Shown: positions 1 to 59,493 of the stretch, one piece after another
Numbering within the stretch: position 1 is the first letter of the stretch
Layout of the letters: every line of letters starts with the position of its first letter
IMG/VR virus record: IMGVR_UViG_3300019458_000009
Location: 1 to 59,493 of that record
DNA: 59,493 bases
Source of the DNA: a virus
Reading direction: 5' to 3' (one strand)
The notes under the pieces: generated by a model
What the model was told of the DNA's origin: nothing
Seen by the model: only the letters and a program-made list of their open reading frames with translations
Databases searched by the model: none
Translations under genes and position numbers: made by a program

Positions 1-123
1 AAAGCGCGACGCGCGCCAGCCGCTCCGACGGATGTTCTTCGACGTGCAGTTCGCGGACCAGGAGACCTACCCCTTCGCGGACATCATCTACAAGCTGTAC
101 AAGAAGGGCTTCATGCGGGCGAC
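1..123. repeat. Terminal overlap, identical to 59371-59493. Indicates circular or permuted assembly closure with a unique length of 59,370 bp.
   Basis: Read directly: both copies start aaagcgcgacgcgcgccagc and end ttcatgcgggcgac. The overlap lies inside one continuous reading frame. Confidence 0.9.
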
Positions 124-1342
124 CTCCGTGGGCTTCGACCCGATTAGCACTCGGGAGGTCACCGACGAGAAGGAGCTCGCGGAGCTCGGGCTGCGCGGCC
201 CCGTCGGCGTGGTGTACACGAAGCAAGAGCTGTTCGAGCTCTCGGCCGTGCCGGTGCCCGGCAACCCGAACGCGCTGGTAGATGAGCTCGGTGCCCTGGT
301 GCCCGCGTGCCGCGCCCTAGTGCTCAACGCCGACGGCTCGACGCCCGGGGAAGCCGAGATTAATGAGGCGTGGCTGAAGCAGCGCCTCGAATCGGTGCGG
401 CTGGCGCTGGATCCGGCCGCCGATATGAGAGAGTTCCGCGTCGTGACGACGGGTGGCGCGTCTAGTACCTCCGTAGAACTGGAGCTGGGCGTGCTGGACC
501 CGCGTGAGGACTCGCCCGAGGAGCTGATGGAGCCCGGCGTGGGCGACGCGGCGATCGGCGCCCACCCGACGACACTGGACGAGGAAAAGGTGGCCGCGGC
601 CATCCTGGCCAACACTGAAGCGAACGACGACCCGCCCCCGGCGCTCATTGAGCTGCTGAAGCGGATCGACCAGGAGACCGACGCGCAGCGAGACGAGCGC
701 ATCTCCGCGGCCGTGCAGGCGTGGAACGACGGCGAGGGCGAGGACGCCCAGCGGGCCGGGTTCACCTGTCCGAAGCCGTTCGAGTCGCACGCGGCCTGCG
801 TGTCGAGCATGGGCGACAAGGTGGACGACCCCGACGCGTTCTGCGCGGCGTGGGCCCGGCATTGCGGTGAGAAGGCCGCCCCAGAGGCCGCCCCGCCCGA
901 CGGGCGCCAGGAGATCCTGGACAAGCTCGGCGAGGCGCAGGCGCTGATCGACGAGGCCCTGCAGCTGGCCATCGTCCAGGGACTGGGTGAGAACGAGGTG
1001 GAGGAGGCGGTCGCGCCCCTCGCCGACTTCTTTGCCACCCGCTGGCCGGCGCCCGTCCTGGAGCTGGTGCGCGCCGAACTGCGGCGCGCCGAGCGAAGCC
1101 TTTTGCCCTGCTTGAATGGCATGGCGAAGCGAAGCGAACTTTCAGCGGTCCTCGTGCAGCTCGCCGAGGTCCAGCGTTCGGTGACCGAGATCAAGGAGGC
1201 CCGCGCCAATGCGGCCGGCGCGCCCGCCCCGAAGGGGCAAGGCGCACCCGAGCGCAAGGGCGACGGCTACCTCGATCGCGTGCTCACCCAGAACGCAGAG
1301 GCCCTTCGGCGGCTGCGAGAGATCGAGAAGAAGACCAAGTAA
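1..1342 (+). CDS. Prohead protease-scaffold fusion, C-terminal part (5' end is at 59141).
   Basis: The protease core (FMRATSVGFDP...ELSAVPVPGNPNA) is followed by an acidic, Ala-rich, coiled-coil region of about 300 aa. That region includes CPKPFESHAACVSSMGDKVDDPDAFCAAW. The stop is at 1340-1342, just before the capsid gene. Confidence 0.75.
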   Translation, partial: KRDARQPLRRMFFDVQFADQETYPFADIIYKLYKKGFMRATSVGFDPISTREVTDEKELAELGLRGPVGVVYTKQELFELSAVPVPGNPNALVDELGALVPACRALVLNADGSTPGEAEINEAWLKQRLESVRLALDPAADMREFRVVTTGGASSTSVELELGVLDPREDSPEELMEPGVGDAAIGAHPTTLDEEKVAAAILANTEANDDPPPALIELLKRIDQETDAQRDERISAAVQAWNDGEGEDAQRAGFTCPKPFESHAACVSSMGDKVDDPDAFCAAWARHCGEKAAPEAAPPDGRQEILDKLGEAQALIDEALQLAIVQGLGENEVEEAVAPLADFFATRWPAPVLELVRAELRRAERSLLPCLNGMAKRSELSAVLVQLAEVQRSVTEIKEARANAAGAPAPKGQGAPERKGDGYLDRVLTQNAEALRRLREIEKKTK

Positions 1343-1364
1343 ACCCCTTTCGAGGAAGCTAACG

Positions 1365-2543
1365 ATGAGCATGGATGAGATCCTCGGCCGGATCGACGGA
1401 AACGTGGCCGGCATGAAGGAAACCCTAGCGAACCACGGCAAGAGCCTGGAGCAGCTGAATGACCGCGTGAACGCGCTCGAGCAGAAGACGAAGGGCTCCC
1501 GCTCCGTGTCCCTGGGGATCGACGACGAGGAGAGGAAGAAGCACCCCTTCTCCTTCCAGCGCGCGATCCTGGCGATCTCGGAGAAGAACCACAAGCTCGC
1601 CCCCTTCGAGATGTCCGTCATGAAGGAGGCCGCGGCCAAGCGTGACCTGTCGACCGACGTCGATACGGCGGGCGGGTACATCGTCCCGACCGAGTACATG
1701 GCTGACCTGATCGAGCTCCTGCGAGCCAAGCTGGTCGTGCAGCAGCTCGGCGCCACGCGCATGAGCGGACTCACCGGCGGCATGGTCCAGATCCCCAAGC
1801 AGACCGGCGGCGCGACCGGGTACTGGGTCGCGGAAGGCGCGTCCATCACGTCCAGCCAGCAGACCCTCGGGCAGATCGAGATGCGGCCCCGCGAGGCGGC
1901 CGGCCTCACGATCATGTCCAACCGGTTGCTCAAGCTGTCGAACCCGTCGGCCGAGGCCATGGTTCGCAACGACCTGGCGGCCACGATCGATCGGCTGGTG
2001 GACCTCGCCGCCCTGCAGGGCGTCGGCGGGCTTCAGCCTCTCGGTATCGCCAATACCCCGGACATCAATACCACGGCGATGGGCGCGGCCCCGACGCTCG
2101 ACGACCTCTACGACATGATCCTCAAGCTCGAAGAGGACAACGCCGACGACGGCGCGCTCGGGTGGGCGTTCCACCCCCGGACGTGGAACACGCTCCGGCA
2201 GCTGAAGGATTCCGAGGGTCGGTACATCCTGACTCCCGGCGTGATCCCGTCCAGCGTCCAGGACCTTCGGCGCGGCGCCCAGATGGGCACGCTGCTCGGC
2301 TACCCGTTCCGGACCACGACACAGATTCCCATCACGCTCGGCGCGGGCGCCGATTCCCGGATCTTCTTCGGGAACTGGGCCGACCTCGTCATCGGCGAGT
2401 GGGGTGGCATCGAGATCCTGGCGTCACAGGAGACCAGCGACGCGTTCGCGAAGAACCAGACCCATGTGCGGATCATCGTCGAGCTCGACGTGGTCGTGCG
2501 GCACGCGGAATCGTTCTGCGTGGACTCCACGGTGGCGGCGTAA
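1365..2543 (+). CDS. Major capsid protein, HK97 fold family (392 aa).
   Basis: ATG 1365 follows GAGGAAG. An N-terminal coiled-coil delta-like segment (KETLANHGKSLEQLNDRVNALEQK) precedes AGGYIVPTEY, LGYPF and a C-terminal HVRIIVELDVVV. The gene sits immediately after the protease. The longer ORF starting at 1209 overlaps the protease gene and is unlikely. Confidence 0.8.
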   Translation: MSMDEILGRIDGNVAGMKETLANHGKSLEQLNDRVNALEQKTKGSRSVSLGIDDEERKKHPFSFQRAILAISEKNHKLAPFEMSVMKEAAAKRDLSTDVDTAGGYIVPTEYMADLIELLRAKLVVQQLGATRMSGLTGGMVQIPKQTGGATGYWVAEGASITSSQQTLGQIEMRPREAAGLTIMSNRLLKLSNPSAEAMVRNDLAATIDRLVDLAALQGVGGLQPLGIANTPDINTTAMGAAPTLDDLYDMILKLEEDNADDGALGWAFHPRTWNTLRQLKDSEGRYILTPGVIPSSVQDLRRGAQMGTLLGYPFRTTTQIPITLGAGADSRIFFGNWADLVIGEWGGIEILASQETSDAFAKNQTHVRIIVELDVVVRHAESFCVDSTVAA

Positions 2544-2562
2544 ACCAGAGACGATGGGAGGC

Positions 2563-2582
2563 CCGGGGCCGCGAGGCCCCGG
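2563..2582 (+). other. Stem-loop immediately after the capsid gene: CCGGGGCC-GCGA-GGCCCCGG.
   Basis: An 8-bp perfect stem with a GNRA-type tetraloop, 20 nt after the capsid stop. There is no U-tract. It could be an attenuator or an mRNA-stability element. Confidence 0.5.
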
Positions 2583-2603
2583 CCCCCTAACTAAGGAGAG
2601 ACC

Positions 2604-3404
2604 ATGACGGTTGCAACGGAAGTGGCCAAGCGGCCTAGCACCGCCCTGCAGCGGTTCGTCGACTACGCGGTCATGCGCGACGACAAGCCGCTGTACTTCG
2701 GCGACGCGGGCAACGCGGGCCTCAAGTGGAACTCGGCGGACGAGGTGCTTGAGATCGTCGGCGGGCTGGGCCTGCCGCTGTTCGAGGAGTACGCCGCCGC
2801 GGGTTCTCACCAGATCGTAGCGGCGGACCTGGAGCCCAGCGCGACGGCGGGAAGCTCGGACGGCGCGGACCCCGACTTCATCGCGGCGATCATGGGCAAC
2901 CTGATCAAAGCCTCGGGCGGGATGACGTCCGACGCCAACTACCTGGCGGGCGTCATCGGGCACTTCAGCATCGTGGGCACGGTGGCCTCGACCTACCCGA
3001 CAGGAGCGGTCCTGGCGGGCATCGGCGACGGCGTCACCGACTGCCACGGCGCGGTGGTGGCCTACATCGACGGCGACAGCGCGCAGACGAACTGCGGCGC
3101 CATGTTCAAGGTCATGTCGAACAACTCGACGGCGGCCTCGGGCCCGGACTTCGGGATGGACCTGCAGGACGCCGCGCACGACGGGTACCAGGCGGTGAAC
3201 CGCGCCTTCTACAAGAAGGCCGAGATCCGGCTGACCGGCGACGCGCTGATCTTTACCAACGCGGGCGCTCCCTCGGATGGGGTGACCCTCGACAACGTGG
3301 CCGGCCGGGGCTCGCTGTGCATCGACGTGACCAACGGCTTTCTCTACATCAATACCGGGACCATCACGGACTCCGTGTGGACCAAGGTGGGAACGCAGAG
3401 CTAG
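2604..3404 (+). CDS. Hypothetical virion protein in the head module (266 aa).
   Basis: AAGGAG RBS before ATG 2604. The product is Gly/Ala-rich and ends GFLYINTGTITDSVWTKVGTQS. I recognise no family. A structural role is inferred from position only. Confidence 0.6.
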   Translation: MTVATEVAKRPSTALQRFVDYAVMRDDKPLYFGDAGNAGLKWNSADEVLEIVGGLGLPLFEEYAAAGSHQIVAADLEPSATAGSSDGADPDFIAAIMGNLIKASGGMTSDANYLAGVIGHFSIVGTVASTYPTGAVLAGIGDGVTDCHGAVVAYIDGDSAQTNCGAMFKVMSNNSTAASGPDFGMDLQDAAHDGYQAVNRAFYKKAEIRLTGDALIFTNAGAPSDGVTLDNVAGRGSLCIDVTNGFLYINTGTITDSVWTKVGTQS

Positions 3405-3408
3405 CCAT

Positions 3409-3687
3409 ATGAACCTGCAAGAGACCCTGAAGGCCCGGTCGAAGGTCCTGCTGCAGAAGCACCAGGTACTGCTGGACCAGCTGTCCAAGGTAGAGGCGGC
3501 CCGCGCCAGGATCCTGCGCGAGATTCAGCAGCTCGAGGGTGGCGCCCAGGAGTGCGAATGGTTGCAGGAGCTCGTTGGGCAACTGGAGCGTGAAGCGGCG
3601 GTCCCCGAGAAGGGGAAGCCGAAGTTTCAGCGAGTGGAGGCGCTTTCCTCCACGGAACCCCAGGAAGCAACGGAGTATAACCCATGA
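3409..3687 (+). CDS. Hypothetical coiled-coil protein (92 aa).
   Basis: An ORF with heptad-like sequence (LLQKHQVLLDQLSKVEAARARILREIQQLEG), coupled by an ATGA overlap to the next gene. Confidence 0.55.
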   Translation: MNLQETLKARSKVLLQKHQVLLDQLSKVEAARARILREIQQLEGGAQECEWLQELVGQLEREAAVPEKGKPKFQRVEALSSTEPQEATEYNP

Positions 3688-4097
3688 AGAACACCGCTCA
3701 GGAGACCATCAAGGTGGTCCACGTCCTCGAGCCCGATAGCTACGCGGCGGGCGCCGCGGCCAACAGCGCCGGCATCGACTGCCAGGGCTTTGACGAGGCC
3801 CTGATCGTCTTCGACCTCGGCGACTTCACCGCCACGGGCGACGTGACGTTCCAGATCCAGGAGTCGGCCGACAACGTCACGTTCACCAACGTGACCGGCG
3901 CGGCCGTCGCCGAGAAGGTCCAGGCCGACGATGAGAAGGTCTACGTCGGGCGAGTGGACCTGGCCAAGCGGCTCCGGTACCTCCGGGTGCAGTACGACGT
4001 TGACGACGACGCGGTCGAGTTCGCCGTCCTGGCGCTGCTCATGAACGCCAAGTATAAACCCGTGTCCCAGGAAAACGCGGTGGCGTTCACGGTCTAA
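3684..4097 (+). CDS. Hypothetical small beta-rich virion protein, a possible capsid decoration protein (137 aa).
   Basis: ATGA overlap with the upstream ORF. The composition (DVTFQIQESADNVTFTNVTG...) suggests a beta-sandwich. The function is positional inference only. Confidence 0.55.
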   Translation: MKNTAQETIKVVHVLEPDSYAAGAAANSAGIDCQGFDEALIVFDLGDFTATGDVTFQIQESADNVTFTNVTGAAVAEKVQADDEKVYVGRVDLAKRLRYLRVQYDVDDDAVEFAVLALLMNAKYKPVSQENAVAFTV

Positions 4098-4134
4098 CGA
4101 GACCTTCCCCTCTCCTCCAGAGAGATCGGGATGA

Positions 4135-4154
4135 GCTAGCCCGTTTGGGCTAGC
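4135..4154 (+). other. Stem-loop GCTAGCCC-GTTT-GGGCTAGC in the 122-bp gap after the 3684-4097 gene.
   Basis: An 8-bp perfect stem read directly. A second GC stem (GGCGCG-cgcga-CGCGCC) follows. There is no U-tract. Confidence 0.45.
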
Positions 4155-4219
4155 CTCCCGTCAGGGGCGCGCGCGACGCGCCTCCGACCGGAGTGCAACG
4201 AGCCTAAAGGAGTAGAGAT

Positions 4220-4783
4220 ATGTGGATTCGAGGCGGCAAGGGCCCGCGGTACGCGGCCGCGCGCGTCCGGCGGCTCTTCGCGGTCTGCCATCAGACACCG
4301 GGCACGGCGATCCTGGGGCGCACGGCGTTCAGCGATACCCAGCCCCTCTTCATCGTGCGGCAGGCCGCCGCGTCGCGGCGCACGCTGCTGCTGGACTTCT
4401 CGCTGACGCAGTCCAACGTAGCCGGCGGGCCGATCTACGTGCAGGTCGCGACGGACACCACGGACCGGCTGGACGGGGCGAACCCCGGCACGGCGATAGC
4501 CTACAAGGGAGAGTTCACCGACGTGGCCAACCCGGCTCCGCAGTCCTCGTTCCACTACCACTCGGGCGGCGCCCCGCTGGCGGCGACGGCGCCCAGCGCG
4601 AACGTGGCCTATCTCGACATCGGCGGCTCGCCCGCGGTGCAGGGCGTGACGGTTGAGTGGGACTCTACCTACTCCCTCGCGATCGGCGCCACGGGCAGCG
4701 TCCTGGTCTACGCGTGGGCCGCGGTCACGGCGCCGCAGTTCTACGTCAGTGCGGAGCTCCTCGAGGAGCCCTTGATCTCATAA
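4220..4783 (+). CDS. Hypothetical virion protein (187 aa).
   Basis: AAGGAG lies 7 nt before ATG 4220. No family recognised. Confidence 0.55.
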   Translation: MWIRGGKGPRYAAARVRRLFAVCHQTPGTAILGRTAFSDTQPLFIVRQAAASRRTLLLDFSLTQSNVAGGPIYVQVATDTTDRLDGANPGTAIAYKGEFTDVANPAPQSSFHYHSGGAPLAATAPSANVAYLDIGGSPAVQGVTVEWDSTYSLAIGATGSVLVYAWAAVTAPQFYVSAELLEEPLIS

Positions 4784-4808
4784 CTCCTGAAGTGAGGCGA
4801 GCGATACC

Positions 4809-7800
4809 ATGGGTAACTGGGAAGTAAGCGGCGGCTGGGGCGTCGGCGCGGGCGGCGGCGGAGGCGGCGCGGACCCCAACACCGTCCTGCACGAGGGCAA
4901 CGCGTTCGGCGAGGTCATGGTTGTTGGCACGACCGACGCCTTCGACTTCGAGATCATCAACACCGGCGAGACCGCGGCGCGATTCCACCGGGCCGCGGCG
5001 AACGTCCACCAGCTTCTTCTGGACGACGGCGGGGCGTCTACGCCCGCGCTGGCGTTCATCCTGGCCGAGGATACAGGGGTGTTCCTCGCGGACGTCGATC
5101 AGCTGGATTTCGTCGCGGCATCGAACTCCGTGCTTCGGATGCACGCGAACGGAGGCAATCCCCAAGCCCGGGCGCTGGCGGATGGGACCTCGGCGAATCC
5201 CTTTTGGACCTTCCAGGGCGACCCGACCGCCGGGCACTACTACGACAGCGGCATGGTCGTGACGGCCGCGTCGGGAACCTACGTCCTCTACGCGTCCGAC
5301 GGCGAGGTCGGCATCCAGTCGTCAGTCAACACGAACCACGTTTTTGTGGTACGGAAGGCCGGGACGCTGGCCGTCGCGGCGGCGGTCCTTCAGGTGGACA
5401 ATCTCAACGGCCGGATGAGGATCGGCTCCACGGGGGCGCTGAACCCGGCGGTGACCCTGCACGTCGGGGACGCCGAAACCGCGACGAACACCATCGTCGA
5501 GCTCTTCCGGATGCAGCGCCTAGGGGCATCCTCTCCGGGCGCAGGTCTCGGGGCCGCACAGACGATCTACATACAGGATTCCGTGACTTCCGTCGAGGCG
5601 TTCCGGCTGGCCGTCTCCGCGTCTGACGCGGCGGCGGCGACCTTCTCCGCGGTCGTGGCCCTCTCCAGCCGGATCAACGGGACTACGGCCGAGCGGCTGC
5701 GCCTGGTGGAGACGGTCGAGGCGGGCGGCGTCTTTGATCTCATTCCGACGAACGATGGGGAGGGGAACCTCGGTGAGACCACCACTCCGAAGCGGTGGCG
5801 GTCGCTGGCCGTATCAGGGGACGCCTACGTCGGCGGCAAGCTCACGGTCGTCGGAGCCATTGACCCGACCAGCGTCACGCTCTCGGGTGGCGGAACGGCC
5901 CACTTCATGCAGTTTGCGGCGGGTTCTACGGCGGCGGTTTCTGGTGCCGGAACCATGCGCTTCCGGTACGATGAAGCCGGGAATAAGGCCCAGGTGTCGC
6001 TCAACGGTGCCGCCTACGTCGATATCAGCACGGGCGGCGGAACCTTCTTCGCGCAGGGCGGGAACACGTTCGGGGCGAACGGCGTTCTCGGGACAAATGA
6101 CGCCTTTGACCTTGAGATCCGTACCGGCGGCATCCCGGCCCTTTACCTGGACACGGCTCAAAGCGCCATCTTCACGAACAGCGTTTCCATCGCCAATGGG
6201 TTCCTGGAAGTCCCCGATGGAACCGCAGGACAGCCGACGGTTGTAGGTTCCGGGGATCAGACGACGGGCATCCTGTTCAGCGCAGGTTCCGGCGTCAGGA
6301 TCTCGCACGGAGGGTCCCTGGTCGCCTCGTTCAACAACACTCCCGCGATCTTCATGGAGGGCGACGGGAGCGCGAGCGATCCGACGTACTCCTGGAACAG
6401 CTCGGGAAACTACGGGATGTACGTCTCGCCCGGCTCTTACGTCGGGATATCGGCGGCGGGCACGGAAGCCGTGCGGTTCTCCACGACGGGCGCGGTACTG
6501 CATACGAGCGGAAGCGCGACCAATCCCGGGATGGCGTTCATCGCGGACGTGAACTGGGGCTGGTACTTCACGCCCGGCACGCCGTCGATGAGCCTTTCGG
6601 TGGACGGAACCCAGGCCCTCGAATTCACCAACGGCGTTTTCATCCACTACGGGAATTCGGTCTACGAGGCGGTGGACCAGACGGGAGTCGGGGTGGGGGC
6701 CGTCGGGCGCGGGCGCATCCGCTACAACTCGACTTCAGGAACGTTCCAGATTTCGGCGGAAGGGGGAGCCTACGCCGACATCGCCACGGGCACGTCTGGC
6801 TGGACCGACGACGGTACCGTGGTTAGGCTTACGACCGCCGGCGATAAAGTCACGATCGGCGGGGCTTCAAACCTGGCAAAGTTCGCGGTGGATGGGGCCG
6901 CCGACGAGATCCAGCTCCTAGTGCAAGGGAACGCCACGCAGACGGCGAACCTTGTGGTGTGGGAGAACTCGGCGGGTTCGGATCTCTTCCGCTTCAGTGG
7001 CGCGGGTGCGATCACGATGCTCTCGACCGGGGGAATCAGTCTTCGACCCACCATCGACGCCGCTACCCCGGACATCCTGATCGGCTCGACGGGGATCACG
7101 TTCGGCGGGGATGTCAACATCTCACGCGGCGCGGCGGATCGGCTCGACATCGCCTCGGGCAATCGGCTCCGGTTCGCAAGCGGCGGTACAGCGGCGGCGC
7201 CCCGCGTCGAAATGGGCGCGGGCGGGCCGAACGGGATCTTCTCCCCGAACGCGGGCGAGATCGCGATCGGCACGAACTCGACCGAGCGTTTCGTCGTGTC
7301 GAACACTGATATCCACACCAGGGACATCCCCTTCCTCCCCCGCGTGGACGCCCAGGCCGCGACGACCATTGGGAGCACGTCCCTCAGGTTCGTTTCGTCC
7401 GCCGTCAACACCATGAACTCGTTCGCGGCGTCCGGGGACGCTAATCCCACGGCGCAAATTGCCTCCAACTCGATCAAGCTCGGCGTGAACAGTGCGGACA
7501 ACCTGAGCGTGGCGCTTTCGGCTGGGGCGGCGAACCGTCTCGACCTCGCCAGCGGCGACTCTTTGAACCTCGTAAGCGGCTCCCTGCTGATCGGCGCAAC
7601 GTCGAGGCTCTCGTCGGTATCCTCGACCGAGACCTCGATCGATACCGAAATCGCTCGCGCCGGGTCGGGGGCAACCGCGGCCCGGTTCCGGCTGCGCGGG
7701 TTCTACACGGCGTCGCCTTCCGACCCGCCCACGGATCAGGCGGACATAATCATCCTGGACGACGGCGTAAATACCCTTCTTCGCGTCAGATACAACGACG

Positions 7801-7838
7801 CGGGGACGGTCAAGATGGGCGACTTGGTGCTCGTGTAG
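4809..7838 (+). CDS. Large fibre-like protein with a Gly-rich N-terminus and internal repeats (1009 aa).
   Basis: The product starts MGNWEVSGGWGVGAGGGGGGADP. Fibre-type modules recur: GNAFGEVMVVGTTDAFDFEIINTG, GGNTFGANGVLGTNDAFDLEIRTGG, NGRMRIGSTG, TAERLRLVE, TEAVRFSTTG, STERFVVSN. Confidence 0.65.
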   Translation: MGNWEVSGGWGVGAGGGGGGADPNTVLHEGNAFGEVMVVGTTDAFDFEIINTGETAARFHRAAANVHQLLLDDGGASTPALAFILAEDTGVFLADVDQLDFVAASNSVLRMHANGGNPQARALADGTSANPFWTFQGDPTAGHYYDSGMVVTAASGTYVLYASDGEVGIQSSVNTNHVFVVRKAGTLAVAAAVLQVDNLNGRMRIGSTGALNPAVTLHVGDAETATNTIVELFRMQRLGASSPGAGLGAAQTIYIQDSVTSVEAFRLAVSASDAAAATFSAVVALSSRINGTTAERLRLVETVEAGGVFDLIPTNDGEGNLGETTTPKRWRSLAVSGDAYVGGKLTVVGAIDPTSVTLSGGGTAHFMQFAAGSTAAVSGAGTMRFRYDEAGNKAQVSLNGAAYVDISTGGGTFFAQGGNTFGANGVLGTNDAFDLEIRTGGIPALYLDTAQSAIFTNSVSIANGFLEVPDGTAGQPTVVGSGDQTTGILFSAGSGVRISHGGSLVASFNNTPAIFMEGDGSASDPTYSWNSSGNYGMYVSPGSYVGISAAGTEAVRFSTTGAVLHTSGSATNPGMAFIADVNWGWYFTPGTPSMSLSVDGTQALEFTNGVFIHYGNSVYEAVDQTGVGVGAVGRGRIRYNSTSGTFQISAEGGAYADIATGTSGWTDDGTVVRLTTAGDKVTIGGASNLAKFAVDGAADEIQLLVQGNATQTANLVVWENSAGSDLFRFSGAGAITMLSTGGISLRPTIDAATPDILIGSTGITFGGDVNISRGAADRLDIASGNRLRFASGGTAAAPRVEMGAGGPNGIFSPNAGEIAIGTNSTERFVVSNTDIHTRDIPFLPRVDAQAATTIGSTSLRFVSSAVNTMNSFAASGDANPTAQIASNSIKLGVNSADNLSVALSAGAANRLDLASGDSLNLVSGSLLIGATSRLSSVSSTETSIDTEIARAGSGATAARFRLRGFYTASPSDPPTDQADIIILDDGVNTLLRVRYNDAGTVKMGDLVLV

Positions 7839-7847
7839 GAGGTAGAA

Positions 7848-8102
7848 ATGGCAACTACGGACAGGAAGGTCAAGCGCATCGTGGCGGTTCTCCTCATCGA
7901 GAATCCCTCCAGAGACGGAGCGACGTACCAGGCCACGATCCACAGCCCGCAGATCGTCTACGACGATCCCGCGGCCACGGTAGCGGCCGACCAGGGGGAT
8001 AAGGGCCACGCGTTCTCGTTCTCCGAGACCGACGGGAAGCTGAGCCTCGACGACATCAAGGCGAACCTGTTGGCGCAGGCACAGACGGAAATCAAGGGGT
8101 AG
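7848..8102 (+). CDS. Hypothetical protein (84 aa).
   Basis: AGGAGG RBS before ATG 7848. Confidence 0.55.
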   Translation: MATTDRKVKRIVAVLLIENPSRDGATYQATIHSPQIVYDDPAATVAADQGDKGHAFSFSETDGKLSLDDIKANLLAQAQTEIKG

Positions 8103-8152
8103 GCTTCAAGGACGGATTCGGTGTAGCTACTTTTTTTGGAGGCGCGAAGATC

Positions 8153-8506
8153 ATGGCGAAGATCGTGGACATCCCGGCAGCGGTGGAGCTGGAGTCACCC
8201 CTGGGCAAGGACCCGTACAGCTGGGCGGACTTCTCCCTGGAGGCCCTGCACCAGTACTCCAAGCTGAACCAGGGCGAGGAGTCGGCCCACTTTAAGCGGA
8301 AGATGCGGAACAAGCTTGAGGGCCTGGCGGACGACGCCAAGGCTATCACTCTCGAGGACGACGAGTTCAACAAACTCCGGGACGCGGTGAAGACCGCCAA
8401 GTATAACCCACGGTACATGGAGTTGTTCGTGGAGTTCTTCGAATCCTTCCACGACGACAAGGTCCAGTCGGTCGAGCTGCCCGGCAAGAAGGAGGCCAAG
8501 CCATGA
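8153..8506 (+). CDS. Hypothetical protein (117 aa).
   Basis: GGAGG RBS before ATG 8153; ATGA overlap with the next ORF. Confidence 0.55.
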   Translation: MAKIVDIPAAVELESPLGKDPYSWADFSLEALHQYSKLNQGEESAHFKRKMRNKLEGLADDAKAITLEDDEFNKLRDAVKTAKYNPRYMELFVEFFESFHDDKVQSVELPGKKEAKP

Positions 8507-8733
8507 GGTACGCCGTAAAGCGCAAGGACGGGTTCGTGTGGGTGAATCCCAAGACGGGGAACCCCGAGCCAGAGCGTACGGAGATCGACGACCAAGAGCC
8601 GGGCTTCGATCTGGGACAGGTCTACAAGCTGACGCCGCTCGCCGCCTCCGAGGCGCCGACGGCCGAGCAGCCCGCCGCCGCGCCGGCCAACCGGATGGTG
8701 ACGGGCAAGTCCCTCAAGCGACGGGAGGCCTAG
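8503..8733 (+). CDS. Hypothetical protein (76 aa).
   Basis: Translationally coupled ORF. The next gene starts immediately after its stop. Confidence 0.5.
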   Translation: MRYAVKRKDGFVWVNPKTGNPEPERTEIDDQEPGFDLGQVYKLTPLAASEAPTAEQPAAAPANRMVTGKSLKRREA

Positions 8734-9324
8734 GTGGACCTGACGACGCTGGCCCGGATCAAGACGCTCCTGGCCATCGATACGGCCGAAACCCAGCACG
8801 ACGCGCTGTTGTCCCAGCTCATCTCCGCCGTGAGCGCCGAGGCCGAGGTCTTCCTCGACCGGCACGCGCAGCAGGTGGCCCGGGTTGAGCAATACGACGT
8901 ATACAACCGGCAGGCGGTGTTCTTCCTCCGCGGCTACCCGGTGCTGGTGGCGCCGGCGCCGACGGTGAATCACAACCTGGACCGGGACTTCAGCGGCGCC
9001 GACCTGTCGGTCGACGCGTACTACCTGGAACTGGCGACCGGTAAGCTGACCGTAGACCGGGTGGAGCTGACGCCAGGGCCCGGCGTGCTGGAGGTGTCGT
9101 ACACCGGCGGCATGGCGGCGTCGACCGCCGCTCTTGTAACGGCGTTCCCGGCGGTGGCTCACGCGGTGGACATCCAGGTGGCGTTCGTGTTCCAGCGCCG
9201 GCACTCGCTGGGCATCAGCGGGTTCAGCGCCGAGGGAGGCTCGGTCTCGCTGGAGACCCCGGTGGAGCTGATCCCCATAGTCAAGAGCTCCCTCAAGCGG
9301 TTCCGCCGGAAGGAGACGTCGTAA
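8734..9324 (+). CDS. Head-tail connector/adaptor, gp6-like (196 aa).
   Basis: GTG start. The N-terminus DLTTLARIKTLLAIDTAETQHDALLSQLISAVSAEAEVFLDR matches the usual gp6-like connector pattern. Confidence 0.55.
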   Translation: MDLTTLARIKTLLAIDTAETQHDALLSQLISAVSAEAEVFLDRHAQQVARVEQYDVYNRQAVFFLRGYPVLVAPAPTVNHNLDRDFSGADLSVDAYYLELATGKLTVDRVELTPGPGVLEVSYTGGMAASTAALVTAFPAVAHAVDIQVAFVFQRRHSLGISGFSAEGGSVSLETPVELIPIVKSSLKRFRRKETS

Positions 9325-9896
9325 TGGTCACCCCGCGCTCCCAGCGAGTCTTGGAGTTCATGGCGAGCACGGCCCGGCAGGAGCTGGTGCGCGGCGGGTT
9401 CCGCTTTCAGCGCACGATGCAAATTACCCGGCTGTCCGGGCCGACCACGCCCGCGTCGTTGTCGGTGCGCACCGGCGCCCTACGGCGCAGCATTCGCCAT
9501 GAGGTGGTGCAGACTGGTCGCTATGCTTATACGCTGATTGGAGTTATCGGCCAGGGTGTGCCGTACGCTCGAATTCACGAATTTGGTGGGACCATTGAGC
9601 CAAAGAAGGCCAAGCACCTGGCAATCCCGCTGCAGCGTGGCGCTAAAACGGCGTTTGGGCCGTCCGCGTATCCTGGCAAACTTACGTTCATCAAGAGCAA
9701 GGCCGGGAATAAGCTGCTAGCTGAGGTGACGGGACGCGGAACGCGCCGCCGCATCAAGCCCGTGTTTGTCTTAAAGAAGCAAGTGGTCGTGCCGGCGCGG
9801 CTGGGTTTTCGTCAAACCTTCCAGCAGGAAGCTCAAGTAACGTTGGTGAACATCCAGCAGAAGCTGCAAGTAATTAAGATGCGGGGAGGCCGTTGA
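9324..9896 (+). CDS. Neck/tail-completion protein, HK97 gp10-like or Mu G-like (190 aa).
   Basis: TAATG coupling. The central motif VPYARIHEFGGTIEPKKAKHLAIPL resembles the YA..HqFGg signature of these families. The region is visibly lower in GC. Confidence 0.45.
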   Translation: MVTPRSQRVLEFMASTARQELVRGGFRFQRTMQITRLSGPTTPASLSVRTGALRRSIRHEVVQTGRYAYTLIGVIGQGVPYARIHEFGGTIEPKKAKHLAIPLQRGAKTAFGPSAYPGKLTFIKSKAGNKLLAEVTGRGTRRRIKPVFVLKKQVVVPARLGFRQTFQQEAQVTLVNIQQKLQVIKMRGGR

Positions 9897-10363
9897 TGGC
9901 CTTGACTACGCTCAGGGAGGCGATCCTTGACCAGATCGCGGCGGAGCTGGCGGCCATCACGGTGGCCAACGGCTTCGAGCAGACCGTCAAGAAGGTCTAC
10001 CGTACCGGCGAGAGTACAGTTACGATCAACGAGGACCCGTCGTTGCTTATGGTGGACCGTGGCGATACGGCGGCCCGGCTCGTGCAGTTCGCCTACGAGA
10101 TGCGCTTACAGCTAGAGATCAAGACGCTGACGCGCGAGTACGTCACGGCGCTCAAGCGGCAGGAGGTCGAGCGGCTGCGCGCCGACGTGATCAAGCGGCT
10201 CATGCAGGACGAGACGCACGGCGGGTACGCCGTGGCGACGTTCGTGCAGGGCACGGACACCCGGCTGCCCGAGGTGAACGACCCGGACGGCATCGCGCTG
10301 GTCACCGTGGAGGTGCAGTACCGGGTGGTGGAGAGCAATCCATACCAGCAGCAGATACTGTGA
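9896..10363 (+). CDS. Hypothetical neck/tail-terminator-like protein (155 aa).
   Basis: ATG 9896 overlaps the upstream TGA by 1 nt; a TTG at 9893 is the alternative start. The function is inferred from position and size. Confidence 0.5.
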   Translation: MALTTLREAILDQIAAELAAITVANGFEQTVKKVYRTGESTVTINEDPSLLMVDRGDTAARLVQFAYEMRLQLEIKTLTREYVTALKRQEVERLRADVIKRLMQDETHGGYAVATFVQGTDTRLPEVNDPDGIALVTVEVQYRVVESNPYQQQIL

Positions 10364-10845
10364 TGGCTAACCCAACGCCGACAATCGACCAGGTGCTGAA
10401 CGCCGTCGTGGCGGAGATGAACTCCATGACGCCGCTCCCTGAGGGAGCGGTGCTCTACTTCGAGGGACACCTGCCCAGCGAGGCGGAGCTGCTGCGCAAG
10501 TACCGGGACGCGGTGAACCAATCGGCCGACGTGTGGCTGGTCTCGGCCGACGTGGATTCCGAAGAGGGCCCGGCACCGGGCGAGCTCTACTCGCTCTACC
10601 GGGTGCGCGTCCGCTACTTGTCGGTTCGGGTGGATGAGGAGGAGTGGTCGCGGCAGGCGCTCTTCGAAGCCGAGCGCGTGCGCACGGAGCTGGAGGCCAA
10701 CGCGGGCGTGTTCGCGATCGGCGGGCAGCGCCAGCTCCGCGCGACCGAAGCCATCTCCGTGGACGGCGCGTTCAAGGACGTGGAGGGCAGCCAGGTGTTC
10801 GAGGCCAACCTGCGGTTCACGGTGGAGGCCCGGCGGTGGCAATAG
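10360..10845 (+). CDS. Hypothetical neck/tail protein (161 aa).
   Basis: GTGATG start context overlapping the upstream stop. Confidence 0.5.
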   Translation: MMANPTPTIDQVLNAVVAEMNSMTPLPEGAVLYFEGHLPSEAELLRKYRDAVNQSADVWLVSADVDSEEGPAPGELYSLYRVRVRYLSVRVDEEEWSRQALFEAERVRTELEANAGVFAIGGQRQLRATEAISVDGAFKDVEGSQVFEANLRFTVEARRWQ

Positions 10846-11807
10846 CCAGCAACGTCCGGGCGGGGCGGGCGACGGCGTTCCTGGCGGCGTTCCAGCCGGC
10901 CAAGGGCACGGCCGTCTCGGACTTCACCACGGCCGGCGCGATCCGGCTGTGGACCGAGTCGGCGCAGCTGCCGTTGGCGCGCCGGTACGGCCTGGAGGCT
11001 TTCATGGACAGCGACCGGGTGCCTCACGAGGGCGCCCGCTTCCGGCGGCCCGAGGACCTGACGGGGCGGGCAGCGGTCCTGGCCACGCCCGAGAGCTTGG
11101 AGTGGCTGCTGCGGTCGAACTACGGGCCGTTCGCCGCCGGAGCCTTCTCGCTGCATACCCAGGTCGCGGACGACCGGTGGCTCACGCTGGGCTGGGTGGA
11201 GAACGTGGCCGGCGGTACGCAGAACTTCGTGCGCCTCGTGGATGCATGGTTCCACAGTCTGGAGCTCGTGGCGGAGGGCCCGGCGGGCCGCGTCATCGCG
11301 CTGTCGGACTTCGCCGCCCGGTCGTCGCTCGTGCAGGCGCTGAACGCCGGTGGGGTGACGCTCCCCGTGGCGCCGATGGCGCCGGCCGATTTGGGCGTCT
11401 TCCCGGTGTACGGCGCCCAGCTGTTTCGCGACCCGACGGGCGACAACGAGGAGCTACGCTTCCGCCAACTGCGTCTCCGGCTGGATCAGCGGCTGGGCTA
11501 CGAGTGGGACATGGGAGCCTTCAAGCGCGACGTGTTCAAGATGGGCAAGCTGCGCGCGACGCTGGAGTTCACGTCCGACGTGGGCGACGAGACCTGGCAG
11601 GCGCTGTCGAACCAGCGGGCTGGGACGGACGACCGGTACCGCGTGCGGCTCACCGCGGGGGCGAGCGTTTTCACCGTGGATCTCCACAACGTTATGTTGG
11701 AGGTGGAGGCGCTGGGGCACGAGGGACTGAGCTACGCGGAGTTCCGGGCGGCCGGGGTCGCCGCGCGGGACGCTGGCGGGAACTTTTTGACCGTAACCTT
11801 GACGTAA
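10836..11807 (+). CDS. Hypothetical tail structural protein, possibly the major tail protein (323 aa).
   Basis: The ORF frame opens at 10644, but that stretch overlaps the previous gene and is Arg/Gly junk. GTG 10836 is the first plausible start, though uncertain. Confidence 0.45.
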   Translation: MAIASNVRAGRATAFLAAFQPAKGTAVSDFTTAGAIRLWTESAQLPLARRYGLEAFMDSDRVPHEGARFRRPEDLTGRAAVLATPESLEWLLRSNYGPFAAGAFSLHTQVADDRWLTLGWVENVAGGTQNFVRLVDAWFHSLELVAEGPAGRVIALSDFAARSSLVQALNAGGVTLPVAPMAPADLGVFPVYGAQLFRDPTGDNEELRFRQLRLRLDQRLGYEWDMGAFKRDVFKMGKLRATLEFTSDVGDETWQALSNQRAGTDDRYRVRLTAGASVFTVDLHNVMLEVEALGHEGLSYAEFRAAGVAARDAGGNFLTVTLT

Positions 11808-11819
11808 GGAGTCGCAGTC

Positions 11820-13025
11820 GTGTCTATCACCTACGCAGACTTCCAGGTGCAGCTCGGCGCCGTGCTGCGCATCGCCCGCAAACGCGAGGCGCTGCTGGAG
11901 CACATCCGCCAGGCGGACAACGCCAACTACGACCGGCGGCTCCTGACCGCCGCGAACGGGTTCTCGACCTCGCAGACCGACGAGGCGCGCGTGCTCGGCC
12001 AGCACCTGGCGCACCTCGACGGCGCCGCGCTGACCAACATCCGGTCGGCCTGGACGGCCTACCGGTCGCTGCTCGAGGCAGCGACGGGGTTCCTGGACAT
12101 GATCGCGGACGATCTGGGCGCGAGTCAGGAGGACCGCGCGGCCGGCGCCATCCGCTACCTGTACGACGTGGTCGACGGGGTGGTGTCGATCAACGAGCGC
12201 CGGGGTAAGCTGGGCGCGCTCTACCGCGACATGCTCGACCAGAGCGAGAGCGTCAAGGCGAACGTGGTGACGTTCGGCTCGCTGACCGCGGGTCCGGACA
12301 ACCGGGGCCTGCTCACGGCGACCTCGGAGTCGGCCTTGTCGCACTGCCCGACGGGCACGCTGGTACTCGAGGTGGTGAGCGACAACGTGGACAACCCGAC
12401 GCTGCGGGCCTCGGTGGAGCTGACCAACCCGCTCCCCGATGGGACGGCCCGGATCGTGGGGGACAACCTGGTCACCTGCGAGCGGTCCTGGGAGGACGGC
12501 CCGACGGGCATCACGATGGTGCTGACCCGCACCGGTCTGGGGTCCCCGACGGAAAGTGGCGACAACGGCTCGCTGTTTTCCGGCACGACCATCGCGACCC
12601 CGGCGGAGTCGGACTCGGACAAGGGCATCTTCCACATCACCGTGACTCGGCAAGCGACGAGCCCGATCTGGTTGATCGAGGTATTCAACGACAGCGCGCG
12701 GGAGAACAAGGTGGGCTCCACGACGGCCGACACGACGTCGGGCACGGTAGCGTTGACCATCACTTGCCGGGGCGGGTCGGTCATCTCGACTACGTTCAAT
12801 CGCGCCAACGCGCACACGCACCTGCCGTCGGCCGGCAACACCGACGAGGATATCAGCTTCGACATCGAGACGCCGCGCCTTGGCGACCGCTGGACCCGGT
12901 CCCTGTCGAACGATGAGGCGGGGAATTTCTCGACGAAGCTCATGAAGCTCTGGCGGATCAGCCTGCCGACGGACGCCTCGCCGACGTTTACCGACGCGAA
13001 CGCGTCGAGCATCTCCATGAGTTGA
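11820..13025 (+). CDS. Hypothetical tail structural protein (401 aa).
   Basis: AAGGAG RBS, then GTG 11820. No family recognised. Confidence 0.55.
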   Translation: MSITYADFQVQLGAVLRIARKREALLEHIRQADNANYDRRLLTAANGFSTSQTDEARVLGQHLAHLDGAALTNIRSAWTAYRSLLEAATGFLDMIADDLGASQEDRAAGAIRYLYDVVDGVVSINERRGKLGALYRDMLDQSESVKANVVTFGSLTAGPDNRGLLTATSESALSHCPTGTLVLEVVSDNVDNPTLRASVELTNPLPDGTARIVGDNLVTCERSWEDGPTGITMVLTRTGLGSPTESGDNGSLFSGTTIATPAESDSDKGIFHITVTRQATSPIWLIEVFNDSARENKVGSTTADTTSGTVALTITCRGGSVISTTFNRANAHTHLPSAGNTDEDISFDIETPRLGDRWTRSLSNDEAGNFSTKLMKLWRISLPTDASPTFTDANASSISMS

Positions 13026-13037
13026 TTAATTGCGGAG

Positions 13038-13421
13038 GTGATGATCGTGGAACCGTGGAAGTGGGTAGAGGGCGGCGTTGAGATCGATGGGCAGGCGCAC
13101 GCGCTGCCGCCGATGGATCGTGCTGCCGCGCGACGCTTAATCGGGGAGCTCAACCAGAGCGCGGAGCTGTTCGAGGTGCTCAGCCTCGGCAAGGTGGCGT
13201 TCAGCAACGGGCGGGCGGCGTACGAGGACGCGGCGGCCAACCTGTCTCATCTGCTCACGGAGCTGCAGAAGGCCCAGCTGCGGTGGCTCACCGCGTTTGA
13301 CGACCTGTGCCGCGCGTTCGCGCCCCCCGTTAGGGCGGAGGCCATTGACTCGGCCGACCGTACCCGGTTCGCCTTTGAGACCATCCTGAAGATCGACGCT
13401 AAGCTAATGGAGAAAAGCTAA
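13038..13421 (+). CDS. Hypothetical protein, possibly a tail assembly chaperone by position (127 aa).
   Basis: GGAGG at 13034-13038. The start is ambiguous among GTG 13038, ATG 13041 and GTG 13047. The ORF ends with TAATG coupling to the next gene. Confidence 0.5.
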   Translation: MMIVEPWKWVEGGVEIDGQAHALPPMDRAAARRLIGELNQSAELFEVLSLGKVAFSNGRAAYEDAAANLSHLLTELQKAQLRWLTAFDDLCRAFAPPVRAEAIDSADRTRFAFETILKIDAKLMEKS

Positions 13422-14035
13422 TGGCCGAAGGCAACGAGGTACGATCAAAGCTTTCGCTAGACGTTGAAGACGCACGAGCGAAGCTCGAAGATATCGACGA
13501 TCGACAGGAGACGCAAGATGCCTTAATCCTCAAGGCGTCTGATCGTCTGGTGCGTCTAGCTTCTGAGCGCGATAAATCCAACGCGTTAATCGACGCCTTG
13601 GAGACTCGGATTGGGCGGTTGAGCAAGGCGGTTGCTCGCATCGGGCTTGCCACGATCACCACGGAAGCGCTGGCTACGGCGGGATTAGAGAGTTCTTTTT
13701 TCGGCCGTCTGACCGGCAACGTGTTGACCGGCGCCGCGTTCAACCCACTGAACCCGGCGACCGGTGCTGGCATTGCGGCGATCGCTACTATCATTAATGA
13801 ATTGCTCCGTGCGTTTCGCGAGTTACTAAAAGCTAGCGACACGCTACGGGAGGAACAGGATAAACTGCGTCAGCAATTTATCGAGGCAGAACGCAAGCGC
13901 GTCACAGAACTGCAGCGGATCGAGGCAGAGGGGCGGCAGCGCGCTCTGCAGATCGAGCTGCAGGCTATCCCGGGCCGCAGCGAGATCATCTACCAGGCGC
14001 AGCGCGCGCTGGCGCGCAAGCGGAGGGCTGGGTAA
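13421..14035 (+). CDS. Short tape-measure-like or internal protein: coiled coils flanking a Gly/Ala-rich hydrophobic core (204 aa).
   Basis: The sequence RLSKAVARIGLATITTEALATAGLESSFFGRLTGNVLTGAAFNPLNPATGAGIAAIATII sits between charged helical segments. Confidence 0.4.
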   Translation: MAEGNEVRSKLSLDVEDARAKLEDIDDRQETQDALILKASDRLVRLASERDKSNALIDALETRIGRLSKAVARIGLATITTEALATAGLESSFFGRLTGNVLTGAAFNPLNPATGAGIAAIATIINELLRAFRELLKASDTLREEQDKLRQQFIEAERKRVTELQRIEAEGRQRALQIELQAIPGRSEIIYQAQRALARKRRAG

Positions 14036-15082
14036 ATGGGCTACTCCATCGAGATCGGCGAGGGGTTGGACAAGTTGACCCTGGACGCCAACATCAGGTT
14101 CGACCTGGATTCCCAGCTGTCGCAGACCTCGAACGGAGCGGCGGATAAGACCGAGATCTACCTGGAGATCGAGGGCGAAATCGTAGAGCCCAGCGCATCG
14201 GACGTGGTGCAGCGGATCATCGACTTCTCCGAGGAGGTGAAGACAAAGGTCTCCCCGCGCCGGATCCGCATCCTGCTGGACAACGTAGAGAAGTTCGACT
14301 TTCAGCCGAACGAGGCCCTGGGCTCGCCGATCGTAACTCGCTTCCGCACCTTCTCGGACAACGACGGGGGCGAGTCGCACTGGCGGTGGGCTATGTCCGC
14401 GTACATCCTGCTGTCGGCGCGGGCCCAGGACCTGGGGGACTCGGACATTGTCGACCTGACTACCTCCCTGGAGGTCACCAAGAAGAACGGGCAGGTCATC
14501 AAGAAGGTCTGGAAAGCGGCGGCTCGGGGCAAGACGGCCGCGATCGCCGAGACCAAGGTGCGCTCCTTCCAGCCCGCCGAGACGATCATCAAGGAGATCG
14601 TCGAGACCTTCGCTCAGGAGGCCCGCGCCACCGGCGTGTGGATTTGGGAGGCACAGAAGGACCGTAATATCGTGGCCGTCATCGAGACGGTGCGGCTGCG
14701 CGACAGCGGCGCGGATTACATCGCAGACACGCAGGTCGGCGAGCCGGGCGTCGTGCCCGGGCCGGCGCCACTGCTGCACCTGGCTGCGCGCGGACCGGGC
14801 GAGTGCGAGATCACCATCGTGGTGAAGGGCCCCGACCCCGCGGCGCTGGCGCCGGTGCCCCCGCACTTCCAGGAGGGCGGCGGGATCGTGCGCGTGGTCG
14901 CGCGCGAGCTGAAGCCTACGAAGCCGTCGCCGGACGACGACTTCCTCCGGACCGGGCTCTATAAGATCGAGTACACCGAGGTGTGGCTCTCAACGGAGCC
15001 CTTCTCGGACCTAGATCACGGCGACCACGCGAACATCGTGCTGATCCAGCCGCCCCCGGACGGGAACATCCTGGAGGACTAG
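14036..15082 (+). CDS. Hypothetical tail protein (348 aa).
   Basis: ATG directly after the upstream TAA. No family recognised. Confidence 0.55.
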   Translation: MGYSIEIGEGLDKLTLDANIRFDLDSQLSQTSNGAADKTEIYLEIEGEIVEPSASDVVQRIIDFSEEVKTKVSPRRIRILLDNVEKFDFQPNEALGSPIVTRFRTFSDNDGGESHWRWAMSAYILLSARAQDLGDSDIVDLTTSLEVTKKNGQVIKKVWKAAARGKTAAIAETKVRSFQPAETIIKEIVETFAQEARATGVWIWEAQKDRNIVAVIETVRLRDSGADYIADTQVGEPGVVPGPAPLLHLAARGPGECEITIVVKGPDPAALAPVPPHFQEGGGIVRVVARELKPTKPSPDDDFLRTGLYKIEYTEVWLSTEPFSDLDHGDHANIVLIQPPPDGNILED

Positions 15083-17589
15083 TGGCCGTTTTCCACAAAG
15101 TAACGTACCAAGGGCTGACGTGCCAGGCGGTGAGCTACCGCCGCTCGCCGTGGTTTGACCCGGAGCCGGGCTACGTCGACATCAATCTGCGGGATCTGGG
15201 GCAGATCAAGATCCTGGTAGACGACGTGCCGTGGCCCGCGGTGAACGGCAAGGAGATCGAGGGGCAGCTGCCGATCAGCGCTTGGAATCGGCTGCGTCCT
15301 ACGGTTACAGCGGGCCGGGCGCGCCCGCAGGGCGAGGGTGCCCCGGAGGGCGGCGGCCTGCGCCACTTCGGCGATCTCGTGATGCAGAGTTACGACGGCT
15401 CGACGGCGCTCTCCGACGAGATGCGGTATAACTGGGTCTACGTCGACTCCGCCGGGATCGAGGAGGTCACCCGCAACCTCGCCGACATCAAGGCCCACAA
15501 TCGGGGGAAGGTGCGCGTGCCACTGACCGACGTCCGCAAATATTACCGCGCGTACGGCATGCTGGTGCAGCGCATCAACGTCCGTAGCCGGGCGGGGTAC
15601 TGGGACCCGCTCAGCCTCAACGACGGCGTGCCGTGGAGCCTGCAGGACGTGATCGCGTACCTGCTGAGTCAGCTGCCCGGCAGCCCGGCGCCCTCATTTG
15701 CGCCCGACGTCCCGGGGCAGACGCTGGCCGTGACCCCGGAGAACTTGACGGCAATCGGCGATCCGGTGGTCGAGGTGTTGGAGGACCTGCTCAAGAAAAA
15801 CGGCCTCGTGCCGTTGATGCTGCCGGATGGGAATTTTCGCGTCACCGTACGCGGCTCGAAGCTGGTGACGGAGGGGGAGATTGCCTTCGACCTGGGCCAG
15901 TATGGCGCGTACCCCAAGGAGCACTACGAGACCAAGAGCGCGTACGTCACCGACCGGCCGCCGCTGGTGCAGGTCATCGGCAAGCCGGTGATCCGGCGCA
16001 TCACGCGGACTTACGTGGCCGCGCTTCAGGACCTGGATGGCATGATCTACAAGCTATCCGACGCGCCGCTCATCATCGGGTACTCGGTCGCCGCCATCAA
16101 GGCGCAGGTGTTCAACGATGAGAAGCAGTTCGGGGATCTGAACTCGCCGGAGCACCGGGAGATGCTGCAGCGGTGCGCGTACAAGATGTACGTGCCCGCC
16201 GACGCCTTCGAGGGCGCCGCCGTGACCGACCTGGGCGGGTCGAGCGTCGTCTCGGCGGTTGGCGTAGCTACCGAGCTGCTGGAGCAGCAGCCGTTCTTGC
16301 CGGTGCAGAAGGCGCCCATGTACGTGGGCGACCTGGACAAGCGCACTCCGCCGATTGACGACGGCGTGCCGGATCGCGAGCGGTACGTGCTGATGAAGCC
16401 GATCGCCTACGGCAACCGGATCAGCCAGGACTGGTTCGAGGACGTGGGCGCGCTCGAGGACTACTTTAACCGGCTGAAGGTCCCGGCGGTCGCGCTGATC
16501 GGCAACTTGGGCGTGCTCGACGCACAGCTCGAGCGCCTGGCCGCACAGTACAACGACGAGGTGCCGCGGGCTGCAGACGCCGCCGTGGAGGTTGTGCCGC
16601 TGACCGGGAACCCGGCGGCCATCCTGGGGACGCTCCAGACGGCGACGAAGTTCGTGCAGCGTCTCGTCGAGACGCCTTCCTTGGAGGGCCGGGCTCGGTT
16701 GTCGCTTAACGGCGACGTCGTGCGGAGCCTGAAGTTCCTGGACCCGCTCGCCCCGCACGAGCAGGCGCTGCAGCTGGCGTTCAACGACCCGCCCATGGTC
16801 GACCTGGTGCGGGACAAGATCCAGAAGATGCGCGCGGAGATCCTACGCATGCGCGCGGAGGCACAGGCGTCGCTGGCGGCCTGGAACTCGCAGTTCTCCA
16901 GCTTCAGGAACGCATTCGACGAAGTGGGTGGCATCCAGGCTAAGGTCAACGTGCCGTGGGGGCCGCTGCCGGACGGGTCGTACCACATCGATGAGAACAC
17001 CGGCATCCTGTGGGCCGACGACCCGCTGTGTCACATGGCGCAAGCGTTCACCATCGACGACGGCCCGGTGGAGGTGGGCAGCGACGGGGCCATCGTGGTG
17101 ACGGCGGGCTACGAGGTGTACGACAACCACACGGGCGGGCTGACCAGCGTGCTGCTCAGTTCCGGGGACGACGAAGACGACTCCACGCCGGAGGCGGAGA
17201 TCGTCGGCGCCAACCGGCCCAGCCCGCTCAAGGCTAAGATCGTGCGATCGCCGCGCATGCGGATGTATCAGGCGGACCTGGGCACGCCGATGAACCTGCA
17301 CGAGTGCGAGGCACAGGCGCTCGACGCGGGCGCCGGCGAGCTGACCGTACCGAAGGTCCTGGGTGGCCGGACGTTCACGTTCTCCGGCCTGGTGCTGGCC
17401 ATGCTGGACGGTGGCGTGAACACGGTGCAGCACGCGTGGGACAGCGAGAGCCGCCAGCCCGCGTACACCTACGTGGCGGTGAACGCGCCGGGCTGCCGGG
17501 CCCCGGTATTCCCAGTGGACGCAGCGCCGCCGGAGACGCCGCACTGGACCATTCGCGAGTACGAGCAGCAGGGGCGCGAGGGATTCTAA
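15082..17589 (+). CDS. Large tail/baseplate-hub-like structural protein (835 aa).
   Basis: GTG 15082 overlaps the upstream TAG. The ORF-track start at 14983 would lie inside the previous gene. The function is inferred from position and size. Confidence 0.55.
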   Translation: MAVFHKVTYQGLTCQAVSYRRSPWFDPEPGYVDINLRDLGQIKILVDDVPWPAVNGKEIEGQLPISAWNRLRPTVTAGRARPQGEGAPEGGGLRHFGDLVMQSYDGSTALSDEMRYNWVYVDSAGIEEVTRNLADIKAHNRGKVRVPLTDVRKYYRAYGMLVQRINVRSRAGYWDPLSLNDGVPWSLQDVIAYLLSQLPGSPAPSFAPDVPGQTLAVTPENLTAIGDPVVEVLEDLLKKNGLVPLMLPDGNFRVTVRGSKLVTEGEIAFDLGQYGAYPKEHYETKSAYVTDRPPLVQVIGKPVIRRITRTYVAALQDLDGMIYKLSDAPLIIGYSVAAIKAQVFNDEKQFGDLNSPEHREMLQRCAYKMYVPADAFEGAAVTDLGGSSVVSAVGVATELLEQQPFLPVQKAPMYVGDLDKRTPPIDDGVPDRERYVLMKPIAYGNRISQDWFEDVGALEDYFNRLKVPAVALIGNLGVLDAQLERLAAQYNDEVPRAADAAVEVVPLTGNPAAILGTLQTATKFVQRLVETPSLEGRARLSLNGDVVRSLKFLDPLAPHEQALQLAFNDPPMVDLVRDKIQKMRAEILRMRAEAQASLAAWNSQFSSFRNAFDEVGGIQAKVNVPWGPLPDGSYHIDENTGILWADDPLCHMAQAFTIDDGPVEVGSDGAIVVTAGYEVYDNHTGGLTSVLLSSGDDEDDSTPEAEIVGANRPSPLKAKIVRSPRMRMYQADLGTPMNLHECEAQALDAGAGELTVPKVLGGRTFTFSGLVLAMLDGGVNTVQHAWDSESRQPAYTYVAVNAPGCRAPVFPVDAAPPETPHWTIREYEQQGREGF

Positions 17590-17590
17590 C

Positions 17591-17956
17591 ATGGCCGATA
17601 AGCTGATCACGGTGCGCGAGAACTCGCGGCCGTTTTTGACCTTCGAGATGGTGGACTTCCGCAACGAGGTAGACCCCACGTTGGCGGTCGACATCACCGG
17701 TTGGGCGTTCCGGCTCGTGGTAAAGAACGATATCGACGACCCGGACGCGCAGGCGCTGGTGGACCTGGCCGGGGTCATCGTGTCCGCGCCAGCGGGCACG
17801 TTCAGCTTCACGCTGACGACGGCGCACACCTCGCTCGCGCCGGGAACCTACGTCGGCGAGATCCGGTGGTGGGAAGACGGGGTGACGACTAACCCGCCGC
17901 ACGACGCGTGGCGGGTCTCGTACACGGTGCAAAAAGCGGTGGACAACACGGTGTAG
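17591..17956 (+). CDS. Small beta-sandwich-like tail protein (121 aa).
   Basis: ORF with ATG 2 nt after the upstream stop. The sequence is beta-rich (FSFTLTTAHTSLAPGTYVGEIRWWEDG). Confidence 0.5.
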   Translation: MADKLITVRENSRPFLTFEMVDFRNEVDPTLAVDITGWAFRLVVKNDIDDPDAQALVDLAGVIVSAPAGTFSFTLTTAHTSLAPGTYVGEIRWWEDGVTTNPPHDAWRVSYTVQKAVDNTV

Positions 17957-17957
17957 C

Positions 17958-19067
17958 ATGCCAGATAGCGCCGGACGAAACTCGGGCTTCGACCGCGGGC
18001 CGCTCAAGCGGATGCCCGTGCTGTGGGACATCACCGAGAAGCCCTTTGACAACACCGACCGGGAGGACAAGCTCGGCCAGGGCGATGCCACCCGCGCGGT
18101 GGCGTACCACGACTTCGACGCCGCCACGAAGAAGTGCACGCTGGCCGACGGGTTCACGCCCGAGAACTCCACGATCATGAGCGCGCGCCAGTTCGAGCCG
18201 GACAACTGGATGCTACGCCTCCACGACGAGAAGGGCAAGGGCAAGGACTCGGTCTGGGCGCTCCGGATGATCGCGGAGCACACCAACAAGTCGTACGAGC
18301 GCAAGCACCGCTCGACGATGTTCATCAGCGAGGGCGAGCTGCAGATCTGGGGCTGGGCGCAGGACCTCTTCTGGCTCGTGGACTTGGCCGCCGTCACGGA
18401 GCACCCGGAGCTGGAGATCAACCCCGCGGGGTTCCTGAACATGCTGTACAGCGACGACCACGCGGGCGCGTCATCCAAGCGCGGCTGCCTATCGCTCAAC
18501 CTGTCCCGCAACGGCGGTCACGTCACGGGCTACCGGGGCGGGCAGCAGCGCGTCGGCCAGCTGTGGCATCCGTTCACGATCTTCAGCGAGCGAACGGCCT
18601 CCGGCTTTGGCGAGGACGGCCAGCTGTTGATCGGCAGCGAGCTCTGCCTGCGGCGCGACGTGAAATTTGATTACAACGACGGCGGGCCTCGCATGATGCC
18701 GGACGCGCCGTTCACGTCGATCTCCCCGTCCGTAGGGGAAGTGCCGTACAAGGTGTTCTTCTACGTAGACTCGCCGGGGCCGAACCTGCCAGCGCTCGAC
18801 ATGGCGAAGGACGAGTCCTCAAACCAGACCGAGATCGAGAAGGTGACCGGCTTCCCGATCAAGGCGTTCGTGCTCATCCCGGAGGTTGAGGATGAGTTCG
18901 ATGACACCGTGAGCGACAGCGGGCTCTCATACCCCAAAGAGCAGTACGACGACGAGGACGTTGGAACGTCCGGGTTTTCACAAGCGGAGCCGACGCATTC
19001 GGGATCTACTGCGGACAATTCCGAGCCGATGCAGATGGCGAACTTTATTCCGATATTCCCCCCATAG
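17958..19067 (+). CDS. Hypothetical tail protein with an acidic C-terminus (369 aa).
   Basis: ORF with ATG 2 nt after the upstream stop. No family recognised. Confidence 0.55.
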   Translation: MPDSAGRNSGFDRGPLKRMPVLWDITEKPFDNTDREDKLGQGDATRAVAYHDFDAATKKCTLADGFTPENSTIMSARQFEPDNWMLRLHDEKGKGKDSVWALRMIAEHTNKSYERKHRSTMFISEGELQIWGWAQDLFWLVDLAAVTEHPELEINPAGFLNMLYSDDHAGASSKRGCLSLNLSRNGGHVTGYRGGQQRVGQLWHPFTIFSERTASGFGEDGQLLIGSELCLRRDVKFDYNDGGPRMMPDAPFTSISPSVGEVPYKVFFYVDSPGPNLPALDMAKDESSNQTEIEKVTGFPIKAFVLIPEVEDEFDDTVSDSGLSYPKEQYDDEDVGTSGFSQAEPTHSGSTADNSEPMQMANFIPIFPP

Positions 19068-19074
19068 GTGAACG

Positions 19075-19524
19075 ATGGAAGTCAGGGTCGCCAAAGCGAA
19101 CGGACGCGATTACAAGATGTCCGTCCGCGTCCAGATCCCGCTCGATCTGGGAACGGATCGGGGTTTCCGGATGTACTTCAAAGTCGCCATCTCGGCGGCG
19201 TATACCGGCGGGCAGTCTACCGACTTCTCGATGGTCTGGCGCGCGGTGCCGAACAACTCCGATCCGAGCGCGATCGCCTTTACGGAAACGGACTTCACGT
19301 TCGATTCGGGGGAATCCCTGCCGGTCGAATCGTCGGGCAAGTGGAAGACTTACGTCTTCGAGGTCAAGCATTCGGATTTGACGGGCGCGGAAGGCGGGGA
19401 GCTTCATCTCGTCTTTTACGTCATCAACAGTTCGACCGGCCCGGACTGGTATCTCAACCAGGAAGGATGGGTCTTTCCGCGCATCTCGGGCGGCGGGACG
19501 ACCGGAATAACGGCGGTGGCTTGA
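19075..19524 (+). CDS. Hypothetical jelly-roll-like tail accessory protein (149 aa).
   Basis: AGGTGA RBS. The region is lower in GC, and the ORF is coupled by TGATG to the next gene. Confidence 0.5.
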   Translation: MEVRVAKANGRDYKMSVRVQIPLDLGTDRGFRMYFKVAISAAYTGGQSTDFSMVWRAVPNNSDPSAIAFTETDFTFDSGESLPVESSGKWKTYVFEVKHSDLTGAEGGELHLVFYVINSSTGPDWYLNQEGWVFPRISGGGTTGITAVA

Positions 19525-20468
19525 TGAATAACGGAACGATACTTCTGGGCGGCGGCGGGTACATCGAGTACCTCCGGGAGATATCGGCCAGCTTTACGCC
19601 GGCCGACCCCGTGACGGGAAGCTGGAAGCGGTACTTCCGGGGGACGGGCCTCTACGTCGAGGAGGATACGGCCTTCCGGCAATACCGCATCCGGCTCCGG
19701 CGGGCCAATCTCGTAACGGTCAACACGACCATCGTCGACCCGACGCACGATACCGTGCAGGTCGACGCCACCTCCGGGAATATCACGATCACGCTCCCCG
19801 ACCCGTCCGACATCACCTATGGAAATCGGATGAAGGTCATCACGATCCAGAAACAGGATAGCTCCGCCAACGCCGTCATCATCGACGGGGCCGCGCTCGG
19901 GGATGCGGGGCTCGCCCAGAGGTACGTCCTCTCGAGCCAGTACCAGTCCGTCACGTTCGTGCCGTTCGTCGACGCCTCCGGCGACGGCCTCGGCTGGATC
20001 GCGGAATCGGCCGCTCCGGGCGCGGGGCCGCTCCGGGATCTCGATACCCAGGGGACGACGGCGGTCACGAGCGAAGAGGATCTCAACTCCATCGTGGTCC
20101 CGGCGCACGTCTTGAACGGGAACTTCGTCGCGTTCGACGTCGAGGTATTCGGGAGCTTCGCCAACAATACGAACACGAAGACGGCTCGTCTCAAGATCGG
20201 ATCGACCACGCTGATATCAAACGACGTGACGACCGCGCCACAGGATCTTAAGTGGATCATGAAAGCCAGGATCTACCGGACGGGCGTGAGCGCGCAGAAG
20301 GCCGTGGGGGAAATGCTGGTAGGGGCGAATCCTCAGACGGTGACGTACCAGACGCTGACGTTTACCGAAACGGCGGCGCAGACAGTGAAGGTGACGGGCC
20401 AGAACGGGACGGCGAGCGCGAACGACGTCGTATGCGAGGGCCTCATCGTGAGACCGGTTCCCTACTAA
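19524..20468 (+). CDS. Putative tail fibre/receptor-binding protein (314 aa).
   Basis: ATG 19524 overlaps the upstream TGA. The ORF-track start at 19068 would overlap the whole previous gene. This is the last structural gene before the lysis cassette. Confidence 0.5.
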   Translation: MNNGTILLGGGGYIEYLREISASFTPADPVTGSWKRYFRGTGLYVEEDTAFRQYRIRLRRANLVTVNTTIVDPTHDTVQVDATSGNITITLPDPSDITYGNRMKVITIQKQDSSANAVIIDGAALGDAGLAQRYVLSSQYQSVTFVPFVDASGDGLGWIAESAAPGAGPLRDLDTQGTTAVTSEEDLNSIVVPAHVLNGNFVAFDVEVFGSFANNTNTKTARLKIGSTTLISNDVTTAPQDLKWIMKARIYRTGVSAQKAVGEMLVGANPQTVTYQTLTFTETAAQTVKVTGQNGTASANDVVCEGLIVRPVPY

Positions 20469-20482
20469 TTTGCGGAGCAGCC

Positions 20483-20785
20483 ATGGTTAAGAAATTGGTC
20501 AACGGCAACGGCCACAACGGCTGGGGCAACTGGGTAGTTAACGCGCTGTTCGCGCTGCTCATCCTGGGGCTCGGCAAGTGGGTCGATTCACTCTCGCGCA
20601 CCAACGACGCGCTGGCCGCCGAGATCAAGGCGGCGCAGGCCATCGACTCGGCGCGCAGCGAACGGCTGGCCGTGGTGGAGACCGAGACGCGGAACACCGC
20701 GGCCCGGCTGCTGAGCATCGAGAACAAGCTGGATCTGCTCTCCAAGGAGTTCGAGGCCCTGCGCCGCGAGCTCATCAAGCGGTAG
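20483..20785 (+). CDS. Type II membrane protein with a periplasmic coiled coil, i-spanin-like or holin-accessory (100 aa).
   Basis: ATG 20483. One N-terminal TMD (WVVNALFALLILGLGKWV) is followed by a coiled coil (AAEIKAAQAIDSARSERLAVVETETRNTAARLLSIENKLDLL). Confidence 0.5.
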   Translation: MVKKLVNGNGHNGWGNWVVNALFALLILGLGKWVDSLSRTNDALAAEIKAAQAIDSARSERLAVVETETRNTAARLLSIENKLDLLSKEFEALRRELIKR

Positions 20786-20811
20786 ATCGTCTTTATTTTA
20801 AGGAGCTGGCG

Positions 20812-21138
20812 ATGAAGTGGCTGTTGGTGGCGGCGCTCGTCTGTGCCGTCGGGTGCACCACGGTCAAGGACCACCTGGATCGGGTGGAGAAGGCCGTGCG
20901 CCCCATGATCGAGCGGTGGGTCGTGGAGCACCCCGAGGAGGAGCTCTCCGACGCGGTAAAGCGGGAGCTGTACGCGGCGGCGGAGGCCCTCGTCGAGCGA
21001 GAGCTCGACCAGGAGAACGCCGAGGCGGCGGCGAAGCTGGCCGAGACGGCTGGCGCCCTGGCGACCGGCGACTACGTCGGCGGCGGGGTCGGCGTGCTGA
21101 CCCTGCTGCTCTGGTGGCTCGGAGTTCGTCGCAAGTAA
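20812..21138 (+). CDS. Lipoprotein-like protein that also has a C-terminal TMD, a unimolecular-spanin-like topology (108 aa).
   Basis: AAGGAG RBS. MKWLLVAALVCAVGC is a signal peptide plus Cys in a lipobox-like context. The C-terminus GGGVGVLTLLLWWLGVRRK looks like a membrane anchor. Confidence 0.5.
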   Translation: MKWLLVAALVCAVGCTTVKDHLDRVEKAVRPMIERWVVEHPEEELSDAVKRELYAAAEALVERELDQENAEAAAKLAETAGALATGDYVGGGVGVLTLLLWWLGVRRK

Positions 21139-21143
21139 AGGAG

Positions 21144-21416
21144 ATGACTATGGATCAAGAAACCCTGCAGCTGCTCACGGACGGCAGCGCCGTCACCGGC
21201 ATCACGGCCGTGGTCGAGTTCGTGAAGCGCACCGTCCCCAAGGCCTGGGTCAAGTACATGCCGCTGTTTGCGGTGGGCTTCGGTCAGGCATACGCGCACC
21301 TGCTGCGACCCGGCGACTCGATCGGGGCCAACGCCATGATCGGGATGCTACTGGCCATGGCCGCCGTGGGTGGCTACTCCGGAGTGAAGAACTTCTTGCA
21401 GAAGCGAAAGAAGTAA
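21144..21416 (+). CDS. Holin-like two-TMD protein (90 aa).
   Basis: AAGGAG RBS. There are two hydrophobic segments and a basic C-terminal tail (KNFLQKRKK). This is the last gene of the late operon. Confidence 0.5.
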   Translation: MTMDQETLQLLTDGSAVTGITAVVEFVKRTVPKAWVKYMPLFAVGFGQAYAHLLRPGDSIGANAMIGMLLAMAAVGGYSGVKNFLQKRKK

Positions 21417-21438
21417 GACTTCGCGGCTCCACGATCGG

Positions 21439-21480
21439 TTCGCCCGCGGGTTGCCTCACGGTGGCCCGCGGGCGAATTTG
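21439..21480 (+). terminator. Intrinsic terminator between the convergent late (+) and early (-) operons.
   Basis: A perfect 12-bp stem, TTCGCCCGCGGG (21439-21450) paired with CCCGCGGGCGAA (21465-21476), has a 14-nt loop and is followed by TTTGTAT. Confidence 0.7.
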
Positions 21481-21482
21481 TA

Positions 21483-21956
21483 TCACCGCCCCAGAACGAG
21501 CTCCACCACGAAGTCCCCGTTCGCCGCGCGTACTCGGTAGATCTCCTCAAACCCCTCCGCGAGCGCGACACCCTCGTAGGAGTTAGCTTTGCGGAATACC
21601 TCGCTCTCGGGGTAGACCTTACGCCGCCGCGCGTTGCGCTGGAGGCACTCATCCAGCCCCGTGTCGAACACGTAGGCGATCGCGCGCACATAGGGCTTGA
21701 ACAAGCCTACGGCGCGCTCGCGCGCCCGGCGCCGGTGGAACGTGCCGTCGAGCATCACACGCGAGTTGCTCGCCCGTGGGTAGTCACGCCGCTTCGCAGC
21801 CACCGCCTCCACCATCTCCCAGAAGCCCCGGTAGTCCGGGGCGAAGGCGTCGGCCTCCAGCACCACCCAGTCGACCCCGTGCTGCCGGGCGAACGTGGTC
21901 TTGCCCGCGGCCGGGAGGCCTACCAGGATCGCCAGCTGCGTGGTCACTACACCCAT
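21483..21956 (-). CDS. P-loop kinase, AAA_33/polynucleotide-kinase-like (157 aa).
   Basis: Walker A GLPAAGKTT lies near the N-terminus. The size and layout fit small nucleotide/polynucleotide kinases. Confidence 0.6.
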   Translation of the reverse strand: MGVVTTQLAILVGLPAAGKTTFARQHGVDWVVLEADAFAPDYRGFWEMVEAVAAKRRDYPRASNSRVMLDGTFHRRRARERAVGLFKPYVRAIAYVFDTGLDECLQRNARRRKVYPESEVFRKANSYEGVALAEGFEEIYRVRAANGDFVVELVLGR

Positions 21957-21957
21957 G

Positions 21958-22527
21958 TCACCGCTCCACTACCTCGAACCAGTAGATCACCCGGCATAGC
22001 GGGCACTGGGCGACGCGGTACCGGTGCAGCCCGTCGTGCGTCGCGATCTCGCGGGCCCGCAGTTCCGTGGTCAGCAACTCCTCCACGGCCCGGAGGTCCT
22101 CGTCCTGGAGGTAGATCTCCCGGGTCTGGCACCCGCATGTCACGGTCCAGGGCTCGCGCAGGTGGTCCTCCTCGAGCGCGATGCGGCCCAGCCACCGCCA
22201 GGCCGCGTCCAGCGCGCGCCCGTCGACGTAGCCCCGCTGCTCGGCCGCGACGACCAGCCACGCCGGCGGGGCCTGCGCGGCGGCGCGCTCCAGGTCGATC
22301 TCGTCGGCCCACCGGTCGTCTAGCCAGTCGTGCTTCGGCGTGACCATGGGCACGTCGTGGCACCCGCAGCGGCACCGCTCAGCTTTAAACTGCCCGTCCG
22401 GGCCGTGCGCCATCGCGATGCCCTGGAGCTCGGCGCAGTCGCGGCAGCGCCCCTGCTCGCACCACCAGCTCTTGTTTCCCTCGGCCATGGCGTTTCCCAC
22501 AGTGGAAACCGGGCTAGGGCAGCCCAA
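21958..22527 (-). CDS. Cys-rich hypothetical protein (up to 189 aa).
   Basis: TTG 22527 follows GGGGAG; ATG 22488 is the alternative start. Several CxxC/CxC pairs are present (CEQGRCRDC, CRCGC, CGC, CPLC). Confidence 0.5.
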   Translation of the reverse strand: MGCPSPVSTVGNAMAEGNKSWWCEQGRCRDCAELQGIAMAHGPDGQFKAERCRCGCHDVPMVTPKHDWLDDRWADEIDLERAAAQAPPAWLVVAAEQRGYVDGRALDAAWRWLGRIALEEDHLREPWTVTCGCQTREIYLQDEDLRAVEELLTTELRAREIATHDGLHRYRVAQCPLCRVIYWFEVVER

Positions 22528-22747
22528 GCCCCGGCTCCCCGCCCCGATTCAGCCGGCGCTCCTCCAGGCGGGCGTGCCGCACGATGTACTTCATGCCCAG
22601 CCCGACGCACTCATAGCAGAGCGCCAGCACCAGCCTGCTGTCGTGCACCACCGTGAGGGCCACCGGCACTACGCTCTCGCAGACCGTGCAGATGAATTGC
22701 TGTCCGGACGGCGGCTGGTGGCCCTGCGGGCAGTTGCAATTACCCAC
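22514..22747 (-). CDS. Zinc-ribbon-like mini-protein (77 aa).
   Basis: GGGAGGAAG RBS, then GTG 22747. Motifs CNC, CTVC and CYEC are present. Confidence 0.5.
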   Translation of the reverse strand: MGNCNCPQGHQPPSGQQFICTVCESVVPVALTVVHDSRLVLALCYECVGLGMKYIVRHARLEERRLNRGGEPGLGLP

Positions 22748-22761
22748 GCTCGCTTCCTCCC

Positions 22762-23163
22762 TTAGTCGTCGTGCGCGTCGCAGCGGGCGCGCAGCCAGAA
22801 CCGCTGCCGGATGACGCCGGGTCGACCGCACACATCGCAGGTCCGCGTCGATCGCTCCTCCGCGCCCGCGATCGCCGCGGAGATGTCGTCCGTCTCCCAG
22901 TCGCAGTACACCCGCAGGATGCCGTACTTTTCCTTAACCTGCGCGATTTGGAAAGGCGAGCCCCGCGCGAAGGTCGCGGCTTCCTCGTGCACCCGCAGGA
23001 TGGCGTCGATCCGTTCGCAGAGGTCCCACACCACCTGGAACCAGCCGTCGCCGCACTCGAAGAAAAACCCCACGGGGAACTGCTCGGCTAGGCCAAGGTG
23101 ACGATTGTCTGGACTGAAGAACTTGAACCGCTCCAGCAGCTTGCGCGTGTTCTCCGCGTTCAT
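22762..23163 (-). CDS. Conserved phage hypothetical protein with a KEKYGxLR motif and a C-terminal CxxC (133 aa).
   Basis: ATG 23163. QVKEKYGILRVYCDW...CDVCGRPG is a pattern I recognise from many phage early proteins of unknown function. Confidence 0.55.
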   Translation of the reverse strand: MNAENTRKLLERFKFFSPDNRHLGLAEQFPVGFFFECGDGWFQVVWDLCERIDAILRVHEEAATFARGSPFQIAQVKEKYGILRVYCDWETDDISAAIAGAEERSTRTCDVCGRPGVIRQRFWLRARCDAHDD

Positions 23164-23384
23164 CGCTCGTCCTCCCACTGCAGCTTCGCCTCGACGAACT
23201 TCCCGCGCGGCGCGCAACCCTCGCCGCAGGCGACCCACCGGAACGACCGGCACGCGGCCCGCACGACCGACTCGTGCGGCCCGGCGTGACCCTGGCTCAG
23301 TTCGCACTCCACGTCCAGCCCGGCGCCGCGGTAGTACTCGCTAGAGACGTACAGCTGGAACCGGCAGCGCTTATGTTGGGCCAC
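23160..23384 (-). CDS. Cys-rich mini-protein (74 aa).
   Basis: GGGAGG RBS, then GTG 23384. An ATGA overlap joins it to the downstream gene. Confidence 0.45.
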   Translation of the reverse strand: MAQHKRCRFQLYVSSEYYRGAGLDVECELSQGHAGPHESVVRAACRSFRWVACGEGCAPRGKFVEAKLQWEDER

Positions 23385-23544
23385 GGCGGCCTCCCGAGCG
23401 CGGCGCGTGCAGGTGGGCCTGACGCCACCACGACAGGCGCCGCATGAACTTCCTGGCCTCCGCGTCCGTCGTGAAATAGTGCGCGCCAGTCTGCGAGCTG
23501 CGCGGGTGGTTGACCGTGCGGTACGTGACCTTGAAGGCGTGCAC
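23371..23544 (-). CDS. Hypothetical mini-protein (57 aa).
   Basis: GTG 23544 directly follows the upstream stop at 23546. Confidence 0.4.
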   Translation of the reverse strand: MHAFKVTYRTVNHPRSSQTGAHYFTTDAEARKFMRRLSWWRQAHLHAPRSGGRRGPT

Positions 23545-23545
23545 G

Positions 23546-23794
23546 CTACCACCCGACCTTTCGCGGCGGCGCCGGCGGGAGCGTCTCCTGCAGCCAGACG
23601 CGGACCGCCTCACCCAGGCACACCACGCAGATGTGCCCGGCGTTCCAGGTCAACAGGCCGTCGCGGTTGTCGTCCACCGCCACAGACAGCTGCAGGGTGA
23701 GCGGGCGATCGCGTACGACCACGGTGCCGTCGAGCTTCGGCGCGTCGCCGGGTTTGATCTCCCGCTCGCAGTAGTCGCAAAAGGGTTTAAGCAC
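23546..23794 (-). CDS. Zinc-ribbon mini-protein (82 aa).
   Basis: AGGAGG RBS, then GTG 23794. Motifs CDYC...CVVC are present. Confidence 0.5.
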   Translation of the reverse strand: MLKPFCDYCEREIKPGDAPKLDGTVVVRDRPLTLQLSVAVDDNRDGLLTWNAGHICVVCLGEAVRVWLQETLPPAPPRKVGW

Positions 23795-23990
23795 GCCCGG
23801 CCTCCTTTTCTGGAACGGTGACCTCCACGACGTCCAGAGCCCACACCCACTCGGGCTCAACTATTTTGCCGCGCTCCGCGCAGCTAGGGTTGCGGCACCG
23901 CGTGTGCTGAAACAGCAGGCCGAGCGTGAGCTCGGCCTCCGGTAGCACAAGGCGCCAGCATTTTGGGCAGCGCGGGAGCTGGATGACCAC
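23787..23990 (-). CDS. Zinc-ribbon mini-protein (67 aa).
   Basis: AGGAGG RBS, then GTG 23990. Motifs CPKC...CRNPSC are present. Confidence 0.5.
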   Translation of the reverse strand: MVIQLPRCPKCWRLVLPEAELTLGLLFQHTRCRNPSCAERGKIVEPEWVWALDVVEVTVPEKEAGRA

Positions 23991-24238
23991 TAGTCCTCCT
24001 TGCCCTCGCAGCGCACGTGGTCGCCGCGCTTCAGCTTCTTTAGCTTGCACTGTTTCTTATCATCGTCATCTTTCTTCGGCGGACAGTCGCACTGCACGAT
24101 GACCTCGACCACCTGCTCGTTCACTACGAGCACATCGACGACTTCGTGGTAGGTCTTCTTCACCACGTAGGTGTCGTCGCCCTCGTCCCGGCAGCCGGAC
24201 GCCAACAGCAGCGCCAAGCCCAGCGTCAGTCTCTTCAC
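23990..24238 (-). CDS. Small secreted lipoprotein-like protein (82 aa).
   Basis: AAGGAG RBS, then GTG 24238. VKRLTLGLALLLASGC is a signal peptide plus Cys. The C-terminus is Lys/Asp-rich with four further Cys. Confidence 0.5.
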   Translation of the reverse strand: MKRLTLGLALLLASGCRDEGDDTYVVKKTYHEVVDVLVVNEQVVEVIVQCDCPPKKDDDDKKQCKLKKLKRGDHVRCEGKED

Positions 24239-24255
24239 GCGCGGCTCCTTAAAAG

Positions 24256-24642
24256 TCAAGTCCACAGGTACTCACGGTGCTTCACCAGCTCCAGCAGCCG
24301 GCGCTGGTCCTCGCCGGCGAGCGCGTCCTCGCGCTCCATCGACCACTGCCGCTCCAGGGCGCCGACCAGAATGGGCCGGCTGTCCTTCCACCACCAGTAG
24401 AGGTCGCGCAACGCCGTGCGCACGGCGCGGCTCGCGTGGTCGTGCGGGTCCCACATCTCCAGACCGCGCTCCACCTCCACGAAGTCCACTAGGAGCTGGA
24501 AGCACGCGTGGAGCATGAGATCGTCCTTGTCGTGGTAGTCCGGCGACAGGGAGCGAATTCGCACCACGTTGAACGGGCGGACGGCGCGATGGTAGACCCA
24601 CCACCCGGCGTGGCGCAGCTTGTGGAGCCAGCGCGCCAGCAT
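24256..24642 (-). CDS. Hypothetical protein (128 aa).
   Basis: ATG 24642 shares 1 nt with the upstream stop. Confidence 0.5.
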   Translation of the reverse strand: MLARWLHKLRHAGWWVYHRAVRPFNVVRIRSLSPDYHDKDDLMLHACFQLLVDFVEVERGLEMWDPHDHASRAVRTALRDLYWWWKDSRPILVGALERQWSMEREDALAGEDQRRLLELVKHREYLWT

Positions 24643-24785
24643 CACAACACCGCCGCGAACAGCCGATAGATGAGCCAGACCATCGTGGCCAGCATCAGCA
24701 GCGGCAGCAGAACAATCGACAACATCAGCGCGCCGGCGCACGTCGTGGCCAGGAAGTCGAAGACCCCGCGCAGCAACTTGCTCAT
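24642..24785 (-). CDS. Small membrane protein (47 aa).
   Basis: ATGA coupling at 24782-24785. There is one long hydrophobic segment (ALMLSIVLLPLLMLATMVWLIY). Confidence 0.45.
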   Translation of the reverse strand: MSKLLRGVFDFLATTCAGALMLSIVLLPLLMLATMVWLIYRLFAAVL

Positions 24786-24982
24786 CGCTCCACCTCCGCG
24801 TATACCTTCAGGATCAGTACGCTGACGAACACCGTGAGGTACAGCCAGAAGAACGCGCGGCACTGCTCCGCGGCCCGCAGGTCGTGGGTCCACCCGCCGT
24901 ACGCGTACAGCCCGGCGAGCAAGGCCAGCAGGCCCAGCGGGATCAGCCACAACCCCAGGGCGCCTCGGTACTTGCTCAGCAC
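24782..24982 (-). CDS. Small two-TMD membrane protein (66 aa).
   Basis: GGAGGTGA RBS, then GTG 24982. The long ORF to 25372 is Arg/Gly junk that overlaps the upstream gene. Confidence 0.45.
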   Translation of the reverse strand: MLSKYRGALGLWLIPLGLLALLAGLYAYGGWTHDLRAAEQCRAFFWLYLTVFVSVLILKVYAEVER

Positions 24983-25545
24983 GGCTTCACCTCCGTCGTC
25001 GGCTCCGGCTCGGCGGGCGGTGCCGCGGCCTCCGGCGCGGCTCGCTTGGCCCAGGCCGCATCGATCCGACTCATTATCGCGTCCGGGCCCTTGCCCCCGT
25101 AGCTCTCCGCCCCCATCTCTAGCAGTACCTCCTCCACGGCAGCCCGCATGGCCCGCGCGCCCATCGCCCGGCCGGCGTCGTACAGCGCCTGCACGCGCTC
25201 GAAGTCGTAGTACGCGGGCGCCCCACTCGGCTGCATCTGCATGTACGCGTGACAGCCGACGCACCGGAAGTACTGCTGCTGGGCCAGGCCGATCTTGCCC
25301 TCGGGCTCCCGCTTGTCGCGCGCGAACTGCGCCAGCGCTTTCGGCTCCAAGTGCGTCGAGCCGCACTGGCACTGCAGAAACTCCACGTGTTCTAGTGGCA
25401 CGGTAGTCACCGCGCCGTCCCGTGCGGCCGCGATACGCGCCACGGCCTGCTCTACCACGGCGTTCTGCAACTGCTTGCCGACGGCGCGCTTGGCGTCGGA
25501 TTGCAGCCGCCGCAGGTCCGCCGGCGTCATGCCTGGTTTACCCAC
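24976..25545 (-). CDS. Hypothetical protein with a central zinc ribbon (189 aa).
   Basis: GGGAGG RBS, then GTG 25545. Motifs CQCG...CVGC are present. Confidence 0.5.
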   Translation of the reverse strand: MGKPGMTPADLRRLQSDAKRAVGKQLQNAVVEQAVARIAAARDGAVTTVPLEHVEFLQCQCGSTHLEPKALAQFARDKREPEGKIGLAQQQYFRCVGCHAYMQMQPSGAPAYYDFERVQALYDAGRAMGARAMRAAVEEVLLEMGAESYGGKGPDAIMSRIDAAWAKRAAPEAAAPPAEPEPTTEVKPC

Positions 25546-25546
25546 G

Positions 25547-25852
25547 CTAGCCTCCCTTCGCTTCCTTCTTATGGACGATGAACACGAGGTCGCAGTCATC
25601 GGTGTTCAAGATCAGGGTCGCTGCGTCTAACAGCGTGGCCTGCAGCCAGGCGTCCGCGCGCGTCGGCTCCTCCGAGTTCAGCGCGGTGTACACGCCGGCG
25701 ATGAGCGTCGCCACCTCTGCCGCGATTGTCATGTGCAGATAGCAGTCGCTCTGCTGGGCCGCGCGCACGGCGTCCGACGCAGCGTTCTCCCGCCCCTGCA
25801 GGATGGCCCGTGTGATGGCCTCCCGCTTCTTTGGGTCGAGCTCGTCTGTCAC
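25547..25852 (-). CDS. Hypothetical protein (101 aa).
   Basis: GTG 25852 sits in a GTGA overlap with the upstream stop. Confidence 0.45.
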   Translation of the reverse strand: MTDELDPKKREAITRAILQGRENAASDAVRAAQQSDCYLHMTIAAEVATLIAGVYTALNSEEPTRADAWLQATLLDAATLILNTDDCDLVFIVHKKEAKGG

Positions 25853-26049
25853 AGTTCCCTCGCCTTCAGGCACCGGCACGGCACCGGCACCTTATGCTGC
25901 AGGTCGGCGTACCCAATTCGGCCGGTGCCGTAGCACCGCCGACAGTTCGCCTTCGCGGTCTTGGGCGGAATCTCGCCCGCCTCGTCGCCGACCGGGAAGC
26001 TGATCTTCGCGGGCTCGGACTTCTTATTGCTCAGCATCTCGTCGCTCAT
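25849..26049 (-). CDS. Mini-protein with a DnaJ-type CxxCxGxG motif (66 aa).
   Basis: Motifs CRRCYGTGRIG ... PCRC are present. Confidence 0.5.
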   Translation of the reverse strand: MSDEMLSNKKSEPAKISFPVGDEAGEIPPKTAKANCRRCYGTGRIGYADLQHKVPVPCRCLKAREL

Positions 26050-26272
26050 CGTCCAGCTCCTGCAGATCCCGCGCCAACCATCTCGCCCGCCGCCGCATAA
26101 ACCCAGTCGTCGAGGTCCAGCACGGCTTGATCGGCGCGCGCAACTCGCCCCGGATCCCCAGGGTGAAGCGTGGGTACTCCGAGCGGCTAATCACCAGCGG
26201 TCGCCCGCGCCGCGCCTCGCGCCGCAGCGTCCGGCAGTACAGGCACTCGCCGCACCCGTAGGCCCAGGTCAC
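26024..26272 (-). CDS. Hypothetical basic mini-protein (82 aa).
   Basis: GTG 26272 sits in a GTGA overlap. The motif CGECLYC is present. Confidence 0.4.
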   Translation of the reverse strand: MTWAYGCGECLYCRTLRREARRGRPLVISRSEYPRFTLGIRGELRAPIKPCWTSTTGFMRRRARWLARDLQELDDERRDAEQ

Positions 26273-26628
26273 GGTCCGGCCTCCATGTCCTCCAGGTAAC
26301 CGTCGCCCGCGCACACCTTGATGTTCTCGCTCACTTCAAGGTCGAACTCGATTGGGCCAACGCCGGCTGCGCCGTACTCATCGAAGATCATGATGAACAC
26401 CGTGGCGATCTTCGGCAGCCGCAGTGCCGCCAGCTCGATCCGGTCGCCGTTGACGATCCGGTAGGCCGAGCCGTTGCCCCAGTGGTACACGCTCACGAAG
26501 AACAGGTTCGGGCAGCTGTCCATCACCGCGATGGCAACCGGGCAGCGCTCGGGCCGCCGTTGCCGGCCCATCTCGATGTGGGCCTCCGTCACCTTCACCC
26601 GCCGCTTGATCCAGCGCTCCTCGACCAC
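26269..26628 (-). CDS. Hypothetical protein (119 aa).
   Basis: GGAGGT RBS, then GTG 26628, just after the upstream TAA. Confidence 0.5.
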   Translation of the reverse strand: MVEERWIKRRVKVTEAHIEMGRQRRPERCPVAIAVMDSCPNLFFVSVYHWGNGSAYRIVNGDRIELAALRLPKIATVFIMIFDEYGAAGVGPIEFDLEVSENIKVCAGDGYLEDMEAGP

Positions 26629-26630
26629 GC

Positions 26631-27542
26631 TTATACCTCCAGTTTGAACCACCGGTCCGGGCCGGTCGCCAGCACCACGCGGGACATGCCGGTCGCGACC
26701 GGGGTGTAGCCCTTCATCTCGCCGTATGAATTGTCGTACCCCAGGTAGCACCCCGTGGTCAGGAACCCCACCCGACGATAGACGGGGCGGCCGGAGCTCC
26801 ATTCGGCCCGCAGCGCGTCACTCGCGGTGCGCTTGTGGTGGTGGCCCCGCACATAGAGGTCAGCCAGGCCGATGTCGCGCTGCTTTATCACGGCCGCCAG
26901 GGCGGAGGTCGCCGCTACGCACGAACCTTCGCCGTGCATCGAGTGGAATGTGTAGGCTTGCTTGCCCGCCACGACGCGGGTCAGGGCCTGCCACCCGGCC
27001 CACTGCACCGCGGGCTTCTTCTTGAGATAGGGTTCGACGGCCTCAATGGCCTCGGCGATGTAGCCCAGCTTGGCGCGCTTCGTGGCGGGGCGGGCGTCAA
27101 ACGCCCCCTCGGCGTACCGCCGCATCAGCTTCCAGACCGAGTCAGCCACCCCGTCGCCAAAGAATAGCCGGGCGACCGTCTCCTCTAGCGTGAAGGCACC
27201 CGACTCCTTGAACGTGCGGAAGGAGTGATTGGAGTCATGCCACCAGAGCACCTTGCCCCGCTGCACGAGAGGCCGGAACAGCGTCGCCACGACGACCGCC
27301 TGCTCCATTGGGTTGAGGTAGTTCTCGTAGACGCTGCCCCCCGGCGACTGCTTGGTGCCGTTGTCACCGCTGTCTCCGAGGTTGACCAGGTAGGTATCCT
27401 CGGCCTTCAGCACGCGGTCGAAGTACTCTATGGTCTTCTCGCGCTCGTGCATGTTGTGCCCAACGTGGACGCACGAGCAAATCTCGATCGTGATCGGCGC
27501 GCCGGGCTTGCTCGGCGCCAGGGATACCTCCAGGCTGCGCAT
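26631..27542 (-). CDS. Calcineurin-like metallophosphoesterase (303 aa).
   Basis: GGAGGG RBS. The ordered metal-site-like blocks are CSCVHVGH, NLGDSGDNG, WHDSNHS, HSMHGEG and RGHHH. Confidence 0.55.
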   Translation of the reverse strand: MRSLEVSLAPSKPGAPITIEICSCVHVGHNMHEREKTIEYFDRVLKAEDTYLVNLGDSGDNGTKQSPGGSVYENYLNPMEQAVVVATLFRPLVQRGKVLWWHDSNHSFRTFKESGAFTLEETVARLFFGDGVADSVWKLMRRYAEGAFDARPATKRAKLGYIAEAIEAVEPYLKKKPAVQWAGWQALTRVVAGKQAYTFHSMHGEGSCVAATSALAAVIKQRDIGLADLYVRGHHHKRTASDALRAEWSSGRPVYRRVGFLTTGCYLGYDNSYGEMKGYTPVATGMSRVVLATGPDRWFKLEV

Positions 27543-27555
27543 GTTCTACCCTCCG

Positions 27556-28089
27556 TCAATCAGACGCCATACGGTCTCGAGCGGAGAGCTCGAGCGCCAC
27601 GCCGGCGTCCTTCGAGGCGCCACGTGCTACCACGATCAGGTCTTCGTACTGCGGAAATAGCCGACGAGACCGGTTGACCACCACCAGGTGGTATGGCAGC
27701 TCTCGCCCGGTGGCCAGCTCCCACACCCGGCGCTGGTAACTGACCATGATCTGCTTCTTGTTCTGGAAGAGCGAACGGCAGAAGTTCACCAGCACCTCAC
27801 GGCCGAGGCGGGTGCGCCGGTTGACGAGTGCGTTGGGCCCGGACACGAAGTAGGAGAGCACCTGTCGCCGGAAGTTCACGACATGCCGCCGAGAGCCCCG
27901 GCGGCGGTCCTTGTTCGCCACGGACTCGCAGTTCTTGCACAGGCTGCTGGTCTGGTTGTACGTCCCGCCACAGAAGATCGAGCCGCGGCGGCAGCGCCAG
28001 AATTCGGCGTTGACGCCCCACGCGGTGCGCCACACCCCGTCGACGCCTCGGCGCACTTCCGTCGTCCACTTGCGCCTTGACTTACTCAT
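27556..28089 (-). CDS. Basic hypothetical protein with a zinc-ribbon-like motif, in a low-GC patch (177 aa).
   Basis: GAGG RBS, then ATG 28089. The motif is CGGTYNQTSSLCKNC. I considered a degenerate HNH/homing-endonuclease, but no clear catalytic motif is present. Confidence 0.45.
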   Translation of the reverse strand: MSKSRRKWTTEVRRGVDGVWRTAWGVNAEFWRCRRGSIFCGGTYNQTSSLCKNCESVANKDRRRGSRRHVVNFRRQVLSYFVSGPNALVNRRTRLGREVLVNFCRSLFQNKKQIMVSYQRRVWELATGRELPYHLVVVNRSRRLFPQYEDLIVVARGASKDAGVALELSARDRMASD

Positions 28090-28375
28090 CCCGCGGCCTC
28101 GGCTCAAGGACGGTCACCACGACGTGGCTGGGCATGAGCGCAGAATAGAACCAGTAGTCGCCCGATTGGCCGGGCGCCAGCTCGATCGTACGGCTCAAAA
28201 CTCCGGCTGAGGCGGTGATTCGGACCGGCCGGTCGAGGCCGTTCTTCAGTAAGAAGGTCACTCGCTGCCCGGTCAGTGACCCGCAGGCGGCGGACGTCAG
28301 CAGCGCCATCGAGAGCGCGATCACCCTGATAAACAGCATATAAATGTGACGACTCAAGACTGTCCTTTGTTTCAT
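28082..28375 (-). CDS. Small lipoprotein-like secreted protein (97 aa).
   Basis: ATGA coupling. The hydrophobic leader IALSMALLTSAAC is followed by a beta-rich body. This is the most AT-rich coding stretch of the early arm. Confidence 0.5.
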   Translation of the reverse strand: MKQRTVLSRHIYMLFIRVIALSMALLTSAACGSLTGQRVTFLLKNGLDRPVRITASAGVLSRTIELAPGQSGDYWFYSALMPSHVVVTVLEPRPRDE

Positions 28376-28629
28376 GAATTTTTAGATTGCTCGATTAAGT
28401 TCTTGAGGTACTCGTCGCAGCGCTCCAGCGAGAGGCTGGCTAACGCCGCGGAGTTCAGCAGCACCGGCAGTTGCTCTGGCGCCCACAGGTCGAGCACGAC
28501 CGGGCTCCCGTTGAACTGAAGCTCCGCGTAGTTTTGCACGAACGCCTCGGCGGCACCCATGGCCTGGTGCGGCACCAGGTACTCGTCAGCCTCGGCCACC
28601 CCAACAAACCTAACGCGCATCACGCACAC
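28372..28629 (-). CDS. Hypothetical protein (85 aa).
   Basis: GGAGGG lies 8 nt before GTG 28629. Confidence 0.5.
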   Translation of the reverse strand: MCVMRVRFVGVAEADEYLVPHQAMGAAEAFVQNYAELQFNGSPVVLDLWAPEQLPVLLNSAALASLSLERCDEYLKNLIEQSKNS

Positions 28630-28888
28630 GTTGTTCGCCCTCCACGAAGTCCAAGCGGCTGGACGGATAGCGCCCGCGCGCGACGCGCATGCGCTGGTCG
28701 ACCTCGGGGCACCCGCGGTGCAGGCAGTCGGCGCACGTGGACGGGAATGACGGAAGGATCCGCACCACGTCCTCCACTAGGCCGCAGCACCCGCACCGCT
28801 CCCGACGCCCACACCACTGCGCGAAAAAGCCGGGCGACCGGCCGCGCCGACATCCGCACGGCCGTTTATTGTGCTTTTTCTTCGGCAA
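28610..28888 (-). CDS. Possible Cys-rich mini-protein (about 92 aa). The start is uncertain.
   Basis: The only open frame between the polymerase stop and 28629. It has no ATG or GTG, and TTG 28888 is the candidate start. Motifs CGC, CGCC and C..C are present. Confidence 0.3.
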   Translation of the reverse strand: MPKKKHNKRPCGCRRGRSPGFFAQWCGRRERCGCCGLVEDVVRILPSFPSTCADCLHRGCPEVDQRMRVARGRYPSSRLDFVEGEQRVRDAR

Positions 28889-30872
28889 GGTCCAGGTCCT
28901 CGGCCTCGCTCCACCGAGCGTGGGCAATCTGCGCGTCGACGTAGATGGGTACGCGCATACGAGGCTGCCCCGCATCGTCCAGGAAGGTCTCCAGCACCGG
29001 GCGCAGCGCCCGCGCCGCCTCGAGCGCCGCCTCGCCCGGCACCTCGAACATAAGCTCGTCGTGGATCGTCACCAGGAGGCTTCCATCGAAGCGCTTGGCT
29101 ACCTCGTGCCCTCGAATGGCCTGGTACTTCAACAAGTCCGCCGAACTGCCCTGGCAGATGGCGTTGAGTGCCTGGTACGGCTTCAGTCCGCGGTCTTCCT
29201 TGCCTTGGCCCTTGCCCCAGCCCCACCGCTTGGCCGCGCGGCGCCGGCGGCCCAGGATCGTCTTGACGTAGCCGCGCTGCATAAGCGCCCGGCTCACGCG
29301 GTCCTGGAGGCCGGCGAGCTCCGGCACCTCGCGGTGGTAGGCCTCCAGGACCCGCCGCGCGGCGGCCTCGTCCACCGCCGCGTCGTTGTCCGACATGAAC
29401 CGCACCAGCTTATCCTGGCCCATGCCATACACAATGCCGAAGTTACCAGACTTCATGAGGCTGCGCTTCAAGCTGGTGCCCAGGATTCCGTTCATAAGGT
29501 CAGTCGCCCACTGGTGCATGTCCATCGTAGCGTCGCTTGCGTACGCCTGGATCAGGCGGGGCGAGTTGGTGTAGTGCGCAAAGAACCGGTACTCGATCTG
29601 GCTGGCGTCGAACAGCAGCAGCGCATAGCCCGGCCGCGGCACGAAATACTGACGGGCGCCGGGCGCGCGCCACGTCTCGACTTGGCCCTCGTTCATCTCT
29701 AGGGTAAATTCCTCTTCGTCTGGCACCTGCTGCAGGTTGGGTGAATCGGACGACATGCGGCCCGTGCGCGCGCCGAGCTGGTTGAAGTTCGAGTGGATCG
29801 CGTGATCGATCTCGCATTCTAGGTAAGCCTCGATGAACGAGTTGCGGATGTGGTGCAGCCGCCGCGCCTTGCGGATGTTCCAGAAGACGCGCCGGTGGTC
29901 CGGGTATTCCCGGATATACCGTAGCAGCACCTCGTCGTCAAACCGTGGCAGCCCATACGGGTGTCGGCCCGATGGTTTCGTGCGCCCCAGGATCGGAAGT
30001 CCCAGCTTGTGTTGGACCGCGTCGGCGAGCTCCTCGATGGAGCCCGGGTTGACCGACACGCCGATCAACTTCTCCAGCTCGGCCTCCAGCTCGATGGCCT
30101 CCGCAAGCGTATCGCGACGATCTTTTTTAAGCCGGTCTACATCTACCAGGACGCCACGCAGCTCGCTCTCCACCAGGACGCGCAGCATCTCGCACTCCAT
30201 GGCGTACACCGCCTCAACTTCCTCAGTGGCCAGCTTTGGCGCCTGCCACGCGGCCAGGCGCAGCGCGCGCTCCACATCGGAGCACCCGTACGGCGCCATG
30301 ACGTCGACCGGCACGACGGACCAATCCTGGCGGGCCTTCTTCTGGCCTATCAAGTAGGCATCCTTAGCGGCCTCTTCGTCGGCCGGCATGTTTAGGTACT
30401 TCGCGGTGATGGGCTTCAGTGAGTGCGTCGGCTCCCTTTCGTCGATCAACTGCGAGGCAAGCATCGTGTCCAGTAGCCGGGCGCCCGCGTAGTCACCGGG
30501 CTGCAGCGCGCCGTTCACGATCAAGTGCTTGAGATCAAACTTCAAATTTTGGTTGACTATGAACTTGGCCGATCGTGTGATCTGCGTTAGCCAGTGGTAC
30601 ACCTGCGCGCTGTTTAAATTTTTATCCGCGTCGCTGGGGCTGCGGTGGCGTAGTGGCAGATACCATGCCTCGCCCGGCACCGCGACGGATATTCCTAGCA
30701 GGTCGGCGTGCCAGGGATTCAGCCCGGCGCCGTCGATCTCGCGAGACTTCTGATCTGGCATTGTCTCGATATCGACCGCCACGACCGGTTGCCCGACCAG
30801 GTTCGGCAGCGATTCCCCGGGCGTGACAAGGTTCTTTTTAAACTCGAGCTTGGCCCAGCTTGGGTCGATCAT
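28866..30872 (-). CDS. Family A DNA polymerase with a 3'-5' exonuclease domain (668 aa).
   Basis: ATG 30872 sits in an ATGA overlap. Exo I is VAVDIETMP. Motif A is LLLFDASQIEYRFFAHY, motif B is RSLMKSGNFGIVYGMG, and motif C is VTIHDELMFEV. Confidence 0.9.
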   Translation of the reverse strand: MIDPSWAKLEFKKNLVTPGESLPNLVGQPVVAVDIETMPDQKSREIDGAGLNPWHADLLGISVAVPGEAWYLPLRHRSPSDADKNLNSAQVYHWLTQITRSAKFIVNQNLKFDLKHLIVNGALQPGDYAGARLLDTMLASQLIDEREPTHSLKPITAKYLNMPADEEAAKDAYLIGQKKARQDWSVVPVDVMAPYGCSDVERALRLAAWQAPKLATEEVEAVYAMECEMLRVLVESELRGVLVDVDRLKKDRRDTLAEAIELEAELEKLIGVSVNPGSIEELADAVQHKLGLPILGRTKPSGRHPYGLPRFDDEVLLRYIREYPDHRRVFWNIRKARRLHHIRNSFIEAYLECEIDHAIHSNFNQLGARTGRMSSDSPNLQQVPDEEEFTLEMNEGQVETWRAPGARQYFVPRPGYALLLFDASQIEYRFFAHYTNSPRLIQAYASDATMDMHQWATDLMNGILGTSLKRSLMKSGNFGIVYGMGQDKLVRFMSDNDAAVDEAAARRVLEAYHREVPELAGLQDRVSRALMQRGYVKTILGRRRRAAKRWGWGKGQGKEDRGLKPYQALNAICQGSSADLLKYQAIRGHEVAKRFDGSLLVTIHDELMFEVPGEAALEAARALRPVLETFLDDAGQPRMRVPIYVDAQIAHARWSEAEDLDLAEEKAQ

Positions 30873-31861
30873 AGGGTCTCCATCAAAGCGCCGGCCACCA
30901 GGGCTCGCAGACGCACGCCCCACTCGGGCAGTCGCTGTGACTCAAAGCGGCGCAGGTACTGCGGGTGCGGAAACTTGTGATGCGTGATGTTATGCTTGTG
31001 TAGATATTTCGCCGCCGATTCACCGAGCGCGATTACGATCTTTGGCGAGAGCCAAATTATCGCGCGCGGATCGAGTTCATCGCCGTCGTTGTCGTACGCG
31101 TTCACCAGGTACAACGAGCGCTCGCCCACGCCGGCGAAGTCTAACAAATCGCTGAGAGTTTTACTGCATCCGTTAAAGCCCGCGAACGGGCGCATGCCGG
31201 TTATATCGCCGCCTACCTGCTCTCCAACTAGAAGAATCTTCGGCCACAGGTAGCCCCAGCTCTGGGGCGCAAAGCCGGTGATCGTCATAGACCGATCCAG
31301 GTGCATGCGCCATACATCGAGCGACCACGTGAGCGCTTGTGCGACGGCGTCTTCATTGCCATCGGACGTATCAATCTCTGAAAGGTACGTCACGCCCCGC
31401 CGTCCCAGCGCAAGGTCTTTCAACGCAACATCGTAATATTGATTGATGGCGTTGTAATGTCCCACGGTTTGGCACATATCATCGCGGCCTCGTTCGATCA
31501 TGCGGCGCGCGATTGAATCTACGTTGGCTCGCAGGAGCACTTGCACGCTGCCCGCGCGATTAAGCTCACGCGCTACCAGGCGACGGAGGTGCGGCGTGAA
31601 CTTGGGATTTACGCCGTTACGAAACGCGGCGCCGTACGCCAACTCCGACAGGGCGAATCGATCTGACAGCTGTCCACCTTTAGTCACCGCATCTAGGTAA
31701 CTCTGTCCGTAGTTAAAATTCTCCGGCAAGCGACCCCAGTGCTGTATCTTGATAACGTCGCGCCCGTACCACCGGGGCCACTTTGCGCGGTTGATCTTTG
31801 TCCGCGCTTGATTTAAGAAGGTTGTCTTGCCGACGAAGTCGGCGCCCTCGACGATGAACAC
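30869..31861 (-). CDS. Fusion of a thymidylate/dNMP-kinase-like P-loop domain with a UDG-superfamily (family 4/5-like) domain (330 aa).
   Basis: The N-terminal half has FIVEGADFVGKTTF and SDRFALSELAYGA, the TMK-type P-loop and DRY-like block. The C-terminal half has LLVGEQVGGDITGMRPFAGFNGCSKTLSDLL and HKFPHPQYLRR, which resemble UDG motifs A and B. GTG 31861 after AGGAAA is preferred; GTG 31900 is the alternative. Confidence 0.6.
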   Translation of the reverse strand: MFIVEGADFVGKTTFLNQARTKINRAKWPRWYGRDVIKIQHWGRLPENFNYGQSYLDAVTKGGQLSDRFALSELAYGAAFRNGVNPKFTPHLRRLVARELNRAGSVQVLLRANVDSIARRMIERGRDDMCQTVGHYNAINQYYDVALKDLALGRRGVTYLSEIDTSDGNEDAVAQALTWSLDVWRMHLDRSMTITGFAPQSWGYLWPKILLVGEQVGGDITGMRPFAGFNGCSKTLSDLLDFAGVGERSLYLVNAYDNDGDELDPRAIIWLSPKIVIALGESAAKYLHKHNITHHKFPHPQYLRRFESQRLPEWGVRLRALVAGALMETL

Positions 31862-31871
31862 GATTATTTTC

Positions 31872-32900
31872 CTAATGAAAGCAAAAGTTAAATACGCCAC
31901 CGAGTTTCTGGCGCAACAGCTCTTCTAGCGTACGCCGCGCCGCCTCGGAGGTCTCCACGCCGAGTTGTACTCGCTTCCAAAGCCACGCGGTCTCGGCAAG
32001 TTGTTCAAGCGAATTGAGTTCCGCGCGGCCAATGATGCGGTCTGTCAACCTCGCCTCAGCGGTCTTAGCGTCCAGCGACTTCGTCCACGCCGCGCGTAAC
32101 GGTAATTGCAATTCAGCGTTCGGCCTTAACGGGAATGACTCAGATGTTAAAGATACGTTGTCGCCAAGTTCGCCATAGTAGTATTCCAAGATCCGCTCGG
32201 TCGCGCTCCAATTACGCTCGTACAGGTGCAATGACCCCACTTGGTGTACGTACTCTCCAACGTACGCGCCGAGCTGCTGAGCCATGAGCTCCTGCAGCGC
32301 GGTGAAACAAAAGATGTCATAAAGCGTGCCCAGCCACAGGTCGTTCGATCTCATCGTTGTAATGAGATTTAAGTGGCCGTCGCGCAGCAAAAATTGCAGC
32401 GCCAGCGTGCAGGGATAATCCTTTGTCTTAGCGCCTACGTCCGTCGGCGCGTAGATGGGGATGACCGCCTGGCGCGTGTCGGGATCGTTACGAAGTAGGC
32501 GTTGACACTTTAACCACGGCGACGTTTGTTGACTCTGGCCCAGCTCATCACGGTCCTCAACGCACGGACCAAAGATGCGCGGACCATACGCGCCGTATAA
32601 ATGCGCGCCGTCATCGGAGAACTGCCCATAGCTTGGCGCGTAGTATTTGATGTACTCCAAGTTGTCGGACCCGCACAGGTACCACGCCAGCTCACCGGCC
32701 GCGTACGCCAGCGACCAGCGCCGAAACGGGATCAACGGGATACGGGCGACCGGATCGGTGAGCGTTAACTGCGCCGCCAAAATCTCCTTAGTCCGTTGAC
32801 CGCGAGGCGCCACGTCGGTTCCGTGCCAATACACTCGGCGCAGCGCTTGCCGCCACACGTTAGTTAAACTGTCTCCGCTAACGACGCACTCGTTATCCAC
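31872..32900 (-). CDS. Thymidylate-synthase-fold pyrimidine C5 transferase, probably deoxycytidylate-specific (dCMP hydroxymethylase-like) (342 aa).
   Basis: GGAGG RBS, then GTG 32900. The block YPCTLALQFLLRDGHLNLITTMRSNDLWLGTLYDIFCF aligns without gaps to E. coli ThyA [38 protein letters not shown]. The catalytic Cys is kept and Asn177 is replaced by Asp. NDPDTRQ and SLHLYE blocks are also present. Confidence 0.7.
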   Translation of the reverse strand: MDNECVVSGDSLTNVWRQALRRVYWHGTDVAPRGQRTKEILAAQLTLTDPVARIPLIPFRRWSLAYAAGELAWYLCGSDNLEYIKYYAPSYGQFSDDGAHLYGAYGPRIFGPCVEDRDELGQSQQTSPWLKCQRLLRNDPDTRQAVIPIYAPTDVGAKTKDYPCTLALQFLLRDGHLNLITTMRSNDLWLGTLYDIFCFTALQELMAQQLGAYVGEYVHQVGSLHLYERNWSATERILEYYYGELGDNVSLTSESFPLRPNAELQLPLRAAWTKSLDAKTAEARLTDRIIGRAELNSLEQLAETAWLWKRVQLGVETSEAARRTLEELLRQKLGGVFNFCFH

Positions 32901-34098
32901 GATAAACCTCCGCGCGGGGCTTCTTTGGCCGCCAGCCGGGCACACGGTCGAGCCGCGCGACGTAGTGGGCTGGCCCAACGAGCTCGACCAACTCCTGGTC
33001 GCCCTTATATGAGACGCCGGTCGTCAGCGTCTCGTTACAAAGTTTGCCGAACCACCGCCCGACTTCCACGCAGACGCCCTTGCCGATCTGAGCGGCGCCG
33101 TCATCGCCGATGACTACCCAGTCGTCCGGCAAGCCCATGCACCGCGCCATCTCCCGCACCGAGAGCGGGCGCTGGTGATCGGGGTGGAAGTAATGCCAGG
33201 ACCCACTGTAGATTACCTTGCACGGCCGATCCGGGTGCAGCCGGTGCGGTACGTGCCAGCCTAGGTTGATGGCCTGCAAGCGCTCAGGGAGGTCCGCCCA
33301 AGGCAGGTCGCGCACGTTCTCGCCTGGCGCCAGTTTTAACGCAGCTTCAAAGTACGCCCGCGAAGCGGGCGTCGTCTTCCACCAGTAATGGTGGTTGATA
33401 TAATTCGTCGGCGAATTTTTGACCACGCCTTCCAGATCGTTTAGGGTAGATAGATCGAAGACGGGCAGCGCCGGACAATTCCACAGCGCGCCGTTGTCCT
33501 GGCCGTATAAGACGTCGTGCACTAAGACGTGCGGGCCGCGATGTCGCAGCTCATTCGTGACCGTGGTAAGCGGCGGTTGAAGCCGTTGGTCGACCCACAT
33601 GAAAATCACGCGGGGCCGCCACTGCGAGTTGCCGAACATGTTCGCGTTGTGGTACAACTCGTACAGGGTGTACCCGGCCCCGTGGGTGTGGTGTAGCCAC
33701 TCGATCAGCGGGCGCCCGGTCGTGCCCGCCTGCTGCACCGACTCAAACGCCCATATGCTAGGCTTCAGCCAGGAGGCGAGCTCCGCGAATTGGCGGATGT
33801 CCACCGTCGGCCGGGCCCAGGCGCCGTGCGCGTCTTCAGAACAGCCGTGCCCCAGTGCTGAGAAGCCGGTGCACCGCGGGTTGCCGAATAGCACGTCGAT
33901 GCCGTGAAACTTACTGGCCACGCTGGGCCAGGCCTCGAAGTCGCCGCGGTAGAACGGGATGCCTAAGTTGTGCTCTACGGTCTTTTCCCCCAGCGTGAAG
34001 ACCTCGAGCTGGGCTTGCACTTCTAGACTTTCCGCCATGCCGCAAGTAAAGCCGCCCATGAAGCAATGCGCGCCGAGCGCGGTGAAGCGAGCAGTCAT
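32893..34098 (-). CDS. DNA (cytosine-5)-methyltransferase-like protein (401 aa).
   Basis: Motif I is HCFMGGFTCG, motif IV GNPRCTGFS, motif VI FESV, and motif VIII NSQWRPRVIF. Motif IX is RPLSVREMARCMGLPDDW and motif X is IGKGVCVEV. An ATGA overlap joins it to the upstream gene. Confidence 0.7.
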   Translation of the reverse strand: MTARFTALGAHCFMGGFTCGMAESLEVQAQLEVFTLGEKTVEHNLGIPFYRGDFEAWPSVASKFHGIDVLFGNPRCTGFSALGHGCSEDAHGAWARPTVDIRQFAELASWLKPSIWAFESVQQAGTTGRPLIEWLHHTHGAGYTLYELYHNANMFGNSQWRPRVIFMWVDQRLQPPLTTVTNELRHRGPHVLVHDVLYGQDNGALWNCPALPVFDLSTLNDLEGVVKNSPTNYINHHYWWKTTPASRAYFEAALKLAPGENVRDLPWADLPERLQAINLGWHVPHRLHPDRPCKVIYSGSWHYFHPDHQRPLSVREMARCMGLPDDWVVIGDDGAAQIGKGVCVEVGRWFGKLCNETLTTGVSYKGDQELVELVGPAHYVARLDRVPGWRPKKPRAEVYRG

Positions 34099-34577
34099 GA
34101 GACCCTCTTATCCACGATGTCGATGTGCTGCGCCAACAGCAGCGGGGCCAGGTCGGGCGGTTCATAACCTTCGCCCTTGGGATGCAACGGCGACTTGGCC
34201 TCTTGGTTCGCCGTCTTCGTCATGTTGCTGCGTTGGATCTCTGCGAAGATCGGCGCCAGGTCGATGCCGGCCGCGACGGCCGAGCCGAGTACGACGTACA
34301 GCAGGTCGCCGAGCGCGTCGGCGATCTTCACCACGTCCAGCTGGTGCCACGCCTCCATGAGCTCGCCGGACTCAGAAATCACCATGTGGGCGCGCTCGAC
34401 GCCGGTCTTCCACCACTCGTGGAGCCAGGCCTCGTAACCTTGCGGAAGATGGCAGGCCTTCGTACTGCATCCGGACTTCAACAGGTCGACCACGAAGCCG
34501 TGCTTCTCATGAAAGGTTTTAACCGCCGCCTGCGCTTCACGCAGCGATGGATCGTGCGAGTTAGATCCTGGGCTCAT
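34095..34577 (-). CDS. MazG-like all-alpha NTP pyrophosphohydrolase (160 aa).
   Basis: ATG 34577 sits in an ATGA overlap. The blocks ISESGELMEAW ... ADALGDLLYVVLGSAVAAGIDL ... EIQRSNMTK are typical of MazG-type pyrophosphatases. Confidence 0.65.
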   Translation of the reverse strand: MSPGSNSHDPSLREAQAAVKTFHEKHGFVVDLLKSGCSTKACHLPQGYEAWLHEWWKTGVERAHMVISESGELMEAWHQLDVVKIADALGDLLYVVLGSAVAAGIDLAPIFAEIQRSNMTKTANQEAKSPLHPKGEGYEPPDLAPLLLAQHIDIVDKRVS

Positions 34578-35815
34578 AGCAATTCTCTCCAATCAAACAC
34601 ATGACGTCGACCAAGTTCGGGCGCTTGCCAGTTAAAGTCATCTTTCGTCACCACCGCCTCAATGGAGTCCGGCACGCGGCTCGGTTTGAGTAAATGATGG
34701 CCGGCGAGCTGCTCGCGTTGCAGCCACACACGCTCGATATATTCAGCGCCATACCGACAGCGCTGGATTAATTGTCGCGCCGGCTCGGGCGCCTCCACGT
34801 AATACTTCTCGTCGACGAGCTCCAGGTCGTTGCGCAGCCGCGCGTCGACGAACATCAGCCGGCCTGCCTCCGCTACCTCGCACCAGCGAAATGCGATGAG
34901 CTTGGCGGGGTAGAATTTTCGGTGCGTGATGACGATGGACGCCCAGCAGCGTTGGTACGAGCTCAAGATGTCGCGGGGTGGCACGGGTCCCAGGAACGCC
35001 TCCGCGCCGACGGAGTCCAACAGGTGCGCGTGCCGCTCCAGGTCCCACCGACCCCACACGGCGTTGCGGACCGTCGCGCCGTTGGCGTGCTCGCGCTTGT
35101 AGAATTCCGCCAGGAACTGGTCGCGCTCGTAGTCGTTGCCGACGTAGCCGAAGTCGTACTCCACGCGTGAGGTGTCGATCGCGCGGTCCGGCGGCGTCTG
35201 GTACGGCGGCAGCGAGACGTACTGGTGCCCGGCCCACAGGCGCGCCAGGTACGGCGTGAACAGATAAAAGTAGCTCACGAAATCGGCCCGCGTCGCGTCA
35301 CGGATGGCGCCGGTGAGACGGAACATGTCGTCGAGGCAGGGCAGGAGCCCGTTCGCGCCCAGGTCTTGGTCAAACAAGATCACCGGCACGCCGCTGACTA
35401 CCGCGCGCAAGATGACCGCCGTGACCTCCAGCTTGGCCGCGAGCGAGACGCACGGGTTGATCTTGAGGCACTGAACGTCGGCCTCCAGCGGCTTGAACTC
35501 GCTGGACTCCAGCCAGGCCTTCAGCCGACGCTGCGCCCGGTTCTGCGGATCGCAGCCCCGCGTCTCCTTGATGAGGTCCAGGATCACACGGTGCAGCCAG
35601 AGGCCTTCGCCGTTCCAGGCGCTCGCGTACCGCCCCGTGTCCTGATAGTCGAACGTGTCGACGTTTGACCCGTCGGGTGGCCGCGCGATGCCATTCAATA
35701 CGATCTCGTGGCCGCGCCGGCGCAGCTCATCGAGCACCGACAACGCAAGTTTTGGCGCGTTGCGAGTAAACACCGAGTCGTCGGTGTTGCCGTACATCCA
35801 CCAGGCAATCTTCAC
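34574..35815 (-). CDS. T4 beta-glucosyltransferase-like DNA glycosyltransferase (413 aa).
   Basis: GTG 35815 sits in a GTGA overlap. From memory of T4 BGT, four blocks correspond (this protein / T4):
- MKIAWWMYGN / MKIAIINMGN
- VILFDQDL / YYLFTDIRL
- GYVGNDYERDQ / IYGGSFRSGQR
- FLGPVPPRDI / FTGKIPMNMV, and IAFRWCEVAEAGRLMFVD / ITLRVWETMASDAVMLID
No search was run to verify this. Confidence 0.55.
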   Translation of the reverse strand: MKIAWWMYGNTDDSVFTRNAPKLALSVLDELRRRGHEIVLNGIARPPDGSNVDTFDYQDTGRYASAWNGEGLWLHRVILDLIKETRGCDPQNRAQRRLKAWLESSEFKPLEADVQCLKINPCVSLAAKLEVTAVILRAVVSGVPVILFDQDLGANGLLPCLDDMFRLTGAIRDATRADFVSYFYLFTPYLARLWAGHQYVSLPPYQTPPDRAIDTSRVEYDFGYVGNDYERDQFLAEFYKREHANGATVRNAVWGRWDLERHAHLLDSVGAEAFLGPVPPRDILSSYQRCWASIVITHRKFYPAKLIAFRWCEVAEAGRLMFVDARLRNDLELVDEKYYVEAPEPARQLIQRCRYGAEYIERVWLQREQLAGHHLLKPSRVPDSIEAVVTKDDFNWQAPELGRRHVFDWRELL

Positions 35816-36120
35816 GGCTGGCCTTTCTCTAAGTTGGCGATGAACCGATCCAGGTACCAGCGCGCCTTCTTAAGATCCTCTAGCGGATGGCCCCTGTGTG
35901 GGCTGCGCGCCACGTACTTCACCACGTTACCCAGGTGGAACGGCAGCTTCTGATCCTCGATGAAGTCGATAATCTCGATCTTGCCGGCTGCGTAGTGGGA
36001 CGGGTAGTCCACAGGGTTGTTATCCTTCACAGGTTCCGCCGCCGGCTCCCTAAATTGAGCCTTGTATTTCTCGATAGGCTGTTCTCTGAACCGCTGACAC
36101 TCGTGGCAATCGCACGACAT
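35812..36120 (-). CDS. DUF3310-like phage protein (102 aa).
   Basis: GGGGTGAGG RBS, then ATG 36120. YPSHYAAGKIEIIDFIEDQKLPFHLGNVVKYVARSPHRG..LEDLKKARWYL matches the DUF3310 pattern. Confidence 0.6.
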   Translation of the reverse strand: MSCDCHECQRFREQPIEKYKAQFREPAAEPVKDNNPVDYPSHYAAGKIEIIDFIEDQKLPFHLGNVVKYVARSPHRGHPLEDLKKARWYLDRFIANLEKGQP

Positions 36121-36124
36121 GGCC

Positions 36125-36790
36125 TCACCCCTTAAATCGGATCTCCACCCACCCCGCCTCCACCCACTTGGCGAAGACCTTCTGGGCATACGCCTCCGCC
36201 TTCATCACGCTCAGCTGCGCGGCGTGGATCAACTGACGCTTAAACTCGTCGTACTCCACGCCGTCGGGCCCGGCGAGTATAATCATCTGGAAGGCCATCC
36301 AAGCGACGCCCCGCTCGAAGGGATTCTCGATCCGCGCCGACACCCGCGCCTTCTTGAGCGACGTGGAGTCCTTGTCGGGCTCGTCGTCAACCTCGTCGAC
36401 CGCCAGGAGACGCGGGCCCATCATGGCGAAGCGTGAGTCGTTCTTCCGCACCGACTCGGGCACCGCTCGTCCGCTGCGCCGGTAGTGTTCACGCTGGTAC
36501 TGCCGCCCCATCGCCTCGATCATCCAGTCGCGGCGCGCGCGAAACGGCGGCTCTTGCCCCAGGTCTTGGCGAAATCGCGCCTCTAACACCAGGCGTGGCA
36601 TACGCTGTAGCTGACGGTAGTAGTGGTGCACCGGCTCCAAGGTAAAGCCGTCCCACGGTGCAGGTGGCGGGAGCTGAATCTCCTCTTTATCGCGCGCCCG
36701 TTGTGTTTGGCGTTTCTCCTCGAGTGCCTTTTGTTGCGCTCGAACCTCACGCATCAGCTCTCGCTCAATGGCGTCTAGATCAGAATTCAT
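36125..36790 (-). CDS. Hypothetical protein (221 aa).
   Basis: GGAGGG RBS, then ATG 36790. The N-terminus is charged and coiled, and the C-terminus is globular. Confidence 0.55.
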   Translation of the reverse strand: MNSDLDAIERELMREVRAQQKALEEKRQTQRARDKEEIQLPPPAPWDGFTLEPVHHYYRQLQRMPRLVLEARFRQDLGQEPPFRARRDWMIEAMGRQYQREHYRRSGRAVPESVRKNDSRFAMMGPRLLAVDEVDDEPDKDSTSLKKARVSARIENPFERGVAWMAFQMIILAGPDGVEYDEFKRQLIHAAQLSVMKAEAYAQKVFAKWVEAGWVEIRFKG

Positions 36791-39662
36791 CTGGCCCTCC
36801 CGTTCTCGCTTGGTTGCCGGCGAACTCTAGACTTTGAAACCGCTTCAACAGCTCGATGAACGCGCCCGTCTTGTAGTAGGAGTTCTGCTGCCGGCGGAGC
36901 GCATTGCTGCGCACGAGCAGGGACAGCAGATCCCGCGCCTGGTCCTTGCCCACGCCACCCCAGTCGCCGATGTCCGATGGACGGATCTCCCCAGAGCGCA
37001 TTAATCCCTTGATCGTCTCCATCGGGTACGGGAGCGCCATCAAGGCGGCCTTGATGGAGGCGACGTCGGTCACGGCGGCGTCCGATCGCTTAACGTCCGA
37101 ATAGTCCGCGTACCCCATGAATCGAGACGAGTAGATTGTGTTTAGAAATTCCGCGGCCCAGCGCACGTGGCCCTCGCGGACCACCAGCCGCTCCCCGTAC
37201 TCATCGCACGAGAACGTGCGGGCCGCAATGGCGGCCGCCAGGCGGGCGAGCTTCAACCGGTGGTCGGCGGGCTCCACGAGCGGGATCGCCGAGGAGTAGC
37301 GCTGGCCCTGCTCCACCGCCAGGTCGAGGCAGGCTTGCGTGGCGGCGGGCTCCAGGACCACGTCTTCCGGCCGCCGCGACCAGACCCAGAGGATTAGGCG
37401 CCGGCACAGCTCAGATGTAAATCTATGCGGCACGGGCTCGCGCTGCACCTGTTGGGTGATGACCGCCGCGTCTACCTCGTTGGAGGCCACGACCAACGCG
37501 GCGTCAAACCGGCGGACGTCCTCCAGGGAACCCAGCAGCTCCTTGATCGCCTCCGCGCCAAAGCTGTACGTCTCGATCCTGCGGTCGGATCGCGGGTTCG
37601 AGATCCACAGCAGCCGGGTGCGAGCGAACGTGCTACGCCGCTCGATCTTCGTCAGCTCGGCGCGCCCGCTGGACCGCATGTCCGTGAGCGACTGCAGCAC
37701 CTCCGGCGGGCAACCCTTGACCTCCTCCAGGATCACCAAGCGGCGGTCGTTGAGCGGGATGGCTCCCCACGTTACGAACCAGCGGCCTTGCGTCTCCTGC
37801 ACGCCGCCCTTCAACCCAGCGGTTGACGCGCCCTTCATGTCGACGCGCTCGCCGACGCCGTAGTGTTTCAACAAGCGTGACGCCGTCTCGGTCTTGCCTT
37901 GGCCCGAGTCACCGATTACCAGCGCGTCCACCCAGCCCTTGATCGGCTCGCCGTTGAACGTAACGAACAGCGCCGAGTGCCACACCAGGTCCATGAGCGC
38001 GTGTAGCTGGCGCCGCTGGTAAATGCGGGTCACGTTCGCCTCGAGGTCGGAGTAAATCTCGTCCAGTTTACCCTGCACACCCGCTGAAGACCAGTCATCG
38101 TTGGTCGGCTGGAACAGCAGCAGCTCATTGAGTTCCTCGGTCGAGGGCTTAAAACTGGACAGGTTGTCCACGTTGGGTTTGGCCTCGTACGCCAACAAGG
38201 TCGCCACCTGCGTGGCGGGGTCCACGACCGATCGCGCCGTGATCTCGTAGGTCGCGTTCGTCTCGATGCCGTGCCCGACGTGAAAGGCCCGCACAACCGC
38301 ATTCTCCGACGACGCCGGCGTCAGGTTGGTCGTGGAGAATTGCGGTACGAGCCGCACCTCCTCGATGTTGTGCTGGTCCGCGATCAGCAGGTCCGACACG
38401 TCACAGCCGGTCGGGATGCCGATCTTCTCGCGAATCGCGCGATCTTGAGCCGAAGTCGTCACATTGATGAACTCCAGGAGCTCGGCCTCATCGGCCTCAA
38501 ACTCCCACGCCGCGTCGCCCGCTTGGTTCAGGAACACCGGACACACGGCGCACATCTCCATGTTCTTCGGGCAGTTGACCTTTACCGTGCGCGGCGCGAT
38601 GTACGGCGAGGTATTCTTCGCGCTGACGATGACGGGGACCTTTACGCGCTTTTGATAGTACTGCGCCTTCGACGCGCTGCTCAGGTCCACGTCATAGACG
38701 TTAGCGTCGTCGGGCAGCTCAAACGGCTTATCTTTTTGAAACTGCGGCGTCCCTACGATCAGGTTGCGAAAGTCCTGCGGGCCGTAGCCGCCTTGGACGA
38801 AATAGTCCAGCACGTCGCCGTGCGGGTGCCGCTGCAAGTCGAGCGGCAACTGGACGACGCGCACCTCCGCGGCCAGGTCAACTAAGCGGTTCGCCAACCG
38901 CTTAGCGCCGTCCGCCCCGGCCTGGTCTACGTCATAGGCAATCACGACGCGCTTGCCGCGAAACAACGGCGACCACTCGTCACGCCAGTTGCGCGAGCCG
39001 CCGGTCGCGGTGACGGCGTTGAAGCCGCGTTGGCGCAGGCCAATCATCTTGAGCTCACCCTCCGCGACGACAATCTCCTCGCTGCCCTGCAAAGCTTCGT
39101 GCGGCACGAGCCGAATCTGCCCGTGGCGGGCGAGGCTGGTGTACTTCTTTGCCGGTGGGTGAATCTTTAATAGATCGTACGATCGGATGTTGACGAACAA
39201 CCCGGCTTCGTCTTTGATCGGAATGGTCAGGCGGCGAGCCTTCGCGTCCCACCCGAGACGAAACTTGTCCACCGACTCGCCAGAGAGCCCCTTGCTCTTT
39301 TCTAAGAGCTCCAGGAGCTCCGCCGATAGACGCAGCGCGCCGTAATATTCTTCGACGATGCGTGGATTGACCGCATAATCCGGCGTCACGCCGATCGTAC
39401 GCGCGAGCAGGGTCACCACGGCGTGCCGCGGCTGCCCGGTGACCTGGGCCCACAGGTCAATGACGGACCCCTCCTTGCCGCAGCCGAAGCACTTGAAAAG
39501 CTTATTCCGGACGTTGACCGAGCACGACGGCGTGCGGTCGTCGTGGAATGGGCACTGGATCTTCGCCTCGCCGCGCGCGTCGGGCTCCGGGAAGTCCACC
39601 AGGAGCTCCCGCATCGCAGCCAGCCCGTCGAGACGCTTTAAGACGTCCTTAGAATCGTTCAA
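36780..39662 (-). CDS. Primase-helicase: a DnaG-type zinc finger and Toprim domain fused to an MCM-like AAA+ helicase (960 aa).
   Basis: The CHC2 finger is CPFHDDRTPSCSVN..FKCFGCG and the Toprim block is VVAEGELKMIGL...VIAYDVDQAG. A Zn/OB-like block follows (VKVNCPKNMEMCAVCP). Walker A is VIGDSGQGKTE and Walker B is LVILEEV. The MCM-like LQSLTDMRSSGRAELTKIERRSTFARTRLLWISNP is also present. A TTG start at 39662 is inferred. Confidence 0.75.
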   Translation of the reverse strand: MNDSKDVLKRLDGLAAMRELLVDFPEPDARGEAKIQCPFHDDRTPSCSVNVRNKLFKCFGCGKEGSVIDLWAQVTGQPRHAVVTLLARTIGVTPDYAVNPRIVEEYYGALRLSAELLELLEKSKGLSGESVDKFRLGWDAKARRLTIPIKDEAGLFVNIRSYDLLKIHPPAKKYTSLARHGQIRLVPHEALQGSEEIVVAEGELKMIGLRQRGFNAVTATGGSRNWRDEWSPLFRGKRVVIAYDVDQAGADGAKRLANRLVDLAAEVRVVQLPLDLQRHPHGDVLDYFVQGGYGPQDFRNLIVGTPQFQKDKPFELPDDANVYDVDLSSASKAQYYQKRVKVPVIVSAKNTSPYIAPRTVKVNCPKNMEMCAVCPVFLNQAGDAAWEFEADEAELLEFINVTTSAQDRAIREKIGIPTGCDVSDLLIADQHNIEEVRLVPQFSTTNLTPASSENAVVRAFHVGHGIETNATYEITARSVVDPATQVATLLAYEAKPNVDNLSSFKPSTEELNELLLFQPTNDDWSSAGVQGKLDEIYSDLEANVTRIYQRRQLHALMDLVWHSALFVTFNGEPIKGWVDALVIGDSGQGKTETASRLLKHYGVGERVDMKGASTAGLKGGVQETQGRWFVTWGAIPLNDRRLVILEEVKGCPPEVLQSLTDMRSSGRAELTKIERRSTFARTRLLWISNPRSDRRIETYSFGAEAIKELLGSLEDVRRFDAALVVASNEVDAAVITQQVQREPVPHRFTSELCRRLILWVWSRRPEDVVLEPAATQACLDLAVEQGQRYSSAIPLVEPADHRLKLARLAAAIAARTFSCDEYGERLVVREGHVRWAAEFLNTIYSSRFMGYADYSDVKRSDAAVTDVASIKAALMALPYPMETIKGLMRSGEIRPSDIGDWGGVGKDQARDLLSLLVRSNALRRQQNSYYKTGAFIELLKRFQSLEFAGNQARTGGPDEF

Positions 39663-39771
39663 ATCTTTACCCTGCGAGGTCGTGACCGAACGTCTACGAA
39701 GCTTGGCCTTATCGGTAGACAGATCTAGGTCGGTCGCCTATCATATACCAAGCTGAACGACCTCGCGGGGT

Positions 39772-39807
39772 AAAGGGCGAGCCGTCGATTAACTCGGCGG
39801 CTCGCCC
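39772..39807 (-). terminator. Terminator-like hairpin after the SSB-like gene.
   Basis: On the minus strand: GGGCGAGCCG, a 13-nt loop, CGGCTCGCCC, then TTTACCCC. The stem is 10 bp and perfect. It lies in the 170-bp gap upstream of the primase-helicase gene. Confidence 0.5.
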
Positions 39808-39832
39808 ATCTGGAGATGGGGTTATGACTTCG

Positions 39833-40696
39833 TTAGAAGCTCTCGCCGGCCGTCGGCGGGGCCGTCCCAACGTCGTCCGCTTCGGCGACGGGCTCGTCCG
39901 ATTCGTACCGCAAGGTCGTCGCCTCGAAGGCCTCCTTGGCGTGAGCGTACGCCTGCTTGACGACGACGTACTCGGCCTCGGTCGCCCACCCGTTGGCCTT
40001 GAAGTCGTAGTTGAAATACGACTGGCCCTTTTTGTTCTTCTCCAGCACCGAGGTCAGCTGGTACTTCCCGGCGTAGAGCGGGATCTTCGGGCCGCGCCGC
40101 AGCGCCAGCGCGAGCAGCTGTTGGCCCTTCTTGAACTTCGTGCGGGACATCGTGATCGCCACCGGCGCCAGCTGCCCATCCAACAACACGAAGAACACGT
40201 GGTATTTCGTCACGCGCGGCTCGTCGGAGTTGCCCTCGCGCTTCTCGCGCAGGTCCTGCAGCTGGCGTGCCGCCAGCTTTGCCAGCTCGCCGCGAGGGTC
40301 CTTCGATCGGGCCAGGATGCCCTCGCCCGTCTCGCGGGGTGCCCACTGGATCCACTCGTTGAAGTGGTAGAACGGGACGAAGTTCAGCGACCCGCCCGCG
40401 TGGATCAGCGCCGTCTCCGCGTCGGAGTTCAGCACCACGTCACCGGGCTTCAGCTTGCCATCGACAACCTGCGGCGTCAGCGGCTGCGCCAGCAGCAACA
40501 GTGGCAGCTGCAGGCCCGCGTCACCCGCGTTCTCCAGCCCGTCGGCCGCCGAGACGTCGACGTACGCGGGCAGGTCGGCCGGCCGCGCGATCATCGCGCC
40601 TGCCTTGGCCAACTCCTCCGAGGCGGCCTTCGGCACCGCGCCCGCGGGACCCGGGATCGCCGCGTTGACCGCGGCCTTCGCCTTGATCTTCTCCAT
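39833..40696 (-). CDS. Putative ssDNA-binding/recombination-mediator-like protein with an acidic C-terminal tail (287 aa).
   Basis: AGGAGGAG RBS. The C-terminus YESDEPVAEADDVGTAPPTAGESF is acidic and ends in Phe, as in the tails of bacterial and T7-type SSBs. I did not recognise the body. Confidence 0.4.
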   Translation of the reverse strand: MEKIKAKAAVNAAIPGPAGAVPKAASEELAKAGAMIARPADLPAYVDVSAADGLENAGDAGLQLPLLLLAQPLTPQVVDGKLKPGDVVLNSDAETALIHAGGSLNFVPFYHFNEWIQWAPRETGEGILARSKDPRGELAKLAARQLQDLREKREGNSDEPRVTKYHVFFVLLDGQLAPVAITMSRTKFKKGQQLLALALRRGPKIPLYAGKYQLTSVLEKNKKGQSYFNYDFKANGWATEAEYVVVKQAYAHAKEAFEATTLRYESDEPVAEADDVGTAPPTAGESF

Positions 40697-40708
40697 GAGC
40701 TTCTCCTC

Positions 40709-41236
40709 CTATGACTCAGACAACGGTGTAACCTTAACCTTCATTTTGGGGGACACCTTGACGCCGGGCGGCAGCGGCTCGCCTCGCGCCGTGAGCTCCT
40801 CACACAGCGTCTTGAGCGGGGACCACTTCAGGTCCTCGACCACCACGCCGGCCACGCGCTCCTTCAGCCAGGCCACGAGCGCCTGGTACTCCGGCGTCCC
40901 GCGCGCGGGCGGCGACGGCAGCAGGTCCGCGTCCAGCGTAAACTTTTGCTTTAGCTCCGGCACCTCGATCTCGTAGGCCTCCTGGCCCACCGCCAGGGCG
41001 ATCAACCGCTGCTGGCTGTAGCGCTGCACGATGGAGAAGCGTTGCTGCAACTCCTCCAGGAGGGCGGTGACCTGGCGCAGCCAGGCCTCGTGGTACCCCG
41101 CCTCGAGCGGCGTCACGTCGCCCACGAGCGTCTTCTGGATCCGTTGGTCCAACTCGATCAGCGCGTCGGTCGCGATCGTGAACGCCTGGCGCTGCGCCTC
41201 GAGCGCGGCGGACAGCTTACCCTGCAGTGGGATCAT
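40709..41236 (-). CDS. Hypothetical protein (175 aa).
   Basis: GAGGA RBS, then ATG 41236. GTG 41251 is the alternative start. Confidence 0.5.
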   Translation of the reverse strand: MIPLQGKLSAALEAQRQAFTIATDALIELDQRIQKTLVGDVTPLEAGYHEAWLRQVTALLEELQQRFSIVQRYSQQRLIALAVGQEAYEIEVPELKQKFTLDADLLPSPPARGTPEYQALVAWLKERVAGVVVEDLKWSPLKTLCEELTARGEPLPPGVKVSPKMKVKVTPLSES

Positions 41237-42086
41237 CGTCGTCCTCGTCACTTAAAGATAGGACGCGGCCGGACCCGTCGGCGTTACGAAAAAATTGTGG
41301 GCCGTCTAACTTTACCGGCTCGAGCACCGCGAACCCGGCCGGATCCGCGGTTAACGCCATCTGGTAGGCGTAGTCCACCGCGAGGACGGCGGCCTCCACT
41401 TCTTCAACGGTCGCCGCGCGCTGCAGCTCCGCCCGCCGGGCTACGTCGAGCTTGAGCGACTGCAGGAAACTCGCCGCCAGGTCGGCCAGCTCCGCGAGCA
41501 CGCGGTCGACCTTGGGGTTCAGCCGGCCCAGCTCCAGCGCCAGGTACTTGCGGTAGGTGTTCGGCGCCACGCCCAACTTGCTCGCCCACTCCTTGATCGA
41601 CAGGCCCAGTTCCAGACGGTCTAGCTCCAGGCGCTGGCCGAACGGCCCCACCGCGGGAACCGCCGATGGGTGCCGCCCCAGCCGTCTCGCGGCCAGCTTG
41701 AGCTCCCCGGCGCGGGCCGCGTCCCACCGCCGGCGCGCGGGCGACCGCATCGTCTCGCGCAGCGCGTGGGGCCCGCTGCGCTTTAGCGCATCGCGCGCCA
41801 GGTCCACCAGCATCGCCCGCGCGAAGCCGGGTCGGTACACCGCGGCGCGGTATGAGCGGGCCGCCCGCGCGCCCTCGAAGCCCAGCACCTCGGCCCACGC
41901 CGCGTGGGACAGCGGCGACCGCATCTCGATCCGCAGACGTGCGCGGGCCAGCTCCACCACCCACCCGTCGGCGTCCAGCCCGCGGTAGAAGTACCGCAGC
42001 CGCGCGGGCGATTCGCCGGCGGACGCACCGACAAAGCCAGTCACCCAGTCCACAATTTTAGGATCGACGCTCACAGAACAGCTCAA
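41217..42086 (-). CDS. Helix-turn-helix DNA-binding protein (289 aa).
   Basis: An XRE-like HTH segment is present: LELGLSIKEWASKLGVAPNTYRKYL. The tail is acidic (SDEDDDDP). The start is uncertain (TTG 42086 or GTG 42074). Confidence 0.5.
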   Translation of the reverse strand: MSCSVSVDPKIVDWVTGFVGASAGESPARLRYFYRGLDADGWVVELARARLRIEMRSPLSHAAWAEVLGFEGARAARSYRAAVYRPGFARAMLVDLARDALKRSGPHALRETMRSPARRRWDAARAGELKLAARRLGRHPSAVPAVGPFGQRLELDRLELGLSIKEWASKLGVAPNTYRKYLALELGRLNPKVDRVLAELADLAASFLQSLKLDVARRAELQRAATVEEVEAAVLAVDYAYQMALTADPAGFAVLEPVKLDGPQFFRNADGSGRVLSLSDEDDDDPTAG

Positions 42087-42107
42087 TTCAAAATAATTAA
42101 CCGGCCA

Positions 42108-42467
42108 CTACTCCTTGTACCGGAACGCATGGCCGATGGACCGGGCGATGCTGTCCACCAACTCGCTGTACGCTGTCTCATTTCCGACAATCTTCTCAAA
42201 GCCTTTGATGACGAGCCCCTGGATCATCTCACGGATTTTACCGTTCTCCCTGAAATGCTTTTCGACTTCCTCGCGGGCGACGCCCTGCACCGCGCTGTCG
42301 TAGGCCACTTCAAGGGCGCTCCTCCGGTCGTAGTTGTACCCCGACCCCTGCGTAGGCGCTATCAAGTTCTCGAGCGCACCCTTGATCAACGCCTCGCGCT
42401 TCTTCTCGTCGAGACTCTTGAACATGGCCTCGACGACCAGCGCCCGCAGTTCAGCATCCGTGCTCAT
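42108..42467 (-). CDS. Hypothetical protein (119 aa).
   Basis: GAGGAGG RBS and an ATGA overlap. The region is lower in GC. Confidence 0.55.
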   Translation of the reverse strand: MSTDAELRALVVEAMFKSLDEKKREALIKGALENLIAPTQGSGYNYDRRSALEVAYDSAVQGVAREEVEKHFRENGKIREMIQGLVIKGFEKIVGNETAYSELVDSIARSIGHAFRYKE

Positions 42468-42670
42468 TTCGCCTCCTCATTTAGCCAGGACGTAAAATTT
42501 GCGATAGCCTCGCTGATCTTCAGGGCTTTCTGTAGGGGCTCATCCGTGAACGTTCTAAGAGAGTAACTCGCCCATTTGATTCCGGCCTCGTTCAATTCTT
42601 CGCCGGACGGGACAGAAACCGTGTTACGCCCAAGAGCGTTCTTTAGTTCATCCATTCGGTCGTCTCTCAT
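42464..42670 (-). CDS. Hypothetical protein (68 aa).
   Basis: ATG 42670 sits in an ATGA overlap after GGAGGCGAA. Confidence 0.5.
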   Translation of the reverse strand: MRDDRMDELKNALGRNTVSVPSGEELNEAGIKWASYSLRTFTDEPLQKALKISEAIANFTSWLNEEAK

Positions 42671-42876
42671 TTCGCCTCCGGCCACATGGATGAATCGTTA
42701 CGCCACGGCCCGTGGCCTTCCGGTGGAGGTGGACCGTTCAGCGTCAGACATCGGTCCGCCGCGCACCAGCAGCAAAGCTCGTCCTGGTGGTTCATGATTG
42801 CGTGTTGGGTTATCGAGACATGCCAGCAATGCCCCTCGGGGCGGATGCAGGCGGGGGTATCGCTCATTTTCTTCAT
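42667..42876 (-). CDS. Cys/His/Trp-rich mini-protein (69 aa).
   Basis: ATGA coupling on both sides. Motifs HCWH ... CCWCAADRC are present. Confidence 0.5.
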   Translation of the reverse strand: MKKMSDTPACIRPEGHCWHVSITQHAIMNHQDELCCWCAADRCLTLNGPPPPEGHGPWRNDSSMWPEAK

Positions 42877-43040
42877 CGCGACCCCAGAATCTCTCGCACT
42901 TCAACCCGCGCCACGCGCCCACCCTGCAACGCACCGAATAGCCTCGCCCAGCTCCGCCGACCCATGCTGCCAGGAAGGATTCGCCCTCGGACAATCCGAG
43001 CCCACAGCTTGAGCGGCCTTGCTTTCGTCAGCTTCTTCAT
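42873..43040 (-). CDS. Basic mini-protein below the ORF-track size cut-off (55 aa).
   Basis: Hand translation gives MKKLTKARPLKLWARIVRGRILPGSMGRRSWARLFGALQGGRVARVEVREILGSR. GGAGG lies 8 nt before ATG 43040, and the stop overlaps the next ATG. Confidence 0.45.
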   Translation of the reverse strand: MKKLTKARPLKLWARIVRGRILPGSMGRRSWARLFGALQGGRVARVEVREILGSR

Positions 43041-43089
43041 ATGGGAAAACCTCCAAAAACGACCACACCTTTGATGAGTTCGCCTACAG

Positions 43090-43545
43090 TCATCGCTTGC
43101 CCCTCCTGTTCGCCTCGATGTTGGACCGCACCCACTCGAGAATCCCCTGATACCGACGCTCGGGAGTGGCGTCCTCTAAATCCTCGTCATTGACCCAGGT
43201 AATCTCCTTGACCATCGCGTCGGCTACGCCTATTTCGTCAGCAATAACTTCGGCTTCCGCATCTTCTGGAAATTTTTCTGCGATTTCCCTCAAGGCGCCG
43301 GCTATCGAAGCGCCTTTATCGACTCGACGTTTGAGGGCTACAGCGCCGAGAGCGCAAACTTGTCCGGTCGAAGGATTCGCAAAGTCGTAAGCGCAGAGAT
43401 TCTTTTCGGGAAGCGCCAGAAGTGCGGCTTCCAATTCCAGAAGCAATCTCTGACCCCGCTTGCCCCGGATGGCTGAAGCTATCGCGTCTCTCCATCGGAT
43501 CCAATCCCATGTGTCGTAGTCGTCGCTATATCCCGATCTGCTCAT
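43090..43545 (-). CDS. Hypothetical phage protein (151 aa).
   Basis: ATGA coupling. No assignable family. Confidence 0.55.
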   Translation of the reverse strand: MSRSGYSDDYDTWDWIRWRDAIASAIRGKRGQRLLLELEAALLALPEKNLCAYDFANPSTGQVCALGAVALKRRVDKGASIAGALREIAEKFPEDAEAEVIADEIGVADAMVKEITWVNDEDLEDATPERRYQGILEWVRSNIEANRRGKR

Positions 43546-43709
43546 TTCGATACCCTCCTCTTCGCCTTCGCCTTGGCGGGCTTAGATTCAGTCCAGTAAG
43601 CTTCATGGAGGTCATCGCAACAATCTTGGCAATGCGAAGTTCCGGGATCAACGACGCAATCCCCCAGGTTCGTAGACTTCCGACAGTATTTGCATCGAAG
43701 TTTGCTCAT
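43542..43709 (-). CDS. Zinc-ribbon mini-protein (55 aa).
   Basis: An RBS precedes ATG 43709. Motifs CKYC...CQDCC are present, and the tail is basic. Confidence 0.45.
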   Translation of the reverse strand: MSKLRCKYCRKSTNLGDCVVDPGTSHCQDCCDDLHEAYWTESKPAKAKAKRRVSK

Positions 43710-43906
43710 CTCCCCGCCTTCCTTTTCCGCTTGACCGGCTTGGGCTTGGCCGGGACCATCTTGACGATGCGGTGGGGGCAAGAGTCATGACGGAAACACA
43801 CCTTAAATCCGCTTCGCCACAAAAACATACTGACCCTCTCACGGCCTAAGAATAGATATTCATGCAGCTCCCCATCCCGGCACGCAATCGCGTAGTAGCG
43901 TTTCAC
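43706..43906 (-). CDS. Hypothetical mini-protein with a basic tail (66 aa).
   Basis: ATGA coupling on both sides. Confidence 0.5.
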   Translation of the reverse strand: MKRYYAIACRDGELHEYLFLGRERVSMFLWRSGFKVCFRHDSCPHRIVKMVPAKPKPVKRKRKAGR

Positions 43907-44196
43907 TTAGAACTTCCTCCGTGCTTCTCGATCAGGGCGCGGGCCAGTCCTTTCATGTCTTCGATGGTGTTGGCCGCATGCTCAAACGGATCACGGCTAA
44001 ATCTGCCTTTGCCCTTGGTGATCTCCATCAACCCCTCCATCAGTTCCCGCTTGTCCGCGAACATCCGCTCAACTTCTGCGCGTAGTTTGACTATCGTATC
44101 TGCCGCATAGAACAGCGCGTCTCCTTGCTGCCGGTCCCGCTGTATGAGGCACGCATGTTCCATGAGGAGGATTTTAACGAATTCCTCGTTGCTCAT
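43903..44196 (-). CDS. Hypothetical protein, paralogue of the 44193-44459 gene (97 aa).
   Basis: ATG 44196 sits in an ATGA overlap. It shares KRELMEG...ARALIEKHGG with its neighbour, plus exact 22-bp and 17-bp DNA repeats. Confidence 0.5.
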   Translation of the reverse strand: MSNEEFVKILLMEHACLIQRDRQQGDALFYAADTIVKLRAEVERMFADKRELMEGLMEITKGKGRFSRDPFEHAANTIEDMKGLARALIEKHGGSSK

Positions 44197-44459
44197 CTTC
44201 CACCTCCGAGCTTCTCGATCAGGGCGCGGGCGACTCGACATTCTCCCGTATGGCCCAATCCAACTTGGTCGGCGGTCCGGCAGAAACAATAACCTTCTCC
44301 GATGAAACCGAGAGCTTGCATCGCCTCCACCAGTTCCCGCTTGTCCGAGAGGAGCTTGTCGCGTATGAACCGGCAACACAATATGCAATGATCTGGGTCA
44401 GAGTCGTGATTTCCGAAGGCCCCGCATTCGTGGTCGATTGGGTTATGAGAATCGCTCAT
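44193..44459 (-). CDS. Cys-rich hypothetical protein, paralogue of the 43903-44196 gene (88 aa).
   Basis: ATG 44459 sits in an ATGA overlap. It carries KRELVEA...ARALIEKLGGG. Confidence 0.5.
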   Translation of the reverse strand: MSDSHNPIDHECGAFGNHDSDPDHCILCCRFIRDKLLSDKRELVEAMQALGFIGEGYCFCRTADQVGLGHTGECRVARALIEKLGGGR

Positions 44460-45138
44460 CGCTTGCCTCCCTCCTCGAAGTTCCCCGTCTCCAAGCACGC
44501 CAGGACCTCATCCTGCGTCCGGCACGCCTTCACCGGCTTGCGGCCCATCGCGCACAGGTCGAGGATAAGCTGGAGGATCTCGCGCTTGTCGTTCGTGGCC
44601 GTCTCCGCCGCCCACGCCGCCGGCCGCGCCGCCTCCGCCGCCCGCGCCGCCCACGCCGCCCGCGCCGCCCGCACCGCCTCCGCCGCCCGCGCCCGACGGC
44701 CCGCGCCGCCCACGCCGCCCGCGCCGCCCGCACCGCCTCCGCCGCCCGCGCCGCCTCCTCCGCCGCCTCCGCCGCCGCCGCAGTCCCCTTGTCCGCGATG
44801 GCGGGCAGGGTGCGCAGTTTTTGAGCCTCGCCGGATAGACCTGCCCGCTCAAGGGCGCTCACAGCAAACCGCCGCACGGCCCGATCCGCGCACACGTAGG
44901 CCCGCTTGAGTGACATCTCGGCGCCGAGATTCGTCCCGATCGGCGTGAACAGATGCGGTCCGATAAGGGCCTCCCGCTCGCCGTCGTCGCACATGTCGTT
45001 GAACCGGATACACAAGTGACGAATCACCGGGTCCACGCAGTCCGGGTGATCCGTCCAGCGCGTACCCATGTAGTAACTCACCGCCGACATCCAGCACGCG
45101 CCCGTCTCCGGGCTGCCCTCGCCTCGCACGAGTTTCAT
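44456..45138 (-). pseudogene. Ala/Trp-repeat (AARAAWAARA) protein gene whose reading frame is broken inside a 59-bp-period duplication.
   Basis: The N-terminal ORF (45138 down to about 44700) and the C-terminal ORF (44713-44456) each read one copy of the 52-bp repeat as AAEAVRAARAAWAARA, but in different frames. Both gene ends are translationally coupled (ATGA) to their neighbours. Confidence 0.5.
44642..44752. repeat. Exact 52-bp direct repeat (44642-44693 and 44701-44752) separated by 7 bp.
   Basis: Read directly: ccgcgccgcccacgccgcccgcgccgcccgcaccgcctccgccgcccgcgcc occurs twice. The period is 59 bp, which is not a multiple of 3. Confidence 0.85.
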
Positions 45139-45347
45139 CGCTGGCCTCCTTCGCTTTCGATTTCAACGCGCACGGAATATTCCCCGCGCTCCTGCCCATA
45201 GATCCACGTGATACGCGAATTGCCGTCGTCGATCCCGAGCGCGTCCGCGATCCCGTCCCTCACAGCCTTGAGCGCGGAAGCGACTCCATCCGAATCCATG
45301 CGCCGGAAACACTCGGCGGAGTCCGGGCACTCGCGCTTGGGCTTCAC
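45135..45347 (-). CDS. Hypothetical protein with weak RusA-like C-terminal similarity (70 aa).
   Basis: GTG 45347. DSDGVASALKAVRDGIADALGIDDGNSRI recalls the RusA D.DN..K...D...DD block. The protein is only about half the length of RusA. Confidence 0.4.
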   Translation of the reverse strand: MKPKRECPDSAECFRRMDSDGVASALKAVRDGIADALGIDDGNSRITWIYGQERGEYSVRVEIESEGGQR

Positions 45348-45348
45348 A

Positions 45349-45453
45349 TCAGGCTCCGAGGCCTACGACGACCGCGCGCAGCAGCGCGCCGGCTACGGCG
45401 CCGCCGAGCAGCAGCGTCGAATACAGCAGGACCAGCCCACGGTGCTTCCTCAT
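45349..45453 (-). CDS. Possible single-TMD micro-protein (34 aa).
   Basis: Hand translation gives MRKHRGLVLLYSTLLLGGAVAGALLRAVVVGLGA. GGGAGG RBS. An ATGA overlap joins it to the upstream stop. Confidence 0.35.
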   Translation of the reverse strand: MRKHRGLVLLYSTLLLGGAVAGALLRAVVVGLGA

Positions 45454-45650
45454 ACCGCCTCCCTTTTATCGTTGTTTCGCAGGGCGCCCAGCTCCGCGTT
45501 GAGACGCTGAACCTCCAGCCGCAGTTGAGCCACGGCCCCGCACAGCAGCGAGCACGCCCAGACGCGCTCTGAAAATTCGCCGCCCGGCAGCATCGTCGAG
45601 TAGCCGAAACCGGGCACGGAGCTCCACCCGCGGCAGATGTCGCAGTACAT
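45450..45650 (-). CDS. Zinc-ribbon/coiled-coil mini-protein (66 aa).
   Basis: ATG 45650 shares 1 nt with the upstream TGA. The sequence is MYCDICRGW...CSLLCG followed by LRLEVQRLNAELGALR. Confidence 0.45.
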   Translation of the reverse strand: MYCDICRGWSSVPGFGYSTMLPGGEFSERVWACSLLCGAVAQLRLEVQRLNAELGALRNNDKREAV

Positions 45651-46216
45651 CAGTCCTCCAGCTTTGCCGCGTCCACGCGGCCCCACGTCTCTACCCCCAG
45701 GACCACGTGCCCGGCGTGCCACCGCTCGCCGCGGCAGCGGATGTGGAACTGCAGCGGCCAGTGCATCAGCGTCATCGGGTTGTCGGGCCGTCTCAGCAGG
45801 AGCGCCCGCCCGGCCACGTCGGTTAGTGACAGCTGGCCCAGCCGCGACAGGTGCGCCAGGTCGATCCCCACCGCGAGCGTCGCGGCGCCGCCCGGCAGAT
45901 CGTCCGACTCGACCGTCGTGCCCACCAGGTAGCGCGCCCGCAGCGGGCCGTCGATGGCCGCGAGCAGCGAGAGCTCGGCCCACTGGATCCCAGTCAGGGT
46001 CTTCGTCACGAGCTCGGCCAGCGGGCGTTCGGCGTCCACCTGAGACCTGATCCACTTGGCCTCGACCAGCGCGGCGCTGCGCTCCAGCGCGACGACCAAG
46101 TCCGGCACGCCCGCCTGGAACCGATCGCCGTGCAGCTTGCGCCACACGGCCATCGGCCACTGGTCGAGAAAGTGGTCGTGCAGCTCATGCAGGAGGTCAT
46201 TCTCAGAGTCTACCAC
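45650..46216 (-). CDS. PD-(D/E)xK nuclease, VRR-NUC-like (188 aa).
   Basis: GVPDLVVAL...ALVEAKW followed by LTGIQWAELSLLAAIDG matches the VRR-NUC layout. Confidence 0.5.
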   Translation of the reverse strand: MVDSENDLLHELHDHFLDQWPMAVWRKLHGDRFQAGVPDLVVALERSAALVEAKWIRSQVDAERPLAELVTKTLTGIQWAELSLLAAIDGPLRARYLVGTTVESDDLPGGAATLAVGIDLAHLSRLGQLSLTDVAGRALLLRRPDNPMTLMHWPLQFHIRCRGERWHAGHVVLGVETWGRVDAAKLED

Positions 46217-46611
46217 GGATCAACCTCGTTCTCCTGCAGGATCTGCAGGAAGCGCTCACGCACCAGCTGTCGCTCGGCGCGCCGTTCACCCGTTAGGGTA
46301 TCATCGTGCTTCAAGCTGCTACGCAGCCACTCATAAAAGTCCAGCAACGCTAGATGAAATAGCGGTCCGGACTGAGCCAACTTCAGCTCCTCGCGCTCAT
46401 CCGGCAGCTGGAACTCGATGATGTGCTTAGGCATCTGTACCAGCGTGCGCGTGGGCGGAAGGGTACCGGGAGTTGCTTCCAGCACCTGAGCTTGCCGTTG
46501 ACGGCCGGTCTTCAGCCGGCGGTGATGCCGGCGTACGCAGCCCGCGTGCGACGGGGCCGCGGCCGGACGGTGGCAATGCGAGCAGTAGTTCGCCACGGGC
46601 TTGGCCATCAC
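46210..46611 (-). CDS. Hypothetical protein with an N-terminal CxxC (133 aa).
   Basis: GTGATG start overlapping the upstream TGA. Confidence 0.5.
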   Translation of the reverse strand: MMAKPVANYCSHCHRPAAAPSHAGCVRRHHRRLKTGRQRQAQVLEATPGTLPPTRTLVQMPKHIIEFQLPDEREELKLAQSGPLFHLALLDFYEWLRSSLKHDDTLTGERRAERQLVRERFLQILQENEVDPW

Positions 46612-46832
46612 TTACCTGCCTTTCTCCTCGGGGAGAACGCGTCGTTGATCAGGTGCGAGAACCCCGCCGCTACGAAGCCCACGACGAGCAGCGGCCACGC
46701 CAAGCAGCGTGCGGTCGCTTTCTGCGCGTCGCGAGCGCCCCAGTCCATGGGATCCTGGGAGAACGCCAGGACGTGGCCGATGGCGCACAGCCATACGCCG
46801 GCAAGGTAGGCCAGGAGGTAGAGGTGGTTCAT
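46608..46832 (-). CDS. Two-TMD membrane protein (74 aa).
   Basis: ATGA coupling. There are two hydrophobic segments. Confidence 0.5.
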   Translation of the reverse strand: MNHLYLLAYLAGVWLCAIGHVLAFSQDPMDWGARDAQKATARCLAWPLLVVGFVAAGFSHLINDAFSPRRKAGK

Positions 46833-47320
46833 TGGCGCGGCTCCGGCTCATCCGGCGAGGCCATCACATCGAAGCCCGCGCTTAAATTTCCCAGCTCGAT
46901 TGACCGCGCCGCCTCCGCCTCCGGCCACCGGTTAACCTCGTCCCAGTCCGCGCGGCCGGCGACGAGGCGCCGCACGATCTCGTCCAGCTTTAGGAGGTTA
47001 ACCCGCACGCGCTCGTGGCTGACGAAGCCGTTGTACAGGCGGCGCAGCCAGGTGGTCACCGACGCCGAGACCACCGCCGACGAGGCCAGCCGCCAGCCGG
47101 AGTAATCGGCCAGGGCTAGGACCTTCGGGGTCAGGTCCCACGGGTCAAACACCACCGCGTAATCCGTGGTGAGCTCGATCAGGCGCACCGCGCGGCTGAA
47201 GTACGGGCTCACCAGGGCTGGCGCGTTCGCGTAGCTCGCCAGCTCCCGGTCCTGCCAAGACATCGCCGCGTCCTTGACCTGCAGGACCCAGTCACCCGGC
47301 CGGAGCTCGTCGTCACGCAT
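46829..47320 (-). CDS. Hypothetical protein (163 aa).
   Basis: AAGGGAGG RBS, then ATG 47320. Confidence 0.55.
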   Translation of the reverse strand: MRDDELRPGDWVLQVKDAAMSWQDRELASYANAPALVSPYFSRAVRLIELTTDYAVVFDPWDLTPKVLALADYSGWRLASSAVVSASVTTWLRRLYNGFVSHERVRVNLLKLDEIVRRLVAGRADWDEVNRWPEAEAARSIELGNLSAGFDVMASPDEPEPRQ

Positions 47321-47675
47321 CGCCGCCTCCCTTGGTAAGGGAGGAGCTGGACCCCTTCAGGGGTCCAGGCTCCTCGAGATGAGAGGGGGACACTTCGATG
47401 TTTCGACACACCACGAAGCGTTTCATTTGAAGTAGGAGTGCCCGCCATATAGGTAGCAGCTCCACCGCGCCCGCGCGCTCGCAGTCGTAGACGTGCTCCT
47501 GAAGCAGCGCGAGGAGGTACTGCCCGTTCTTGCTGTCGTTCAGCGCGCGCACGGCAAACAGCACGTCGGCCGCGATCTCACAGGCCCGTGCCGCGTCGAG
47601 GTGGCCCTTCAAGGCGCGCAGCTCCGCCGCGTCGCGCAGCACGGTCTCGCCAATCTTCAAGGCTGGGGTCAACAT
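47313..47675 (-). CDS. Hypothetical protein (120 aa).
   Basis: GGGAGG RBS, then ATG 47675. A 78-bp gap lies upstream. Confidence 0.55.
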   Translation of the reverse strand: MLTPALKIGETVLRDAAELRALKGHLDAARACEIAADVLFAVRALNDSKNGQYLLALLQEHVYDCERAGAVELLPIWRALLLQMKRFVVCRNIEVSPSHLEEPGPLKGSSSSLTKGGGDA

Positions 47676-47753
47676 CGCGCCTCCCTTCTAGTGCGTTAAT
47701 TTGACGCCTCGCGCGCGGACGGTATTACAAGAAAGTTCACCCACGCGCTAAAT

Positions 47754-48029
47754 TTACGGCGCTTCATCTTCATCGATCAAGAGCGCGTCGAGCGTGCGGC
47801 GCGCCATCTCCTCGGACAGCTGGGCCACCTCGCCGCGGGCCGTCTCCAGACGAAGAGCCAGCTCGGCACGGCGCCTACAGCGCCGGCAGCGGCGCGGGTG
47901 CTCACGCCCAAAAGCCGACACTCGCTCCGCGAAGTCCACGTCGGGGTCGTCTATGCAGTTGTCGAGCGACGCGTAGAACTTCGCGACCATGCGGCAGCCC
48001 GGGTCTAACGGCATCAAGTCGGCGTCCAC
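47754..48029 (-). CDS. Hypothetical Cys-containing protein (91 aa).
   Basis: GGGAGG RBS, then GTG 48029. Confidence 0.45.
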   Translation of the reverse strand: MDADLMPLDPGCRMVAKFYASLDNCIDDPDVDFAERVSAFGREHPRRCRRCRRRAELALRLETARGEVAQLSEEMARRTLDALLIDEDEAP

Positions 48030-48127
48030 GGTAGCCTCCCGCCTGTAATGAGAACATGGCAATTTTTATTACGCCCGTCTCTCCGGGCCGTCACGCCTAT
48101 TAATCGGCGGCGTTCCCGGTTCCCGGG

Positions 48128-48532
48128 CTACGCGGTGGGCTTGGACAGCGGGGTGACCGCCACGATCACCGGGCTGGCCGCCCGCGCGTCGCGCTCCACC
48201 CGGCCGATCGCCCGCATCAGCTGCTTAACCCGCCGCAGGGTGCGCCGGTTGATCTTTAGGACTTGGCGCAGGCGCCGATTCTCCAGCCGGGCCCGCAGGT
48301 TCTGCATTCGCACGTCGGCGCGTAGCTCCAGCTTCAGCTTAAGCTGTCGCAGCTTCTGCTGGTACCTCGCGCGCGTCGCCTGCAGCCGGGCGCGGGCCGC
48401 GCGGCGGACGCGCTGCAGCTTCGTCGGTGGCTTGGCCTTCTTCACGGCCTTCTGGACCGCGACCCGACGCGCGGCGGACCTGGACTTCACCGCCGCCTTC
48501 TTCGGCGGCGCTTGGACGGTGACGGTGGGCAT
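48128..48532 (-). CDS. Extremely basic Arg/Lys-rich protein, a possible nucleic-acid-binding or histone-like protein (134 aa).
   Basis: GGAAGGAG RBS. The sequence is dominated by K/R/A/L helices (RVRRAARARLQATRARYQQKLRQLKLKLELR). Confidence 0.5.
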   Translation of the reverse strand: MPTVTVQAPPKKAAVKSRSAARRVAVQKAVKKAKPPTKLQRVRRAARARLQATRARYQQKLRQLKLKLELRADVRMQNLRARLENRRLRQVLKINRRTLRRVKQLMRAIGRVERDARAASPVIVAVTPLSKPTA

Positions 48533-48614
48533 GGCTTCGCTCCTTCCCTATTATCCTGAGGTCCCGCGGCCCAATGCAGCGGGCACCCGTGAGTTCGCAC
48601 AAACACAGCGCCTA

Positions 48615-50561
48615 CTACTTGTCGTCGCGGCGCACCGCGGCCAGCTGAGCCCGCAGGGCGTCCGCGATCTTCTTGCGGTCGGTCAACAGGTCCGCCAGGT
48701 CGCGCTTCGTCTTGAGCCGCTCCAAGATCAACGAGTCGATCGAGGTCGGCACCACCAGGTCCGTGTATAGCACGTTCCGGGTCTGCCCGATGCGGTGGCA
48801 GCGGTCCTCCGACTGCGACCGCGTCTGCAGCGAGAAGTCGTTGCTGAAGTACACGCAGTGGTTGGCCTCCGTGAGGTTGATGCCGAACCCGCCGGACTGC
48901 GGCTGCCCGACGAACACGCGACAGCGCGGGTCCGTCTTGAACCGCTCTAGGTTGCGCTCGCGGGCCGCGTCGCTGAGCCCGCCGTAGAACGGCGCAACCC
49001 CGTACTTCGCCAGGCGCTCGGACACCAGGCGGATGTCCTCCACGAACCGCGACCACACGATGACCTTGTCCTCCGGCCCGAGCTCCTCCAGGAGCTCCTC
49101 CAACGCCTCGACCTTCGGGTTGCTCGAGAAGCGGTGGATCGTGCCGTCGACCTTCTTGACGAAGCCCGACGTGATCTGCGCGAGCCGCAGCAACTTCACC
49201 AGGATGATCCGCGCCGTCGCGAACCGCTGGTTGCCCACGGCGCCCGCGCCCGCCGCCTGATCGAACAGGTCCGCCACGGCCGCGTTGGCCTCGTCGCCGT
49301 CGTCGACGGCCTCGGCGGCGGCCGGCCGGTCCAGCTGGTCGAGGTCCACGATCATGTCCTCGAGCATCTGCTCGTAGGCCGCGCGCTGGTCGTCGGCCAT
49401 CTCGATCTCTAGCGTCTGGTACATCTTCGCCGGCAGGTCGAGGCACTGGCTCCGCCGGATCACGAAGGAGAAGCGGGCGAGCCGCTCCTGCAGCTCCGGC
49501 AGCTTGTCGCGCTTCCACGAGGCAAAGCCGCCCCAGTGGTTCTTCTCCCCGTAGTAGTTCTGGTAGGCGTAGAACGAGGTGAACCCGAGCGAGCCCGGCT
49601 TCAGGAAGTGAAACTGCCCGTACAGGTCGAGGATGTTCTTGGTAATCGGCAGGCCGGTCAGGATGAACCGCGACCTGGCGCACTCCGCCAGCCGGTACGC
49701 GGCGCGGGCCCGCCGGGTCTCTGGGTTCTTGATCCAGATCGACTCGTCGCAGACCATCAGGTCCCACTGCACCTTGTTGAGCGCCTCCTCGATGGCCTCG
49801 AGCCCCTCGTAGTTGGTCACGGCCACGATCGCCGGCGCCTCGCGTTCACGCAGCAGCCCGACCAGGGCCTGTACCCGTCGGAGCTTGCCGCCCCGCAGCC
49901 GGTCCACGGCCAAATCCACCGTCGCGTGCTTCTGCAGTTCGAGCAGCCAGTTGTGGGTCACCGTCTTCGGCGCCACGACGAGCGCGCGCAGCTGCGGAGC
50001 CGGGCCGTTCCGGCCGCCCCGCTCCCACTCCACGCGGGCCCGACGGGCGCGGTCGCAGATCACGTCGACCACGACCTTCGACTTGCCGGTGCCCATCTCC
50101 ATGAGCAGCGCGAAGTACTCCGCGGTCCGCGCCGAGCTGAACGCGATGGTCTGGTGCCCGTGCGGCTGGGTTGCGTAGAGGTATCCCTCCGGCTCCACGA
50201 CCGCCTGGTCCTGCAGGTAGGCGAGCCGCTCCTGGAGCTTCACGTCCGCCACCGCGCGGGTCTTCAGGTGGTAGTCCAGCATCACCCGCGCCGCGTCGGT
50301 CAACTCCCACGTCGCGGGCTCCCAGTTGTTCGTCAGGTACTCCACGTTCGGGTCCGTCAGCGGCACGAGCCAGGCGCCCTCGCGCTCCGAGTACTTGCGC
50401 TGCGGGAACGCGCGGACCTTCTCCAGGTCGACGCGCGAGGCGCCCGCCGGGTTGTCATCCGCGTACTCCAGCAGCCGCAGCAGCCGCAGGGCGAGCGACT
50501 CGCCGTCGAGCGTGTCGATCAGCAGGCGCTTGGCCGTGGGGGGCGAGGCAGGTTCGCTCAT
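48615..50561 (-). CDS. SNF2-family helicase/translocase (648 aa).
   Basis: Motif I is LLMEMGTGKSKV, motif II MVCDESIWIKN, and motif III LTGLPITKN. Motifs V and VI are FVGQPQSGGFGINLTEANHCVYFSNDFS...EDRCHRIGQ. Confidence 0.85.
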   Translation of the reverse strand: MSEPASPPTAKRLLIDTLDGESLALRLLRLLEYADDNPAGASRVDLEKVRAFPQRKYSEREGAWLVPLTDPNVEYLTNNWEPATWELTDAARVMLDYHLKTRAVADVKLQERLAYLQDQAVVEPEGYLYATQPHGHQTIAFSSARTAEYFALLMEMGTGKSKVVVDVICDRARRARVEWERGGRNGPAPQLRALVVAPKTVTHNWLLELQKHATVDLAVDRLRGGKLRRVQALVGLLREREAPAIVAVTNYEGLEAIEEALNKVQWDLMVCDESIWIKNPETRRARAAYRLAECARSRFILTGLPITKNILDLYGQFHFLKPGSLGFTSFYAYQNYYGEKNHWGGFASWKRDKLPELQERLARFSFVIRRSQCLDLPAKMYQTLEIEMADDQRAAYEQMLEDMIVDLDQLDRPAAAEAVDDGDEANAAVADLFDQAAGAGAVGNQRFATARIILVKLLRLAQITSGFVKKVDGTIHRFSSNPKVEALEELLEELGPEDKVIVWSRFVEDIRLVSERLAKYGVAPFYGGLSDAARERNLERFKTDPRCRVFVGQPQSGGFGINLTEANHCVYFSNDFSLQTRSQSEDRCHRIGQTRNVLYTDLVVPTSIDSLILERLKTKRDLADLLTDRKKIADALRAQLAAVRRDDK

Positions 50562-51157
50562 CCGCGGCGCCCTCCCTTCGACTTCTTGCCCAGCTCCGCC
50601 TCGAGGTGCGCGATCTGCGCCCGCAGCTGCTCGATCTTCACCCGCGCGTCGCGGTGCACGTCCGTCTGGAAGACGGACACGGCCTTGACGAGCTCGGGCA
50701 GCGTCGTAGCCTCGAGTTCGGCGGTTCGCGCGACGTTGTACTCCAGCTCGCGGTCCACCTTCGCCTTGAGCTCCTCGAGCTCGGGCCGCCGCAGGCGCAG
50801 GCCGCGGAGCTCGTTCTGCCGCAGCTCCAGCTCGCGCTCGGCCGCCTCACCCGGCAGCTCGGCGCGCTTCCGCGGCGGGGCCTTCTTCGCGGCGAGCGGC
50901 TGCAGGTACTCGCGGCCCGTCTCCGAGTCGCGGGTCCACTTGAACTTCTCCGGGTGCTGGCACGCGATGCACAGCAGCCGCAGCTCGCGGCGCTTGTAGA
51001 TCTCGATGGTGTCGCGCGCCGCGTAATCCGCGCGCTGGCACTTCCAGCAGTTGAACTCCAGGAGCTCGTCGCCCAGGTCGTCCGTCAGGCCCAGCCGGTT
51101 GGGCTGCGCCGGCTGTTCGTCCGAGCCCAGGAACTTCGCGTTGTCGTCCGCACTCAT
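50558..51157 (-). CDS. Zinc-ribbon plus coiled-coil protein (199 aa).
   Basis: GGGAGGGTGAG RBS. CWKC...CIAC is followed by a long charged helix. Confidence 0.55.
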   Translation of the reverse strand: MSADDNAKFLGSDEQPAQPNRLGLTDDLGDELLEFNCWKCQRADYAARDTIEIYKRRELRLLCIACQHPEKFKWTRDSETGREYLQPLAAKKAPPRKRAELPGEAAERELELRQNELRGLRLRRPELEELKAKVDRELEYNVARTAELEATTLPELVKAVSVFQTDVHRDARVKIEQLRAQIAHLEAELGKKSKGGRRG

Positions 51158-51174
51158 CTCACCCTCCCGCTATA

Positions 51175-51336
51175 TTAATTGTAAGGCCAACGCCGGAGCC
51201 GCGCCCGGTCCCGGGCCGCGTACGTCCGCCGAAAAGCCCGCTCCCGCCAGTGGCGCCGAGCGAGCCCGACCGTTCCGGCGACCAGGGCCGCGGTCGCCAG
51301 GCCGCCCACCAGAAGCAGCAACGCCTCCAGGCTCAT
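51175..51336 (-). CDS. Single-TMD mini-protein (53 aa).
   Basis: GGGAGG RBS, then ATG 51336. The sequence begins MSLEALLLLVGGLATAALVAGTVGLA and has a basic tail. Confidence 0.45.
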   Translation of the reverse strand: MSLEALLLLVGGLATAALVAGTVGLARRHWRERAFRRTYAARDRARLRRWPYN

Positions 51337-51468
51337 CGGACACCTCCCTTCATCAAAAACGTCGGCCTCATCGGCGTGGGCCTCACCCACGGACCGCGCC
51401 GGCAGCGCGCTGGCCCCCAGTACAATCGAGAGGGCCCGGCATGCCGGACGCGGTTTCGGCCTGGTTGG

Positions 51469-51780
51469 CTACTTCGTGGCTTCCACCTCGGCCTGCAGGG
51501 CGGCCAGCATCGCCTTGAGCTTCTCGATCCGCTTGACCTTCTTCGCGGCCTTGTCGACGTGCTCGCCGGCCTTCTTGGCCTCCCACTGCTGGGCCTTCTC
51601 GGTCTGCTTCGCGGCGGCGGCCAGGCAGCGCTGCTTCTTGAACTCGCAGAAGTCTGCCCAGGTCGCGAAGTCGGAGCGCTTCTTCTTCGCGCCGGCCGCG
51701 GCCTTCGCCGCGGGGGCGGGCGCCGGGGCGGCCGCGGGCTTCGCCACCGGGGCCGTCGGGTTCGCCTGGATCTTCACCAT
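51469..51780 (-). CDS. Lys/Ala-rich hypothetical protein (103 aa).
   Basis: GGAGGAA RBS, then ATG 51780. Confidence 0.5.
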   Translation of the reverse strand: MVKIQANPTAPVAKPAAAPAPAPAAKAAAGAKKKRSDFATWADFCEFKKQRCLAAAAKQTEKAQQWEAKKAGEHVDKAAKKVKRIEKLKAMLAALQAEVEATK

Positions 51781-51830
51781 ACATTCCTCCGTAGAGCTTC
51801 GGTCCACCGGGCCAACCTGGGCCTCGTCAG

Positions 51831-51867
51831 CGCGGGCTTCACCCGCGAACTCGCCCGAAGGCGAGTT
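51831..51867 (-). other. Two adjacent tetraloop-type stem-loops after the 51876-52037 ORF.
   Basis: On the minus strand: AACTCGCC-TTCG-GGCGAGTT (8 bp), immediately followed by CGCGGG-TGAAG-CCCGCG (6 bp). There is no U-tract. Confidence 0.5.
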
Positions 51868-51875
51868 TCGGCCTG

Positions 51876-52037
51876 CTACAGGTTCTCCAAGATCGAGTCG
51901 CCGCCCAGCTGCCGGTCCAGCTCCTGCGGCCAGTTGGCCGGCCAGGCGCCGACCGGGTCCACCGGCAGCTCAAAGCCCACCGTGAAGATGGCCGCCAGCA
52001 AGTCGGGATCGAGTGGGGTCGAGTTCAGCTGGTCCAT
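51876..52037 (-). CDS. Acidic mini-protein below the ORF-track cut-off (53 aa).
   Basis: Hand translation gives MDQLNSTPLDPDLLAAIFTVGFELPVDPVGAWPANWPQELDRQLGGDSILENL. ATG 52037 shares 1 nt with the upstream TAA. Confidence 0.4.
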   Translation of the reverse strand: MDQLNSTPLDPDLLAAIFTVGFELPVDPVGAWPANWPQELDRQLGGDSILENL

Positions 52038-52258
52038 TACGCGCTCCCCTCTTCTTCAAGCTCCATCACGGCCAGCGCGACGTCCTTCAAGAAGTCGGCC
52101 CGGTCCTCAAAATCGATGGGGTCCATCTCGTACTCTGCCACAAGCTCATGCTCCGGGTCGAGCTTCTTGAGCCGAGCGACCAGGAGTTTCATCGCCTTGC
52201 TCACAGAGTCATTGTAGCCATCGTGGTGCTTTGGGTCGCGCGAGTTCTTGCAAGTCAT
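52037..52258 (-). CDS. Hypothetical acidic protein (73 aa).
   Basis: ATG 52258 shares 1 nt with the upstream TAA. Confidence 0.5.
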   Translation of the reverse strand: MTCKNSRDPKHHDGYNDSVSKAMKLLVARLKKLDPEHELVAEYEMDPIDFEDRADFLKDVALAVMELEEEGSA

Positions 52259-52470
52259 TACGCGCTCCTCTCTTCGGGGGTCACGATCAGGCTGCCCCGC
52301 CAGACGTAGGTCGGCGGGAAGCTGAAGTTGATCGAGCTGCGCACGATCACCAGCGAACGGTCGCCGTTGTTCTCCAGCACTTCGTACAGCCACGCGCCGG
52401 CAGGGTCCTCGGAGTCGCGCACCCGGAAGGTCTGGCCCACGGCCAGGTCGCGCAGGCGGGTCGTCGTCAT
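52258..52470 (-). CDS. First gene of the early operon, hypothetical (70 aa).
   Basis: GAGAGGAG RBS, then ATG 52470. The ORF-track start at 52530 lies in AT-rich leader sequence. Confidence 0.5.
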   Translation of the reverse strand: MTTTRLRDLAVGQTFRVRDSEDPAGAWLYEVLENNGDRSLVIVRSSINFSFPPTYVWRGSLIVTPEERSA

Positions 52471-52501
52471 TTCGGTTCTCCTCTCATCAATCAACACAAA
52501 G

Positions 52502-52530
52502 ATTATACGACGGAATTCGCGATTCTGCAC
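52502..52530 (-). promoter_or_regulatory. Candidate early promoter: a perfect TATAAT -10 box (52507-52502) with a weak -35 (GTGCAG) at 17-bp spacing.
   Basis: Read on the minus strand about 32 nt upstream of the first early start codon. The host and its sigma specificity are unknown. Confidence 0.3.
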
Positions 52531-52791
52531 CAGAAAACTGCAAAGTCGGTGAAGATAATTAAAATTATAACTCCTTGAGTACCAATGACTTAGAGGGGTT
52601 AGGGCCGAATTGCGGCCCGGGGGCGAATTTTTAATTTCCCTTCATTATAATAGGCGCGCCGGGCCGGGGCCGCGGAAATTACATCACGGAAGCGTAATAC
52701 GACAACCCGGGCGCTTGCCGTAACACGAAGAACGCCCCCGCGTTACACAAAGTGTTACGGTAAGTTACAGCAAGTGTTACAGCAAGTGCAA

Positions 52792-52808
52792 AAATAGCTG
52801 AGCTATTT
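52792..52808. repeat. Perfect palindrome AAATAGCT-G-AGCTATTT inside the control region.
   Basis: Read directly. The arms are 8 bp with a 1-nt centre. Confidence 0.6.
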
Positions 52809-53201
52809 GGGTCAAGCGCGGCGGAGGCTTACCGTAACACTTACCGTAACGCCGCTGTAACTTACCGTAACAGTTAGCGTAACAAAGCGAGCGCGGTTGT
52901 TACGGCAAGCCTAGCGGGAGCTCGGCTACCAGGAGCCGTGGGGCGCCGGCCGCGTCCTAAGCATGGTGGTTTGTTACAGCAAACACGGGAAAGTTACCAG
53001 GGTTAGGAAAGTCAACGTGAGGTCTAGGTAGGTAGTAAGGAGAATTTGTTACAGTAAAAATTTAGTTACCCCAATTGTTACCTCTAGAATTGAAATTTGA
53101 ACTTTTTTGTTTTGCTTCGTGTTACACTTACGGGTAACAGTTTTTATTACTGTAACAGTTTTTAGGACGTAGACCTCCCGGCGGCCACGGCGCTTTGGTG
53201 A

Positions 53202-53274
53202 CTGGGTAACTATTCCGTGTTTGCCGTAACAGACCGCGGAGGCCTGGGTAACTATTGCATGTTTGCTGTAACAG
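53202..53274. repeat. Two 31-bp direct repeats (53202-53232 and 53244-53274, period 42 bp), each holding two GTAAC cores.
   Basis: CTGGGTAACTATTCCGTGTTTGCCGTAACAG versus CTGGGTAACTATTGCATGTTTGCTGTAACAG, with 3 mismatches. Confidence 0.8.
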
Positions 53275-53341
53275 TCGCGCGTTCTACTGGGCTACCGGCA
53301 TTTTGCTGTAACACTTCAATCGCGGGAGGCGTCAAACTCAC

Positions 53342-54073
53342 GTGAGCGACGTAGACGCGCGGACGTGCTCGATCTGTCGAACGGCGGTAGTCGCCGGCCG
53401 GCGGTACTGCGGCGTCGCCTGCAAGCAGGCGGCGTACCGCGCGCGACGAGATGAGACGCGGGTCGACGTGCTTCAACTTCACGATAAGAGGAGACGCCGC
53501 ATGGACCGCGCTGAAATTCGGACGTGCCTCGGCTGCGGCCAGGGGCTCCTGGTGGGCAAGACCTCGCAGCGGTACTGCAGCAACGGCTGCCGGCAGTTGG
53601 CGTACCGCGCTCGAAAGTCGCGCGGCCTGAAGGCCACCCCCGTGGGCCAGCCCACCGCGGTGGAGCGAGCGTGGACCGTAGCGCCGAGCGCGCGGCTGGC
53701 GCCGCCGGCCTACCTGCTCGCCCCGCAGCCCACGGACTTCGGAGACATCCCCGGGCTGCCGCTGGACCACCCCTACCCCGACTTCTCCAAGTCGACGGCC
53801 GAGACCCGCGCGCAGTGGGAGCGGGACGCCCGCATGGAGAACTTCAAGAAGGTGGACCCGGCGGGCCACGAGCGCTGGTGGGACGCCTACTACCAGAAGA
53901 TGTGGGAAACCGGCGAGATTCGCCATTGCGATTGCTGCTACCGGGCGCCGGAGTGTCGCTGCGAGTGTCCCGCGGGGTGCAACTCGGAGTTTCTCGCCGC
54001 CGCGGTGGTGGACGCGCTGCGGGCCCGTCGCTCCGATGCGCCGCCGCCAGGGGCCGACGCCGCTTCAACTTAG
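53342..54073 (+). CDS. Tandem zinc-ribbon protein with two CxxC-x(n)-YCxxxC(K/R)QxAYRAR modules and a Cys-rich C-terminal segment, a candidate DNA-binding regulator (243 aa).
   Basis: GGGAGG upstream of GTG 53342. The two modules are CSICRTAVVAGRRYCGVACKQAAYRARRDE and CLGCGQGLLVGKTSQRYCSNGCRQLAYRARKSRG. HCDCCYRAPECRCECPAGC lies later. This is the first plus-strand gene, flanked on both sides by GTAAC motifs. Confidence 0.55.
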   Translation: MSDVDARTCSICRTAVVAGRRYCGVACKQAAYRARRDETRVDVLQLHDKRRRRMDRAEIRTCLGCGQGLLVGKTSQRYCSNGCRQLAYRARKSRGLKATPVGQPTAVERAWTVAPSARLAPPAYLLAPQPTDFGDIPGLPLDHPYPDFSKSTAETRAQWERDARMENFKKVDPAGHERWWDAYYQKMWETGEIRHCDCCYRAPECRCECPAGCNSEFLAAAVVDALRARRSDAPPPGADAAST

Positions 54074-54144
54074 CTGGGTCAAACCATGCCCCTCCGGGGG
54101 CCGTTGATCTCAGGTCAACCTCGGGCCCCCTCTAATATTAAGCT

Positions 54145-54172
54145 GTTACAAAAAGGCCCCTGTTTTTGTAAC
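54145..54172. repeat. Perfect 10-bp inverted repeat GTTACAAAAA-N8-TTTTTGTAAC.
   Basis: Read directly. The two arms are themselves GTTAC/GTAAC cores. Confidence 0.8.
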
Positions 54173-54258
54173 GGTTCGCCCCGCGTCCCGCCGGCATGCT
54201 ATCTACCGTCGGCTCACGGCGCAAATCTTACCCCGCAATTTGTAACGGTTCCCCGCGC
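54165..54258 (+). repeat. Direct repeat TTTGTAACGGTTC(G)CCCGCG at 54165 and 54239 (period 74 bp), upstream of the terminase genes.
   Basis: A 13-bp exact core plus a GC tail, read directly. It lies 66 to 160 bp before the putative small terminase start. Confidence 0.75.
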
Positions 54259-54323
54259 TAACATTAAGTTCAAGCGCAACCTTTCGGGTATCTTACTCCC
54301 TCCCGCCGTGATATCATTAATCC

Positions 54324-55019
54324 ATGACGCGTGAGTTGTCTCCCCGGCCCGGCGCCGCGCTCCGCGCCCGGTACGAGCGGACGCTGGAGATGTCGCCGGC
54401 CCTCCTGGATCGCCTGCAACAGGCCTCGGCGTCCGAGCTCTCGCTGCGCGACGAGGTGGCCCTGGCCCGGACCCTGCTGGACGAGGTGCTGGCCTCGGTG
54501 GCCGCGGCGCACGGGCGCACCGGTAAGCTGTCGGCCGACGGTCTCGGCCTGCTCATGGAGCAGCTCAACCAGGTGCACCGGCTCGTGGAGTCGGCGGCCT
54601 CGATCGAGGCCAAGCGGGGCGACCAGGCCTTGTCCGCGACGCACGTGCTGCTCCTGGTGACCGCCCTGCGCGACGACCTGCGCCGGTCCCTGACGGCGGC
54701 GTTCGGCGACGGCGCGGCCGAGCTGGTCGACGACGCGTTCCGCCGGCAGCGGTGGACCGGCGGGCTCGACCCGGCGGCCGTCGCAGAGGCCCTGGCGGCG
54801 CCGGCGGCGTACGAGGTCAAGTTCCGGCCCCTGGAGCGCGAGGGCGGCGACGGGCCCGTGCGCGAGCGGCGCGACGCGATCCCGGCCGACGGGCTCCTGG
54901 ATGCGCTGGCCGGCGCGCCGGCGGGCGACCCGGCCCTGGCGGCGGAGGCCGAGGCGGCGGACCGGGCGGCGAGCGGCGGCGAACCCGACCCGCTCAACGG
55001 GCGCGGGGGGCGCGCGTGA
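54324..55019 (+). CDS. Putative small terminase subunit, assigned by position (231 aa).
   Basis: A helical Ala/Leu-rich protein just upstream of the large terminase. No Shine-Dalgarno sequence is visible before ATG 54324. The function is positional inference only. Confidence 0.4.
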   Translation: MTRELSPRPGAALRARYERTLEMSPALLDRLQQASASELSLRDEVALARTLLDEVLASVAAAHGRTGKLSADGLGLLMEQLNQVHRLVESAASIEAKRGDQALSATHVLLLVTALRDDLRRSLTAAFGDGAAELVDDAFRRQRWTGGLDPAAVAEALAAPAAYEVKFRPLEREGGDGPVRERRDAIPADGLLDALAGAPAGDPALAAEAEAADRAASGGEPDPLNGRGGRA

Positions 55020-55159
55020 GCCCCGGCCTGAAGCTGCTGCGCCTGGCGCTCCGCGTCGCGCTGGCGGCGGGCCTGGTGTGGCTCGCGTTCGCGGCGGTTG
55101 GGTGGCTGGTGTCGCTGCTGACCTACATGCGCCGGGTAGAAGCAGAGATGTGGCGATGA
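55016..55159 (+). CDS. Small membrane protein (47 aa).
   Basis: GTG 55016 sits in a GTGA overlap. The sequence is LALRVALAAGLVWLAFAAVGWLVSLL. Confidence 0.4.
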   Translation: MSPGLKLLRLALRVALAAGLVWLAFAAVGWLVSLLTYMRRVEAEMWR

Positions 55160-55338
55160 GGAAAATCTTCCTAAGCTTAACGCTGGGACTGGCCGCCGGC
55201 TGCCTGTTGGCCGATTGGCTTGAGGCAGTGCTCGAGGTGGCCAAGTTCCTGGCGTCCTACCTGCTGGACTGCGGGCGCGCCTGGCTCGAGGAGCGCGGGT
55301 TGAGCTTCCCGTTCGGTAACGGGGGCGCGGAGGTCTGA
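55156..55338 (+). CDS. Small lipoprotein-like protein (60 aa).
   Basis: ATG 55156 sits in an ATGA overlap. The leader is MRKIFLSLTLGLAAGC. Confidence 0.4.
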   Translation: MRKIFLSLTLGLAAGCLLADWLEAVLEVAKFLASYLLDCGRAWLEERGLSFPFGNGGAEV

Positions 55339-56663
55339 TGCCGGGCACCGTCGACTACTCGCAGGCCCCCGCCAAGGCGCCGGCGCGCGTCATCGAGCTC
55401 CCCGGACACTGGGGCCAGCTGCGCGTCATGGCGTCGCCGGCCCGGTTCAAGTGGATCTACTCCTCGCGCCGGTGGGGCAAGACCACGTACGGCGTCATGG
55501 ATGTGATCGACAAGGCGAAGACGCCGAACCCGGACGGGCTCATCTGGTGGGTGTCGCCGACGTACCGGCAGTGCCGGCGCCCGTTTCGCACCCTGCTGTC
55601 GGCCCTGTCGGGCACGGGGCTCGTGCGGCGCGTGCGGCGGGACGAGATGATTATCGAGCTGCTGACCGGCCAGCGGATCGAGTTCCGCACGGCGGACCAG
55701 CCCGACAACCTGCGCGGCGATGGCGTCAACCACCTGGTAGTCGACGAGATGGCGCAGATCAGCGACGAAGTCTGGTACGACTGCCTGCGCCCGGCCCTGT
55801 CCGACACGCGGGGCTCCGCGACCGGCATCGGCACGCCGCGCGGCCGGCGCGGCTTCTCGTACGAGAACTACTCGCGCGGGCTCCAGGGCGAGCCGGGTTA
55901 CGAGTCGTGGAAGTTCACGGCCATGGACGCCGTATTCATCCCGCGAGCGGAGCTTGAGGAAGCGCGGCGCACGCTGCCCGCGCGGGCCTTCGACCAGGAG
56001 TTCATGGCGGCGTTCCTCGACGGTGTCGGCGCCGTGTTCGAGAACGTGCGGACCCGACCGCGCGTCGCGCCCCTGGCCGGCGAGGCCGTGGGCATCGGGG
56101 CCGACTGGGCGAAGAAGGTGGACTTCACCTGGTTCGTCGCCGTGGGCGCGGAGAGCGGGGCGATCCTGAAGATTTTCCGGGCGCCGCAGCGCTTGTCGTA
56201 CGCGCGGCAGGTCGAGCTCCTGGCGGAGTTCGCGAAGCCGTTTCGGGCCGCCGGCCGGCGGGCTTACCTCTGCCATGACCAGACCGGCGTGGGCGAGGCG
56301 GTGGCCGACCTCTTGGCGGGCGTGCGCACCGGCGACGGCGACCGGTACTTCCACGAGCGCAACAGCGAGGGCGTCGTGTTCACCGAAGCGGTCAAGCGGG
56401 AGCTCGTCGAGGAGGCTGTTGTCGACTTCGAGGCGGGCAAGCTCGGCTTCGTCTCCGGCGCCGAGCATGATCCGGTGTACGAGGCCCTGGTGAAGGAGCA
56501 CGAGGACTTCTCGCTCGACGTGTCGAAGACCGGCAAGATCTCCTACGGCGCGCCGCAGGGGCTGCACGATGACGCGGTCATGGCGACGTGCCTAGCGAAC
56601 CGCGCGCGGCGGCTGCTTGCTCGACCGGCGAACCAGTTCAAGCCCCGGGTCAGCTTCGTGTAG
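55338..56663 (+). CDS. terL: Large terminase subunit (441 aa).
   Basis: Walker A is SSRRWGKTT and Walker B is VNHLVVDEMAQI. The nuclease acidic blocks are IGADWAKKVDFT, CHDQTGVGEA and GLHDDAVMATCLA. Confidence 0.85.
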   Translation: MPGTVDYSQAPAKAPARVIELPGHWGQLRVMASPARFKWIYSSRRWGKTTYGVMDVIDKAKTPNPDGLIWWVSPTYRQCRRPFRTLLSALSGTGLVRRVRRDEMIIELLTGQRIEFRTADQPDNLRGDGVNHLVVDEMAQISDEVWYDCLRPALSDTRGSATGIGTPRGRRGFSYENYSRGLQGEPGYESWKFTAMDAVFIPRAELEEARRTLPARAFDQEFMAAFLDGVGAVFENVRTRPRVAPLAGEAVGIGADWAKKVDFTWFVAVGAESGAILKIFRAPQRLSYARQVELLAEFAKPFRAAGRRAYLCHDQTGVGEAVADLLAGVRTGDGDRYFHERNSEGVVFTEAVKRELVEEAVVDFEAGKLGFVSGAEHDPVYEALVKEHEDFSLDVSKTGKISYGAPQGLHDDAVMATCLANRARRLLARPANQFKPRVSFV

Positions 56664-56666
56664 CGA

Positions 56667-56894
56667 ATGTGGAGATGGACGGCGACAAGAAAACTTTGGT
56701 GGTGGGCGTGGGTGGCGGCGATGGCCGGCGCGATGCTCGCCTCCGCGGAGCGGCCACCGGCGCCGCATCGGCACCCGCCCGGCCCGGACGGGCTGTACCA
56801 GTGGTGCCCGGACGTAGACTTTCGGCTGCACAACTTCAAGGCCGAGATGGAGTGGTGGCACCGGTACCAGGAAGGCTATAGGGAAGTATTGTGA
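56667..56894 (+). CDS. Trp-rich small protein with an N-terminal hydrophobic segment (75 aa).
   Basis: An ORF between the terminase and portal genes. Its stop overlaps the portal GTG. Confidence 0.45.
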   Translation: MWRWTATRKLWWWAWVAAMAGAMLASAERPPAPHRHPPGPDGLYQWCPDVDFRLHNFKAEMEWWHRYQEGYREVL

Positions 56895-59128
56895 CGACCC
56901 CGATCAAGGTCCAGGGACCCCCGCTCGAAAAGCGCCAGGTGGCGTTCCCCGAGGTGGACAAGCAGTTCTTCATGCCCATCCGGTTGCGCGACGCGCAGGG
57001 CGCGCTCAACGAGCCCTACCGGCAGCACGGCTGGACGTACGCGGTCGTTCGCGCGCTGGCGCTCAACATTAGCCAGGTGCCGTTCCTAATTAAGACCGGC
57101 ACGCGGCAGGATTCCGAGCTAGTTGAGGAGGGCGACGCCGGGTCCGAGTGGGTCACGTTGTTCGATAATCCCAACCCGGAGCTCTCGACGGCTCAATTGT
57201 GGGAGGCGGTCGTTACGTGGCTCTCGCTCTCGGGGGATTGCAAGGTCGTGAAGATCTCCAAGGACGATCGACCGGTGCGCCCCGACGAGGTGCCGCTGGA
57301 GCTGTGGCCGGAGAACGGTGCGGACTTTGAGCCGCTCGTAGACAAGGCCACGAAGCGCGTGCGGGGCTGGGTGCGCCGGACGCGCGGGAAGTCGCAGACG
57401 GAGGTCTACGAGGCGCACGAGATCTGCCACATCAAGTACTTCAACCCGTACAGTCGGTACCAGGGCATGGCCCCGTGGGAGGCGAGCGAACTGGCGACCC
57501 GGCAGGACTTCAAGGCCTCGCAGTACAACGAGGCCTTCTTTGACAACGACGCGACGCCGGGCCTGGTCCTGGTGTCCAAGGAGGAGCTGTCGAAGAACCA
57601 GCGCGACGAGATCCGCGACGCGTGGGAAGACCGGCACCGCGGGCGGCTCAAGCGCCGGCGCACCGCCGTGCTCGAGGGCGGCCTGGATTTGCGGGAGACC
57701 GGAGCGACGCACCGCGAGATGGAGTTCGTCACCCTGCGGCGCTTCTCGCTCGAGGAGCTGCTGGCCATCTACAAGGTGCCCGACAGCGAGGTGTCGAACT
57801 ACAAGAACCTGAACTTCGCCACGGCGCAGGTGGTCGATCGGGCCTTCTGGACGAAGACTCTGATCCCGATTATGAACCTCATCGAGGACGCCCTGTGGGC
57901 GCGACTCTTCCGCGAGCCGGGCAAATCTCAATTTTGGGGCGAGTTTGATGAGGTCTCGATCTCCGCGCTCAAGGAGAACTTCGGCGAGACGCTGGACAAC
58001 GCCCGGAAGGCGCGCGACCTTGGTTACACGCAGAATGAGGTCAACCAGCGCTTTGAGCTCGGCTTTGAGGAGGCGCCCGACTACGCCGACATCCCGCTCG
58101 TGCCGGCCGGCTACCAGGACGCGCGCGAGTTTACCTTGGGACCCGACGTCGTGGAGCCCCAGTCCCCCGTCGGCGAGGAGCCGGCGGCCCCGGCCCCGGA
58201 ACCCAGCCCGGCGGACGAGACCCCGGTTCCCGCCGCCGACGAGGATGAGGGGGAGACGGAGGCGGAGGGCCTCACGCCGGAGCAGGTCCACACGGTAGCG
58301 GTGTGGACCCGGCTGCGCGAGCCCGAGCGGGTCGCCCGTTGGGAGGCGGTGCTGCGCGCTAACCTGCAGCCCAACGAGCCGCAGTTTAAGCGCCGGTTCC
58401 GGCGGTACCTCATCAAGCTGCGCGCGGAACAATTGAAACGGCTGGAGGCCAGCGACCTCGGGGCGCGGTTCGCCGCTTCAGCGGAGGCGATTCGAGAGCT
58501 CCTTGAACGCGACAACGCTATCATTAATGATGAGATCCTGCGCGATTTGCGCGACACGATCAGCGGCGTGCTGTTCGACGAGAACAAGTGGAATCAGCGG
58601 CTGATCCGGCAGCACCACCCGCTCTACGTCAAGATCTCCTCGGACGCGGCGGGCCAGGTGACCCAGGAGATTGGCGGGGACTTCGTGTTCGACGCCGCCG
58701 ATCCGCGGCTGCAGCGGCTCATCGAGGGGCGGGAGCGCATCTTCGTGCAGGCCAACAACACGATCCGCAAGCAGCTGGCGCGCACCCTGGAAACCGGCGT
58801 TGGCCAGAAGGAGTCGATCACCGAGCTGGCCAAGCGGGTGCGCGATACGTTTGACTTCGCGGCGGGCCGGTCGCTGACCATCGCCCGCACCGAGGTCGCG
58901 TCCATGACCAACACGGTCCGGCACGAGGTCATGGAGGAGCAGGGCATCGTGAGGCACGAGTGGATCACCGCGAGGGACGAGGCGGTGCGGGACAGCCACC
59001 GCGAACAGGATGGCGACGTGGTCACGGTCGGGGATACCTTTCCCAACGGACTGCGGTACCCGAACGACCCGCTCGGCGACGCGAGCGAGACGATCAACTG
59101 TCGGTGCGTCGCGGTAGCGGTGGTGTAA
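56891..59128 (+). CDS. Portal protein (HK97-family-like) fused to a C-terminal Mu F/SPP1 gp7-like minor head domain (745 aa).
   Basis: GTG 56891 sits in a GTGA overlap. The portal core is FNPYSRYQGMAPWEA...FFDNDATPGLVL...EEL LAIYKVPDSEV. The C-terminal 130 aa, IARTEVASMTNTVRHEVMEE..HEWITARDEAVRDSHREQDGDVV...INCRCV, match the MuF-type signature. Confidence 0.8.
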   Translation: MTTPIKVQGPPLEKRQVAFPEVDKQFFMPIRLRDAQGALNEPYRQHGWTYAVVRALALNISQVPFLIKTGTRQDSELVEEGDAGSEWVTLFDNPNPELSTAQLWEAVVTWLSLSGDCKVVKISKDDRPVRPDEVPLELWPENGADFEPLVDKATKRVRGWVRRTRGKSQTEVYEAHEICHIKYFNPYSRYQGMAPWEASELATRQDFKASQYNEAFFDNDATPGLVLVSKEELSKNQRDEIRDAWEDRHRGRLKRRRTAVLEGGLDLRETGATHREMEFVTLRRFSLEELLAIYKVPDSEVSNYKNLNFATAQVVDRAFWTKTLIPIMNLIEDALWARLFREPGKSQFWGEFDEVSISALKENFGETLDNARKARDLGYTQNEVNQRFELGFEEAPDYADIPLVPAGYQDAREFTLGPDVVEPQSPVGEEPAAPAPEPSPADETPVPAADEDEGETEAEGLTPEQVHTVAVWTRLREPERVARWEAVLRANLQPNEPQFKRRFRRYLIKLRAEQLKRLEASDLGARFAASAEAIRELLERDNAIINDEILRDLRDTISGVLFDENKWNQRLIRQHHPLYVKISSDAAGQVTQEIGGDFVFDAADPRLQRLIEGRERIFVQANNTIRKQLARTLETGVGQKESITELAKRVRDTFDFAAGRSLTIARTEVASMTNTVRHEVMEEQGIVRHEWITARDEAVRDSHREQDGDVVTVGDTFPNGLRYPNDPLGDASETINCRCVAVAVV

Positions 59129-59140
59129 GGAGAAATTGAG

Positions 59141-59493
59141 ATGTCGCACGAGTTCAGGATCATCGCGGGCGAGGCTCGACAGGTCGGTGAGGAGAAGGAC
59201 CGCACGCTGCGGATCTACGGCACTGACGAGTCGCCGGACCGCTACAACAGCGTTATCCGGGTGGACGGCTGGGTCATGGACAACTTCCGGAAGAACCCGA
59301 TCTTCCTGTGGTGCCACGACTCGCAGTCGCCGCCGATCGGACGGATCGTGAACTACGGGACGACCGAGGAAAAGCGCGACGCGCGCCAGCCGCTCCGACG
59401 GATGTTCTTCGACGTGCAGTTCGCGGACCAGGAGACCTACCCCTTCGCGGACATCATCTACAAGCTGTACAAGAAGGGCTTCATGCGGGCGAC
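59141..59493 (+). CDS. Prohead (HK97/S78-like) maturation protease fused to a scaffold-like tail, N-terminal part. It continues in frame at base 2 after circular closure, giving about 523 aa in total.
   Basis: AAGGAG at 59127-59132 lies 8 nt before ATG 59141. The product MSHEFRIIAGEARQVGEEKDRTLRIYGTDESPDRYNSVI..WCHD is typical of prohead proteases. The frame matches ORF 32..1342 through the overlap, and the gene sits between portal and capsid genes. Confidence 0.75.
   Translation, partial: MSHEFRIIAGEARQVGEEKDRTLRIYGTDESPDRYNSVIRVDGWVMDNFRKNPIFLWCHDSQSPPIGRIVNYGTTEEKRDARQPLRRMFFDVQFADQETYPFADIIYKLYKKGFMRA
59371..59493. repeat. Second copy of the 123-bp terminal overlap (identical to 1-123).
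   Basis: Exact identity to bases 1-123, read directly. Confidence 0.9.

Follow-up and report, generated by a model that had tools for sequence, protein, structure and literature searches.

The DNA analysed here, called the window, is a stretch of 59,493 nucleotides from a phage (~59 kb, 65% GC) that carries PolA and a primase-helicase and is unrelated to T4. All features described below lie on the minus strand. The open reading frame at 34574..35815 has a GTG start codon, a coding-type composition (GC3 0.83, GC2 0.42) and a product of 413 aa, apparently a distant homologue of T4 DNA beta-glucosyltransferase (BGT) and a putative GT-B glycosyltransferase of 5-hydroxymethylcytosine (5hmC) in DNA. 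We call the protein GT. The gene overlaps both of its neighbours: its GTG shares a GTGA with the TGA of the upstream DUF3310 gene and is preceded by a Shine-Dalgarno-like site, AGAAAGG, while its TGA shares an ATGA with the ATG start of the MazG-like gene that follows. The locus is a replication module and does not lie among structural or lysis genes.

Genes of the operon and their conservation

The DUF3310 protein directly upstream (35812..36189; PF11753, E 5e-20) also matches PHROGs families labelled 'nucleotide kinase' (E 3e-26). A 221-aa upstream reading frame has no family match. The upstream end of the module is a primase-helicase (36780..39662) with Zn_ribbon_DnaG and Toprim matches in Pfam and a match to phrog_18685; an MCM-like P-loop is matched more weakly, below the cut-off (E 0.0032). 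Downstream of GT, the operon holds a MazG-like NTP pyrophosphatase, a thymidylate synthase (TS) homologue of the dCMP-hydroxymethylase type and a dNMP-kinase fusion. The pyrophosphatase is a MazG/PRA-PH-type NTP pyrophosphohydrolase (34095..34577; PF01503, E 3.5e-13; phrog_671, E 8e-20). It is followed by a divergent C5-cytosine-methyltransferase-like (C5-MT-like) protein (32893..34098; PF00145, E 9e-15), in which motif IV is RC, not PC, and the catalytic-loop segment HGCSEDAHGAWARPTVDIRQ is invariant; its motifs GNPRCTGFS, FESVQ and QxRxR are kept in three homologues. The fusion protein (30869..31900) joins a thymidylate-kinase-like P-loop domain (EGADFVGKTT; phrog_761 'thymidylate kinase', residues 14-191, E 5.8e-13) to a C-terminal domain like those of the UDG superfamily (PF03167, residues 220-323, E 2.8e-4). 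A family A DNA polymerase (28866..30923; PF00476, E 1.9e-61) forms the downstream end of the module.

The TS homologue (31872..32978, probable start GTG near 32885; PF00303, E 9e-27) has as its best PDB match the CMP 5-hydroxymethylase MilA (160 bits, E 7e-46). A regular thymidylate synthase was rejected on its score of 77 bits against the 327-bit NCBIfam ThyA cut-off and on the N177D replacement. In an alignment to MilA and bacterial ThyA, the positions equivalent to R126, S167 and D169 of E. coli ThyA are kept, and L143 and N177 are both replaced by Asp. Asp at N177 indicates cytosine, an acidic residue at L143 indicates hydroxymethyl, and Asp169 speaks against a 5-hydroxycytosine (5hoC) synthase (PMC13326640); Ser167 and Arg126 are residues of the deoxyribonucleotide type (PMC5175136). 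The protein thus shows the deoxy-C hydroxymethylase signature at every position tested. Like T4 gp42 and Streptomyces MilA, it retains the catalytic Cys, Asp at ThyA N177 and L143, and D169. However, its residues at the positions of MilA Ala176 and Lys133 are Ser and Arg, and it differs from both proteins by a C-terminal extension of ~100 aa. No TET/JBP-type 5mYOX dioxygenase was found among the larger minus-strand reading frames scanned.

The genes for GT, MazG, C5-MT-like protein, TS homologue, kinase/UDG fusion and PolA co-occur in relatives whose GT is 36-44% identical, in identical order in two of them (L005 and L006), and the MazG-like gene adjoins that of GT in L005-L009. In more distant lineages, GT, the C5-MT-like protein and the TS homologue are still together, and the association of GT with TS-like, MazG and kinase genes is kept in lineages where GT identity falls to 21-27%. 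Close relatives have either a radical-SAM/SPASM gene adjoining that of GT or a paralogue of GT in tandem with it. A 415-aa hypothetical protein, encoded after the TS homologue in the related Manatee Spring phage MW202657, was considered and is not a homologue of GT. The neighbours, as identified by sequence, support a DNA-modifying role for GT.

Relationship of GT to T4 beta-glucosyltransferase

The initial annotation proposed, from collinear motif blocks, that GT is a BGT homologue. All of the blocks are found in the reading frame: MKIAWWMYGN (residues 1-10), LFDQ (147-150), YVG (224-226), FLGPVP (274-279), RWCE (310-313) and LMFVD (320-324). Comparisons of single sequences give no significant support. 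Against a T4 BGT reference that is 100% identical to the T4 records, BLASTP gives E 0.069 and phmmer no significant match, and GT as a single query finds nothing significant in Pfam, PHROGs, PDB or NCBIfam (a TPR_IMB1 match in Pfam, E 0.28, is at chance level). Among 50,697 GenBank phages there was no match, either to GT by tblastn or to the 12 kb around its gene by megablast. An IMG/VR search returned distant relatives only, at 21-27% identity, and the close family has only about 14 members among billions of proteins.

Profiles give a different picture. A narrow profile of the close family (A1), searched against the whole PDB with HMMER, has T4 BGT as its sole match (E 0.0018). With a broader profile of 55 sequences (A6) the match improves to E 4e-15, and no other glycosyltransferase appears at E<=1, including any chain of the GT4 enzymes MshA, BshA, WaaG and PimA. 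By hhalign against a BGT-family alignment, residues 199-378 of GT pair with 173-351 of BGT (probability 96.6%, E 4.9e-10), and the broad profile yields a full-length collinear alignment that includes MKIA..GN (E 4.7e-20). The family profile also recovers two genuine PF09198 proteins (P0136 and P0147, E ~1e-5) from 1.84 billion representatives. Conversely, an HMM of BGT run against the six-frame translation of the window matches this reading frame alone (E 5.8e-6), with no second glycosyltransferase of this or the BGT family found there. Identity between GT and T4 BGT is about 12-15% in the aligned regions. T4 AGT (GT72) is absent from the PDB profile searches and from the top 50 Foldseek PDB matches.

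The AF2 model of GT (pLDDT 84, pTM 0.83) has a GT-B fold, with two Rossmann-like domains and a cleft between them, and its top Foldseek match in the PDB is T4 BGT (1c3j; E 4.3e-8, target-normalised TM 0.59). The retaining GT4-type enzymes MshA, BshA and WaaG score almost equally, so the fold does not settle the stereochemistry of GT. Matches in BFVD include phage glycosyltransferases annotated as DNA beta-glucosyltransferase and those of SP-15. Taken at the level of sequence profiles and a predicted structure, common ancestry of GT and T4 BGT is supported, and the proposal holds up on the two kinds of similarity, profile and structural, by which it was to be judged. The suggested comparison with PF09198 came out divided: similarity to BGT is present at the profile level, but the PF09198 model itself matches neither GT nor nine close homologues, even at E<=10, and only 2 of 135 distant relatives. 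The description of GT as highly diverged was apt, as it belongs to a separate, very divergent subfamily. PF13524 (Glyco_trans_1_2), a generic model of the CgeB/YkvP-like GT-B C-terminal domain without a defined acceptor, is matched by four of ten close homologues (best E 5.6e-7) and 72 of the 135 distant relatives, but not by GT itself; PF00534 is matched by two of the 135.

The relationship is clearest in the predicted nucleotide-sugar-binding C-terminal domain (residues ~199-391, 34643..35221), defined by hhalign and by HMMER against 1bgt. Here the C-terminal blocks pair with their T4 counterparts in both methods. The segment Y224-V-G226-N227-D-Y-E-R231 (35123..35146) pairs with Y186-G-G188-S189...R195 of T4 BGT; YVGNDYxR is the family consensus, invariant in A1 and near-invariant in A6. 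Likewise, R310-W-C-E313...L320-M-F-V-D324 (34844..34888) pairs with R269-V-W-E272...D283, with R310, E313 and D324 invariant in the close family. We take R191, R195, R269 and E272 to be the UDP-binding residues of the BGT C-domain. Three of these have invariant or near-invariant partners in GT (R231 for R195, R310 for R269, E313 for E272), whereas R191, which falls opposite a gap or Y229, has no Arg equivalent.

The N-terminal, acceptor-side domain (residues ~1-200, 35216..35815) is Rossmann-like, with beta1 at 2-6, alpha1 at 21-33, beta2 at 37-40, beta3 at 114-119 and beta4 at 145-149 in the AF2 model. Only the broad profile aligns it with BGT 1-107; compared alone with narrow profiles in hhalign, the N-terminal domains give E 0.5, which is not significant. 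Taken by themselves, the N-terminal motif matches are therefore insufficient; only the 55-sequence profile links them. The MKIA..GN block is aligned by that profile, as had been proposed, but the family does not conserve its G9. The central block is also present, although its pairing had been off by two residues: in hhalign, F148 pairs with L97, and D151, not Q150, pairs with D100. In T4 BGT, D100 is the catalytic residue (bioRxiv 10.1101/2023.12.21.572611; PDB 1nzd title). The full-length alignment and the topology agree on the D151 pairing, and the segment D149-Q150-D151 (35363..35371), at the C-terminal end of beta4, is the candidate site of the catalytic base. Both D149 and D151 are at least 90% conserved across the 55 relatives, and the close family shows no variation at D149.

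GT had been described as about 60 aa longer than T4 BGT, and its 413 aa against 351 aa give an excess of 62. By sequence alignment, the extra residues are explained mostly by an insertion in the acceptor domain (residues ~44-107, 35495..35686), which appears as a gap in the full-length hhalign alignment and contains two confident helices, 70-84 and 90-102 (pLDDT 81-91). With an N-terminal domain so diverged that only the broad profile detects it, and with this insertion of ~64 residues, acceptor recognition could differ from that of BGT.

Proposed function and competing readings

Glycosylating hydroxymethylcytosine is a classic means by which phages counter restriction enzymes and CRISPR nucleases. 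We propose, with a probability of about 0.7, that GT is a GT-B enzyme related to T4 BGT that adds sugar post-replicatively to 5hmC in the DNA of its own phage. In such a pathway the MilA/gp42-like TS homologue, judged by its signature residues, would convert dCMP to 5hm-dCMP, the thymidylate-kinase-like domain of the fusion protein would phosphorylate the product, the MazG-like pyrophosphatase would clear competing dCTP, and the phage PolA would build 5hm-dCTP into DNA. The C-terminal domain of GT would then bind an NDP-sugar, probably a UDP-hexose, through YVGN...R231, R310 and E313. With D149 and D151, the acidic residues where beta4 ends, as a likely general base, the sugar would pass to the 5-CH2OH of a flipped-out hmC with inversion, as is expected from homology to BGT. 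The outcome would be phage DNA that resists restriction and CRISPR nucleases. Since the neighbours include genes for hydroxymethylcytosine synthesis, GT would add a member to a known anti-restriction strategy rather than represent a new kind of system. The window reading frames scanned included no gene recognised as one for sugar-nucleotide biosynthesis, so the sugar donor is a guess. A further point against this reading is the conserved C5-MT-like gene, which would have no obvious role if hmC replaces every cytosine. The initial annotation had left both sugar and acceptor specificity open, rightly in our judgement.

A DNA glycosyltransferase with other chemistry is an unlikely reading. The sugar might be another one (for example heptose, Kdo, GlcNAc, galactose or arabinose), the mechanism might be a retaining, alpha one, the acceptor might be a sugar already present on hmC, or the base might be processed further by the C5-MT-like enzyme. 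Kdo or heptose, not glucose, is what characterised metaviromic GT-B DNA glycosyltransferases that share this Foldseek pattern transfer, and the near-equal scores of retaining GT4 enzymes point the same way, as do the highly diverged acceptor domain with its insertion, the radical-SAM/SPASM gene or tandem paralogue in close relatives, and the C5-MT-like gene that always accompanies GT. However, the Asp that pairs with the inverting base D100 is conserved, the sequence profile matches BGT only, and the lack of detected sugar-nucleotide synthesis genes in the scanned reading frames speaks for an abundant host donor such as UDP-glucose. An elaborate version, in which GT, the C5-MT-like protein, the TS homologue and the kinase/UDG fusion would form a conserved cytosine-hypermodification cassette, strikes us as quite improbable; the C5-MT-like protein would there do more than methylate, taking 5hmC or glycosyl-5hmC in DNA as its substrate and, for example, activating the 5-substituent by way of Cys-C6, and together with a non-glucose sugar this would give an undescribed hypermodification.

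The acceptor could also lie elsewhere. Phage TS homologues can yield 5hm-dUMP or 5ho-dCMP, and GT-B enzymes glycosylate the resulting bases in other phages (those of SP-15, for example), but there is only a slender chance that GT acts on 5-hydroxymethyluracil or 5hoC instead of 5hmC: in the TS homologue, Asp at ThyA N177 indicates cytosine specificity and Asp at L143 is the hydroxymethyl signature. For 5hoC in particular, all tested 5hodCMP synthases have Asn at position 169 (PMC13326640), and this acceptor was rejected because the TS homologue keeps Asp169. A non-DNA acceptor (a host envelope glycan, a virion protein or a small molecule), with the position in a replication operon incidental, is very unlikely. 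Most relatives of GT bear only the generic PF13524 signature, its acceptor domain is not recognisably BGT-like in narrow profiles, and ~65% of metaviromic contigs with glycosyltransferases have no neighbouring base-modification gene (bioRxiv 10.1101/2023.12.21.572611). Against this, GT is translationally coupled between nucleotide-metabolism genes in the replication module, away from structural or lysis genes; its linkage to TS-like, MazG and kinase genes persists across lineages, and its homology to BGT is full-length and includes the catalytic Asp.

Comparison with known systems

T4 BGT is a much-used tool for 5hmC mapping, and GT is a candidate 5hmC-labelling enzyme, possibly with another sugar or sequence-context specificity. 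If the assignment is correct, the recognisable BGT lineage now reaches an unannotated and very divergent subfamily carried by a lineage of high-GC phages, for which GT would be a new annotation anchor. GT would reveal no new principle but extend a known anti-restriction strategy, with the T4-style logic of hydroxymethylase, dNTPase, kinase and transferase reassembled from different protein families. It also points to a recurrent, unexplained partnership with a C5-methyltransferase-like enzyme.

T4 BGT itself (PDB 1bgt, 1c3j, 1j39 and 1nzd) belongs to Pfam PF09198 and CAZy GT63. GT resembles it in its GT-B fold, in having it as the sole PDB family found by sequence profiles, in conserved equivalents of D100, Y186/G188, R195, R269, E272 and D283, and in gene linkage to a predicted dCMP hydroxymethylase. 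Unlike T4 BGT, it has no PF09198 match, no Arg at R191 and an excess of 62 aa, and it belongs to an unrelated phage. Its placement outside the T4-like phages was correct but is not new: Enterococcus phage VPE25 and Lactobacillus phage ATCCB, non-T4 siphoviruses outside the Straboviridae, already have annotated BGT homologues, whose genes, like that of GT, lie beside a TS homologue and a dNTP pyrophosphatase or kinase. Unlike GT, these proteins are of the bona fide PF09198 type, 31-42% identical to T4 BGT.

BGT-like GT-B DNA glycosyltransferases beside ThyS homologues have been reported in metaviromes (bioRxiv 10.1101/2023.12.21.572611). In that study, by Weigele and co-workers, GT53, GT66 and GT94 act after a C5-methyltransferase and a TET-like 5mYOX, that is, on post-replicative 5hmC, whereas in the phage of GT, with no 5mYOX among the larger reading frames scanned, 5hmC is predicted to come from the TS homologue. 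In other respects the published description makes them alike: GT53, GT66 and GT94 are GT-B proteins whose Foldseek matches are T4 BGT (E 1e-5 to 1e-7) and then MshA and BshA, as for GT. A putative catalytic Asp in them overlaps D100 (D152 in GT94), their genes neighbour those of C5-methyltransferases, and their HMM relatives often lie beside ThyS homologues (bioRxiv 10.1101/2023.12.21.572611).

Sequence homology to T4 beta-glucosyltransferase

The gene studied (GT) occupies 34574..35815 on the minus strand, exactly where the initial annotation had claimed an ORF, and encodes 413 aa from a GTG start (N-terminus MKIAWWMYGN in the ORF listing). Its codon composition (GC3 0.83, GC2 0.42) fits a genuine gene in a window of 65% GC. 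AGAAAGG precedes the GTG, which shares bases with the TGA stop of the DUF3310 gene upstream (GTGA); at the other end, GT's own TGA and the start ATG of the next gene, which is MazG-like, overlap in ATGA. GT is therefore one link of a translationally coupled chain. The five motif blocks that had suggested a likeness to T4 beta-glucosyltransferase (BGT) are all present (residues 1-10, 147-150, 224-226, 274-279, and 310-324), and the excess over T4 BGT, put earlier at about 60 aa, is 62 aa; the reference sequence used agrees with T4 GenBank records at 100% identity.

As a single sequence, GT finds nothing significant in Pfam, PHROGs, NCBIfam, or PDB (phmmer). Its best Pfam match, TPR_IMB1 (E 0.28), is at chance level, tblastn and megablast give no match in 50,697 GenBank phages, and pairwise BLASTP against T4 BGT yields 20 bits (E 0.069). 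Close homologues number only nine among 5.8 billion protein clusters (36-45% identity), all of them metagenomic. With the alignment built from these nine (A1) as profile, T4 BGT is the sole significant match in the entire PDB (E 0.0018, residues 268-382 vs 231-345). Compared by hhalign with a BGT-family alignment (A4) of the T4, VPE25, and ATCCB BGTs and two metagenomic proteins of PF09198, the Pfam T4 BGT family, A1 matches in the C-terminal domain with a probability of 96.6% (E 4.9e-10). Searched exhaustively with HMMER against 1.84 billion representatives, A1 retrieved 190 proteins at E<=1e-3. Two of these, P0136 and P0147 (E ~1e-5), score 111-119 bits against T4 BGT and are genuine BGT-family proteins; two members of the scanned relative set, presumably the same two, match PF09198. 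A broad profile of 55 full-length relatives, all drawn from the best 60 matches (E <= 2e-10) and none BGT-type, aligns with the BGT alignment over its full length (1-391 vs 1-351; probability 99.3%, E 4.7e-20). The equivalent 55-relative alignment (A6) finds T4 BGT in the PDB at E 4e-15 and no other glycosyltransferase at E<=1. In the reverse direction, a BGT HMM run against all six-frame ORFs of the window matched GT alone (E 5.8e-6; runner-up 1.7). The N-terminal blocks of GT, taken alone in narrow profiles, are not significant (E 0.5). Profile comparison, both of the C-terminal domain and at full length, thus supports the homology to T4 BGT that had been proposed, to which we assign a probability of about 0.95.

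Predicted fold and active-site residues

The AlphaFold2 model of GT (A1 as input) is confident (pLDDT 84, pTM 0.83) and has two Rossmann-like domains. Foldseek ranks T4 BGT first in the PDB (1c3j, E 4.3e-8, TM 0.59 on target), so the structural similarity that the initial annotation had named as a test is found; the GT4-type GT-B enzymes MshA, BshA, WaaG, and PimA are close behind. The BFVD matches are viral proteins of the GT-B type, among them one with the annotation DNA beta-glucosyltransferase, Bacillus phage SP-15 glycosyltransferases, and a Rhizobium phage glycosyltransferase. The same Foldseek pattern is reported for metaviromic GT-B DNA glycosyltransferases that are experimentally active (bioRxiv 10.1101/2023.12.21.572611).

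In the full-length alignment, MKIAWWMYGN of GT pairs with MKIAIINMGN of BGT, and alpha1/beta2 are also paired with their counterparts. GT residues ~44-107, which include two confident helices (70-84 and 90-102), form an insertion relative to BGT that explains the extra length. D113 aligns with D60, which is invariant in BGT. The central block noticed earlier is present, VPVILFDQD of GT facing KIYYLFTD of BGT, but the LF/LF pairing then suggested is off by two residues, and D151 falls on D100, the catalytic base of BGT (bioRxiv 10.1101/2023.12.21.572611; PDB 1nzd entry title). D149 does not vary within the close family, and among the 55 relatives both it and D151 are at least 90% conserved. In the C-terminal domain the GT/BGT pairs are Y224/Y186, G226/G188, N227/S189, R231/R195, G255/G214, R310/R269, E313/E272, and D324/D283, all invariant or near-invariant; no Arg of GT corresponds to BGT R191. 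From the BGT crystal structures, these BGT residues are assigned to the UDP phosphates and ribose.

The gene module and a predicted pathway

The module is transcribed from high to low coordinates on the minus strand, beginning with a primase-helicase (36780..39662) and a 221-aa ORF without family match (36125..36790), which is kept upstream of GT on four contigs of relatives (L005, L007, L008, and L010; 34-38% identity). The DUF3310 protein (35812..36189) matches PHROG families labelled 'nucleotide kinase' and has a Cys-rich N-terminal stretch, CDCHECQRF; in L005 its gene is located elsewhere, downstream of the polymerase. GT is followed by genes for a MazG/PRA-PH-type NTP pyrophosphohydrolase (34095..34577), a divergent C5-cytosine-methyltransferase-like (C5MT-like) protein (32893..34098), a thymidylate synthase (TS) homologue (31872..~32885), a 343-aa kinase/UDG-like fusion (30869..31900), and the family A DNA polymerase, PolA (28866..30923). 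The fusion joins a thymidylate-kinase-like P-loop (EGADFVGKTT; phrog_761) to a C-terminal UDG-superfamily/UdgX-like domain and is a candidate hm-dCMP kinase; it adjoins PolA also in L005, L006, and the IMG/VR locus L013.

The six genes from GT to PolA recur on contigs of close homologues (L005-L009), in identical order in L005 and L006. GT, C5MT-like, and TS-like genes also occur together around far more distant relatives, namely P0017 and the IMG/VR loci L013 and L014 (21-27% GT identity). The C5MT-like gene (L005:10387-11709, L006:3387-4607, and L009:7617-8948 among the contigs) is always linked to the other two, even at only 21-27% GT identity. In three relatives a radical-SAM/SPASM gene sits between the GT and MazG-like genes (L005:8712-9686, L007:8971-9957, and L008:3404-4390), which suggests a further tailoring step absent from the window phage. 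L010 has two tandem GT-family paralogues (983-2146 and 2143-3390; 387 and 415 aa, the latter 44% identical to GT), a hint of two successive or alternative glycosylations.

The TS homologue scores far under the NCBIfam ThyA cut-offs, and its best solved relative is the CMP 5-hydroxymethylase MilA (160 bits vs <=68 for true TS). In alignments, Asp replaces L143 and N177 of E. coli ThyA, while Asp169, Ser167, and Arg126 are kept. N177D confers cytosine specificity, an acidic residue at L143 accompanies hydroxymethylation, and D169N marks 5-hydroxy-dCMP synthases (PMC13326640); Ser and Arg, where MilA has Ala176 and Lys133, give deoxyribonucleotide specificity (PMC5175136). This residue signature predicts 5hm-dCMP synthase activity for the TS homologue. 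The C5MT-like protein retains the catalytic Cys (GNPRCTGFS) and QxRxR, with RC replacing PC in motif IV and ESV replacing ENV, and carries an invariant 20-residue segment, HGCSEDAHGAWARPTVDIRQ, after motif IV. A C5-methylase has no obvious substrate where DNA cytosines already bear a C5 substituent, as the predicted 5hmC content would have it. No TET-like oxidase was found among the larger minus-strand ORFs scanned. A novel but unlikely reading built on this is that the C5MT-like enzyme acts on 5hmC or glycosyl-5hmC as part of a cytosine hypermodification.

The proposed pathway begins with the hydroxymethylation of dCMP, as the residue signature of the TS homologue indicates. By homology, the kinase domain of the fusion would then phosphorylate 5hm-dCMP, the MazG-like enzyme would deplete dCTP, and PolA would incorporate 5hm-dCTP. 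Lastly, GT would glycosylate the hydroxymethyl group of a flipped-out hmC from an NDP-sugar donor, D151/D149 serving as base and R231/R310/E313 binding the nucleotide. GT probably glycosylates 5hmC in DNA. The window ORFs scanned yielded no gene for sugar-nucleotide biosynthesis, a mild point in favor of a host UDP-hexose as donor; related GT-B DNA glycosyltransferases use Kdo or heptose (bioRxiv 10.1101/2023.12.21.572611).

The phage lineage and known glycosylation systems

The window, a complete contig of 59,493 bp, has its structural genes on the plus strand (~1-21 kb and 54-59 kb) and its replication genes on the minus strand. The 12 kb tested (30000-42000) has no nucleotide match in GenBank phages, and no GenBank phage exceeds ~30% identity to PolA, hence the lineage is novel. 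SNF2-helicase and Pam3_Gp34-like genes are also present. The Manatee Spring phage (MW202657.1, 11145-14261) has in common a replication module of SNF2, Pam3_Gp34-like, primase-helicase (36% identity), NTP-PPase, TS-like (39%), and PolA genes; where the window has GT, it encodes a dCMP deaminase and a 415-aa hypothetical protein unrelated to GT, which may be a hypermodification enzyme of another kind.

True BGT homologues of two siphoviruses, Enterococcus phage VPE25 and Lactobacillus phage ATCCB, likewise adjoin TS homologues. The BGT homologue is followed in ATCCB (6992-9222) by UDP-galactopyranose mutase, and in VPE25 (7001-9614) by an RNase HI gene and a 'nucleotide sugar synthetase-like' gene, neighbors that suggest sugars other than glucose. 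BGT homologues outside T4-like phages are thus already annotated, and a 2023 preprint describes BGT-like GT-B DNA glycosyltransferases from thousands of metaviromic contigs, ~28% adjoining ThyS homologues (bioRxiv 10.1101/2023.12.21.572611); GT therefore extends a known type of enzyme. Most members of the BGT-related GT-B clade carry only the generic GT-B C-domain signature PF13524. Although homologous to T4 BGT and probably like it in action, GT fails the PF09198 model; within that clade, a divergent sister subfamily is the description that suits it best.
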